A stretch of DNA of 64,000 nucleotides from Selaginella moellendorffii (taxonomy: Eukaryota > Plantae > Lycopodiophyta), in assembly GCF_000143415.4 (NCBI RefSeq), contig NW_003314347.1, positions 519,438-583,437 on the forward strand. Reading direction: 5' to 3'. The notes below the pieces were generated by a model. It was not told the DNA's origin, ran no database searches, and worked only from the letters and a program-made list of their open reading frames with translations. This document shows positions 1-64,000 of this stretch, piece by piece (the first letter of the stretch is position 1; every line of letters begins with the position of its first letter). The translations under genes and the position numbers were made by a program.

Positions 1-1733
1 TAGTAACCTCCACAAAATTACTCAAGTGTTTCACACTAAGAGTCTCTTTCAGAAATTTTCTTTTGATACTTTTCAAAGTACCATATAATTACCCAACAAT
101 GCTAGCAATATCCACAGTTTCAACTTTAAAAGATTTTGTTCAAACTATTTAATTCCAGAAGTATATTAGGTAGCATATGAATAAATGATCAATCTTTTTA
201 AAACTTCCCCATGAAATAATCAACGTACACTGTGGATTTGAAGCATACCTAATGTAAATATATTTATAGCATCTTCTAGAGGCCTAAAAGCCATGACTCT
301 TTTTCTAAAAGTATGCAACCATTTATAAATTTGATTGCATAGCTTTTGAACAATCATAAGTTTAAAAAATGCATGCACAACTTCAATAGCCACTAAACTT
401 TATTTATGTGTTAAGTAATGCACTCCAAGCAAGTGTGGAATGTTATGTTTCAATATTGTCACTAGACCAAATTATTTTCCAACCATAATAAAAGCTCCAT
501 CAGTTTCAATAACAACACATTTTCCCTTTTTAAAGTTCATTTCTTCCAAAACCTTTTTGATGGCTTCATATTTATTTACAACCTTTAGTTACCATCAATT
601 TGAAAAAGTAAGTTTTATTCAGACTTTTTTCTTTTTCTTGCATATGGAAAGAGATGTATATGATAAGATGAGATTCCAAACTTTTATCAGTATTGTTATC
701 CACCATAATAGAAAAGTAAGGACTAGCTCAAATATTTTGGCAAACATCTTTCCATCACATATCTTTTTTGCATTTTACAAACTTTTTTCCACTCATAGCA
801 TTCATATAAGCCTTATACTCTATGGTGATTGGCATATAGGGCATTTCTATAAACCTATTAAATTCACACAAAGATTTATAGCTTTGTAAAGGTAATCCTT
901 TATTCACAATGAAGTACATGTGTTGCATTAAGGAAATCAATTTATTTTTGTGTTGATCTTTTTGAGCAGTAATATATTTAAGGATAGATAACCCTTTCTT
1001 TTTTCTTTACTTCCCAAATAACTATAGCTAATTGATGTTATTTGGAATTATTATGCTATTTTAAAATTGGTTTTTGAAAAGTCAAAGAACCATCCTTACC
1101 AAAAAAATTATACTTTTTAGCATATACATATATCATACATTTTATTTTTTAATTGCCTTCAACATCTATCACAAGATACACCCAAGGAAAACTAAGTTTC
1201 CACTCAATTCTGAATGTTTTATTCTTTTTCCTCTTTTTATTGGTTGTAGTATTAGTTTCTTTTTCTGTTGTTGAAAGATCTTCATCCTCTGATCTAATTT
1301 TAAATCCTTCACCAAAAAGGGAATTATAAAGCTTTTGCCTTGCAATATTTTGTTAATTTATATTTTTTTTTTCCCTCTCATAGGCAATAGCAAAAAATGC
1401 TTCAATCCTATGTTGTTGCTGTCACTATCGCTGCTTTCCCATTTGCCCTAGTCCTAATCCATGTCAACTTCATTGAATTCAGGTGGTTAGACATCAGGAT
1501 ATTTTTACAATATTTTTAATAATATTAGATAGAATATTATCTATACTGCAATGTAAGAATTTTCTTTGCCCTGCAAGTGGCAACTAAAATATTTCTATAC
1601 TTCATTAGTACAAAGTGAAAATTGAACATTTCTTTCAAATAGCAAGGCAAATTAGAAATCAGTCTTCAAATGCAAGGTAAACATGCCTTTGCAGGGCTTT
1701 GCAGGGCTTTGTAGGGTGGAAATTTGAGGCCTA
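1..1733 (-). mobile_element. hAT DNA transposon relic, short type, cut by the window edge
   Basis: Near-identical to 17154-18886. Ends in TIR tggaaatttgaggccta followed by target-site copy cattgtct. Contains decayed transposase frames. Confidence 0.8.
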
Positions 1734-2181
1734 CATTGTCTCCCTAAATGTGATTTGGGTGCCATAGTTCTAAAGAGATTGTTGCTATAGAAGAGCTTAC
1801 AAGGATGTTGAGATATTGCTGTAAGTTCCTTCATGCACTTCACAGTGATAGTAAATGCCTTGTGATGGCATCTTAAACTCGTACCATGGCATCTGCATTG
1901 CCAGTTCAAAGATTAAATGGCCCACAACCAAGAACAAAGTGAAGAAAATGAGAAAACTCTAAGAATGTTGCTGTCCCCTTAAGTTTCTCTGGCCATAAAT
2001 TCGCTGCTACAATAGCTTATGTCCTTTCTACGCTTTAAGTTTCAGTGCCCGTAGCGGATAGATGTCGTTTGGACACTGTTGACCACAATTGACTATCGTT
2101 GACCAATGGACCGTTGACTTGGCTGACTATGCTGGGTTCGATTCCTGCGCTGGGCGATATTGCCAGGGCTAGGGTTCTTCG

Positions 2182-2846
2182 ATGGGGCTCAAGCTGCGAG
2201 CAGTGCCGATCACGGAGGATAATTTCCGGCCTTGGCCAGCTCCTGGGAAAGATCGGCGACGGATGCGAGTATGGATCGGGAGACGCGCAGCTCAATCTCG
2301 CGAATGGGATTCCCAGGTAGTGCAGGCAAAATGTGGCCGAAATTTCCAGCGGCTCGGTAGTGATTGAGTGAGTGATGGTTCCTTTGCGCAGATTCTACCT
2401 CATGGAGCTCAAGAAAACGGGGCTGCGATTCAAAAGGATAACGCATCACGCCAGGGTCACGCAGTGTCTGGGATCAGTGGGAGCTCATCCTTGGTACATG
2501 GCGGTCTCTCTTCCCAGCATTGTGGATCCTTCATCGCAACACGAGGGCGCTGTTCGATCCAACGCTGGTGGCCACTCCTATTTACCTCCCTCTCATGCAA
2601 GCGTCCAGGTTTTCAAGATAGATGGTCCTCGCTTCATCAAGCTAAACGAAGGAACTTGGCACGCTGGTCCTCTCTTTGGCGATCGAGATTCGATGGTCTT
2701 CTACAACTTGGAGCTCAGTGACACCAACGTAAAATCATTCGATCGAGCTTGTAGTTACCATGACTTATGTTTTCTCCTTTTTCTTGTTGCAGGTTGTGGA
2801 TCACACTACCCACGTGTTTGAGGACGACGTACTGATCGAAGATTGA
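2182..2846 (+). pseudogene. Ureidoglycolate hydrolase/lyase-like (cupin-type) gene, copy 1, with a frameshift in exon 1
   Basis: Three exons with motifs LRAVPITEDNF, GIPRFYLMEL, HARVTQCLGS, IKLNEGTWHAGPLF and FYNLELSDTNV. A 2-nt deletion (cggccttggcc versus cggccttttggcc in copies 2 and 4) lies at ~2231. Confidence 0.8.
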
Positions 2847-3049
2847 GGTACAGAGCCTTGGCATTTCATGTGATATTCGAGCGTGATTTTTGTGCTAGGT
2901 GCTGGCGAGCTGAAACACTTTTTTTGCGTGTCTAGAAAAGCAAATGGTGGAAATGAAACAAGTTCTTTGCGAGCTAAGAATTTCATGTCCCTTGCCATCA
3001 AGTTGTCGAGGAGCTCCTTTTGTGCCTCGGGACACTGACTAGTAGTTGA

Positions 3050-3365
3050 AGGATGTACAAGATGAGGCTGATGATCCTGGTCGGAAGAAAATTTACGAAC
3101 GGGATGACTCCCACAGACCATGGCGTCAACTCCCTGGTATAAATCTTTCTTAATTGAACTGTAACACTGTTAGAATTCTGTGCAGGGTGCTGATTATGGT
3201 CGAAAGCCTGCTTTGTCGAACACGAGCGAACGGATGCTGAGAGTATTCATGTAATTTGCCTCCTGCCAGTCCAGCTTGCTACTTCCGCCAAGAACTCGGG
3301 TTACCTCAGTCAACAGCAAGATGGAAATGTTCCAGAAGTCTTTCTTCTTCATGTCGGTCACAAAC
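3050..3365 (-). pseudogene. Diverged fragment of the TM-ARM gene N-terminus
   Basis: KKDFWNISILLLTE.TRVLGGSSELDWQEANY and PTRIISLILYILQL align to the N-terminal part of the adjacent ARM gene. Frameshifted. Confidence 0.75.
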
Positions 3366-3798
3366 TCGAGCGGTGGATGATATCCTTTGAAAGGTTTTGC
3401 TGCTCCTGAAACTTATTGTTATTTCAGCTCTTCGTGGTTCTGATTTTAATAATCTAACTTTCGTGACAGCGGAAAAGTACGAACTCTATGCTTGGAAAGT
3501 TTCAAATCAGTGTGGAGTACAATTTCAGAAAGGAGATCTTCTATGCAGTGAAGGAAGCTTTATTTTTCATGTTGATTAATGTTTTCTTTCCTATTTAGAG
3601 TTCTGTTAGTGAATTACAATTGCGTGAGCGAAGTTGCTGCGACTTCAGATCTCCTTTGAAGTAAGCTGCTTCATTTTTGGATGTTGATTGATTTTTTTCT
3701 TTCTTTTTTTAGAGTTTACGTGAGCAAGTTGCTGAAACTGAATTTGTATTTTTACAATCGAGGTATGATTTTTGGTTTTTTTTTTGGAAAAGGTGAAG

Positions 3799-6291
3799 CT
3801 ACAGCCTATGTAAGTTCAATAGGGCGCTGTTGACGAGCTCCTCGAGGCTTCTGGAATGCTTCGTAAGTCCCACAAAACCCGAAAACGTTAAGAAGTTTTC
3901 TTCGTCTGAGGCAGTCGCTGACATTGCTTCCAGGGACGCCTCCACTTCACCGTCTTCTCTAAAACGTCGCAAGAACCTGGCGTCCTTTGCCATCAAGCTG
4001 TTCAGAAGCTCTACGCTATATCGCCGGATACGATTCAAGCTCCTAGAAGGTGCTGTCTGGGATAGAAGCTCTGTGATTTTTTCGCAAAGCCGTGATTGTT
4101 GCGATAGCACGCCTTGTTCAAAGTTACGTGTGTCGAGCCAGGGGATTATGGCTGCTGCCAAACCGATGGCTGCCTGCTGTTCCTTGTCCGTGGATTCCAG
4201 CACCATCTGGATGATGCGAGATATGGCTGCTCCAAGCTCCAACTTTTCTTCGTCGTTAAGGTCACCGCACAAGCTTCGCAAAATTGTGGCTGCATGGACT
4301 CCAACTGGCTTGGTGAGCATGTTGATCAAGTTCTTGAGGGTCTTGCTAACGCCACCTTTTCTGTAGCTTTTGTGCATGAGGAGCCTCGAGCAATTGTTGG
4401 GACACTGGAGAACGAGCACAACTATGGCTTCCCCGGCTCCAATGGCGATGGTCAACTTGTTTGGTGCGGTTTCTCTCGCAAATATGGCCATCAAGCTTTG
4501 GATAACTCCTCCAGTCGCGCCAATGCAATCTCTAAGCTCGTCCTCGGTTGCTAGCAGCTTGATCACGTCTACTGCCAGGTTTTGTAGCTCCAAATCTTCG
4601 AGATTGCATATCCTTTGAAGACTTCTTACTGCTGACACTACCGAAACTATCTTCTTTCGCAGTGACCGTCCAGAATCTCCTCCCACGCGAGCCAATGTCC
4701 TCAAAAGCTCGAGTGATCGACGGAATACTTCTCTCGACGTTTGTGCTCTGGGGAAGTGCCAGTCTTCGTCTTGGATAAATTCAACCAGGATGGAGATAAG
4801 TCCGCTGGTGTTACCGATTCGCACGCATATCCTGTGGTCCACGGCTAGCCCGTTGAGGATAGTGAGTCTGTAGCTCTTTTCTTCTAGCACTTCCTCCTCT
4901 CTTGCGGCTAAAAGAGCAGTGAGGGCCTCCAGGGATCCAGGGATAGCGGAAATCCTGAAGCAGTTACGGCGGTGACGAACCAGGTGCTTGATTACTATGG
5001 TTGCAGCTTTCCTGATTTCGGCCTCACTAGGATCCTTCCAGGTGATCATCTCTAAGAGTCTCTCCACAACTCCGGGCGTGGTACCAATCCTCCGTCGCGT
5101 TTCTTTTATTGAATCTCCTTTTGAGACAAGAGCTGACAGTATGTTGACGCTACCGAGCTGCTCTTCCCTTATGCTTGACTGCAGCTTCTCGACGGTGAAA
5201 TCGATAAGGTCCATTCCCAGGCCATCAAACACGCTTCCGTTCAGCGATCGTGAGTACAATGTGTACCAGTACTGCTTCATGGTTTCAATGTCGACTTGAT
5301 CAAGCTCACACGTTCGAGTGACTACTTCCAGCAACCTCTGGTAACGAAGCTTGAATTCCCAATATGCTCTCTCCAGGAGGAATAGCGACGTTTCTGCCAG
5401 CATCATCGCGTAAAACACCGTAAGTGCTTGCTCAGTGTTTTTTCCTTGGGCATTGAAGCCGTGCTCGGCAAGTCGATATACTGAGAAACATACGGTGACT
5501 GTTGCAGAAGCAAGCTGGAGCAAGTACATGAAAAGGCTGATGATCCTGGTGGGGAGGAACTTTACATACGGCAGGAGCGGGACGCTTCCCACGGACCAAG
5601 TTCTTCGGGCACCGAATCCCTGGTATAAATCTTTCTTTACTGGTTTTTTGGAAAGTCGATCTCTGCTAACGTTCTGTTCAGGGTGGTCACGGTCGAAGGC
5701 TGCAGAGAACGTCTGCCTTAATCTGGCGCTCTTGTCGAACAGGAACGATCTGAAGCCGAGAATTCCCAAGCTGTAATTTGCCTGCTGCCATTCCAACTCG
5801 CTACTTCGACTGAAAACCCGCGTTCCTTCAGTCAGCAGCACGGCCGATATCGTCCAAAAGTCTTTGGCCTGAATGTTGCTCACGAATCCACCGAGGAGAA
5901 CAACAGTTGCCCAGACGAAGGCCAGTTTCCCGAGGCCAGTGGCGAACTTTTCAAGAACTGCGAGCCTGAAAGCTATCAGATTGAGACGCTGCTCTGGTGA
6001 TTGGGAATTAGCTGAAGGCTGGGCAGTGGAAGACTGCTGCCCTCGTCGTCTTAAATAACTCCATTTCACTGGAGCTGAAGGCTTGGGAGTGGAAGACTGC
6101 TGCTCGACTTCCGGATGTGGAGAAAAAACCGACCACAACTCACTGGTGTTGAGGGTTCTAGTGCCTGAAGGTGGAGAAGGTGGAGTAGCGAGAGCAGAGC
6201 CGGAAGAAGGAACTTGAATGGTTATCTCGTCCGCAAAGTGAACGGTACTCTTGGGGGCACCGGCAGACTGTCTGCTGTTCCTCGAATCCAT
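3799..6291 (-). CDS. Transmembrane + ARM-repeat protein (BLE2-like plant family), copy 1, intact and intronless, ~830 aa
   Basis: Open frame. PEQRLNLIAFRLAVLEKFATGLGKLAFVWATVVLLGGF..DFW..LLTEGTRVFSRSSELEWQ is followed by hydrophobic helices and then helical repeats (IGTTPGVVERLL, IGNTSGLISILV, IGATGGVIQSLM). Start taken at the ATG shared with copy 4; an in-frame ATG also lies at 6318. Confidence 0.85.
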   Translation of the reverse strand: MDSRNSRQSAGAPKSTVHFADEITIQVPSSGSALATPPSPPSGTRTLNTSELWSVFSPHPEVEQQSSTPKPSAPVKWSYLRRRGQQSSTAQPSANSQSPEQRLNLIAFRLAVLEKFATGLGKLAFVWATVVLLGGFVSNIQAKDFWTISAVLLTEGTRVFSRSSELEWQQANYSLGILGFRSFLFDKSARLRQTFSAAFDRDHPEQNVSRDRLSKKPVKKDLYQGFGARRTWSVGSVPLLPYVKFLPTRIISLFMYLLQLASATVTVCFSVYRLAEHGFNAQGKNTEQALTVFYAMMLAETSLFLLERAYWEFKLRYQRLLEVVTRTCELDQVDIETMKQYWYTLYSRSLNGSVFDGLGMDLIDFTVEKLQSSIREEQLGSVNILSALVSKGDSIKETRRRIGTTPGVVERLLEMITWKDPSEAEIRKAATIVIKHLVRHRRNCFRISAIPGSLEALTALLAAREEEVLEEKSYRLTILNGLAVDHRICVRIGNTSGLISILVEFIQDEDWHFPRAQTSREVFRRSLELLRTLARVGGDSGRSLRKKIVSVVSAVRSLQRICNLEDLELQNLAVDVIKLLATEDELRDCIGATGGVIQSLMAIFARETAPNKLTIAIGAGEAIVVLVLQCPNNCSRLLMHKSYRKGGVSKTLKNLINMLTKPVGVHAATILRSLCGDLNDEEKLELGAAISRIIQMVLESTDKEQQAAIGLAAAIIPWLDTRNFEQGVLSQQSRLCEKITELLSQTAPSRSLNRIRRYSVELLNSLMAKDARFLRRFREDGEVEASLEAMSATASDEENFLTFSGFVGLTKHSRSLEELVNSALLNLHRL

Positions 6292-7352
6292 GTTTAGTGT
6301 TCGAGGAGTTCTGGGCATTTGAGGAGGCAGCTGTTGCGTGGGTCCAGCTAAGACTGGTGACCGTGGTATTGACGACTTCAAAGCCGCTTGAATGTCTTTC
6401 TCATGTTGCTGGCATAAGCAAGTAAGCTAGAGACAAGGAGTGGAATGAGATTTGGGATGAAAAAATATTCATGAGAAAAGAACAAAGCTTGAATTTTTTG
6501 ACCCCTCAACGAAAGGAAGCTAAAGACTCGTATAGGGATCTACAAAACCTGTGCCATGCTTGTCCCGCCATGCAAACATCACTCCCTTTCTTGCTCGTTA
6601 AATCGCGGTAGGATCTCTCAAGAACATGACCACTATACTGTTGATGACTATCGCTACAGTAGGATGGACTTTGTGGTATAGCTTGGGCTGGTGCTCTCCA
6701 CAGAAGCAGCACGAACTACACAGGAGGAAGAAAGAAAAAGTAGAGAAGAAAGCGAAGAAGAATCAATGAAGAAGACGAAGAAAGGAGCTAATTACTGCTG
6801 TCCGTGAAGATGAGTGGAGAGCAACTTCAAAGAGCTAAAACTTTCACACGACAAACGGTCAGACGGGAAACTGGAGCGATCTGGCACTAGTGCTGCGATT
6901 CCAGATCGATCAATGTTGTTTGACAACAATGATCTGACACACACAAGACTGTTTTCTTCGTCGGTAAAGCCCTTTCTACTGTTGCACAACAAACTATCGC
7001 ACAGCCGTGGAAGGGAATAATAGTATATAGAAACCTGTTGTATCTTGTATTGCTCTATAAATTCTCCATAAAGTTAAAAGCTTCTTCTTCCAGGCCTAGA
7101 GAAAAGTCGGCTTCAAACACGCGGCATGGCCATCTTTTAGTGTGTACTGTGCAGAACTCTCCCTTTCAACCAGGTCTTATAGTTTGCCACTTACTTGGGA
7201 AAGAAAAAACTGGATATTTCTTCTCACATAGTGATGTTTCTATTGTATACTTAAGAACCTTGTGTTGGCTCAAGGAGTAGTACTATGAAGTGGTGTAACG
7301 AATGCAAAGCTTGGACAGGGCAGACTGCTACTGAACACTATTGCCACTGCCA

Positions 7353-10300
7353 CAAGCCTCAAATTTGCAGGGCAATTAAGTTTAGCATTTTGCAGGGATT
7401 TTAAATAAATAAGGCTACATATAAAAATATAATATGTACTTCTAATGTTGAAATTGTTTAATTTTCTTATATTAACACTTGATCATGATCCTACACATTT
7501 ATAAAACTAAGTCAACCCACATCACTTGGTGTTGGGTTTCATATATTATAGTGATATTTAAATATGCCATCTAATATATTCTAGTTTAATATTTAAATTT
7601 ATAAAACAGAATAAGTTTAGGTAAAGTTGATTAATTTATTAGTAAAGCATTAAAAATAAAGCTGTTCACTTAAAAATAAATATTCACTCAACCTGACAAA
7701 CATACCGACCAACATGAAACCAGAATTCAAATCTTTGGCAGTTTTGGATGTTGATCTAGTGATGCCACCAAAGATATACATCATTTATCATGGGTACAAC
7801 TTGTCATTGGTTAAATTAGCAAGAACACTATGCATTGCCATCTGGATAACATAAAATCTTTTGATACCACACTTCCTAACAAGAGATAGAACCTACTGTC
7901 AAAGTTTGGTCAGCACTCAACACCGAATGTCCCAATCTTTGCACCTATGAATTGTAAAGAAAGTAAAAAACTTACCATTTTGGTGGCCATGTGAATCTGC
8001 CACAATGAGAAGAATGTAAGCTGCTTCTCTGATGCCAGTGGTTGAGAAACTACATGCCAAGCAATTCTTCAATATGGTGCCCAACATAATCCTCCCAATA
8101 GAAAGATCACAAAGAATGTCACCATCCAAGCATAAATTTAAGCTAAGGATCAATTGCCACAGCTACTGCTGCAAGCTTGTGGTTTAGACATGTTGCTAGA
8201 GGCATCAGACCACCATACTGTCGAAGCAACTTTGCCTTGAATCCAAAGAAACAAAACAAAACAAAATAAAAATGAAGAAGAGAGAAAAAAAGTATCTGCA
8301 ATCTTAGTGACTCTCCTAAAATCTTTCCATCGCTAGTGACTTGATAAGAAGTTTGAGAAAATGCAATCTCACTATAAGAAAATCAACTTACAACAGCAGC
8401 TCCAGTGGCATCATAGCTCATCTCAATTCCCAAAATAGGTAGCAAACCAGTAGCTATAGTGAGAAAATAAGGGTGTCATGTAGGAATTTGCACATTTGGG
8501 ATGAAATTGTGAGGTGCCATTGCCAGGGATTGGCAAGAGCACATGCCAAAGCTCACAAGACCTTAAATTGAGGGAAAGAAATTCACATATTAAGCTTGAA
8601 TCACAACTTAAAGGCACCAATAGTCAGGTTTGCTATCACAGTAAACACTCTCCACTAAACTTTAGAACTTACCTTCTCAATTTCAAAGGGTCTCCATTAC
8701 AAAAGGTTGAATGTTAATACCGGTTAACACTTTACATGTGATATGTTGCCTAGCAAATGCTAAGTGAGTATAAAAATCAATAATTTTATACTGTTTTTTC
8801 CTTCTGATATCTCTATATACACACACAATACTATATAACATAGACCATATATTTAGAATATTAATATATCCCTAAAGTGAGAAAAGAAAAATTAGTAAGT
8901 AAATATTAGTAATAAATATAATATATGCAAAGTACTACTTGGGAATATGAATATATTTAGAATATTAAAATTTTATGAAACTTAATACAAGGAAATGACC
9001 AACAAAGTTAGCCGCCCTTGCTACTCTGGGAGTCACCCAGCTTACAAAAGTGTAAAAACAAAAATTGTTAAGAATAACTCTTTTATAGTTATTAGATTAT
9101 AAATATATTTAGTCAAAAAAATTAAATGAAGAATTACTAAAAAATATTTTTCTTAATTAGATGTTACATGTAAAGTATGTTTTTACTTGGAGTCAAACAA
9201 ATTTAGAATCCTGAAATGGTAAAAAACTAATATATTAATACCCAGACTAAAATAAAAGTAAAGAAGAATTACTAAGATTAACTATTATTAATTTGGGAAA
9301 GCATTATTTAATTATTATGTGCTTACTTGGAATATGAATAAATATATAACTAAAACTTTAAGAACATTAATATATTACTCAGATCCTATAGAGGATTGCT
9401 CAATTAAAAAAAAACAGCACTATTGAAAAATTAAAGTCTAACCTAGAAATAAAAAATTATATATACCCTTAAACTCAAAAATATTAAGAACACTAATACT
9501 ACTATGCAGACCCAAGTAAAATTAAGAAAAGAATTACAAAAAATAAATAATATACATATTAAACACAAACTATAAATTCAAAACCTAATAAACTATATTT
9601 GTTCTTAGTCAAAAGATTTATAAACGTGTTTAATGGTAACTGTCAACCTCATGTTTGAAATGTAAGTTTCATGCCCATATATAATTGCTGTAATTGCCCA
9701 ATCAATATATCATCAATACATGATTACAAAGAAGAAAAATGTATGAGAGGCTAAATGGCATCTTCCAGTTCCTCTCCAGTGCTCACCTCTGTCGTCACTA
9801 GTGGAGGCGCTGGGGGCTCGCATCCTATGGTGGATCTAGAGCCTGCAGCTCCAGATCTGCTGCTGGTGCCTGTTCTTGCGGGGATTGGGAGCCTCAACTT
9901 CACTGGCCATTTACTCGCTCTCCTTTAGGGCTATGCCCTTTCCCTAAAGCAGCGGTAGAGATCTTCCATGCCAGGAGCAACAGTGGCGAGACTGTAGAAA
10001 GGCATCCCATTAAGCTCTGGATCTACTGCTGGCACTTGTTCCCATGGAGATTGCTGTGGCGATTGAGGGAGATCTTTGGGTGGGAGATCTCTACCTGGGA
10101 GATCTGGGAGCTGCAGCTTCACTAACCATTTACTTGAGCGCATTGCTCTCTAATTTCAGGAAAGACACAATCTAGTCAACACTTTGCATGTGCCACATGT
10201 CACAATGCTTTTTTCTCTTGCCCCACACAGCTTGGCCGCCTCCCATTGGCCGAGAGCAAACATCAGCACGATTATTCACTAAGACATGGTTAAAGAAATA

Positions 10301-12362
10301 ACCCCTTTACAGTTACCCCCCATCGGACGGCTGCAATTGGCTGAATCCGGCGGCCCAGAAAGTTTGGCACTCCCACTTTATTATGATAGATTCTTTGGGC
10401 TGAACAATTTTGTAGCATTGAACATGCCTATATCCTTTTTTATTCTGGCTAGCATATCAATGTATAGTTTCTAAACACACTCTTTGTTTAAATCTAAGCA
10501 AGAGCTCATGCTCCCATCTCTTTTGCTCTCTGGAATAGGAGTATAATTTAAGGCATGTTTATGTTATTCCCCTTTAGTATCTATAAACTTGATAAATTCA
10601 TCTTTAGTAGCCTCCACAAAATTAAGTGTTTCACACCAAAAGTCTCTTTTAGAAATTTTCTTCTGATACTTTTCAAAGTACCATTTAAATACCTAGCAAT
10701 GCTAGCAATATCCACAATTTTAACTTTGAAAGATTTTGTTCAGACTATTCAATTTTAGAAGTATATCAGATAGCATATGAATAGCAAATTGCATTGTGTA
10801 ATTTGTCAAAAATTGATATATCTTCATAGAAGAGAATTAAAATTCTATAAGAAGACTTGGTATTATGATGTTCATTTTCTTTAAGACTTTCTCATGAGAT
10901 AACTAATGTACACCGTGGATTTGAAGTATACCAAATGCAAATATATTCATAGCATCTTCTAGAGGCTTAAAAGTTATAACTCTTTTTCTAGAAGTATGCA
11001 ACTATTTATAAATTTGATTGCACAACTTTTGAACAACCACAAACTTAAGAAATGTATACACAATTTCAATAGCCACTAAACTTTATCTATGCACTAAGTA
11101 ATGCACTCCAAGCAAGTGTGGAATGTTATGTTTCAATCCTGTCATTAGGCTAAATTGTTCTTTAACCATAATAAAAGCTCCATCAGTTTTAATAGCAACA
11201 CATTTTCCCTTTTTAAGGTTCATTTCTTCCAAAACCTTTTGATGGCCTCATATTTACTTACAGCCTTTAGTTACCATCAATTTCAAAAAACAAGTTTTAT
11301 TCGGACTTTTTTCTTCTTCTTGCATATGGAAAGAGATGTATATGATAAGATGAGCTTTCAAACTTCTATTAGTATTGTTATCCACTATAATAGAAAATTA
11401 AGGACTAGCTTGAATATCTTGGCAAACATCTTTCCATCACACATTTTTTATGCATTTTAAAAACTTTTTCTCACTCATAGCATTTACACAAGTCCTATAC
11501 TCTATGGTGATTAGCATATAGGGCATTCCCATAAACCTGCTAAATTCACACAAAGATTTATAGCTTTGTAAAGGTAATCCCTTATTCACAATGAAGTACA
11601 TATGTTGCATTAAGGAAATCAATTTGTTCTTGTATTGATTTTCTTGAGTAGTAACATATTTAGGGATAGATAACCCTTTCTTTTTCTTTGTTTCCCAAAT
11701 AACCATAACTAGTTGATGTTGTTTAGAATTGTTATGCTTTTTTAAAATTGATTTTTGAAGAGTCAAAGAACCATCTATACTAAAAGGATTATCTTTTTAG
11801 CATATACATATGCCGTACATTTTATTCTTTGCTTGCCTTCAACATCCACTATAAAATACACCCAAGGAAAATTGAATTTCCACTCAATTTTGAATGTTCT
11901 ATTCTTTTTCCTTTTTTGATTAGTTGAAGTATTAGTTTTTTCTTTTGTTGTTGAAAGATCTTCATCCTCTAATCTAATTTTAAGTCTTTTACCAAAAAGG
12001 GAATCATGAAGCTCTTGCCTTGCAATATTTTGCTAATTTATCTTTCTTTTCTCCCTCCCATACACAATAGCAAAGAATGCTTCAATCCCATGTTATTGCT
12101 GTCAACTTCATTGAATTCAGGTGGTTAGACACCAGGATATTCTTACAATATTCTAATAATATTCAATAGAATATTATCTGTACTGCAATGTGCGAATTTT
12201 CTTTGCCCTGCAAGTGGCAACACTAAAATATTTCTATACTTCATTAGTGCAAAGTGAAAATTGAACAATTCTTTCAAGTAGCAAGGCAAATTAGAAATTA
12301 GTCTTCAAATGCAAGGTAAACATGCCTTTGCAAGGCTTTGCAAGGTGCAAATTTGAGACCTG
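7353..12362 (-). mobile_element. hAT transposon relic, long type carrying a 3 kb insert
   Basis: TIRs caagcctcaaatttgca / tgcaaatttgagacctg with 8-bp flanks cactgcca / cattgtca. Transposase fragments at 10391-12060. Confidence 0.8.
7376..10390 (-). mobile_element. Putative Helitron-like insert nested in the hAT (only the 5' terminus is recognisable)
   Basis: The minus-strand end reads TCTATCATAATAAAG and sits at an A|T site relative to the empty site at ~16939. No CTRR/hairpin end was found, and ~565 bp of host sequence is missing on that side. Confidence 0.4.
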
Positions 12363-12799
12363 CATTGTCATCCCTAAATGTGATTTGGGTGCCACAGTTC
12401 TAAAGAGACTGCTGCTATCGGAGAGCTTACGGGGATGTTGAGATATTGCTGTAAGTTCCTTCATGCACTTCATAGTGATAGTAAATGCCTTGTGATGGCA
12501 TCTTAAACTCGTACCGTGGCATCTGCATTGCCAGTTCAAAGATTAAATAGCCCACAACCAAGAACAAAGTGAAGAAAATGAGAAAACTCTAAGAATGTTG
12601 CTGTCCCCTTAAGTTTCTCTGGCCATAAATTCGCTGCTACAATAGCTTATATCCTTTCTACGCTTTAAGTTTCAGTGCCCGTAGCGGATAGATGTCGTTT
12701 GGACACTGTTGACCACAATTGACTATCGTTGACCAATGGACCGTTGAATGGTTTGTCTTTGCTGACTATGCTGGATATTGCCAGGGCTAGGGTTCTTCG

Positions 12800-13466
12800 A
12801 TGGGGCTCAAGCTGCGAGCAGTGCCGATCACGGAGGTGAATTTCCGGCCTTTTGGCCAGCTCCTGGGAAAGATCGGCGACGGATGCGAGTATGGATCGGG
12901 AGACGCGCAGCTCAATCTCGCGAATGGGATTCCCAGGTAGTGCAGGCAAAATGTGGCCGAAATTTCCAGCGGCTCAGTAGTGATTGAGTGAGTGATGGTT
13001 CCTTTGCGCAGATTCTACCTCATGGAGCTCAAGAAAACGGGGCTGCGATTCAAAAGGATAACGCATCACGCCAGGGTCACGCAGTGTCTGGGATCAGTGG
13101 GAGCTCATCCTTGGTACATGGCGGTCTCTCTTCCCAGCATTGTGGATCCTTCATCGTAACACGAGGGCGCTGTTCGATCCAACGCTGGTGGCCACTACTA
13201 TTTACCTCCCTCTCATGCAAGCGTCCAGGTTTTCAAGATAGATGGTCCTCGCTTCATCAAGCTAAACGAAGGAACTTGGCACGCTGGTCCTCTCTTCGAT
13301 GATCGAGATTCGATGGTCTTCTACAACTTGGAGCTCAGTGACACCAACGTAAGATCATTTGATCGAGCTTGTAGTTACCATGACTTATGTTTTCTCCTTT
13401 TTCTTGTTGCAGGTTGTGGATCACACTACCCACGTGTTTGAGGACGACGTACTGATCGAAGATTGA
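12800..13466 (+). pseudogene. Ureidoglycolate hydrolase-like copy 2, with a premature stop
   Basis: Exon 1 is in frame. CAA>TAA at 13157-13159 in exon 2. Confidence 0.8.
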
Positions 13467-13669
13467 GGTACAGAGCCTTGGCATTTCATGTGATATTCGA
13501 ACGTGATTTTTGTGCTAGGTGATGGCGAGCTTAAACACTTTTTTGCGTGTCTAGAAAAGCAAATGGTGGAAATGAAACAAGTTCTTTGCGAGCTAAGAAT
13601 TTCATGTCCCTTGCCATCAAGTTGTCGAGGAGCTCCTTTTGTGCCTCGGGACATTGACTAGTAGTTACA

Positions 13670-13985
13670 AAAGGAGGCTGATGATCCTGGTCGGAAGAAA
13701 ATTTACGAACGGGATGACTCCCACAGACCATGGCGTCAACTCCCTGGTATAAATCTTTCTTAATTGAACTGTAACACTGTTAGAATTCTGTGCAGGGTGC
13801 TGATTATGGTCGAAAGCCGCCTGCTTTCTGTCGAACACGAGCGAGCGGATGTTGAGAGTATTCATGTAATTTGCCTCCTGCCAGTCCAGCTCGCTACTTC
13901 CGCCAAGAACTCGGGTTCCCTCAGTCAACAGCAAGATGGAAATGTTCCAGAAGTCTTTCTTCTTGATGTCGGTCACAAACTCGAG
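13670..13985 (-). pseudogene. TM-ARM N-terminal fragment (unit 2)
   Basis: ORF 13665-13976 contains DFWNISILLLTEGTRVLGGSSELDWQEANY. Confidence 0.75.
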
Positions 13986-14432
13986 CGGTGGATGATATCC
14001 TTTGAAAGGTTTTGCTGCTCCTGAAACTTCTTGTATTTCACCTCTTCGTGGTTCTGATTCTAATAATGTAACTTTCGTGACAGCGGAAAAGTACGAACTC
14101 TATGCTTGGAAAGTTTCAAAACAGCGTAGTGGTGACCACAATTTCAGAAAGGAGATCTTCTATGAAGTAAAGGAAGCTTTATTTTTCATGTTGATTCATG
14201 TTTTCTTTCCTATTTAGCGTTCTGTTAGTGAATTACAATTGCGTAAGCGAAGTTGCTGCGAGTTCGGATCTCCTATGAAGTAAGCTTCTTCTTCTTTGGA
14301 TGTTGATTGATTTTTTTCTTTCTTTTTTTAGAGTTTACGTGAGCAAGTTGCTGAAACTGAATTTGTATTTTCTTCTTTACAGCATGACACATTCGAGGTA
14401 TGATTTTTGGTTTTTTTTTGGAAAAGGTGAAG

Positions 14433-15713
14433 CTACAGCCTATGTAAGTTCAATAGGGCGCTGTTGACGAGCTCCTCGAGGCTTCTGGAATGCTTGGTAA
14501 GTCCCACAAAACCCGAAAACGTTAAGAAGTTTTCTTCGTCTGAGGCAGTCGCTGACATTGCTTCCAGGGACGCCTCCATTTCACCGTCTTCTCTAAAACG
14601 TCGCAAGAACCTGGCGTCCTTTGCCATCAAGCTGTTCAGAAGCTCTACGCTATATCGCCGGATACGATTCAAGCTCCTAGAAGGTGCTGTCTGGGATAGA
14701 AGCTCTGTGATTTTTTCGCAAAGCCGTGATTGTTGCGATAGCACGCCTTGTTCAAAGTTACGTGTGTCGAGCCAGGGGATTATGGCTGCTGCCAAACCGA
14801 TGGCTGCCTGCTGTTCCTTGTCTGTGGATTCCAGCACCATCTGGAGGATGGGAGATATGGCTGCTCCAAGCTCCAACTTTTCTTCGTCGTTAAGCTCACC
14901 GCACAAGCTTCGCAAAATTGTGGCTGCATGGACTCCAATTGGCTTGGTGAGCATGTTGATCAAGCTCTTGAGGGTCTTGCTAACGCCACCTTGGCTGTAG
15001 CTTTTGCGCCTGAGGAGCCTCGAGCAATTGTTGGGACACTGGAGGACGAGCAAAAATATGGCTTCCCCGGCTCTCATGGCGATGCTCAACTGGTGGCTGT
15101 TCGGTGCGGTTTCTCTCGCAAATATGGCCATCAAGCTTTGGATAACTCCTCCAGTTGCACCAATGCAATCTCTAAGCTCGTCCTCGGTTGCTAACAGCTT
15201 GATCACGTCTACTGCCAGGTCCTGTAGCTCCAAATCTTCGAGATTGCATATCCTTTGAAGACTTCTTACTGCTGACACTACCGACACTATCTTCTTTCGC
15301 AGAGACCGTCCAGAATCTCCTCCCGCGCCAGCCAATGTCCTCAAAAGCTCGAGTGATCGACGGAATACTTTTCTCGACGTTCGTACTTCGAGGAAGTTCC
15401 AGTCTTCGTCTTGGATAAACGCAACCAGGATGGAGATAAGTCCGCTGGTGTTACCGATTCGCACGCATGTCCTGTGGTCCACGGCTAGCCTGTTGAGGAT
15501 AGCGAGTCCGTATCTCTGTTCTTCTGGCACTATCTTCTCTCCTGCGGTTAAAAGGGAAATGATGGCTTCCAGGGATCCAGGGATAGCGGAAATCCTGAAG
15601 CAGTTACTCCGGTGACGAAGCAGGTACTTGATTACTATCGTTGCAGCTTTCCTGATTTCGGCCTCACTAAGATCCTTCCAGGTGATCATCTCTAAGAGTC
15701 TCTCCACAACTCC
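14433..15713 (-). pseudogene. TM-ARM copy 2, 5'-truncated (ARM region only)
   Basis: The frame is open from VERLLEM to the stop, but the TM half and start codon are lost. The junction ctctccacaactccacaactacacagg joins it to sequence equivalent to 6714. Confidence 0.8.
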
Positions 15714-16351
15714 ACAACTACACAGGAGGAAGAAAGAAAAGGTAGAGAAGAAAGTGAAGAAGAATCAATGAAGAAGACGAAGAAAGGAGCTAATTACTTC
15801 TGTCCGTGAAGATGAGTGGAGAGAGCAACTTCAAAGAGCTAAAACTTTCACACGACAAACGGTCAGACGAGAAACTGGAGCACTAGTGCTGCGATTCCAG
15901 ATTGATCAATGTTGTTTGACAACAATGATCTGACACACACAAGACTGTTTTCTTCGTCTCGGTAGCGCCCTTTCTACTGTTGCACAACAAACTATTGCAC
16001 AGCCGTGGAAGGGAATAATAGTATATAGAAACCTGTTGTATCTCGTACTCTTGCTCTATAAATTCTCCATAAACTTAAAGCTTCTTCTTCCAGGCCTAGA
16101 GAAAAGTCGGCTTCAAACACACGGCATGGCCATCTTTTTGTGTGTACTGTGCAGAACTCTCCCTTTCAACCAGGTCTTATAGTTTGCCACTTACTAAGCT
16201 TAGGTGGTGGGAAAGAAAAAACTGGAGTAGTGATGTTTCTATCTTATACTTAAGAACCTTGTGTTGGCTCGAGGAGTAGTACTACGAAGTGGTGTAACAA
16301 ACGCAAAGCTTGGACAGGGCAGATTGCTACTGAACACTATTGCCATTGCCA

Positions 16352-18886
16352 CAAGCCTCAAATTTGCAGGGCAAACTTTCTTTTCCTTCTTGTGAATATT
16401 ACAATTTTCTTTCATTGTGCAAGATAAAAATTAATTTATACCTCCAAATATATAGATATTTATATATAAAAAACTTTTTAATACAACTAATTCAATTACA
16501 CAAAATCTTTGTTTGCTTTTTTTGATGACATGCATCATAAACATGCCCCTAATTGATCTTGTTGTACTCATTATCACCATTTAAATAAATGAATATCAAA
16601 TCATTTAAAGTTTCAATATTTAAATAGCATTTTGAAGTAGTTTTTAACTGATTTTGATAAGAAAATCCACCTTCAGCACAAGTAGTGCTCACAGGTATCA
16701 AAGAGATAATTTTGCATAATTCTATCAAATTAAAACATATATCTATCATGGAAATATCATCTCTGCATATTTGCCAAGCGACTAGCTTATTTTTTGTCAA
16801 CAGATTACTTTGCATAATAGTTACAAACTTTGTGAATTCTCCTTTACATTTTTCCCCATCAACAAAAGCACCATACTAGTTCAGTAAAATATTTAGCCAT
16901 TTGTAAAAGTTGTTATCCAATTTTTCCTTATTTGAATAATTCTTTGGGCTAAACAGTTTTGTAACATTGAATATGCCTATATCTTTTCCCATTCTAGCTA
17001 ACATATCAATGTATAGTTTTTGAACGCAGTCCTTATTTAAATTTAAGTAAGAGCTTAAGCTCCCATCTCCTTTGCTCTCTAGAATAAAAGTATAATTTAA
17101 GACATGCTTATGTTATTCCTTTTCAGCATTTATAAACTTGATAAATTCATCTTTAGTAACCTCCACAAAATTACTCAAGTGTTTCACACTAAGAGTCTCT
17201 TTCAGAAATTTTCTTTTGATACTTTTCAAAGTACCATATAATTACCCAACAATGCTAGCAATATCCACAGTTTCAACTTTAAAAGATTTTGTTCAAACTA
17301 TTTAATTCCAGAAGTATATTAGGTAGCATATGAATAAATGATCAATCTTTTTAAAACTTCCCCATGAAATAATCAACGTACACTGTGGATTTGAAGCATA
17401 CCTAATGTAAATATATTTATAGCATCTTCTAGAGGCCTAAAAGCCATGACTCTTTTTCTAAAAGTATGCAACCATTTATAAATTTGATTGCATAGCTTTT
17501 GAACAATCATAAGTTTAAAAAATGCATGCACAACTTCAATAGCCACTAAACTTTATTTATGTGTTAAGTAATGCACTCCAAGCAAGTGTGGAATGTTATG
17601 TTTCAATATTGTCACTAGACCAAATTATTCTCCAACCATAATAAAAGCTCCATCAATTTCAATAACAACACATTTTCCCTTTTTAAAGTTCATTTCTTCC
17701 AAAACCTTTTTGATGGCTTTATATTTATTTACAACCTTTAGTTACCATCAATTTGAAAAAGTAAGTTTTATTCAGACTTTTTTCTTTTTCTTGCATATGG
17801 AAAGAGATGTATATGATAAGATGAGATTCCAAACTTTTATCAGTATTGTTATCCACCATAATAGAAAAGTAAGGACTAGCTCAAATATTTTGGCAAACAT
17901 CTTTCCATCACATATCTTTTTTGCATTTTACAAACTTTTTTCCACTCATAGCATTCATATAAGCCTTATACTCTATGGTGATTGGCATATAGGGCATTTC
18001 TATAAACCTATTAAATTCACACAAAGATTTATAGCTTTGTAAAGGTAATCCTTTATTCACAATGAAGTACATGTGTTGCATTAAGGAAATCAATTTATTT
18101 TTGTGTTGATCTTTTTGAGCAGTAATATATTTAAGGATAGATAACCCTTTCTTTTTTCTTTACTTCCCAAATAACTATAGCTAATTGATGTTATTTGGAA
18201 TTATTATGCTATTTTAAAATTGGTTTTTGAAAAGTCAAAGAACCATCCTTACCAAAAAAATTATCCTTTTTAGCATATACATATATTATACATTTTATTT
18301 TTTAATTGCCTTCAACATCTATCACAAGATACACCCAAGGAAAACTAAGTTTCCACTCAATTCTGAATGTTTTATTCTTTTCCTCTTTTTATTGGTTGTA
18401 ATATTAGTTTCTTCTTCTGTTGTTGAAAAATCTTCATCCTCTGATCTAATTTTAAATCCTTCACCAAAAAGAGAATTATAAAGCTTTTGCCTTGCAATAT
18501 TTTGTTAATTTATATTTTTTTTTTTCCCTCTCATAGGCAATAGCAAAAAATGCTTCAATCCTATGTTGTTGCTGTCACTATCGCTGCTTTCCCATTTGCC
18601 CTAGTCCTAATCCATGTCAACTTCATTGAATTCAGGTGGTTAGACATCAGGATATTTTCACAATATTCTTAATAATATTAGATAGAATATTATCTATACT
18701 GCAATGTACGAATTTTCTTTGCCCTGCAAGTGGCAACTAAAATATTTCTATACTTCATTAGTACAAAGTGAAAATTGAACATTTCTTTCAAATAGCAAGG
18801 CAAATTAGAAATCAGTCTTCAAATGCAAGGTAAACATGCCTTTGCAGGGCTTTGCAGGGCTTTGTAGGGTGGAAATTTGAGGCCTA
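16352..18886 (-). mobile_element. hAT transposon relic, 2.5 kb, with both TIRs
   Basis: 17-bp imperfect TIRs (consensus CAGGCCTCAAATTTGCA) with flanks cattgcca / cattgtct. C-terminal hAT dimerisation-like motif IPVSTTCAEGGFSYQNQLKT at 16549-16815. The frame has many stops. Confidence 0.85.
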
Positions 18887-19334
18887 CATTGTCTCCCTAA
18901 ATGTGATTTGGGTGCCATAGTTCTAAAGAGATTGTTGCTATAGAAGAGCTTACAAGGATGTTGAGATATTGCTGTAAGTTCCTTCATGCACTTCACAGTG
19001 ATAGTAAATGCCTTGTGATGGCATCTTAAACTCGTACCATGGCATCTGCATTGCCAGTTCAAAGATTAAATGGCCCACAACCAAGAACAAAGTGAAGAAA
19101 ATGAGAAAACTCTAAGAATGTTGCTGTCCCCTTAAGTTTCTCTGGCCATAAATTCGCTGCTACAATAGCTTATGTCCTTTCTACGCTTTAAGTTTCAGTG
19201 CCCGTAGCGGATAGATGTCGTTTGGACACTGTTGACCACAATTGACTATCGTTGACCAATGGACCGTTGACTTGGCTGACTATGCTGGGTTCGATTCCTG
19301 CGCTGGGCGATATTGCCAGGGCTAGGGTTCTTCG

Positions 19335-19805
19335 ATGGGGCTCAAGCTGCGAGCAGTGCCGATCACGGAGGATAATTTCCGGCCTTGGCCAGCTCCTGGG
19401 AAAGATCGGCGACGGATGCGAGTATGGATCGGGAGACGCGCAGCTCAATCTCGCGAATGGGATTCCCAGGTAGTGCAGGCAAAATGTGGCCGAAATTTCC
19501 AGCGGCTCGGTAGTGATTGAGTGAGTGATGTTTCCTTTGCGCAGATTCTACCTCATGGAGCTCAAGAAAACGGGGCTGCGATTCAAAAGGATAACGCATC
19601 ACGCCAGGGTGACGCAGTGTCAAGCTAAACGAAGGAACTTGGCACGCTGGTCCTCTCTTTGGTGATCGAGATTCGATGGTCTTCTACAACTTGGAGCTCA
19701 GTGACACCAACGTAAGATCATTTGATCGAGCTTGTATGACCTTTTTTATGTTCTTTTTATTTGCAGGTTGTGGATCACACTAACGACGTACTGATCGAAG
19801 ATTGA
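19335..19805 (+). pseudogene. Ureidoglycolate hydrolase-like copy 3, with a frameshift plus internal deletions
   Basis: Same 2-nt deletion as copy 1. About 170 bp of exon 2 is missing (cagtgt|caagctaaac at 19620), and there is a small deletion in the last exon. Confidence 0.8.
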
Positions 19806-20009
19806 GGTACAGAGCCTTGGCATTTCATGTGATATTCGAGCGTGATTTTTGTGCTAGGTGATGGCGAGCTTAAACACTTTTTTGCGTGTCTAGAAAAGCA
19901 AATGGTGGAAATGAAACAAGTTCTTTGCGAGCTAAGAATTTCATGTCCCTTGCCATCAAGTTGTCGAGGAGCTCCTTTTGTGCCTCGGGACACTGACTAG
20001 TAGTTGAAG

Positions 20010-20330
20010 GATGTACAAGATGAGGCTGATGATCCTGGTCGGAAGAAAATTTACGAACGGGATGACTCCCACAGACCATGGCGTCAACTCCCTGGTATAA
20101 ATCTTTCTTAATTGAACTGTAACACTGTTAGAATTCTGTGCAGGGTGCTGATTATGGTCGAAAGCCTGCTTTCTGTCGAACACGAGCGAACGGATGCTGA
20201 GAGTATTCATGTAATTTGCCTCCTGCCAGTCCAGCTCGCTACTTCCGCCAAGAACTCGGGTTACCTCAGTCAACAGCAAGATGGAAATGTTCCAGAAGTC
20301 TTTCTTCTTCATGTCGGTCACAAACTCGAG
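20010..20330 (-). pseudogene. TM-ARM N-terminal fragment (unit 3)
   Basis: ORF 19956-20321, same motifs as the other fragments. Confidence 0.75.
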
Positions 20331-20839
20331 CGGTGGATGATATCCTTTGAAAGGTTTTGCTGCTCCTGAAACTTATTGTTATTTCAGCTCTTCGTGGTTC
20401 TGATTTTAATAATCTAACTTTCGTGACAGCGGAAAAGTACGAACTCTATGCTTGGAAAGTTTCAAATCAGTGTGGAGTACAATTTCAGAAAGGAGATCTT
20501 CTATGCAGTGAAGGAAGCTTTATTTTTCATGTTGATTAATGTTTTCTTTCCTATTAGAGTTCTGTTAGTGAATTACAATTGCGTGAGCGAAGTTGCTGCG
20601 ACTTCAGATCTCCTTTGAAGTAAGCTGCTTCATTTTTGGATGTTGATTGATTTTTTTCTTTCTTTTTTTAGAGTTTACGTGAGCAAGTTGCTGAAACTGG
20701 GATCGCACTCTTTCCCACCAAGATCATAGATCCTCCTAAGTTTTGTCTTTCTAAAACAGAGTTGGTAATTTTTATTTTATTCTTTACAGCATGACACATT
20801 CGAGGTATGATTTTTGGTTTTTTTTTGGAAAAGGTGAAG

Positions 20840-23331
20840 CTACAGCCTGTGTAAGTTGAATAGGGCGCTGTTGACGAGCTCCTCGAGGCTGCTGGAATGC
20901 TTGGTAAGTCCCACAAAACCCGAAAACGTTAAGAAGTTTTCTTCGTCTGAGGCAGTCGCTAACATTGCTTCCAGGGACGCCTCCATTTCACCGTCTTCTC
21001 TAAAACGTCGCAAGAACCTGGCGTCCTTTGCCACCAAGCTGTTCAGAAGCTCTACGCTATATCGCCGGATACGATTCAAGCTCCTAGAAGGTGCTGTCTG
21101 GGATAGAAGCTCTGTGATTTTTTCGCAAAGCCGTGATTGTTGCGATAGCACGCCTTGTTCAAAGTTACGTGTGTCGAGCCAGGGGATTATGGCTGCTGCC
21201 AAACCGATGGCTGCCTGCTGTTCCTTGTCCGTGGATTCCAGCACCATCTGGATGATGCGAGATATGGCTGCTCCAAGCTCCAACTTTTCTTCGTCGTTAA
21301 GGTCACCGCACAAGCTTCGCAAAATTGTGGCTGCATGGACTCCAACTGGCTTGGTGAGCATGTTGATCAAGTTCTTGAGGGTCTTGCTAACGCCACCTTT
21401 TCTGTAGCTTTTGTGCATGAGGAGCCTCGAGCAATTATTGGGACACTGGAGAACGAGCACAACTATGGCTTCCCCGGCTCCAATGGCGATGGTCAACTTG
21501 TTTGGTGCGGTTTCTCTCGCAAATATGGCCATCAAGCTTTGGATAACTCCTCCAGTCGCGCCAATGCAATCTCTAAGCTCGTCCTCGGTTGCTAGCAGCT
21601 TGATCACGTCTACTGCCAGGTTTTGTAGCTCCAAATCTTCGAGATTGCATATCCTTTGAAGACTTCTTACTGCTGACACTACCGAAACTATCTTCTTTCG
21701 CAGTGACCGTCCAGAATCTCCTCCCACGCGAGCCAATGTCCTCAAAAGCTCGAGTGATCGACGGAATACTTCTCTCGACGTTTGTGCTCTGGGGAAGTGC
21801 CAGTCTTCGTCTTGGATAAATTCAACCAGGATGGAGATAAGTCCGCTGGTGTTACCGATTCGCACGCATATCCTGTGGTCCACGGCTAGCCCGTTGAGGA
21901 TAGTGAGTCTGTAGCTCTTTTCTTCTAGCACTTCCTCCTCTCTTGCGGCTAAAAGAGCAGTGAGGGCCTCCAGGGATCCAGGGATAGCGGAAATCCTGAA
22001 GCAGTTACGGCGGTGACGAACCAGGTGCTTGATTACTATGGTTGCAGCTTTCCTGATTTCGGCCTCACTAGGATCCTTTCAGGTGATCATCTCTAAGAGT
22101 CTCTCCACAACTCCGGGCGTGGTACCAATCCTCCGTCGCGTTTCTTTTATTGAATCTCCTTTTGAGACAAGAGCTGACAGTATGTTGACGCTACCGAGCT
22201 GCTCTTCCCTTATGCTTGACTGCAGCTTCTCGACGGTGAAATCGATAAGGTCCATTCCCAGGCCATCAAACACGCTTCCGTTCAGCGATCGTGAGTACAA
22301 TGTGTACCAGTACTGCTTCATGGTTTCAATGTCGACTTGATCAAGCTCACACGTTCGAGTGACTACTTCCAGCAACCTCTGGTAACGAAGCTTGAATTCC
22401 CAATATGCTCTCTCCAGGAGGAATAGCGACGTTTCTGCCAGCATCATCGCGTAAAACACCGTAAGTGCTTGCTCAGTGTTTTTTCCTTGGGCATTGAAGC
22501 CGTGCTCGGCAAGTCGATATACTGAGAAACATACGGTGACTGTTGCAGAAGCAAGCTGGAGCAAGTACATGAAAAGGCTGATGATCCTGGTGGGGAGGAA
22601 CTTTACATACGGCAGGAGCGGGACGCTTCCCACGGACCAAGTTCTTCGGGCACCGAATCCCTGGTATAAATCTTTCTTTACTGGTTTTTTGGAAAGTCGA
22701 TCTCTGCTAACGTTCTGTTCAGGGTGGTCACGGTCGAAGGCTGCAGAGAACGTCTGCCTTAATCTGGCGCTCTTGTCGAACACGAACGATCTGAAGCCGA
22801 GAATTCCCAAGCTGTAATTTGCCTGCTGCCATTCCAACTCGCTACTTCGACTGAAAACCCGCGTTCCTTCAGTCAGCAGCACGGCCGATATCGTCCAAAA
22901 GTCTTTGGCCTGAATGTTGCTCACGAATCCACCGAGGAGAACAACAGTTGCCCAGACGAAGGCCAGTTTCCCGAGGCCAGTGGCGAACTTTTCAAGAACT
23001 GCGAGCCTGAAAGCTATCAGATTGAGACGCTGCTCTGGTGATTGGGAATTAGCTGAAGGCTGGGCAGTGGAAGACTGCTGCCCTCGTCGTCTTAATAACT
23101 GCATTTCACTGGAGCTGAAGGCTTGGGAGTGGAAGACTGCTGCTCGACTTCCGGATGTGGAGAAAAAACCGACCACAACTCACTGGTGTTGAGGGTTCTA
23201 GTGCCTGAAGGTGGAGAAGGTGGAGTAGCGAGAGCAGAGCCGGAAGAAGGAACTTGAATGGTTATCTCGTCCGCAAAGTGAACGGTACTCTTGGGGGCAC
23301 CGGCAGACTGTCTGCTGTTCCTCGAATCCAT
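20840..23331 (-). pseudogene. TM-ARM copy 3, full length but disrupted
   Basis: 1-nt deletion near 23093 (cttaataac versus cttaaataac in copy 1) and TGG>TGA at 22079. Otherwise nearly identical to copy 1. Confidence 0.85.
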
Positions 23332-23439
23332 GTTTAGTGTATTGACGACTTCAAAGCCGCTTGAATGTCTTTCTCATGTTGCTGGCATAAGCAAGTAAGC
23401 TAGAGACAAGGAGTGGAATGAGATTTGGGCGGATCAAAC

Positions 23440-23542
23440 CTGCGGCCTTTGGAAGCGTGTACTGCGTGAGGAGCGTGTCTTCTTCACGAGTCCATGGACC
23501 CCTGTTGAGACCGATTTTCTCGCAGCAAGGAGATCGACCCAT
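23440..23542 (-). pseudogene. R2R3-MYB exon-1 remnant
   Basis: [35 protein letters not shown] then a GT donor at the usual MYB intron-1 position. The exon is 103 bp, i.e. the common 133-bp exon minus 10 codons. No exon 2 or 3 follows. Confidence 0.8.
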
Positions 23543-24662
23543 CTGCATGGCACCACCAACAAGGAAAAAGAAGAACAGAAACTAGAAAATGCCTGTGGAA
23601 GCTTTGGGAAGAACACAGGATGAAGTTCGACTGGGACGAGAAGAATACGGTGGGTGTTATATACGAGATGTTTTGTTTTAAATCAATGTTTTCCGCTCTG
23701 CTGGTCTCTTGAAAATGTTCCTAGCTATGAGATAGATGCTTCAGACACACAAGGGACCAGGACCAAGAAAAAATATTCATGAGAAAAGAACAAAGCTTGA
23801 ATTTTTTGACCCCTCAACGAAAGGAAGCTAAAGACTCGTATAGGAATCTACAAAACCTGTGCCATGCTTGTCCCGCCATGCAAACATCACTCCCTTTCTT
23901 GCTCGTTAAATCGCGGTAGGATCTCTCAAGAACATGACCACTATACTGTTGATGACTATCGCTACAGTAGGATGGACTTTGTGGTATAGCTTGGGCTGGT
24001 GCTCTCCACAGAAGGAGCACGAACTACACAGGAGGAAGAAAGAAAAAGTAGAGAAGAAAGCGAAGAAGAATCAATGAAGAAGACGAAGAAAGGAGCTAAT
24101 TACTGCTGTCTGTGAAGATGAGTGGAGAGAGCAACTTCAAAGAGCTAAAACTTTCACACGACAAACGGTCAGACGAGAAACTGGAGCGATCTGGCACTAG
24201 TGCTACGATTCCAGATCGATCAATGTTGTTTGACAACAATGATCTGACACACACAAGACTGTTTTCTTCGTCGGTAAAGCCCTTTCTACTGTTGCACAAC
24301 AAACTATCGCACAGCCGTGGAAGGGAATAATAGTATATAGAAACCTGTTGTATCTTGTATTGCTCTATAAATTCTCCATAAAGTTAAAAGCTTCTTCTTC
24401 CAGGCCTAGAGAAAAGTCGGCTTCAAACACACGGCATGGCCATCTTTTAGTGTGTACTGTGCAGAACTCTCCCTTTCAACCAGGTCTTATAGTTTGCCAC
24501 TTACTTGGGAAAGAAAAAACTGGATATTTCTTCTCACATAGTGATGTTTCTATTGTATACTTAAGAACCTTGTGTTGGCTCAAGGAGTAGTACTATGAAG
24601 TGGTGTAACGAACGCAAAGCTTGGACAGGGCAGACTGCTACTGAACACTATTGCCACTGCCA

Positions 24663-27600
24663 CAAGCCTCAAATTTGCAGGGCAATTAAGTTTAGCATTT
24701 TGCAGGGATTTTAAATAAATAAGGCTACATATAAAAATATAATATGTACTTCTAATGTTGAAATTGTTTAATTTTCTTATATTAACACTTGATCATGATC
24801 CTACACATTTATAAAACTAAGTCAACCCACATTTGATATACCATCACTTGGTGTTGGGTTTCATATATTATAGTGATATTTAAATATGCCATCTAATATA
24901 TTCTAGTTTAATATTCAAATTTATAAAACAGAATAAGTTTAGGTAAAGTTGATTAATTTATTAGTAAAGCATTAAAAATAAAGCTGTTCACTTAAAAATA
25001 AATATTCACTCAACCTGACGACCAACATGAAACCAGAATTCAAATCTTTGGCAGTTTTGGATGTTGATCTAGTGATGCCACCAAAGATATACATCATTTA
25101 TCATGGGTACAACTTGTCATTGGTTAAATTAGCAAGAACACTATGCATTGCCATCTGGATAATATAAAATCTTTTGATACCACACTTCCTAACAAGAGAT
25201 AGAACCTACTGTCAAAGTTTGGTCAGCACTCAACACCAAATGTCCCAATCTTTGCACCTATGAATTGTAAAGAAAGTAAAAAACTTACCATTTTGGTGGC
25301 CATGTGAATCTGCCACAATGAGAAGAATGTAAGCTGCTTCTCTGATGCCAATGGTTGAGAAACTACATGCCAAGCAATTCTTCAATATGGTGCCCAACAT
25401 AATCCTCCCAATAGAAAGATCACAAAGAATGTCACCATCCAAGCATAAATTTAAGCTAAGGATCAATTGCCACAGCTACTGCTGCAAGCTTGTGGTTTAG
25501 ACATGTTGCTAGAGGCATCAGACCACCATACTGTCGAAGCAACTTTGCCTTGAATCCAAAGAAACAAAACAAAACAAAATAAAAATGAAGAAGAGAGAAA
25601 AAAAGTATCTGCAATCTTAGTGACTCTCCTAAAATCTTTCCATCGCTAGTGACTTGATAAGAAGTTTGAGAAAATGCAATCTCACTATAAGAAAATCAAC
25701 TTACAACAGCAGCTCCAGTGGCATCATAGCTCATCTCAATTCCCAAAATAGGTAGCAAACCAGTAGCTATAGTGAGAAAAAAAGGGTGTCATGTAGGAAT
25801 TTGCACATTTGGGATGAAATTGTGAGGTGCCATTGCCAGGGATTGGCAAGAGCACATGCCAAAGTTCACAAGACCTTAAATTGAGGGAAAGAAATTCACA
25901 TATTAAGCTTGAATCACAACTTAAAGGCACCAATAGTCAGGTTTGCTATCACAGTAAACACTCTCCACTAAACTTTAGAACTTACCTTCTCAATTTCAAA
26001 GGGTCTCCATTACAAAAGGTTGAATGTTAATACCGGTTAACACTTTACATGTGATATGTTGCCTAGCAGATGCTAAGTGAGTATAAAAATCAATAATTTT
26101 ATACTGTTTTTTCCTTCTGATATCTCTATATACACACACAATACTATATAACATAGACCATATATTTAGAATATTAATATATCCCTAAAGTGAGAAAAGA
26201 AAAATTAGTAAGTAAATATTAGTAATAAATATAATATATGCAAAGTACTACTTGGGAATATGAATATATTTAGAATATTAAAATTTTATGAAACTTAATA
26301 CAAGGAAATGACCAACAAAGTTAGCCGCCCTTGCTACTCTGTGAGTCACCCAGCTTACAAAAGTGTAAAAACAAAAATTGTTAAGAATAACTCTTTTATA
26401 GTTATTAGATTATAAATATATTTAGTCAAAAAAATTTAATGAAGAATTACTAAAAAATATTTTTCTTAATTAGATGTTACATGTAAAGTATGTTTTTACT
26501 TGGAGTCAAACAAATTTAGAATCCTGAAATGGTAAAAAACTAATATATTAATACCCAGACTAAAATAAAAGTAAAGAAGAATTACTAAGATTAACTATTA
26601 TTAATTTAGGGAAGCATTATTTAATTATTATGTGCTTACTTGGAATATGAATAAATATATAACTAAAACTTTAAGAACATTAATATATTACTCAGATCCT
26701 ATAGAGGATTGCTCAATTAAAAAAAAACAGCACTATTGAAAAATTAAAGTCTAACCTAGAAATAAAAAATTATATATACCCTTAAACTCAAAAATATTAA
26801 GAACACTAATACTACTATGCAGACCCAAGTAAAATTAAGAAAAGAATTACAAAAAATAAATAATATACATATTAAACACAAACTATAAATTCAAAACCTA
26901 ATAAACTATATTTGTTCTTAGTCAAAAGATTTATAAATGTGTTTAATGGTAACCGTCAACCTCATGTTTGAAATGTAAGTTTCATGCCCATATATAATTG
27001 CTGTAATTGCCCAATCAATATATCATCAATACATGATTACAAAGAAGAAAAATGTATGAGAGGCTAAATGGCATCTTCCAGTTCCTCTCCAGTGCTCACC
27101 TCTGTCGTCACTAGTGGAGGCGCTGGGGGCTCGCATCCTATGGTGGATCTAGAGCCCGCAGCTCCAGATCTGCTGCTGGCGCCTGTTCTTGCGGGGATTG
27201 GGAGCCTCAGCTTCATTGGCCATTTACTCGCTCTCCTTTAGGGCTATGCCCTTTCCCTAAAGCAGCAGTAGAGATCTTCCATGCCAGGAGCAACAGTGGC
27301 GAGATTGTAGAAAGGCATCCCATTAAGCTCCGGATCTACTGCTGGCACTTGTTCCCATGGAGATTGCTGTGGCGATTGACGGAGATCTTTGGGTGGGAGA
27401 TCTCTACTTGGGAGATCTGGGAGCTGCAGCTTCACTAACCATTTACTTGAGCGCATTGCTCTCTAATTTCAGGAAAGACACAATCTAGTCAACACTTTGC
27501 ATGTGCCACATGTCACAATGCTTTCTTCTCTTGCCCCACACAGCTTGGCCGCCTCCCATTGGCCAAGAGCAAACATCAGCACGATTATTCGCTAAGACAT

Positions 27601-29675
27601 GGTTAAAGAAATAACCCCTTTACAGTTACCCCCCATCGGACGGCTGCAATTGGCTGAATCCGGCGGCCCAGAAAGTTTGGCACTCCCACTTTATTATGAT
27701 AGATTCTTTGGGCTGAACAATTTTGTAGCATTGAACATGCCTATATCCTTTTTCATTTATGCCAGCATATCAATGTATAGTTTCTAAACACACTCTTTGT
27801 TTAAATCTAAGCAAGAGCTCATGTTCCCATCTCTTTTGCTCTCTGGAATAGGAGTATAATCTAAGGAATGCTTATGTTATTCCCCTTTAGTATCTATAAA
27901 CTTGATAAATTCATCTTTAGTAGCCTCCACAAAATTAAGTGTTTCCCACCAAAAGTCTCTTTTAGAAATTTTCTTCTGATACTTTTCAAAGTACCATTTA
28001 AATACCTAGCAATGCTAGCAATATCCACAATTTCAGCTTTGAAAGATTTTGTTCAGACTATTCAATTTTAGAAGTATATCAGATAGCATATGAATAGCAA
28101 ATTGCATTGTGTAATTTGTCAAAAATTGATATATCTTCATAGAAGAGAATTAAAATTCTATAAGAAGACTTGGTATTATGATGTTGATTCTCTTTAAGAC
28201 TTCCTCATGAGATAACTAATGTACACCGTGAATTTGAAGCATACCAAATGCAAATATATTCATAGCATCTTCTAGAGGCTTAAAAGCTATAACTCTTTTT
28301 CTAGAAGTATGCAACTATTTATAAATTTGATTGCACAACTTTTGAACAACCACAAACTTAAGAAATGTATGCACAATTTCAATAGCCACTAAACTTTATC
28401 TATGCGCTAAGTAATGCACTCTAAGCAAGTGTGGAATGTTATATTTCAATCTTGTCACTAGGCTAAATTGTTCTCTAACTATAATAAAAGCTCAATCAGT
28501 TCCAATAGAAACACATTTTCCCTTTTTAAGGTTCATTTCTTCCAAAACCTTTTGATGGCCTCATATTTACTTACAGCCTTTAGTTACCATCAATTTCAAA
28601 AAACAAGTTTTATTCAGACTTTTTTCTTCTTCTTGCATATGGAAAGAGATGTATATGATAAGATGAGCTTTCAAACTTCTATCAATATTGTTATCCACTA
28701 TAATAGAAAATTAAGGACTAGCTTGAATATCTTGGCAAACATCTTTCCATCACATATCTTTTATGCATTTTAAAAACTTTTTCTCACTCATAGCATTTAC
28801 ACAAGTCCTATACTCTATGGTGATTAGCATATAGGGCATTCCCATAAACCTGCTAAATTCACACAAAGATTTATAACTTTGTAAAGGTAATCCCTTATTC
28901 ACAATGAAGTACATATGTTGCATTAAGGAAATCAATTTGTTCTTGTATTGATTTTCTTGAGCAGTAACATATTTAGGGATAGATAACCCTTTCTTTTTCT
29001 TTGTTTCCCAAATAACCATAACTAGTTAATGTTGTTTAGAATTGTTATGCTCTTTTAAAATTGGTTTTTGAAGAGTCAAAGAACCATCTGTACTAAAAGG
29101 ATTATCTTTTTAGCATATACATATGCCGTACATTTTATTCTTTGCTTGCCTTCAACATCCACTATAAAATACACCCAAGGAAAATTGAATTTCCACTCAA
29201 TTTTGAATGTTCTATTCTTTTTCCTTTTTTGATTAGTTGAAGTATTAGTTTTTTCTTTTGTTGTTGAAAGATCTTCATCCTCTAATCTAATTTTAAGTCT
29301 TTTACCAAAAAGGGAATCATGAAGCTCTTGCCTTGCAATATTTTGCTGATTTATCTTTCTTTTCTCCCTCCCATACACAATAGCAAAGAATGCTTCAATC
29401 CCATGTTATTGCTGTCAACTTCATTGAATTCAGGTGGTTAGACACCAGGATATTCTTACAATATTCTAATAATATTCAATAGAATATTATCTGTACTGCA
29501 ATGTGTGAATTTTCTTTGCCCTGCAAGCAGCAACACTAAAATATTTCTATACTTCATTAGTGCAAAGTGAAAATTGAACAATTCTTTCAAGTAGTAAGGC
29601 AAATTAGAAATTAGTCTTCAAATGCAAGGTAAACATGCCTTTGCAAGGCTTTGCAAGGTGCAAATTTGAGACCTG
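24663..29675 (-). mobile_element. hAT transposon relic, long type (second copy)
   Basis: Same TIRs and flanks as 7353-12362. N-terminal TTF-zinc-finger-like RTFKIEWKFNFPWVYF...IKC at 29076-29378. Confidence 0.8.
24686..27703 (-). mobile_element. Putative Helitron-like nested insert (second copy)
   Basis: Near-identical to 7376-10390. Confidence 0.4.
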
Positions 29676-30112
29676 CATTGTCATCCCTAAATGTGATTTG
29701 GGTGCCACAGTTCTAAAGAGACTGCTGCTATCGGAGAGCTTACAGGGATGTTGAGATATTGCTGTAAGTTCCTTCATGCACTTCATAGTGATAGTAAATG
29801 CCTTGTGATGGCATCTTAAACTCGTACCGTGGCATCTGCATTGCCAGTTCAAAGATTAAATAGCCCACAACCAAGAACAAAGTGAAGAAAATGAGAAAAC
29901 TCTAAGAATGTTGCTGTCCCCTTAAGTTTCTCTGGCCATAAATTCGCTGCTACAATAGCTTATATCCTTTCTACGCTTTAAGTTTCAGTGCCCGTAGCGG
30001 ATAGATGTCGTTTGGACACTGTTGACCACAATTGACTATCGTTGACCAATGGACCGTTGAATGGTTTGTCTTTGCTGACTATGCTGGATATTGCCAGGGC
30101 TAGGGTTCTTCG

Positions 30113-30739
30113 ATGGGGCTCAAGCTGCGAGCAGTGCCGATCACGGAGGATAATTTCCGGCCTTTTGGCCAGCTCCTGGGAAAGATCGGCGACGGATGCG
30201 AGTATGGATCGGGAGACGCGCAGCTCAATCTCGCGAATGGGATTCCCAGGTAGTGCAGGCAAAATGTGGCCGAAATTTCCAGTGCCTGGATAGTGATTGA
30301 GTGAGTGATGGTTCCTTTGCGCAGATTCTATCTCATGGAGCTCAGGAAAACGGGGCTGCGATTCAAAAGGATAACGCATCACGCCAGGGTCACGCAGTGT
30401 CTGGGATCAGTGGGAGCTCATCCTTGGTACATGGCGGTCTCTCTTCCCAGCATTGTGGATCCTTCATCGCAACACGAGGGCGCTGTTCGATCCAACGCTG
30501 GTGGCCACTCCTATTTACCTCCCTCTCATGCAAGCTAAACGAAGGAACTTGGCACGCTGGTCCTCTCTTTGGCGATCGAGATTCGATGGTCTTCTACAAC
30601 TTGGAGCTCAGTGACACCAACGTAAGATCATTCGATCGAGCTTGTAGTTACCATGACTTATGTTTTCTCCTTTTTCTTGTTGCAGGTTGTGGATCACACT
30701 ACCCACGTGTTTGAGGACGACGTACTGATCGAAGATTGA
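30113..30739 (+). pseudogene. Ureidoglycolate hydrolase-like copy 4, with a 40-bp frameshifting deletion
   Basis: Exon 1 is intact. 40 bp is lost between two CAAGC pentamers at ~30531, giving an immediate stop. Confidence 0.8.
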
Positions 30740-30944
30740 GGTACAGAGCCTTGGCATTTCATGTGATATTCGAGCGTGATTTTTGTGCTAGGTGATGGCG
30801 AGCTGAAACACTTTTTTTGCGTGTCTAGAAAAGCAAATGGTGGAAATGAAACAAGTTCTTTGCGAGCTAAGAATTTCATGTCCCTTGCCATCAAGTTGTC
30901 GAGGAGCTCCTTTTGTGCCTCGGGACACTGACTAGTAGTTGAAG

Positions 30945-31265
30945 GATGTACAAAATGAGGCTGATGATCCTGATCGGAAGAAAATTTACGAACGGGATGA
31001 CTCCCACAGACCATGGCGTCAACTCCCTGGTATAAATCTTTCTTAATTGAACTGTAACACTGTTAGAATTCTGTGCAGGGTGCTGATTATAGTCGACAGC
31101 CGCCTGCTTTCTGTCGAACACGAGCGAGCGGATGTTGAGAGTATTCATGTAATTTGCCTCCTGCCAGTCCAGCTCGCTACTTCCGCCAAGAACTCGGGTT
31201 CCCTCAGTCAACAGCAAGATGGAAATGTTCCAGAAGTCTTTCTTCTTGATGTCGGTCACAAACTC
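30945..31265 (-). pseudogene. TM-ARM N-terminal fragment (unit 4)
   Basis: ORF 30891-31259, same motifs as the other fragments. Confidence 0.75.
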
Positions 31266-31699
31266 GAGCGGTGGATGATATCCTTTGAAAGGTTTTGCTG
31301 CTCCTGAAACTTCTTGTATTTCACCTCTTCGTCGTTCTGATTCTAATAATGTAACTTTTGTGACAGCGGAAAAGTACGAACTCTATGCTTGGAAAGTTTC
31401 GAAACAGCGTAGTGGTGACCACAATTTCAGAAAGGAGATCTTCTATGAAGTAAAGGAAGCTTTATTTTTCATGTTGATTAATGTTTTCTTTCCTATTTAG
31501 AGTTCTGTTAGTGAATTACAATTGCGTAAGCGAAGTTGCTGCGAGTTCGGATCTCCTATGAAGTAAGCTTCTTCTTCTTTGGATGTTGATTGATTTTTTT
31601 CTTTCTTTTTTAGAGTTTACGTGAGCAAGTTGCTGAAACTGAATTTGTATTTTTACAATCGAGGTATGATTTTTGGTTTTTTTTTTGGAAAAGGTGAAG

Positions 31700-34165
31700 C
31701 TACAGCCTATGTAAGTTCAATAGGGCGCTGTTGACGAGCTCCTCGAGGCTTCTGGAATGCTTGGTAAGTCCCACAAAACCCGAAAACGTTAAGAAGTTTT
31801 CTTCGTCTGAGGCAGTCGCTGACATTGCTTCCAGGGACGCCTCCACTTCACCGTCTTCTCTAAAACGTCGCAAGAACCTGGCGTCCTTTGCCATCAAGCT
31901 GTTCAGAAGCTCTACGCTATATCGCCGGATACGATTCAAGCTCCTAGAAGGTGCTGTCTGGGATAGAAGCTCTGTGATTTTTTCGCAAAGCCGTGATTGT
32001 TGCGATAGCACGCCTTGTTCAAAGTTACGTGTGTCGAGCCAGGGGATTATGGCTGCTGCCAAACCGATGGCTGCCTGCTGTTCCTTGTCCGTGGATTCCA
32101 GCACCATCTGGATGATGGGAGATATGGCTGCTCCAAGCTCCAACTTTTCTTCGTCGTTAAGGTCACCGCACAAGCTTCGCAATATTGTGGCTGCATGGAC
32201 TCCAATTGGCTTGGTGAGCATGTTGATCAAGCTCTTGAGGGTCTTGCTAAGGCCACCTTGTCCGTAGCTTTTGCGCCTGAGGAGCCTCGAGCAATTGCTG
32301 GGACACTGGAGGACGAGCAAAAATATGGCTTCCCCGGCTCTCATGGAGATGCTCAACTCGTGGCTGTTCGGTGCGGTTTCTCTCCCAAATATGGCCATCA
32401 AGCTTTGGATAACTCCTCCAGTCGCACCAATGCAATCTCTAAGCTCGTCCTCGGTTGCTAGCAGCTTGATCACGTCCACTGCCAGGTCTTGTAGCGCCAA
32501 ATCTTCGAGACTGCATATCCTTTGAAGACTTCTTACTGCTGACACTACCGACACTATCTTCTTTCGCAGAGACCGTCCAGAATCTCCTCCCGCGCCAGCC
32601 AATGTCCTCAAAAGCTCGAGTGATCGACGGAATACTTTTCTCGACGTTCGTACTTCGAGGAAGTTCCAGTCTTCGTCTTGGATAAACTCAACCAGGATGG
32701 AGATAAGTCCGCTGGTGTTACCGATTCGCACGCATGTCCTGTGGTCCACGGCTAGCCTGTTGAGGATAGCGAGTCCGTACCTCTGTTCTTCTAGCACTAT
32801 CTTCTCTCCTGCGGTTAAAAGAGAAATGATGGCTTCCAGGGATCCAGGGATAGCGGAAATCCTGAAGCAGTTACTCCGGTGACGAAGCAGGTACTTGATT
32901 ACTATCGTTGCAGCTTTCCTGATTTCGGCCTCACTAAGATCCTTCCAGGTGATCATCTCTAAGAGTCTCTCCACAACTCCGGGTGTGGTACCAATCCTCC
33001 GTCGCGTTTCTTCCCTTGAAACTCCTTTTGAGACGAGAGCTGACAGTATGTTGACGCTTCCGAGCTGCTCTTCCCTTATGCTTGACTGCAGCTTCTCGAC
33101 GGTGAAATCGATAAGGTCCATTCCCAGGCCATCAAACACGCTTCCGTTCAGCGATCGTGAGTACAATGTGTACCAGTACTGCTTCATGGTTTCAATGTCG
33201 TCTTGATCAAGCTCACACTTTCGAGTGACTACTTCCAGCAACCTCTGGTAACGAAGCTTGAATTCCCAATATGCCCTCTCCAGGAGGAATAGCGACGCTT
33301 CTGCCAGCATCATCGCGTAAAACACCGTAAGTGCTTGCTCAGTGTTTTGTCCTTGGGCATTGAAGCCGTGCTCGGCAAGTCGATATACTGAGAAACATAC
33401 GGTGACTGTTGCAGAAGCAAGCTGGAGGAAGTACATAAAAAGGCTGATGATCCTGGTGGGGAGGAACTTTACATACGGCAGGAGCGGGACGCTTCCCACG
33501 GACCAAGTTCTTCGGGCACCGAATCCCTGGTATAAATCGTTCTTTACTGGTTTTTTGGAAAGTCGATCTCTGCTAACGTTTTGTTCAGGGTGGTTATGGT
33601 CGAAGGCTGCAGAGAACGTCTGCCTTAATCTGGCGCTCTTGTCGAACACGAACGAGCTGAAGCCGAGAATTCCCAAGCTGTAATTTGCCTGCTGCCATTC
33701 CAACTCGCTACTTCGACTGAAAACCCGCGTTCCTTCAGTCAGCAGCAAGGCCGATATCGTCCAAAAGTCTTTGGCCTGAATGTTGCTCACGAATCCACCG
33801 AGGAGAACAACAGTTGCCCAGACGAAGGCCAGTTTCCCGAGGCCAGTGGCGAACTTTTCAAGAACTGCGAGCCTGAAAGCTATCAGAGTGAGACGCTGCT
33901 CTGGTGATCGGGAATTATTCCTTTTCACTGGAGCTGAAGGCTCGGGAGTGGAAGGCTGCTGCTCGACTTCCGGATGCGGAGAAAAAACCGACCACAACTC
34001 ACTGGTATTGGGGGTTCTAGTGCTTGCAGGTGGAGAAGTTGGAGAAGCGAGAGCAGAGCCGGAAGAAGGAACTTGAATGCTTACCTCGTCCGCAAAGTGA
34101 ACAGTACTCTTGGGTGCACCGGCAGACTGTACCCTTTGAAGCTTTCTGCTGTTCCTCGAATCCAT
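31700..34165 (-). CDS. Transmembrane + ARM-repeat protein, copy 4, intact, 821 aa
   Basis: Uninterrupted ATG-to-stop ORF and paralog of 3799-6291, with clustered substitutions in the central ARM region. Confidence 0.9.
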   Translation of the reverse strand: MDSRNSRKLQRVQSAGAPKSTVHFADEVSIQVPSSGSALASPTSPPASTRTPNTSELWSVFSPHPEVEQQPSTPEPSAPVKRNNSRSPEQRLTLIAFRLAVLEKFATGLGKLAFVWATVVLLGGFVSNIQAKDFWTISALLLTEGTRVFSRSSELEWQQANYSLGILGFSSFVFDKSARLRQTFSAAFDHNHPEQNVSRDRLSKKPVKNDLYQGFGARRTWSVGSVPLLPYVKFLPTRIISLFMYFLQLASATVTVCFSVYRLAEHGFNAQGQNTEQALTVFYAMMLAEASLFLLERAYWEFKLRYQRLLEVVTRKCELDQDDIETMKQYWYTLYSRSLNGSVFDGLGMDLIDFTVEKLQSSIREEQLGSVNILSALVSKGVSREETRRRIGTTPGVVERLLEMITWKDLSEAEIRKAATIVIKYLLRHRSNCFRISAIPGSLEAIISLLTAGEKIVLEEQRYGLAILNRLAVDHRTCVRIGNTSGLISILVEFIQDEDWNFLEVRTSRKVFRRSLELLRTLAGAGGDSGRSLRKKIVSVVSAVRSLQRICSLEDLALQDLAVDVIKLLATEDELRDCIGATGGVIQSLMAIFGRETAPNSHELSISMRAGEAIFLLVLQCPSNCSRLLRRKSYGQGGLSKTLKSLINMLTKPIGVHAATILRSLCGDLNDEEKLELGAAISPIIQMVLESTDKEQQAAIGLAAAIIPWLDTRNFEQGVLSQQSRLCEKITELLSQTAPSRSLNRIRRYSVELLNSLMAKDARFLRRFREDGEVEASLEAMSATASDEENFLTFSGFVGLTKHSRSLEELVNSALLNLHRL

Positions 34166-34360
34166 GTTTAGTGTTCAAGGAGTTCTGGGGATTTGAGGAG
34201 GAGGCTCTTGCGTGGGTCCAGCTAAGCCCACGCGTGTGGTGAGCGTGAGCTGCTATTGACGACTTCAAAATGTCTTTCTCATGTTGGTGGCAGTGATCAA
34301 GTAAGCCACTACTTTCGTTCTTGTGCTCTTGTGGTTAACTTTCTTTCTCGCAGTAAAAAG

Positions 34361-35416
34361 CTATGGTCGTCGCCACAGCAAACGCATTGGTGCCGCTTCT
34401 TGGTACAGAGACAAATGCCCGTCGTCCTCGACCACCAAACGAGTTGAGAAGATACAATTCGGCTGCGGCTGGCAGTAGACGTTCGTCGCCCAGAAGCCTT
34501 TTCCATCACGTCCCAAGAACACCAAGTTCCCATCCCTTTGGAGAGTGAGGGTGCATCCACTGCCTCCACCTTGTCCTGAGGTATCACTCGACCACAGTCT
34601 CCTTATCCCCCTCGCATACAGCACTAAGTTACAGGTTTCCTCCACAACCAGTTCAATGATGCCATTGAGTGACACAAGACGCTGTCCGGCGTAGAGCTCC
34701 GATCCTTCGTCTCCGCGTCCTCCACTTTCCATGCACGAGACAAAGAGGTCGCAGTCTTCGTCCATCAGGAGGTGAGTTGTGTTCTTTCCCTCTTCCAGGT
34801 CGTGATCGGGAGAGCTAACGTAAGCCTTGTAGGTGGTGCCAAGACGAACACTTTTCTCGCTAGAACTCCTCCCGGGAAAGCCGTGACGACGATACAGGTC
34901 CAGGTCAGTGGTGTTGCTGAATTCATAGCCATTACTAAAACTCCACCCGTCGTATTGAATGACAGCGTAGTCGATTCCTATGATGCCCATGGTCGCGAAA
35001 ATGTGGCCGTAGAGGCCTCGGCGTGTCTCGTCCGCGATGCAATCTGCCAGGAACTCGAAGGCTCGTCGCAAAACGGCGCCGGGCATGTAAAGCGGGCAGG
35101 GGCTGCCAGTGCATTTGCCACTCGAGTCGCGGCCGTAAAGCGAGAGCCTCGAGAAGGCGTGTAAGTTTGGCCCCGAGGCGAGAGTGAAGAAAGTGTCCCA
35201 GCTCTGGGGCTGGTACGAGACTCGCGGCTGGATTCTCTGGGCGATGTGGAGGCGGATCTTGTAAGCGATGATGTCGGCATCCAGAGGATAGATCTGGTAT
35301 GGATCTCTGCGCCGAAATTTGATGGAGTTGCAAGGGGAGATCAAGAGGCTTGTCCAAGAAACAAGGAGGAGTTGTAGCAGCATTGCTTGAGCGAGCAACC
35401 TGTAACTAATAACCAT
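34361..35416 (-). CDS. Secreted protein: signal peptide + unrecognised ~200-aa domain + C-terminal bulb-type (GNA/B-) lectin domain, 351 aa
   Basis: First ATG at 35416 gives MVISYRLLAQAMLLQLLLVSWTSLLISPCNS. The C-terminus reads LYAGQRLVS...CNLVLY...LWSSDT...CTLTLQRDGNLVF...FWATN...LVVEDDGHLSLY. Intronless. Confidence 0.8.
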   Translation of the reverse strand: MVISYRLLAQAMLLQLLLVSWTSLLISPCNSIKFRRRDPYQIYPLDADIIAYKIRLHIAQRIQPRVSYQPQSWDTFFTLASGPNLHAFSRLSLYGRDSSGKCTGSPCPLYMPGAVLRRAFEFLADCIADETRRGLYGHIFATMGIIGIDYAVIQYDGWSFSNGYEFSNTTDLDLYRRHGFPGRSSSEKSVRLGTTYKAYVSSPDHDLEEGKNTTHLLMDEDCDLFVSCMESGGRGDEGSELYAGQRLVSLNGIIELVVEETCNLVLYARGIRRLWSSDTSGQGGGSGCTLTLQRDGNLVFLGRDGKGFWATNVYCQPQPNCIFSTRLVVEDDGHLSLYQEAAPMRLLWRRP

Positions 35417-36194
35417 GGCTTCCTTCTTTTGTTGTTCTTGCTTGGTTTTCCTCGTTACACGAACAAACAAATGCCATTGTCAAACGCTTTCTTGACTTTT
35501 ATTGACTATGTCAACAAAAAGTCAACAGAAATGGTTCTGGACTTGTTGTCTGGTGTTCTACCGTACACAAGAAATGCGACCAAAAGCACAAGCGAAGAAA
35601 CCGCTTTCAAGCATTTATAAGGGAAGCTGGTGGAGCAGCTTGAAAAGCTACAAAGCTCTTATAGCTAGTGTCCAAGAGGCTCTTGGTCATAATCTGCAAC
35701 ACTTGGCCATCTTGCATGCCAACACATACATGGTGGGTTCCAGCCCAAGGGCTCACAACTTCTTCCATTACATAAGGAGCTTCAACACCTTTTTGATTTT
35801 TGGACACTTCAATACAAGAATGTGGTCATTAATGCCTTGGCTCTTGCTGCTTGGACTTTAAGGTTTTGTTTGCTTTTTTTTTTTTGCAATCAGGATGGGC
35901 AAGGCACCTCATTACTACCTTCTGCCTATTGATTATTAGACTCGGAGAGATTATTTTGCACGCTTCATGGTCGAGGATTTCCTTGCAGTTGTCTTGGTAT
36001 GTTTCTCTCTTATTTTTAACTTTTGCATGAAGTGCTATGCTCTACGGTAGCAGTCAGAGGAGCATCCTAATCCTCCTCACATTTTTGCCGCTTGGGACAG
36101 AGTGTTTGATTGTCTCAAAGTTACTTATTGCACTGCTGAGCTATTTCCGCCAGCGGTTTAGGGTTTGCCAAGTCAACTACTTACATCTCACCCT

Positions 36195-36900
36195 TGATGC
36201 CTTCCTCCTCACGAGAAAACCTCACAGCTCGTTGTAATCTTTGTTGCTGCGACGTTCTTTTGCCCCAGTGTTGCTTGGAATTTGCTGCTGCCGAATTCGT
36301 ATTCATCCCCTCATGGCTACTCCTGTGATAACTTTTAGTTCTTCTTGTTCGTGTTCGCTGTTTTCTTACTTGCCAGAAAGTGCGTGAGGCTAAACTTCTG
36401 TCACTGGCTGCTGATCACGGTCCTCCAACCGAAAATGTCCAGTAGTGAGCAAAACAACACAATCTGCTTCAAAGTTGCTGAAAATTGCTGGAAATGATGA
36501 GAGCCAAGCTTCAACTCAGCATGGAACTGATGGTCTAAGTGTACAGGGACCTTACATCTTTCCATCGTTGTTCCATTTAGTTAGGATGAGGAATAGCAAC
36601 ACATATTCTCCTGTGTTTGAAAACAATGTAGCACAGCAATTACAAGGTAGTTTACTTGCATACTTACTGGCTATGGATAAGCATGAAGAGCTTATGCTGT
36701 ATTGACTCCAAAACCAAGGGCATGAGAGCTCCAATTCCTGATAAAAGAAAGGAAAATCTTAAGAAAGCCCGAGAAGAGAAAGGCCCGAGAAGAAGAGAGA
36801 AAGAAAATGTGTAGAGCTGACCATGGGTAGCAATCAACGACGGCTTTTGCCCAATCGTCTGGTTTGCTCACGCCATGTATGGAAGGATCCATGAAATTGA
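36195..36900 (-). pseudogene. Collapsed relic of a second four-domain channel paralog, head-to-head with the intact gene
   Basis: Minus-strand 36737-36668 matches channel exon 37609-37676 including the ..agcca|gtaag donor. The next exon reads EYVLLFLIL..EQRWKDVR versus EYFILFLIW..SERWTDIR. 36250-36198 reads AATKI..GFLVRRKA versus AATRI..RGFLVRRRA. Confidence 0.7.
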
Positions 36901-36999
36901 GCTTGCTCGCCGCTGGAATCCTTCTCAAATTCCGGAGTGATGAACCAAGAACCGAGAAATCTGCCTTGTGCCGTCGCTCCTCCCTCCGCCCCAGCTCAG

Positions 37000-37101
37000 A
37001 AACCCTAGGATGTGATAAACCCTAAATTTCAATAACGGTTACGCGCCATTTGTAACTGCTGTTTGAAAATCAGGGTTTTTGTTGGACAAAATGCTAGGGT
37101 T
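37000..37101. promoter_or_regulatory. Telo-box-like motifs in the short divergent promoter region
   Basis: AAACCCTA at 37000 and 37017, and TAGGGTT near 37095, upstream of the ATG at 37143. Motif match only. Confidence 0.4.
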
Positions 37102-37142
37102 ATGAGCTAGCATTTTAGGGCATCGCGTGACTCGACGACACT

Positions 37143-40100
37143 ATGGAGGGGGGTGGAATAAGGCGCAGGAGTTCCAGGCTCTCGGGGATGTTCGATGCCG
37201 CCTCCAAAGCTGTGGCTCAGCTGATTCAACGGTAAGCTACCATCCCCTTGACGTGAAAAATGCATGATTCATCCAAGTTTCTCTCTATAGCGACAATGAT
37301 CCCGAGGAGGATCCAGATTTCATAGCTAGAAACCCTCGCTGGGAAGATCGTTTGCCTCCTATTGGAGGAGCGCTCAAGCCAGAGGAAGAGAAGACTGCTG
37401 CCTTGTTAGCTGCATTGGGAGATCTTCCTCGTGCCACTGACTCCTTGCCCAGGAAGAACTGGAAAAAAGCTTACAAAGCAGTCAAGCGAATGCTGGTACT
37501 TCAAACTTTCTCTCAGTTTTTTTTTCACCTTTTTCTAGCTTTATTTTCTAGGTGGTAAGAAGAAAGGCAAGACGCAGTGCTATAGGGACTGGAGCTCGAC
37601 TAGATGGTCATGCTCTTGGGTTTTGGAGTCCCTACAGTACTACTCGGCTGAGGCTCTTCATGTTTCTCTATAGCCAGTAAGCCTCTCATTAGCTTTTTCA
37701 TTTCTTATCCTTGCATTGTCTTGCAGGAAAGTAGAGTATTTTATTCTGTTTCTCATCTGGGCTCACCTCATAGTGTTCATTTTCCAAGTAAAAATTGGCA
37801 ACAGATCAGAACGCTGGACTGATATAAGGAATTTCAAGCTTGACTTTTTGGACGGTTTAATCACAGCACTAAGCACGTATGTTTTTCCGTAATTGATAAG
37901 TTTCGGCTTGAAAGATCTCTTTGGATGCAGGCTGGAAGTGATTCTAAAGGTTTTTGTCCTAGGCCTCTACAAGAAACGTCATTGCTACCTTCGCAACCCA
38001 TACAACCGGCTCGATTTTGCTATGGTCATTGATTCCTGGTACGATGCAACATGTTACTTGTTTCATGTGCATGTATGATGCTGTATGAGCTACAGGATAC
38101 ATATTATTGTTAGAGGCATAACTGGAAGTGATTTTTTTGCACGGTTGGCAGTCTTGCGTGCCTTTCGCGGCCTGCTCGCTTTGAAGCACATCACCTTTTT
38201 TGCCGATGTCATTGTATGCTGTCCCTCTGCTTTCATTTCCTCATTGATAACGTTTCATCCTTGGCAGGCTATCATGGCGGCGGTGAAACGAAGCGTTCGT
38301 CCGCTTGAAAATGTCATCCTGCTTACTTTTTTCTGGCTGGTTTTCTATGCGCTTCTTGGGACGCAATTCTTGCAAAAGACAATGTTAAACCGGTACTTGA
38401 TTGGTTACAGTAACTCTTATTGAATTCCGATATGCGCAGGTGTTTGCGGAAAACGGACAAGAAAGAAGCCTACCCAGAACGTTTCTGTGACAAGAAGGTT
38501 CTCGATGCGTACATATGCCCTTCCAATCAGAAGTGTACGGTGAGGCATTCCACCTTTAGAGTGTTTGGGTGTTCGTGACGTTACGTTTGCAGTTGCATGG
38601 AAATCCGAACTATGGACAAACAAGCTTCGACTATCTCTGGTATTCCCTGATCAGTATGTTTCAGGTATGAGCTCTGCTATGGCATATCTTTGTTTTGATG
38701 CACCTTCGGACCGTTTAGATTGTGTCGCTGGAAGGATGGGCACTTATAATGTATCATGTAAAGGATTCTCAGGGGGAACGAGCAAGTAGGTCTTTATAAA
38801 TTCTACTTGTGCTAAAGCTCGCCCGTGCAGATTCCTACTTCATGAGCTTGGTGGTAATCGGTGCATATTTTCTTGTCAATGTGTTCATAGCTGGAATAAG
38901 TGGAGTATTTCTCCGTGTTCGAGCAGAACACCAGGCATGAAGTCTTCTTTTTTTCACTTTTGAAGATCAAAAGGTGGTTCATTTCTTTGCAGGCGTTGCT
39001 AAAAAAAAGCCGTCAAGCCCAGACTTCCTTTTACAATGCAACAATAATGGCCAACATCCTGAGGGACGACATCATACGTGACGATGCCAGTATGAGATGG
39101 CATATGCGGCTGTGGAACAAATCAAAGAAAGTGCAACGGAATGTTGTTCGGGCATTTAGTCGCACGCAGTCGTCTATGAGAGACGCGTTCCGGTCTAGCT
39201 CATTGAGGCTAAGCAGGGCTGGCTCGATGACTTACAACCGCTCATTGAGTCGAAGTATGTCCATGGGAGCCAGAGCAGCTTTATCACTATCCGATCAGTG
39301 CCGCGCGATTGCGGAACGTCCTAGTTTCGACTGGGGCGTGCTATTGGCCGTGACTGTCAACGCTATCGTCCTGTGTTTATACAAGTACGGCATGTCCAAG
39401 GAACTATTGTACACGCTCTGTATCCACACTATTCGTTTTTCTTTTTCATCATCGTTTGCTTGACTTAACTCCAGCGCAGATGGTATTCAAGCTGTTCTCC
39501 TCGTGGTTTTCTCAGGAGAGCTTTTACTGAGGTTTCTTGCTTACGGTCCAGGCTCGTTCATATCCGACAGTAAGCAATTTTTGCTCCTTTCTAAGCTTTA
39601 TCTTCGCATTGCTTGTAGGGATGAACCTACTAGATTTCTTTGTTGTTGTGGTCTCTGCTGGAGCTTTGGTCTCGCGCAAGTATCCAAACATCTCTGCTGT
39701 TCGAGTTTTGCGATGGTTCTACTTGTCAAAAAAACACGTCGACAGGAACCCCTCTGTTGTGGTAAGTCTTTGTGTTTCATTGAAAGGAATGTGGACGGTA
39801 GTTATGTTTGCAGGCTACCTGTATGAAAAGTGTTGGCTCGCTTGTCAGTGTGTTCTTCTTTTATATGCTCGTTATTGTGGTATTTTCCATATTAAGCATG
39901 GAGCTCTACAGTGGCCAGTATTACAAGTTTTCGGACGGGTATCCTCGTGGAAACCACGATAATATGCTTCAAACTATGCTTCTCTGGTTCTCGGTAACTA
40001 CTGCCGAGTCCTGGCCAAATCAACTGTGGAATTCGATGAGACCGGGAGTAGAGTACAAGTAAGCTCTTCTTTGTTATCAACAAAGAGGTTGACCCATGGT

Positions 40101-43100
40101 TTTGCAGCGGAGTGGCTCCTTTCCTGTATATATTCTATTTTGTTTTGACAGCTTTTATCATTATGAACCTTATTATCGCTGTTTTACTAGAGCGGAACGA
40201 GCTTACTGACAACGAGAAAAAGCAGATTCAACGGGTACTACTTAAGCTTGAGTCGCTGACAGATAATTCATTTCTCTTTCCCACAGACGGACCACATACG
40301 ACTGCTCAAGCGCATGCAAAGCAGAGCGTACGTAAGAAGCGGAAGCTGGATGGTTGGCGCTGTCGAGGGAATGAAGTCAAGCTTTGGAAGTTTTGCGCAC
40401 CGTGTCCTCGGCATGAACGTCAGGCCAGTGAAAACTCACAAGGAATCTCAACAGGACAAACGCCGGGACCGCGACGCGGACCACGACCGAGACCGGGACC
40501 GCGATGATCGCGCTCGAGACAGAGGCTACGACCTCCCTGGAACAGTTTCTGGGGAAACAGAAGGGGGCGGACAAACCTTAGAGGCCGTGTCGACTACAGG
40601 TGCAGAGGAAAGCACCTCCACCTCAACGACAGGAGGAGAAAGAAGAGGCAGTAGGAACTCTCAGATATTACAGGCTACCGGATTTCCACCAGACATTGGG
40701 GAAAAGCGAGGCTCAAGGACTGCACTGGAAGATGCTGTTCTCACGCTCGCGGACATTACGAAGCCTCCTTCGTTTAAGTCTACCAGCATGCTCATGAGAA
40801 GTCTGAGCAGAAGCAGTAGCAAGAGGGAGTCATTTCAGCTGTCCGACTACGAACTACTTGAGAAGGATTTTACCAGAATTGAAAGGCCATGGTACCTGCA
40901 TGAAGGTTCGCTTTTGATTTTTGGAGAGAACAGCAGCCTCAGAAAACTTTCGAGAAAAATAGTCGAGCATAAGTGGTGGCGCTGGTTTTCTCTTGGCTGG
41001 GTTGCCTTGAGTACCTGGATTGTTATTGAGATGCGATCGACTGGAGAGCCAGTCTTTGCCGACCTTGCCATGAAGATTCTTCACAAGCTCGTGTTCGCGG
41101 TCGGTAAAGCCTTCGTTTCTCCTGTCCATGGTTTAACATTCTGAGTTTTACAGTTTTTTATGGTGGAGTTTCTGCTGAAAGTAATCTCTTATGGTTTAAT
41201 GTTTTCGCCTGACGCGGTGCTCAACGATCCTTACAATATCTTGGATATCTTTCTACTTATCATCGACGGACTTAATCTATCGAGCTGGAGTGGGAGTGAG
41301 AGGTCTAGACGAGCAATACATGCTTTAACTGCACTCCGACCATTTCGGTTTATCTCTCGGGCTGCAAAGCTGAGGACCCTGTTGACGAACCTCATCAAAA
41401 CCATTCCGGCTATAGTTGCTGTTCTGCTATTCACCTTCCTCATCTTCGTGATTTTTGGATCCATAGGAATACAGTTGTTTCGAGGCCTTCTCTATTCGTG
41501 CAACGATTCCAGTATAACTCATCGAGCCTATTGCACTGGTCACTATTACAACAACGTTGGCCTCTACTCTCCACGGGCGTGGAGAAATCCCACGTTCCAC
41601 TTTGACGACATTGGCAACGCTTTCCTCTCGTTATTCGTTTGCTCCACTTTCGACAACTGGGTGACGAACTGGCTGTACCCCGTAATGGATATTGTTGGTC
41701 AGGACAAGCAGCCGCAACGGGATAGCAGTCCGGCTCATGCCCTTTTCTTTGTGGCCTTTTGCATATGTGGGGGATTTTTCATAGTCCGGGTGTTTATCGG
41801 AGTATTCATCAACGAGTTTGGCAAGAACTCCGGGGCCTTGCTTCTGACCGAGAGGCAGAAGCTGTGGCGGGACATGAATCGAATTATCCAGAAGACGAAG
41901 CCAGCAGCATTGCCGCGACCTCCAAAGAATTTCATCAGGAAGTTCTGTTTCTATGCCATCCGAAATCGTACGTACCAGAAGATCATGATCATTTGCCTCC
42001 TGGGATACTCTGGACTTTTGGCCACGAACTATGCTGGCCAGCCGCCATATGTTTCCACACGCCGCCAGAAAGCTCACGTCGCTCTTACGACATATTTCTT
42101 GTTGGAGGCTCTGACGAAGTTTTTAGGCGACGAGGTATGTGTGGGAGCGTTTCCCCTGAATTCTAACTCCTTTTCTTTTCTTTTTTGTGCAGTTTAGAGT
42201 TTACAAAAAAGAGTATTCAAGGCACATCGAGGCACTGATATCTATTATAGCGGCGTCGGGCTTGATGGGAGTAAAGGGAACACCGAGGGGTTATCTTGGT
42301 CGCTTTGGCTACATAACTCGGGTCTTTTGCATCATTCCTCACGTACCGAGAGCGCGGGTGATTATCAGAACCATATTCATATGTTTGCCAACAATGGGAG
42401 AGATCATGGCTCTTCTCGCTATTTTCCTGTTTGCGTTTGCGGGTGTTGGCTTCCAGATGTTTAGTCACGTCAAGGACGGGAACTGCATTGGCCCCGTGCT
42501 CAACTTTCGGACATTCGTCAATTCTTTCATTACCGTCTTTCAGGTAAGTTTCTTGCTTTCTGGCTCTTCCATCCCTCACTTCTCCGTTTTCTTCGTTTTT
42601 TTTTTTCCCACAGGTTTCAACACTGGACAACTGGTCTTGCATTATGGGTGACGTGATGGTCGGCTCACCCCTATGTTCCAAGAGTAGCCATTTGACGGCG
42701 AACGACTGTGGCTTCCCCTTTGCTGGGGTGATATACTTCGTGCTGTTGGTCCTGGTCGCAAGCTTTATCTTCATGAACTTGTTTGTAGCTGTTATTCTCG
42801 ACGCCATCACGTTTGGATTGGTGAACGAGAATTCGATGGTCACGCCTACACACCTTCTCGGCTTCAAAGCTCTATGGGCTCACTATGATCCCCAGTAAGC
42901 AAAGCTCTTTCATAGTTTTAGGCTCGAACCATTTCTCTGGTTGGCAGTGCTACGGGATACATTGGAATGCACAAGCTACGGAGATTTGTGGATGCGCTGG
43001 GTATCCCCTTGGGACGTCGGCATAATGCCACTGTGGAATGGTATGAAGCTTGTTTTGGTGGGTTTGCTCGATGATAACCTTTTTGTTGTCCAGGATTATG

Positions 43101-43494
43101 AGGATCGAGTTCGAGGTCCTGAGCTTTCGAGTCCCAAACAAAGGCATTCCTTTCAAGCAGCTGCTCGAAACTCTGACGCTCTACAAGATTGGACCCACAG
43201 TTAAGCAGCTCACGAGCGTTCTTTTTTGTTTCTTGAGAAGAGTTTCTCTTTCTATGCGCACAGGGTCTGCCGCTAACTCTTCGGATCGAACGAGAGAAAC
43301 GGATTCACGACATTTACCTGCGGGGAGCGGCCACAAGGATTGAAGCTCTAGTGCGGGGATTTCTAGTGAGGAGAAGAGCCGCGCGAGCGAGAGGAGAGGA
43401 GATTGGAGCGAAGCCCAGGAGCGATGAAACCAAGAAACCAGACGAAGGCGGCGGCGTCAGGAGCGGCCCAATGCTTGTAGAGGGTCTCGAGTAG
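37143..43494 (+). CDS. Four-domain (4x6TM) voltage-gated-type Ca2+/cation channel alpha subunit, multi-exon
   Basis: Four S1-S6 repeats. Pore loops SLEGW (E at 38731), TAESW (40006), TFDNW (41652) and TLDNW (42626). S6 segments FLVNVFIAGI, IIMNLIIAVL, FIVRVFIGVF and IFMNLFVAVI. EF-hand-like FKALWAHYDP..TGYI, IQ-like AATRIEALVRGFLVRRR, and TAG at 43492. The GT-AG junctions I checked keep the frame. Confidence 0.9.
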
Positions 43495-45099
43495 CAAATT
43501 TTTTTGTAAATAGCATATTCTAGGAATCGAACGTCGGCATGTTCGAAGAAACCTAAGATTTATGTAAGGTTTTGGAGTACGCTAGTTTCCTCGTGTAAAT
43601 CTCTACCTTGCATCTTTGAAGCAGAAGATTTCCTGCTGGAGGATGTCTTGGAATCTGAGAGCACGACGTGGTCGAAGTCCAAGACACGGCAACTCCGACG
43701 ACCACAAGCATTGATTCTCAAATGCAGAACGAGGAAGAGCACTCTGGTGTCGTCGTGATCTGAGCTTGATCAGTTGGAAATAAAACTGGCTGTGGACTTC
43801 GCAGAGTAAGGAAATGATCCTTAACGTTTGCTTAACCACAAACTGTTTTCATACAGTTGGAAGAACTACGCGATTGATTTCCACTGCTGGACTGGGTGTC
43901 AAGTTCCTCCCGTTTGCCTCCAAGCCTGGAACAAGACGACATGGTGTTACGGCTACCTTGAAATTGATGAGATTGAGAATGGAGAGATTTCCACTATCCA
44001 GTGGGCAAAATGTTTATCAACCAAGTATTAAGAAGGTTGGCGGTCGCAGCTTCGTTGATCTGATTAATATGTATGCAGCCAGACGCGTTGCCAAGTTTTG
44101 TTGGTGGCGAGGAGAGGTTCTACGAGGAGTGCTGAAAGCTGAATGGAAGCCTAGTCACGTATGTTTATTTGACTTCGTGTTCTCTTATGCTTGGCCAGGT
44201 TTACAAGGTGTATCATCAGAGAAAACAAGCTTGTCGACGGATCTCCAAAGCCCAAGAAATATCTAAAATTGTCGAAGATGTGCTAAAGGTGGCGTGGGAT
44301 TCCCCTCGCAAAGTGTTGGACTAGGCTATTGATGGGCTCTACTGGATTGAAAGGGAGATCCAGATCAGTATGCGGCATGGTGCTCTGCAGCACCACTAAT
44401 GGTGCTGCAGGGGAAAGTCGAGAACCATAGGCTTCCATGTAGTGTCATGAAGAGCGGGTATAGTCCTGGCCGACGTGCTGATTGATGGTAAAAATAGCAA
44501 CAATTGCGGCATGCATTGTTGCCATTCTAACTTAGATCCAAGGGAAAACTGCAGAGGAGTGGATGAAGGAGCAGCCGGAGCCACATTTCGTCGAAAACGT
44601 GACTGCAAGGTATGCAACTAGATCATCACTCCTGGTCGGTTGTTGACTTTGTGCTGCTGGTGTTTGTTCCTTCAGCTACCATACACCCTGTGAAGTGGAA
44701 TGGTTCCGAGCTATCTGGCTGGATGTCGAGAGAGGCTGGAGAAGATTGTCTCACCCGATATGAAAATCCTTGCCTGCATGGACGAGGCAGCATCAAGAGG
44801 TGGCCGGTTCATTCTTCTGCATTCCGCGTGATTTGACGGTGGTTTGGTGTTAGAGGTAGAGATGATGTGCACGTGGCAGTAGTTTCAATGTATATGTACC
44901 CATCCATATACAGTTGATATACACAGAGTTCTTCTTCCTCATGTGTGCGTCTCTCCGCTGCTTTAATTTGGATACGGTAGGAAAGCTTGGCCTTGTCTCC
45001 CTGCAACGAATGTACAATTGTATAACCATTCTAACTATTTCAAATCGGCGGTAGAAGAATGGATTGCAAGCTTACTAATTACAAATTAAATATTCGTCA

Positions 45100-48000
45100 C
45101 TAATAATATTGCTTCTCCTCGCAATGCAACAGTGCCAAAACTGCGCTTACCACATGTTTCCCTTCTCTATGTATATCAAATCTTGGATCCTTGATTTTTC
45201 TCGTGAGCAAGTCATCTAGCTGCGACCGCAATGCCTGGACACGCAAAAGCTGTTAAAAAGAAGCTCTTACAAGGATAGCAACTTACATTTACAAGCTCCA
45301 TGGTCTTGGCAGACGCTGTGAATTGTAGATAGCCATCGAGCATCTCCACACCTTTGCCGTTTGAGACGAGCGGCCCTCCAAACATGAGAAGAGCATAGTC
45401 GGAAATGTTGGTGGTGTCCCGAAGGTAGATCCCGGTTGTCTTCACCTTCTCGCTGTAGACGAGCCATGGCTGTGCAAACTGGCCGACTCGACTGTTGACA
45501 GAGGCCGGATGAGGCTCGACTTTGCCATCGTCCTTTGTGAAAAACGCTGTTCGCCTTCCCCTTGCTTTGCATTGCACGACGTTTGGGTATAAACCAGCGC
45601 ACAAAACCGCACGAACCATTTCCAGATCGTCACTGTGCTTGTTGTAAGCCTGGACGAGAAAAGCATCGTAAGTTGGAGACAGACATTGCAAAGTAATCTC
45701 TACCGCATAGTTTGCTGAGTTTGACGAGTTATCGACGAAGCCAATCTTAGAAAGATGGTCGTAAAACTGTTCTCTCGCACCGTCCATCCATTGTAGAGTC
45801 TGTGCAGATAAAAAATTCTCCCAGCAATAATTGCGTTCGCGTCCATGTCGCTTGGCAACTATATAACCTTCATATGCCCTCATTAGAGCTAAGTGGTCAC
45901 TGCTTATCAAAATCATAAAAAGAACCCCATGAAAATCAAGGCTTGACTGAATAGAAAAGTACCTTCTCGCGTTTCCTGCGAGCCTTCGTTTCGCTTCATC
46001 AGCAGCATCTCTCTTATCGATCGGAATAACAAAAGGATCCCGGTGAGCCAAGGCTGCCGCAATCGTTAGCGCTGGATCTAGACACTGAAATATGGCTCCC
46101 ATCAGCAGCATTTTGCCAACCTTTGGATCTAGCGGCAATGTCGCAAGGTGTCGACCTGCAACCAGAGTTAGCTCATATATCTTAGAGACCACGGCTTGAA
46201 TCGTACCAAGAGACGTCAGCTCCTCACGATCGTCCAAGGCACCGATCGTCTTTAAAGACTCAATAGCATTATCCACAGCACGGAGCTCTGGAGGCTCCAG
46301 AGCTTTAGATAAGAACTTCGCTATACTTCCGACCTGTAGGCTCTTTATCTGCAGACAAAGAGATTCCAGGGGTGTTCGCAGGATTTCTGGAAGTTGATAC
46401 TGTGCCATAGCATCGTACATCAGCTTCGGGTAGAGATGAAAACAAATTCCAGGTTGCACCCTTCCGGCTCGTCCTCTTCTCTGGCAAATAAAAGCAAGAA
46501 AATGTGCTAGAAATCCTTCAGCTAAGAACCAAGGACGTAAATTCAGACCTGATGAGCAGCAGCCCTGGATATCCAGGATGGAAGAAGGCACGCCAGCTTG
46601 TTAAGAGCATCATAGCTAGTTTCCTTAGCTTTCCCACAGTCGATAACATACACAACGTCATCAATAGTTATGCTAGTTTCTGCAATATTCGTCGCTAAGA
46701 CAATTTTTCTGCATTGAAAGCAGAAAGTTAGAAATCAAACGATCGGCCGGAAGCATTACCTTACACCAGGTGGAGGGCGCTGAAATATTTGCCTTTGATT
46801 AATTGTAGGCATGGATCCATGCAGAGGAAGCAGCAGTTCATTTCTTACGGATGGATTGAGTTTCAGCTTGTCCAAAAGCTTGGAAATGTCATCCCAACCT
46901 GTTAAGAATACCAGAATAGCACCATCGTTCTTCTCTTCGCAAATGTGTTGAATTGCTGCCTCCACCTTCACAATCGGATTTAAGAAATTTCAAGGGAAAG
47001 AATACTGGAAAATCCATACCAGGTCAAGGTCTATGATTTCTGGATTCCAGCACTCCAAATACTTCCTTGTTGACTTGGAAAATTGCTTGTATGTATCTTG
47101 GATGGCCACTTCCTGTCGATACAGTTGAGAAAATTCAGTCGGGGCAATAAGTTGGAGTACCTCAAAAAGTTCAGTCAGAGAATCCTTTTGTTTCTCAATT
47201 CGTCTTCCTCCAGAAAACCGAGAACTTGCTTGGTTATTTTGTGATTGGAATCCAGTACTTTCCACAACATCTTCCAGGAAAAATTCTCGAACGGGAAAGG
47301 TAAAACCCTGGCAATTCGAACACGTTTAGCTACACACGCAGGAAAAAGAAAGTGCTAACCGGAATGTGCAGCTTCGGTGCATTGCCAAAATATTTGGAGA
47401 ACATATCGGCATTGATAGTTGCGCTCATGAGAATGAGACGTAGCTTAGGCCTCTTCGGTAGAAGGTCTCGTAGAACAACCAGCAGGAAGTCTTCGTTCAT
47501 TCCACGCTCGTGTATTTCATCGACTATCACATGACTGACGCCCTCTAGCAGCGGATCTTGAACCTGCAAAACAGTTTGTAAGAATCGCTAAAGCGTAATC
47601 ATGGAATACAGTATACCAGACGTCTCAAAAGCACACCAGTCGTGCAAAAGAGTAGCCTCGTCTCTTGCGAACGCCTGGCCTCCAGTCGGATTTGATAGCC
47701 AACACTTTCACCAAGCTCGTCTCCCCGTTCATCAGCAACGCGAGTAGCAACTGATATAGCGGAAATTCTTCGAGGTTGTGTACAAATTATGTCACAAGCC
47801 GCGCCTCGTCCTGCATTTATCTCTTCTTCGAGAATAAACTGTGGCAACTGCGTGGTTTTCCCGCATCCTGTTTCTCCGGAGACTACTAGCACCTTTCCGC
47901 AAAGAGTTTCACTCCATCCTTCCTTGCATCATAAATATTAAAATTTACCTGATTTTGAGAAACCGCTTGCAGGACCTCATCTTTCATTTTAAAAGCAGGA

Positions 48001-49022
48001 AGCTTCTTTCTGAAAGATGTCATTGACTTTGCTGCCGGACTGGCCTGTAAAGACGAAAACTTCACAAGATGAGAACGCAGTTCAAGAACAAAACTCGAAC
48101 AGCCTAGCCTGTAGTTCTTTTTGACGCGCTTTTAGCCTTGCACTGAGCTCGGTGTTGTTGACGTTCACAACAGCTTTCCGACGTTCATCCAAAGTACTGT
48201 CGTCACCGTGTGAAGATGTTCCAGCGGAGTCTTTCACCACCGAGATTTTTCCAATTGATTTCGCTAGCATGGACTCAACATGCGTCTCTGTGTCAGCTGA
48301 GATACTGATCTGGAAAAAGAGATCACTAAAAACCATCAAGGAAGAGCTTACGAACATACCTTACGCTGCGACTGTCCATGCTTCTCGTCAAGATCAGCTC
48401 GATAGTTGGGCAGAGGAGCTTTGCTGATAACCAGCACCGTGTTCCGGCCTCGGTTATATGCATGACTGCAGCCAAGGAGTATGAATCAGCGACAAAGAAC
48501 TAAAGGAAACAAAAGGAAACAAAAAAAAACAAAAACTCACAAATAAAATCCAGATTCACGAGCCATTGCCTCGAGCTTATCAGCGCCGGCACGTCCATAG
48601 TTCGTTTTTATCACAATCTCTTCCTCGTCCGAGAACTTGTGCTCTTCCAGCTTCGTCCACCATTCATCCTCGTCCAATTCCACATCGGGACCCCTCTACA
48701 ATTGCCAACAAACAAAGAATCCCTTCTAAGATAAAAAAAAAGAAAATAACACACCGCAAGCCACAGATTATCCGACCTCTTCGCGCATTTGCCTCAGCCT
48801 CTCAGCCCTCCAGGCAGGATCCCACCATCGCTGCTCTCCTCCTCCTCGTCCGCCGCCGCCGCCGCCGCCTCTCCCCCCGCGGCCGCCTCGTCCTTGCGCT
48901 CTCCCCCTGTGGCTCGATCTAGACATTGTGCACAGCCCTAGCAGTGACGGCCTAAGAAATGGAGCTCCGATGGGACGACCGTGGCAAGGACAAGAGATCG
49001 ATAGCCTTCGCAAACAATGCAT
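45100..49022 (-). CDS. DExH-box ATP-dependent RNA helicase (plant DExH1 / DHX36-like), multi-exon
   Basis: RGG-rich N-terminus with [16 protein letters not shown]. Motifs [28 protein letters not shown] and QRRGRAGR, followed by HA2/OB regions. Stop at 45100. The start could instead be the ATG at 48926. Confidence 0.93.
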
Positions 49023-49699
49023 CTATAGCCCTAGCCTCGTGGGCGGGTTTAAGAGGATATGCAAAGATTCCCTCTGCATAGCCCTAATGAATATTTTTTT
49101 CTTATTTGGAAAAAGGAAGGTTTAAAGCAAAATGATGTTGCATTATAAACTAAAACTATATAATTCAAGTATTTCAAATATATTATAAAAGTTATAAAAC
49201 TGATTTATATACATTTTAACTACTCATCAGATTATCCATGATTTACTAATTTTGATGTGAAATTTAATCATTTAACAATCCATCAATCCATATATCAAAA
49301 CTTAAGTAGATTTATAGATTTATAAAAAGGAGATAAAAATGAGTTATAAAACTGTAGGTTTTACCATCATTATTAACACTATAAAAACTATATAATTATT
49401 TAAAAGAAATTTATTGTATTTTATGAAAAGTTATTATATATATTATTGTGAACTCATATAGAAAAAAGTTTTTAGATTAAATTTATGATAAACATTTAAT
49501 ATTTGAAATATTCATATGTCTTTAATATTTAATGAGTATCACAAATGCAAAATAATAATAATGAGGAATTGAAATTCTATATATAGAATATGAAAATCAA
49601 ATACAAAAATATGCATAAAAACTTTAACTTATATATTGGAGTGAGTCATCTTGATTAAAAAAAATCCAATAATTATCAAAATCCCACTATACTAATATT

Positions 49700-52500
49700 C
49701 ATATATGACATTGTAACACACTTAGACCTCATATCATTCTTTTCTCTTAGAAGGATGGAAAGTAGTTAGCATTCTTAGTTGTCAGATTAGGATTTGGAAG
49801 AATATTAAGAGGAAGCATTGATTGTTCTTGATCCCTCTATATTAAATGTTTTAATTTTAATTGTTGCACATACACAATTTTTGAAGGATTGGCTTGTTGA
49901 ACTTCATGTTGAACTTCATAAACTTGCAATCTAACTTGCTACAACACTCGATATAATTCCTTCTTAGACAAATACTATAAGATTGGGAAAACAAATTAAT
50001 AGTAAATCATCTACTTTGTATTTCACTAGTAGATGATAATGGGAGTTAGCGTTGTTATTATCCCACTTATACACGGTTTAAGTGTCCACTGAAAAATCAC
50101 TAGAGCATTGTTTAAACCAAATAGCATTATCAAGAACTCGCATAAACCAAATAGCATATAAATAGCAATTTTTAGAACATTTTCTTTAGCCATTAGCATT
50201 TGCCCATACTTAAAAACAAAATCTAATTTGGTGAATTAATGACTTTTCCTCAAACGATCTAAGAAATCAATAGAGGAAGAAGGTACATATTTGAGATAGT
50301 CACCTCATTTAATGGATGATAGTCAATATAAAAATGAATACTTCTATCAAATTTTATTATAAGATAAAGTTTACATGCTTAAGGATTCCAAAACTTTCAA
50401 ATAACACCCTTCTCTAACATCTCTTTAATGTTCACATATAAAATCTTGATCTCCTTTGGTGACCACTGCTAAACAAAATCTTAATTGGACAAGCATCCCT
50501 AGTTGGAATAGTATGATATATTGCAATCTTAGCTTTAAACAACAAGTCAAAGTTAAAAAGATTAACATCTTCCTTCTTAAGTTGATTCATTACTACGATA
50601 CAAAGACCATCAAAAAGATTTGAAAAGGGAATAAATGAGCAAAATGGAAATATAGTAGGAAATAATAAAGATATAAAAATGATGGAAGTAGAGGTAAAAA
50701 AAAAGGGATAAAAAGGAACAAAAGTGAAATGAATAAAAAAAATATGGGAAGTATAAAGCAAGGGGGAGAAGTTTCAAAGTCACATTGCAACAATTAATTT
50801 ATGCCAAGGATAAGGTTAAAAACTTGATTAAACACCACTTGTAATAATTAAAGTTCAAGCTCAAGATCTCCCACATGCATTATTATGTCTGCCTTATCTT
50901 GTGCACATGGATGTGTATAGCGATTGCTATAAAAAATGAAGATTGACTCTACCGTATGATGCAACTATAAATGGCAATATGGAGCAATAAACTGGGAATA
51001 AAAGATAAACTCAAGTCTATATCAACTAATATGGAGAGAATAATAGGAGATTTTTTGCTATAAAAATGAGTTTCGAAAGTAAACAAGAAATGAATTAGTG
51101 CTGAGTGAACACCTTGATAGTATTCTTGAAAAAAGGATGGAGGGGTCATTGACTTAATTGTGCAAGGACCCTTCATTACTTACACAATTCCTTATTTCTT
51201 AGAAAAATATTTTTGTCAAAGCTTTCATTACAACAACACCAACAAGTTATTATTGATGCCAACGCCTCCACCTAAGACATGGAGGATGCTAATTCGGAAA
51301 ACATTAATAATGCTGATATGTGTGGCCAACCTTATCATATGCCTAGGGGACATCATAACCATGACATGTTGACTAAATGATACCATCCAGTCATCCCTTC
51401 GTTTCACAACTCTAGCTCCTGAGAAATCTCTACTTTAAGTCACTAGATTTCCACTAGTATTACTATAGAGAAAAATCTAGTAAACTAAGTAGCGAGATTT
51501 CTTGAGTGAGGGATGCACTTATTTGTATGTTACTATAGAAAATCCCTCCATTCCCAGAATGTGTGACACCCTTTCCAAAAAGTCAAGACACCTTTTGGTG
51601 AGCTCTATGCTCTAGAATAAAATGTTAGCTACTGAAAGCATACAATAAGTTGACCAACAAAAAGCTCACTTGATAATAAGCACATTTAAAAGAAGGATTT
51701 TGTAGCAAATCCTCTCTCAACTTCAACTCATCATTGTACCCATACTTACATAGAACCATCCATGTAGTCTCAAAATAGCTTTGCTCAATGAACATGAGCA
51801 ATAATAACATCAACTTTAATCAGAACAAAACCATTTCTTATAGAAAGTAGAGTTGAAGGACATGTAGTGAAAAGTGAAAGAAATAATATTTTATAACATT
51901 GTGCCAGACAAAAAGCATTGTCAAGGGTGCTAAAGCAAGTGTGTGCACAAGTCTCACAAGATCTTAACGAAGTGTTAACCACAACATTTTTAATTTGAGT
52001 CACTCTGACATATTTATCTTTGCACGAAGCAAAAGGCTCCCGAAGCAAATGCCAAATTGTATCATTAACTCAAATGGCCTTTGACGAAGATAATACAATT
52101 GTTGGGAGGTGTGAAAATACACACTTGAAGACATTCAAAAGAATGCTTCAATCCACATGAGTGGCTACACTCAAGCCATTGTACTACTGCAACATTATCA
52201 TTTGGAGACACATGGAAAACTCACACAAATGTTGAGCATCATCTTAAAAATGATAAGTAGCAATTACTATAAAGTGATTAAACCAATGGCATATGTCATC
52301 CTTGGGATTCCCATGAAAAAAATTTGGCCAGATGTGAAAATTCATAATAAGAGCAGAAGGAGTTGTACCACATATTGTAAATATTACTATCAATTGAGTC
52401 TGATTGTTCAACTACAACTGCATAATATTAAGCAATTGCACTAACAAAGTCAAAGAATGATGATACTACTGCTTTGCCATAAAGATGAACAAAAAGGAAA
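49700..52500. other. Heavily decayed coding-like relic in AT-rich DNA, probably transposon-derived, family unassigned
   Basis: Short broken frames (e.g. SYFETTWM on the minus strand) between very AT-rich flanks. No diagnostic termini found. Confidence 0.3.
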
Positions 52501-54213
52501 AAAAAAACAAAAAAAATGAAAATTGAAAAAGCTATAAGGAAATTAAGATTTAGATAATGCAAGAGCTAGATTCAAATCAAAATCCTAAATCCAAACACTC
52601 CTCGTGAATAATTGAAACTACTCTTCATTTCTACCAATGGCATATAAAAATATGTATATCAATTAGCCCAAAAGCCCTAGTTTATATATAAAAGTGAGTG
52701 GTTCAGATTGAAATCAATTTGATGGTTATCAAAATCTCACTATATTAATATTAATGCATTGTAGCCTTACACTTGAACCTTATATATATTTTATGTTAAA
52801 AAAAATTAAAACCATAATAATTATTTTTAAAAAATTAAATAAATATCATAACTTTTTTAGAAAATAAAATTTATGAGTTTTTATAAATTTCTTTGTGTAA
52901 AAAATGGCTATCTAAGTTATACATAATATATTTTTAATATTTTATACTTAATAGCTAACATTTTATTTCAATGTGTAACTTTAGTAACTTTAGAGATATA
53001 GCTTTTTTATCTTTTTTAGTCATTTTTTTCAAATTTTAAAATTTTAATTGGGATTAAATATAAAGTGAAATTTTAAATAATAAATACTATTAAAATAATG
53101 TAAAATTTAATAATATTTTTATGTTTTTTAAAAATTATTTTTCACTTTATAAAAATAATATATATTTGGTGTTGAAATGAATTTAAATTCAATAATCAAA
53201 GAAATAAAAATTAATAAAAATATCTATTTAAAATAAATATAATTGTATTATTTTAGTTATAAATTTAAACTACATAAGAAACTAAAATAATTTTGTTATT
53301 AGTTTCTATAAAGTACTAATTTAACATTAAATACATAGTTATATAACAAAAATTAACTAAAATATAACTAATTATTATTTTATTCCAAGATAATAGTATC
53401 TTAATCAAACACTAGAAAATTATATATACTAAGAAAAATTATATTAATATTTTCAAAACAATATTATGATGTAGGATATAGGAATAGGTATATTAATTGG
53501 GATTTAGACCCCTACTTATATACAAGAATGGATGAACCAGATTCAATCCCAAATAAATAGTCCATATACTATAGTACTATAATCAATGTATTGATTAGCT
53601 AGGGTAAAATATGTATATAAATATATATATTTACAAAACTTACACCATCCTCTACTCCGAAAGATGAAAAGGTGATGATAATAAGTCAAATGGAATATCT
53701 AGAGCTTCTATTAGGTAATGATAAATTACTATAAGAATTTAAAGTTCCCATAAAACCACCAACAAAATTGTTGATAACTATGATTAAAATAAAATCCAAA
53801 GACATAGTATAAGCATTAACTGACTACAGAATCCTAATGAACTAGTTATAACTCCATATGCAACTCCCAAATACTTAACTCAATTAGACAATCATAACTT
53901 TGAACCGAAATAAGGGATTTTAAAAGCCACTATAATTGATAGAGCACCATTGCAACAAACAATACATCTTGTCTCTAAGTTGTGAGACACAAGATCCCTA
54001 GGCCCCAAAGTGGAGCCAAAAGGGTGCCATGTGGTAGTGGCCAAAGCGAAAACCAAATGAGCGTAACACATTTGGACTAAAAGCTCCGATTTGAAAGGTC
54101 AAGAGTGGGAGTGGAACTCCCAACGAAGTGCTCAAGGAACAAGCACGAAGCAAGCAATAAGTGAGTCTCTAGAAAAGGGACACAAGAGGACCAACACAGG
54201 ACACGTAGAAGTC

Positions 54214-54693
54214 TCCGAGATGAAGTCCAAGATGGAGTCCGAGATGAACCCGAGATGGACCCGAGATGAACCCAAGATGGACCCGAGATGGAGTTCGAGA
54301 TGGACCCGAGATGGAGTCCGAGATGGACCCGAGATGGACCCGAGATGGACCCGAGATGGAGTTCGAGATGGAGTTCGAGATGGAGTCTAAGATGGACCCG
54401 AGATGGAGTCTGAGATGGACCTGAGATGGAATCTGAGATAGAGTCCGAGATGGAGCCTGAGATGGACCCAAGATGGAGTTTGAGATGAAGTCTGAGATGG
54501 ACCCGAGATGGAGTCCAAGATGGAGTCCGAGATGAAGTCCGAAGTTGAGACCAGGACCGGGACCGAGACCGAGACCAAGACTGGGACCGAGACCGAGACC
54601 AAGGCTGAGGCTGAGACCGAGCCCCAGCCCGAGTCCGAGTCTAAGTCTGACTCCAACTCCGACTCCGAATCCGACTCCGAGTCTGAGTCTGAG
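54214..54693. repeat. Compound minisatellite: 11/12-bp units (GTCCGAGATGGA / CCCGAGATGGA) grading into 6-bp units (GAGACC, GAGTCC/GACTCC)
   Basis: Tandem units directly visible in the sequence, with CpG/transition variants. Confidence 0.9.
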
Positions 54694-56493
54694 AGGGTGA
54701 AAGCCCAAAGCATTCGTCTCCCAGACCTTGGGGGGTTTGGTGAGCTCCAAAAGTATAGTGAGGGGGAGGACTCTAGTGGAGCCAATTTGGCTAAGAAAGG
54801 CCAGTTTGGCCTAGGAAAGTTGTGCCTAGGTGCTAGGTGATGGGATAACCATTGGGAAGTCCAAGGCTAGAGTGAATGTGGATTAACAAGCGGGGTAGTT
54901 TGGTGAAGTGTTCAAGAGCTGACTCTAGTTCCCCTGGGAGATCGACTGGCTGATGCTCCTAGTCCAAGTGTGGGTGGCACTACTTACTTGGATACCTGGC
55001 ATGGCTCAATGGAACCTTGCTCTAAGCCCATGGCAGAGTACCTATGAAGCCCGCATAGAGCTACGGTGTCCCGAAATGTTGTCCCAAAGTCCCAAACTGT
55101 GGAAAGGAAGAGAAGTAGCCCTTTGGTGTGGTGACCAAAGACATAGTCACATAGTGAGGAAGTCCTAGAGGACAGTGGGACTTAGTGGTTAAGCCTGTGG
55201 GCCTTGATCCAGTGGCAGTGTTGGCGAATACGACCAAGGACAAAAAAGGACTTCATGGGGACTGGAATAGAGATATTGGGGAAGGCTATTCCCCATGTCT
55301 ACGGGCATCCTAAGGATGCTAAGGAGTGGATCTGGGATGATCACTTATAGACAAATGGCCCAGTCTTGGAAAGACGGGATTGCAATACAAGTGGTGTTAG
55401 ACTACCGATGTGACCAAGGTGAATGAGCGTGGCCTAGTGTAACAGGCTCATATGTTGGTGGTACCTTGGGGTGTCAGTCATGGGATCAGACATGTGGAGC
55501 ACTTGGAGCAAGTGCAAAGGTTGAGTGGCATGGATGCCATTCTCGGGGCTAGCAAGTCCTAAGTCCTGAATGGGACTTATGGAGGTTGTGAATGAGACTC
55601 TTCCAAGTGGTCGAAGGTGCGATTAAGTGACTAAAGTAAAATGAAAAAATTAATCATTTACATAAGTCTGTCTGGCGATGATCCTCCAAAACCACCATTA
55701 ACTCAGACTTAGGACCATAAGTAGAACCTGTTATTGTGCCTTCCCTTTAGTCAACATCTAAGACCCATGTTTACTTATATTCATAATTATTATCCTCATC
55801 TAACATTGCATATAGGAGGTTAAACTCACTCTATTCATGCTTCACATCTTTTTTATCCCCTCTTTGAAGGAAAAAAAGTTTTGAAGCATTGGCTTTGTTT
55901 GAACTTGTTACACTTATCTTCATTCTGTAATCTATGTTTAGCCTCACTTCACTATTGCATCCTTTCAGCTTCACTACGTCAGGGTTGAATGTTCGGTTTA
56001 GACTTGCTATACTCATCCTCACTCTACAGTTTATATCATTTATTCTCGCTCTACTACTATATTTGCTCATCTTCACTCTATTGTCAAAGCCGGACTCCTA
56101 TCCATCCCCTCTACCCCTTCCTCCGAAGAAAAAAAAGTTTAAAGTGTCAAGGCAAAAAAGAGAAAAGGAGAAAAATTGAAGAAAACAATTGTGAACAAAG
56201 AAAATGTAGATAAAGAAGTATGGGAAGAGGAATTTATAGTAGCTAGCAATGTAGAAATGAGGAAATTAAAAGAAGGATATATCCTCAAAGTTTGGAAAAT
56301 AGGACTTCCTATTATAAAATACTTCGGTCATCACAATATAAGCAAAAGATTCATACTATTCAACCTCCTCAACACACAATCAAATATTGAAGAGGAGAAA
56401 AACAATAACATCCACATTCTCAAGGGAATATATAAACTCTTTAGGAACAACGGTAAAGCAAAAACTCTCAACAGCACTAATAAATAAGGATAT

Positions 56494-57090
56494 TGTAAGC
56501 TCCTGAGTTTTGGACTTCCCGGGAGGTCACCCAGCCCAGTACTATTCAAACCCAATGACGCTTAACTCTAACTATCCCAAGACCCTTAACCGATTGGAAA
56601 AGGGGGTGCACTCTTGTTCATGGGCCCTTTCCCTCTATATTTGAACCCCAACAGATCGTCTCTCAAGTCGTTCCCTTTGGTTGCTTACAATCCACCACGC
56701 TTCCCTGCAAGTTCACACCCTCGTGAATGGAAGCGGAGAGCTGCAGCTCTCCCGAGAGCCCCGCTCTCTTGACACCCTACCCCTCAGGTTGAGCTCAGTG
56801 GGAGCAAACTAGACCAGCCAGATGTCAATCAACATATGGTGTGATTCCCCTAGCCAACCAACAGAGTCGGACCCGAGACCCCTTTGATACCAAATGTAAA
56901 CTCCTGAGTTTTGGACTTCCCGTGAGGTCACCCAGCCCAATACTATTCAAACCCAATGACACTTAACTCCAACTATCCCAAGACCCTTAACCGATTGGAA
57001 AAGGGGGTGCACTCTTGTTCATGGGCCCTTTCCCTCTATATTTGAACCCTAACGGATCGTCTCTCAAGTCGTTCCCTTTGGTTGCTTACA
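56494..57090 (-). mobile_element. Cassandra-type TRIM (non-autonomous LTR retrotransposon with 5S rRNA-derived LTR segment), 597 bp
   Basis: Two 196-bp TG..CA LTRs (56494-56689, 56895-57090, 7 mismatches) and a perfect 5-bp TSD GATAT. PBS TGGTATCAAAG (tRNA-iMet-like) and PPT GGGAAGCGTGGTGGAT. The LTR minus strand contains GAGTTAAGCGTCATTGGGTTTGAATAGTACTGGGCTGGGTGACCTCCCGGGAAGTCC, matching the 5S A-box/IE/C-box. Confidence 0.93.
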
Positions 57091-58532
57091 GATATGTATT
57101 CAACTTGAAACTTTGGCAAAAGTCATTTAACCCTTGGAATAAGGGAATACTTAACACTAGAACTGATCAAAAACTCTACCAATGAAATAGAAGATTCTTA
57201 ACTTCATGCACACATTTAACATCTAGATTAGTATAAGAAAGATAAAAAACACTCAACTTAATATTAGATTGAGAATAAAAGTTATCATAGTCATAAATTA
57301 TCGACATGTCAGGAGAAGAAAACATTGCAAATGAGGAAGAAATACTAGGAATATGGGAAGGTGGCTTAAGCCGAAAAATAAAAAAAGGCTGAGAAAGAGC
57401 AAGAGATAAAGAAAAAGGATCAAATAGTAAATTAAAGGATTGACATCTACCCTATAAAATCTCCATTTCATCTCCAAAGTTATTTCTATAATAATTAAGC
57501 TTGTCATCACAATCTAAAATCCACTCAAGTTTATACATATCATCTTCCCATAAACTTAAACCTTAAACATTTTCCAAGAACTAGACTATATCATCTATAG
57601 CTCGTCAATCGACATCATGATGACACTCTACATCAACAGGAGATGGCAAAACACTACGAAGAAAATAAATTGTGTAATCATGTCCCACGGAAGTTGAAGA
57701 TGGCAACACACCAAAGATGGGCGTAGCACTAACATAAACACACTCTATAGCACTAAAAATTTGATCCAATAGAGTAACATTAGTAGCTTTAAGTGATATA
57801 TTCCTTGATAAATAACGGTGTCATATGGTAGAAAAAGAGAATGTAATGAAAATTATAAGAAAAAGTAGATCTAAGCACAACAATAACTAGAGTTCTAGAT
57901 TTTGCAAAAAGCTAATACAAATCTAGATTTAAAAGAGAATGAAGAAATAAAAACAAAAAACATTATCCTGAAAGAGCAAAACACTTGAAAAGACTTTGCC
58001 TTTTAGAAACAAATTGTAATGAATATCACCTCCACCAATATAACTACTCGGGATATAAAAATAATTATATTAATTGGGGTTTAGACCCTTACTTATATAT
58101 AAGAATGGATGGATCTAAATGAATGGTTTATATATTATTGTACTATAATTAGTGTAGTACTTAGCTACATGTATTTATAAACTTTACAATATTAGAATTT
58201 AGAAGATATATATGTTATAAATTATTATTTTATCACTTAAGTAATATATTAAAAACATATTTTTTTATATGAAATAGTGTATATAGCCTTACGCTAAGTT
58301 TTAATGTATTTAAATTACAGCAATATAAAAACTACTTTGACAATGACATTACATTTTACCCCACTTTGATTAAATTAATCATAAAAAGTAATGAATATTA
58401 AAGTATTGATAAAACATATATTATTATGATAAATGATACTAATTATCTTAATAATAAATATTTTATCCATACTTTTTTCAATTAAAAAATACACTTTTTT
58501 GTTTAGATTAGGTTAGGGTTTATGGTTGAGGC

Positions 58533-59996
58533 ATGGCGGGAGGGGCGATATGCTGCTGTGCCATTGCGCGGCCGACTGCGCGATGCTGGGGAGAGGCGGG
58601 ACAGCGTCCAGCGGGAAGAATGCCGGTGGTTGCCAGGTGTGAATCATCATCGCAGCCAGGTAAAATCTTGGATATCGCAAGCAAATCTGGGATGAATCTG
58701 TGGCTTACCTCAGATCCAGAGCCGCTGCTCGTTCAGGCAGCCAGGGGCCAATCCGTGGCGAGGCCGCCGGCGTGGATGATGCGTCAGGCCGGGCGATACA
58801 TGGCAGCGTATCGCAAATTGGCAGACAAGCATCCCTCCTTCCGCAAGAGATCCGAGGAGACGGATCTTATCGTGGAGATTTCGCTGCAGCCCTGGAAAGC
58901 ATTCATGCCCGACGGCGTCATCATCTTCTCCGACATCCTCACTCCACTCCCCGCGATTGGAGTGGAGTTTGAGATCGATGACGCCAAAGGCCCCATCATC
59001 AGCGACCCAGTCGTGTCGGTGGAGCGAGCATCGCAGCTGCATTCCATCGATCTCTCACGCCTCGAGTTCGTCGGCGACTCGTTGAGAACTCTTCGAAGAG
59101 AGGTACAAGCTTTCTTCTTTCTTTTTTCTTGCTTTTTTCTAGCAGTTTTAGGCTGAGATCTTTGCAGCTGCGCAGGTAGGGAGTGGAGCTGCTGTTCTTG
59201 GATTCGTCGGTGCGCCGTGGACGCTGGCAACTTATCTCATCGAGGGCCGCTCCACTCGAACTTACAAGAAGATCAAAGGCATGTGTTACGAGAATCCGGA
59301 GCTGCTCAAGTCGATACTCGACCACCTTGCAAATGCGATCGGGGACTACCTCGTGTTTCAGATACAATCCGGTGCTCAGTGCGTCCAAATATTTGATTCC
59401 TGGGGTGGCCAACTTACGCCAGTTCAATGGGATCGCTGGTCAAAACCGTATATTTGCAAGGTAACCTTTCTTTTTAATCGTTCTTTTCTAGTTCTTCGCA
59501 AAAGACTTTTTTTTTTTTCTCTCTTTCTTTTTCGCAGATGATCAGGACTGTCAAGGACAAGTGTCCTGGAGTTCCGATCGTCCTCTATGCGAATGGAAAC
59601 GGGGGCCTCCTGGAAAGAATGAGTGACACCGGAGCTCATGTCATCGGCCTGGATTGGACAGTGGATATGCTGGATGGTCGAAAGAGGCTGGGAGATTCCG
59701 TGGCTGTTCAGGGAAATGTGGATCCCTGCGTTCTTTTCGGTCCGGAATGGTCGATCACCGAAGCCGTGGTCGAGTAAGTTCTCCTTGTGTCTTGCAGTGA
59801 CTAACACCTTGCGTATTGTTTTTGCAGCGTCGTGAGAAAGGCTGGAAACAAGGGTCACATCCTCAATCTGGGACACGGCGTCTTGGTTGGCACCCCGGAA
59901 GAGAGTGTCGCACATTTTTTTCAAACGGCACGGAGCCTGTCGCTGGACAAGCTGGGCTCTTTATCTGCACAATTTGCAGCAGCAGCAGCATCGTGA
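58533..59996 (+). CDS. HEME1: Uroporphyrinogen III decarboxylase, plastid-targeted (UROD1-like), multi-exon
   Basis: Motifs [35 protein letters not shown] and HILNLGHG. Transit-peptide-like N-terminus and TGA at 59994. Confidence 0.93.
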
Positions 59997-60126
59997 GAAT
60001 GTTGCTAGCTGTTTTTTTTTTTTCTTCCTTCTTCTTCTTCTCTCTTTCTCTCTCTTTCTCTTTCTCCTCACCTGGCCTGGAGAAAAAGCTTTGCAGCAAA
60101 AGAAGCAAGGAATCCATCCATGAGGA

Positions 60127-60971
60127 TCATTTCTCTTGCAGAGCGTAGTGCACTTGACGACGATTCCTCTTGCTTCTTTTCTCCAAAAGCAGGATGGCCA
60201 GCTCTTGGTCACTAACCGTTTGGTCCTTGCAAATTCTCAGTGCCTCTGCGAGACTTGCGGCCAGCTGGTGCTTGCACTGCGAGGAATGAATTCAACGCAC
60301 TCTCAGCAGCCAATCTATGACCAGAGATTATTAAAAAGGAGTATCTTTACGTACGCAGAGATGCTGGTGGCGGACCACAACATCGAAGAAGAAAGATGGA
60401 CACGAGCAGAAGTGGGGCTTGAGCAGGCACAAGTGTTGATCACTCTTGTCGGTCTCTCCACGAACCTGGAGAACCAAACCACAACCACATCCGCTTTAAA
60501 AGTCCTTTTAAAAAAGCTGACCTTTGAGATTCAAAGAAGAGTCTACGAGAACAAAGCAGCAGCCAGGACAAGCAAAGAGAGGATGAACGGGAGATGGAAG
60601 TAGAAAAGCAAAGGAAAAGAGGAAATCGTGGTACTTACCACAAAGATGGAGCGCTTGGAATTTTGGCCAGTAATGCGCTTCACGCCTTCCATGTCCAGTA
60701 TGCGCAGAGCCCTCGCCAAATTCCTCTGGTACAGGAACTGCAACCTGTAAAGATGCCGGCCATCATGCTTCCGACCGAGCCTGGGAAAGAATCTCACAGA
60801 AATTTACATGGCCAGGCTTTCCTTGTCCACTGCACAAATCCGGGCAAGCGCAAATCCGAATCCATCAGTCACATCAAAGATCCACCCATCAGACCGCCAA
60901 AGATCTCACGCACAGTGTCCAGTTGCTGCAATGCCGGCCAAGATGGCGCTCGCCGCTGCCGCTGCCGCCAT
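60127..60971 (-). CDS. SSN2: SWIM zinc-finger protein, SWS1/ZSWIM7 (plant SSN2) homolog, 5 exons
   Basis: Spliced reading gives LQFLYQRNLARALRILD..VKRITGQNSKRSIFV|VRGE..HFCSCPSFFFDVVVRHQHLC|CKHQLAASLA, i.e. a CxC..CxH SWIM motif. Confidence 0.8.
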
Positions 60972-61154
60972 AGCCGCGAAGAACCCTAGAAGCAGCGCCT
61001 AGGGTGAGGATATTCGAGGCATTTGTTTTAACAATTTTAAAATTTTGAAATTTGGAGGGAAGGGGGCGGCATACAAACTCGCGGGCTTTACAGCCACCGC
61101 GCCAACGCTCAAGACTGTACACACACACTCTCGTCTTGCCCAGGGATCTTTCTC

Positions 61155-63950
61155 CTACAGGGCGCTCGAGAGCTTGAGAGTGGAGGAGGATGGGGCGAAA
61201 ATGTTTTGCCCCGGGGCGAGGATTGCTTTTGGGTCGTAGGCCAATTTCCTCCGCAAGAACAAGCTCCAGGAGCTGCCGTAGTGCTCTCGCCACTCCTCCT
61301 CGCTCGAAAGCTGGGGAATGTACTGCTTGAGGTGGATCCCGGCGCTCTTGCACACCCGGAGAATCTCCTTGTTTTGATCCACGAGAGAGTTGACGGATGG
61401 AACTCCCGAGGGCGTGGCGTAGCGCAGCATCCCAACCAGGTAGAAGATGTTCTCGTCGGGCATCACGACCGAGGTCCTGGAATCCCACCTACACAACCGG
61501 AAAGAGTCGAATATTTTAGTGCCAGATCAAGTCAAAAGCTCTTGCTCTCTCGCACTTACTTCATCTTGTCTAGAGGGTACACGAGGAGTGGCCCATTGAT
61601 GCCTTTGCGGAGAATCTCTCTGAAAACCAACGCATCAAACTCCTCGATCTTGCTCTTTGGAACCAAGAGATTCATCCACGGGTGCGGGACATCCCACAGC
61701 CCCTTTTTGCGCAGCCGGATCTCACCATCGTGCACGCGGTTTAGGAACTCAAAGTACGACGCATCTTTGCTGAAGACGAGCGAGGGAACATGCCCCAGCG
61801 GCGCCAGGAGCGACGAGACCGTCTAACCAAAGAGGAAAAGAGTCGTCAGTTTAGCAGATCTTAAGCATGGTTAGTCGGCATGCATGCACGAACCTCGTCA
61901 ATGGTGGCGGACTCGTCCTCGTCGTAGTTCTTGGTGAGTTCTAAGCAGTAGAGAACGGGGCCGGCGGAAGGAGGTATGAGGCTCGCGTTGAGGGTTTGTC
62001 CGTGGAATGGAATGGGCTTGTATTCGTTGCTGGGGTGATTGTTGTTTACGATCACGGAGCCCTCGACGTAATCGAAGGAGTTGGGGCTGTCTTTTGGGCG
62101 AGCGATTAGCAGCTCCTGATCTCGAGTGAAAGCCTTGAAATCCGAGTAGAGTGCTCTGATCCATTTTACCTGGAAACAAACACAATTAAGAGTGTCAGTT
62201 TCTCTCCTCTTTTTTTTTTCTCAAATTATCCAGATTTTGGGTGATTGGAGAGATTCATGGGGTCAGTTCAGTCAGTCAGTGTTTTATGGAAAGAGAAAAA
62301 CTAAAAATTGGTGATCAATGAAGAGAAATCATTCGAAGAACGGCAGCACAGAGCACAACAAGACAAATGGTGGCGAGAGATAGAGCGAGAAAAAACTATA
62401 TATCAAAAACACTGTACACACTCTCAATCATTTGGACAAGCAAAAAATTATCACGCGTGGCCGACACGACGAGACGAATTTCCATCCAACAAAACACAAA
62501 AAAATGAGCAACAGAGGAGAAAAAAGGGGCTCGCGACTCCAAGCTCGTAAGGTGTAAGACGCTGAGAGAGAAGAAGGAACAAAAGCTAAAGCGTGAACAT
62601 CGTGGCAATGGAGGGAGGAGTTATCTTGCTTCTCCTTTTTTCCCTTTTTCGCGTGCTCACCTTTTGAGGAGCTCGCTCGAGATTGATCTTGGCTTTGGTG
62701 ATGATCCCAAATTGGCCGAGGCCCCCCAGAACCGCGAAGAAGAGGTCCGCGTGATCCACGGGCGAGCAGCGCACGATTTCACCATTCCCTGGAACGCGCA
62801 AAACCGTTAAGAGATTTCTGGGGATAGATTAGAACACACCACCTAACAGACAGAATCAAAGTGATCCACTCCACTCCATTCAAACAAGCGAACAGGAAGC
62901 TTCGCAAGAAGCGATTAAACAAAGGAAGGAAAGAAACAATCAAACGATATGTGATGCAAGTGCTCTGTTTTGCTTGGCACGAAACAGGGGATTCAAATCA
63001 AGAGGGATGAATCAAATGATTGGAATTTGCAAGAGAGAGAGACAGAGAGCAAGCAAGCAAGCCAAGCATCGACAATCCAGTGGGGAGAGGAGAGAGAAGA
63101 GAGAGAGAGAGAGAGAGGAAAAAAGAGAAAAGGATCTCCTCACTTCTTGGCAATCAAATCAATCAATCAATCATTGCTATACTTCTGGCCTAGATTCGCA
63201 GAGAGAATCCGCGAATCCATGGCAAAATTGACATCGACCCACGTCCAGGAATCGCGAAATTGAGCTCAAGAAACCGATTATCCAAACAGAGGAGCGATGG
63301 AGGGAGAGAAAAGTTTGCAAAATGCGAGTACCTGTCACTACTTCCAATTCCAGGACATTGCTGATCTGGGGGCCGTATCGAAAGGCCTGGCCGCTCACAC
63401 CCGCGTTGGAGAGCGTCCCCCCAACGCTGAGGAAGAGATAGTCCGTGAGCGATCGCGGCGCCAATCCATACTTCAAGCTCTCCCTCACAACGTCGATCCA
63501 GAGCTCTCCTCCCATGGCCTCCACATACGGCTGCTCCCCGGGCTTTCCTTCCGACACCTTGATCCCGCGCAAGCTCCCCATCTCGATCACGACGCCATCG
63601 CCGGCCTGGGCCTGTCCAGCCACGGAGTGCCCGGCTCCTCTGGCCGCGATGCGCAGAGGCGAGCTCGTGTCGTGGACAGCACGGACAAGCGATGCGATGT
63701 CGCGGACGGAGGAGGGGTAGAGGATGGAGCGGGGGAGGCGGCGATGGATGCGCCCAAAGTCGGAGGAGGAGGCGGGCGAGGTGGCGGTGGCGAAGGTGAT
63801 GTGGCCGTGGAGCGAGAGCGAGGAGAGGGCGGCACAGTCCTGGGCGGAGAGCGGCGATCCAGAGCAGCTGGAATTGGCGAGGCCGACGATGGCCGTGCGC
63901 ACAAAGAGGAGGAGGAGCGCGAGGATTTGTCCCCACGAGAGGATCAACAT
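61155..63950 (-). CDS. CKX: Cytokinin oxidase/dehydrogenase, signal-peptide type, multi-exon
   Basis: FAD-binding ARGAGHS, then [52 protein letters not shown] and the C-terminal [14 protein letters not shown]. Confidence 0.93.
63085..63130. repeat. (GA)n microsatellite in CKX intron 1
   Basis: gagagagagagagaga tract. Confidence 0.8.
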
Positions 63951-64000
63951 TGCCTCGCTCCTGGGTCTCCTCGTGGTCGGCCATGGTTCGTGATCCTTTG

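Follow-up and report, generated by a model that had tools for sequence, protein, structure and literature searches.

The window, a 64-kb stretch of Selaginella moellendorffii DNA, carries a channel gene whose coding region (37143..43494; all features below lie on the + strand) was delimited by spliced alignments, the intron table and joints in RNA contigs. Joining the spliced alignments yields a 1716-aa reading frame of 5151 nt in 23 exons, free of internal stops; the ATG at 37143 and the stop codon at 43492-43494 are the exact ends of the spliced ORF, and a stop codon stands in frame 4 codons 5' of the ATG. The exons (37143-37231, 37291-37495, 37552-37676, 37727-37876, 37931-38038, 38096-38213, 38268-38392, 38440-38539, 38593-38664, 38719-38785, 38831-38934 and 38993-39419 for exons 1-12; 39480-39569, 39619-39761, 39814-40058, 40108-40234, 40287-41099, 41154-42134, 42193-42543, 42614-42894, 42948-43040, 43094-43199 and 43264-43494 for exons 13-23) are separated by 22 introns of 45-70 nt, 21 of them GT-AG. 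The sole GC-AG intron, intron 11 (38935..38992), leads from the last repeat I exon to the exon with the RefSeq start codon. The 5' exons were obtained by protein-to-genome spliced alignment, and identical exons were returned by each of the three guide proteins (P0002 and P0170 of S. moellendorffii, P0172 of Diphasiastrum); over the 3' exons, the RefSeq protein P0174 maps with 100% identity. The RefSeq entry at the locus, XP_024517728.1 ("T-type calcium channel alpha-1H", 1277 aa), is truncated: RefSeq mapping places its start codon at Met440 (39047..39049), it is without repeat I, and a full-length RefSeq model is absent from the locus. No tandem channel copy was detected elsewhere in the window by a search including tblastn of the full model (E<=10). 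That tblastn also left 36195-36900 without a match on both strands, so a collapsed channel paralogue there lacks protein-level support.

The gene lies on an 830-kb scaffold. Its allele, 97-99% identical and flanked by the same neighbours, lies on a second scaffold and has an intact ORF, exons 1-6 included. Five channel loci are present in S. moellendorffii, each on both haplotypes (the other members are XP_024517810, XP_024521493, XP_024544215 and XP_024536113/XP_024524545), and the closest paralogue has the same 23-exon structure. Purifying selection is shown to act on all parts of the gene, repeat I included: dN/dS is 0.157 between haplotypes and 0.124 against the paralogue XP_024517810 (overall range 0.12-0.16), and lies at 0.05-0.33 in every region. 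Against the paralogue, repeat I gives 0.07-0.14 (0.14 for its S1-S3 part) and exon 6 gives 0.11, with 11 synonymous and 5 non-synonymous differences. The channel had been called intact-looking from its sequence alone, and the ORF is intact in the DNA of both haplotypes, to which the transcripts add a caveat at exon 6.

Four repeats, selectivity filter and phylogenetic position

Four homologous Ion_trans repeats in one polypeptide, the feature of the four-domain superfamily, are present in the 1716-aa model. Repeat I (aa 141-425; 37728..39004), which is missing from the RefSeq model, was recognized by homology to repeat I of the paralogues and, within the protein itself, to repeat III (aa 175-429 against repeat III, E=1e-11), and alignment places its filter SLEGW (E369) at 38725..38739. 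Repeat II (aa 531-760; 39320..40219) carries TAESW (E706; 40000-40014), repeat III (aa 990-1265; 40959..41840) carries TFDNW (D1203; 41646-41660) and repeat IV (aa 1305-1545; 41958..42808) carries TLDNW (D1485; 42620-42634), the four motifs starting at aa 367, 704, 1201 and 1483. Pfam Ion_trans matches several exons of the locus, with three matches in P0174 and four in the full-length paralogues, and the hydropathy is consistent with a 4 x (S1-S6) layout. The P-loop signature of the superfamily, T/S-x-[filter residue]-x-W, is present in all four repeats, and an alignment with 150 further four-domain channels puts the pore motifs in the T-x-[E/D]-x-W filter columns, where the ring is EEDD. ORF, Ion_trans matches, hydropathy and filter columns agree with the four six-transmembrane repeats and E,E,D,D pore residues first read from the sequence, and it is confirmed that the locus encodes a four-domain channel of a land plant with an EEDD ring. 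By analogy with Cav3, such a ring of four acidic residues would let Ca2+ through the pore, probably selectively.

Further elements lie between and behind the repeats. The III-IV linker motif GALLLTERQKLWRDMNRIIQK (41832..41894) was delimited by alignment of land-plant homologues, among which its core (LLTERQKL, RD, NR, IQ) is invariant; it aligns with the inactivation-gate region of Nav channels (arthropod Nav: MFM-TEDQKKYY), and the invariant hydrophobic LL-TERQK in this short linker may by analogy be a Nav-like inactivation particle. Of the two C-terminal elements proposed earlier, the EF-hand-like region (aa 1561-1598; 42854..43020, spanning intron 20) aligns with the Cav1 EF-hand region, and its Pfam GPHH score of 24.9 bits is just under the 26.8 cutoff. 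The IQ-like motif AATRIEALVRGFLVRRR (43327..43389) is present by alignment, with I-E replacing I-Q; the locus protein gives no Pfam IQ match and its paralogue P0002 passes. These elements suggest a possible calmodulin/Ca2+ feedback.

A tree of the homologues, advised in the sequence-only reading, was built with Cav/Nav-type, Cch1 and plant sequences (MAFFT FFT-NS-2/FFT-NS-i alignments; IQ-TREE with UFBoot, and FastTree on 153 sequences; Cch1 as outgroup; the trees contain no NALCN and no Chlamydomonas CAV2 sequence). In the IQ-TREE analysis the land-plant channels form their own clade and Cav3 a separate one, both with 100% support, and FastTree places the plant clade identically. Its sister is a metagenomic clade with an EEDE filter, probably green-algal, and the grouping of the two has 100% support. 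The plant clade sits with the Cav/Nav-type channels, away from the Cch1 sequences, and the gene tree mirrors plant phylogeny; the sole named chlorophyte in the tree, Tetradesmus (filter SEND), falls in a different part of it. As a lead only, a neighbour gene in the EEDE clade resembles plant and green-algal ABCI19/20.

Orthology to Cav3, hinted at by the EEDD filter and by the RefSeq name, is ruled out by the two trees: the locus protein falls outside the Cav3 clade, its filter notwithstanding. EEDD is the ring of animal T-type channels, as had been pointed out, and the animal Cav3 sequences in the alignment do carry it (P0042, fish Cav3.2); since the plant and Cav3 clades are separate with 100% support each, it is not a sign of Cav3 kinship. 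Likewise, the filter is not the EEEE of Cav1/Cav2. Among solved structures, 57 PDB sequences match at E<1e-10, including Cav1.2 (7.5e-95), Cav3.2 (1.8e-90), Nav1.7 (6.5e-78) and NALCN (7.6e-54). We consider it likely, with a probability of about 0.7, that the locus encodes the pore-forming subunit of a Cav/Nav-superfamily cation channel with four domains, from a land-plant subfamily inherited vertically in the green lineage and neither derived from nor orthologous to the animal T-type channels.

Reviews hold that all land plants lost the 4x6TM Cav/Nav-type channels, and invoke this loss for the absence of fast Na+/Ca2+ excitability in plants (PMC4202318, PMC5824947, PMC6259924, PMC6509283). 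No report of these plant channel genes was found in the open-access literature, subscription journals being outside the scope of the search. As to the caution that such channels might already have been described, the open-access reviews read here all deny the channel type to land plants; RefSeq carries the proteins under automatic names. Earlier surveys probably missed the genes because the early JGI models were fragments of ~200 aa (EFJ10835.1, EFJ10760.1). Four-domain channels were not lost when land plants arose: a selectively maintained subfamily persists in liverworts, lycophytes, a fern and Ginkgo.

Distribution among plants and possible function

Homologues were found in Marchantia (Mp2g23520, seemingly single copy), Riccia (R1flu_010761), Selaginella, Diphasiastrum (O6H91_02G023500, O6H91_14G042100), Ceratopteris (KP509_11G019800) and Ginkgo (Gb_09885), all lineages with flagellated sperm. 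The liverwort and lycophyte homologues that were examined have an EEDD filter, the fern Ceratopteris an EDDD one; in Ginkgo, a seed plant whose sperm are flagellated, the homologue carries the TFDNW and LLTERQK motifs of the clade. Protein searches returned no conifer or angiosperm homologue, and a search of limited sensitivity returned none from mosses or hornworts. Retention in plants with flagellated sperm, as suggested earlier, is thus borne out in that such lineages alone yield homologues and no orthologue appeared in non-flagellated seed plants, but not in mosses and hornworts; because both have such sperm, the channel does not seem to be a general requirement for it.

Because of this phyletic pattern, a role in flagellated male gametes is proposed, as a tentative suggestion to which we give somewhat less than even odds. 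Strict sperm specificity is not suggested, since transcripts (the repeat III exon) occur in RNA-like runs of ~8 studies. This breadth, together with the five loci kept in Selaginella and the missing moss and hornwort homologues despite their swimming sperm, would also suit a functional Ca2+-permeable channel that non-seed plants use for vegetative or general Ca2+/electrical signalling, in which case its co-occurrence with flagellated sperm would only reflect a loss somewhere in seed-plant ancestry. However, the Ginkgo homologue with its clade motifs and the lack of any conifer or angiosperm protein in the searches fit this explanation poorly, RNA depth is low and strobili may have been included in whole-shoot samples, so that we regard it as somewhat unlikely. 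The identity of the Ca2+ channels behind sperm chemotaxis in plants is an open question (PMC5406480). For the proposed male-gamete role, the locus and its relatives are concrete candidates for such channels, and Marchantia Mp2g23520 could be knocked out.

Voltage sensors and splicing of exon 6

The in-register S4 charges are R2, R3 and K5 in repeat I, R1, R2 and K4 in repeat II, K1, R4, R5 and R6 in repeat III, and R1 and R3 in repeat IV. By alignment, these 2-4 charges per repeat are fewer than in Cav or Nav channels, in all four repeats: R3 of repeat II is replaced by Y, R2/R3 of repeat III by H/T, and the inner charges of repeat IV by a proline-rich stretch. The scaffold of S2 F-x-x-E-x-x-x-K/R and S3 N-x-x-D is kept in most repeats (the S2 motif in repeats II-IV), and in the S2 charge-transfer motif of repeat I the aromatic residue is S at this locus. 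With fewer S4 charges in each of the four repeats, voltage gating is uncertain, and the channel may be weakly voltage-sensitive or insensitive; few S4 charges on a kept S2/S3 scaffold would probably make gating voltage-modulated, less steeply than in animal Cav channels.

The same reduction, with two charges left in repeat IV, and the S in repeat I S2 could be taken to mean that true voltage gating was lost and that the protein is a NALCN- or fungal Cch1-like channel for leak or regulated Ca2+/cation entry. This is rather improbable: the protein scores 184-186 bits to NALCN, which was compared by similarity alone, as against 307-322 bits to Cav or Nav; it lies outside the outgroup Cch1, with the Cav/Nav-type channels; its filter is EEDD rather than EEKE or NEEE; and the S2 motif is retained in repeats II-IV.

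Expression evidence consists of assembled RNA-like contigs, not raw reads. Of the 22 introns, 17 are supported by contigs of three studies (15 by joints, 2 by overhangs), among them the intron joining repeat I to the remaining protein, and at intron 11 an X1 contig skips 58 nt, with a 5-nt placement ambiguity compatible with GC..AG. No full-length four-domain mRNA from the locus is present among the RNA contigs. Exon 6 (118 nt; 38096..38213), which codes for the repeat I S4 helix (aa 228-267), is skipped in the sole RNA contig that reaches it, the single, low-depth X11 contig, where 38038 is joined straight to 38268, that is, exon 5 to exon 7; the skip causes a frameshift with a stop after 6 codons. 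Depth in the bin 38100-38299 is nil in 4 of 4 runs, and exon 6 index words occur in 0 of ~20 RNA-like runs, in a weak search of 8 words only. The RefSeq proteins of the two alleles begin at Met440 and Met268, both past repeat I S4, and the RefSeq isoforms of the channel locus and of two paralogous loci begin directly 3' of exon 6. Paralogues with full-length RefSeq isoforms have further isoforms that begin at the same Met.

A frameshifted cDNA had been named beforehand as evidence against a working channel; one RNA contig does show such a frameshift, but the dN/dS of 0.11 in exon 6 argues against decay. The skip therefore looks like an isoform and, since the full-length paralogues also have isoforms from the same Met, like one shared among the paralogues. 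Skipping in at least some transcripts would give an unproductive or N-terminally truncated message, possibly as a control at the level of splicing. Were skipping the rule, no full-length channel would be made at the locus, and its transcripts would be targets of nonsense-mediated decay or yield, from Met268 or Met440, a truncated protein without voltage sensor I; this could be a first decay step in one of five redundant paralogues. The exon 5-exon 7 junction, the zero coverage and absent index words, and the starts of the allelic RefSeq proteins all point that way. We nevertheless think it unlikely, given exons 1-6 intact on both haplotypes, the low dN/dS of exon 6 and of the repeat I S1-S3 part, the isoforms shared with full-length-isoform paralogues, and direct support from one low-depth contig and an 8-word index search.

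More speculative still, and in our view doubtful, is an extension of the male-gamete proposal, in which the land-plant EEDD channels would provide the long-sought Ca2+ entry that steers the spermatozoid flagellar beat and chemotaxis, with exon 6 skipping as a conserved splicing switch (frameshift outside the male germ line, inclusion within it) that would silence the channel in vegetative cells. An origin of the gene by contamination or horizontal acquisition, which animal-like automatic names ('sodium channel type 9', for example) might suggest, is refuted as far as the data go, and is extremely improbable, by the 22 short introns, the 830-kb scaffold and the allele with the same neighbours on a second one, the detection of the gene in both RNA and DNA runs of S. 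moellendorffii, and a tree that follows plant phylogeny.

Comparison with known channel systems

The vertically inherited land-plant subfamily favoured here shares with Cav3 a single polypeptide of 4 x 6TM and an EEDD ring (TLEGW/TQEDW/SKDGW/TGDNW in P0042 and P0089), at ~25% identity, and the Cav3.2 structure matched is 9ayg. Unlike Cav3, to which they are non-orthologous and from which they lie far apart in the tree, the plant channels have (i) fewer S4 charges, (ii) a III-IV linker that is short and Nav-like and contains LL-TERQK, where Cav3 does not align, and (iii) an EF-hand-like and IQ-like C-terminus of the Cav1/Nav kind. The best match among solved structures is Cav1.2 (8eoi), and Cav1/Cav2 channels have their post-S6 EF-hand-like region and IQ-type motif at equivalent positions, but belong to a different clade with another filter. 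NALCN and Cch1 resemble the plant channel in four-domain architecture and reduced S4 charges, whereas similarity to them is much weaker, and Cch1 has an NEEE filter and a different clade.

According to the literature, the green lineage also has a four-domain Ca2+ channel tied to flagellar waveform control, CAV2 of Chlamydomonas (PMC11621555, PMC12447923), which serves here as the functional model for the sperm hypothesis. From the other land-plant homologues the locus protein differs by the I-E of its IQ motif, the S in repeat I S2 and the lack of a full-length RefSeq model. It shares with them the same clade (100%), the III-IV linker motif, present in every homologue covering that region, and the reduced S4 pattern common to the aligned full-length members.

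Gene model and transcripts of the channel locus

The channel locus of the window is a real, selected and transcribed four-domain channel gene with an EEDD filter in a land plant, which confirms the sequence-only reading of channel and filter and adds selection and transcription to it. Pfam Ion_trans matches fall in numerous short open segments of the plus strand at 37143-43494, and the gene is already present in RefSeq: XP_024517728.1 (1277 aa), entitled "voltage-dependent T-type calcium channel subunit alpha-1H", is placed in 12 exons (39047-43491) with 100% identity to the window. This RefSeq protein is truncated, a new point for the locus: it begins within the I-II linker and is devoid of repeat I. 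Upstream exons were predicted with a purpose-written protein-to-genome spliced aligner, and were identical from three guide proteins (P0002 and P0170 of S. moellendorffii, P0172 of Diphasiastrum), with a first ATG at 37143 and an in-frame stop four codons 5' of it; a fourth guide (P0171), which has no N-terminal region, matched from exon 4 onward and left the exon boundaries unchanged. The joined gene comprises 23 exons encoding 1716 aa, with no internal stops, and 22 introns of 45-70 nt, namely 21 GT-AG introns and a GC-AG intron 11. Its exact start and stop codons are those of the interval (37143-43494) initially delimited from the sequence alone.

Logan contigs from four RNA-like runs of three studies were placed on 37100-43099; the label "RNA-like" is a software guess, and the spliced contigs show RNA content. 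In all, 15 predicted introns (1-4, 7, 10-13 and 15-20) were found as exact contig joints, including that of intron 11, which connects the final repeat I exon to the exon with the RefSeq start codon, and introns 14 and 21 are matched by contig overhangs. An index search located the repeat III exon in about 18 RNA-like runs of eight studies. No full-length mRNA of the gene has been observed yet among the contigs of the four RNA-like runs.

Exon 6 (38096-38213), which encodes S4 of repeat I, had no contig coverage in any of these four runs, and its words were found in no RNA-like run in an index search with this exon alone, a weak search of eight words only. One contig of the RNA-like run X11 is spliced straight from exon 5 (end 38038) to exon 7 (start 38268), with 13 of 14 overhang letters matching plus a shared G. 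Exon 6 is 118 nt long, so that its loss shifts the frame and brings in a stop six codons further on. It is new for this locus that the only piece of transcript to reach the repeat I S4 exon leaves it out. Such skipping seems recurrent in the gene family, since the other-haplotype allele XP_024533751.1 begins at Met268, where exon 7 has its first Met, and RefSeq isoforms of two paralogous loci begin at the homologous Met.

Coding constraint on repeat I and genomic surroundings

The other-haplotype allele (scaffold GL377585.1) carries the same 23-exon ORF, intact, and dN/dS is 0.157 between the two haplotypes and 0.124 against the closest paralogue (XP_024517810 locus), whose exon structure is the same down to the 118-nt length of exon 6. 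The values for the parts of repeat I are 0.14 (S1-S3), 0.11 (exon 6, where 11 synonymous differences stand against 5 non-synonymous ones) and 0.07 (S5-S6). Repeat I is thus still working coding sequence on this evidence, and its decay is unlikely given the intact allele and the low dN/dS across it.

On the other haplotype (L004, 2866-3399), the first channel exons are annotated as a separate 142-aa gene, and the original JGI models at this locus and at a paralogous one are fragmentary, at 196 and 204 aa (EFJ10835.1; EFJ10760.1). Fragmented models may explain the report by early surveys of no four-domain channel in Selaginella.

A DEAH-box RNA helicase with HA2 and OB_NTP_bind domains is encoded downstream (45212-46591, minus strand) and also adjoins the allele downstream on the other haplotype. 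Positions 1-34200 contain large near-identical direct repeats (pieces of 2.3-6.8 kb, 94-99% identity; for example, 6459-13222 = 23767-30535), within which long minus-strand ORFs (3799-6381, 860 aa; 31700-34165, 821 aa; 14433-15707, 424 aa) show weak ARM-repeat (PF25598) similarity only; the region resembles the product of a recent amplification of a single gene, tandem or segmental, with AT-rich spacers. A collapsed channel paralogue at 36195-36900 lacks support at the protein level, tblastn with the full channel protein giving no match there (E<=10).

Distribution among land plants

The top phmmer matches to the longest exon (repeat III), among 1.84 billion representative proteins, were from S. 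moellendorffii, Ginkgo and Marchantia. Five loci are present in S. moellendorffii, each on both haplotypes, and the other named plant matches are homologues in Diphasiastrum complanatum, Ceratopteris richardii, Marchantia polymorpha, Riccia fluitans and Ginkgo biloba (a 737-aa model with TFDNW and LLTERQK). Four sequence searches yielded no moss, hornwort, conifer or angiosperm channel proteins; as three of these required shared words and were subject to length limits, absence from these groups is suggestive only. The distribution fits retention only in flagellated-sperm lineages and does not fit a channel universally required for flagellated sperm. The earlier interpretation, a Ca2+-permeable channel kept along with such sperm and possibly acting in them, is supported in part, as regards the EEDD gene and the lineages concerned. 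Four-domain channels are said to be absent from embryophytes in several open-access papers (PMC4202318, PMC5824947, PMC6259924, PMC6509283), and a sperm-signalling review notes their absence in Arabidopsis, urges that more plants be sampled and describes the Ca2+ channel of plant sperm as unknown (PMC5406480). Neither gene identifiers nor reports of these plant channel genes were found in the open-access literature searched.

Protein anatomy and relationships to known channels

The filter residues are E369, E706, D1203 and D1485 in the 153-sequence alignment, as confirmed in the 45-sequence one, and every full-length homologue from Selaginella, Diphasiastrum and Marchantia has EEDD in near-identical motifs. 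The Ceratopteris homologue (P0246, KP509_11G019800) has an EDDD filter, with TTDSW in repeat II and TFDNV instead of TFDNW in repeat III, and may be mis-annotated, because its model has no repeat IV S4. In the alignment, S4 charges are fewer in all four repeats: R2, R3 and K5 are kept in repeat I, R1, R2 and K4 in repeat II (where R3 is Y across all land plants), K1 and R4-R6 in repeat III, and R1 and R3 in repeat IV. The S2 motif F-x-x-E-x-x-x-K/R is retained in repeats II-IV and the S3 motif N-x-x-D in repeats I-III. The channel would be Ca2+-permeable; its voltage gating is uncertain. The EF-hand-like stretch that follows repeat IV S6 reaches 24.9 bits with the Pfam GPHH model, whose cutoff is 26.8, and the IQ-like motif reads I-E, Pfam IQ being passed in the paralogue P0002. 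The paralogue XP_024517810 (1866 aa; GL377652.1, last exon at L005 7987-8787) has a C-terminal extension, absent from the window gene, with several additional IQ-like repeats (ATKMQALARGF, ATKIQAVARGF, ARKIQVATRR, ATKIQRAARF).

A FastTree phylogeny (153 sequences) and an IQ-TREE phylogeny (LG+F+G4, 1000 ultrafast bootstraps, 45 sequences, 1203 columns) agree. Land-plant channels form a single clade (100% support) whose branching matches plant phylogeny, and their sister group (100%) consists of metagenomic genes that lack introns and encode an EEDE filter. On one EEDE contig, a neighbouring gene resembles plant/green-algal ABCI19/20, a lead toward a possibly green-algal sister clade. These EEDE genes (including P0040; L002/L003) encode about 1600-1730 aa on gene-dense eukaryotic metagenome contigs, and have the LLTE[KR]QK III-IV linker in common with the plant channels. 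The Mesostigma channel falls in another subfamily; this protein of a streptophyte alga (P0248, Mesostigma viride Mv15459, 3088 aa) has full S4 ladders in all of repeats I-IV, every third residue being R, and a DDTT filter, and clusters with oomycete and euglenid channels outside the land-plant clade.

Among solved structures, similarity was highest to Cav1.2 (322 bits), followed by Cav3.2 (307), Nav1.7 (266) and NALCN (186). RefSeq names within the family include T-type, L-type and sodium channel types 1, 3 and 9, alleles of one locus are often named differently, and these names are automatic best-hit labels. The III-IV linker is short, with a motif core, LLTERQKLWRDMNRIIQ, invariant among aligned plant homologues, and this motif aligns with the MFM/IFM-TEEQKKYY inactivation region of Nav channels. 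Cav3 (T-type) channels likewise have EEDD; however, animal Cav3 sequences (fish, bee, nematode) form a distinct 100% clade elsewhere in the tree, so the T-type label is phylogenetically unjustified, a further new point for the locus, and the likeness of filter between plant and Cav3 channels is one without orthology.
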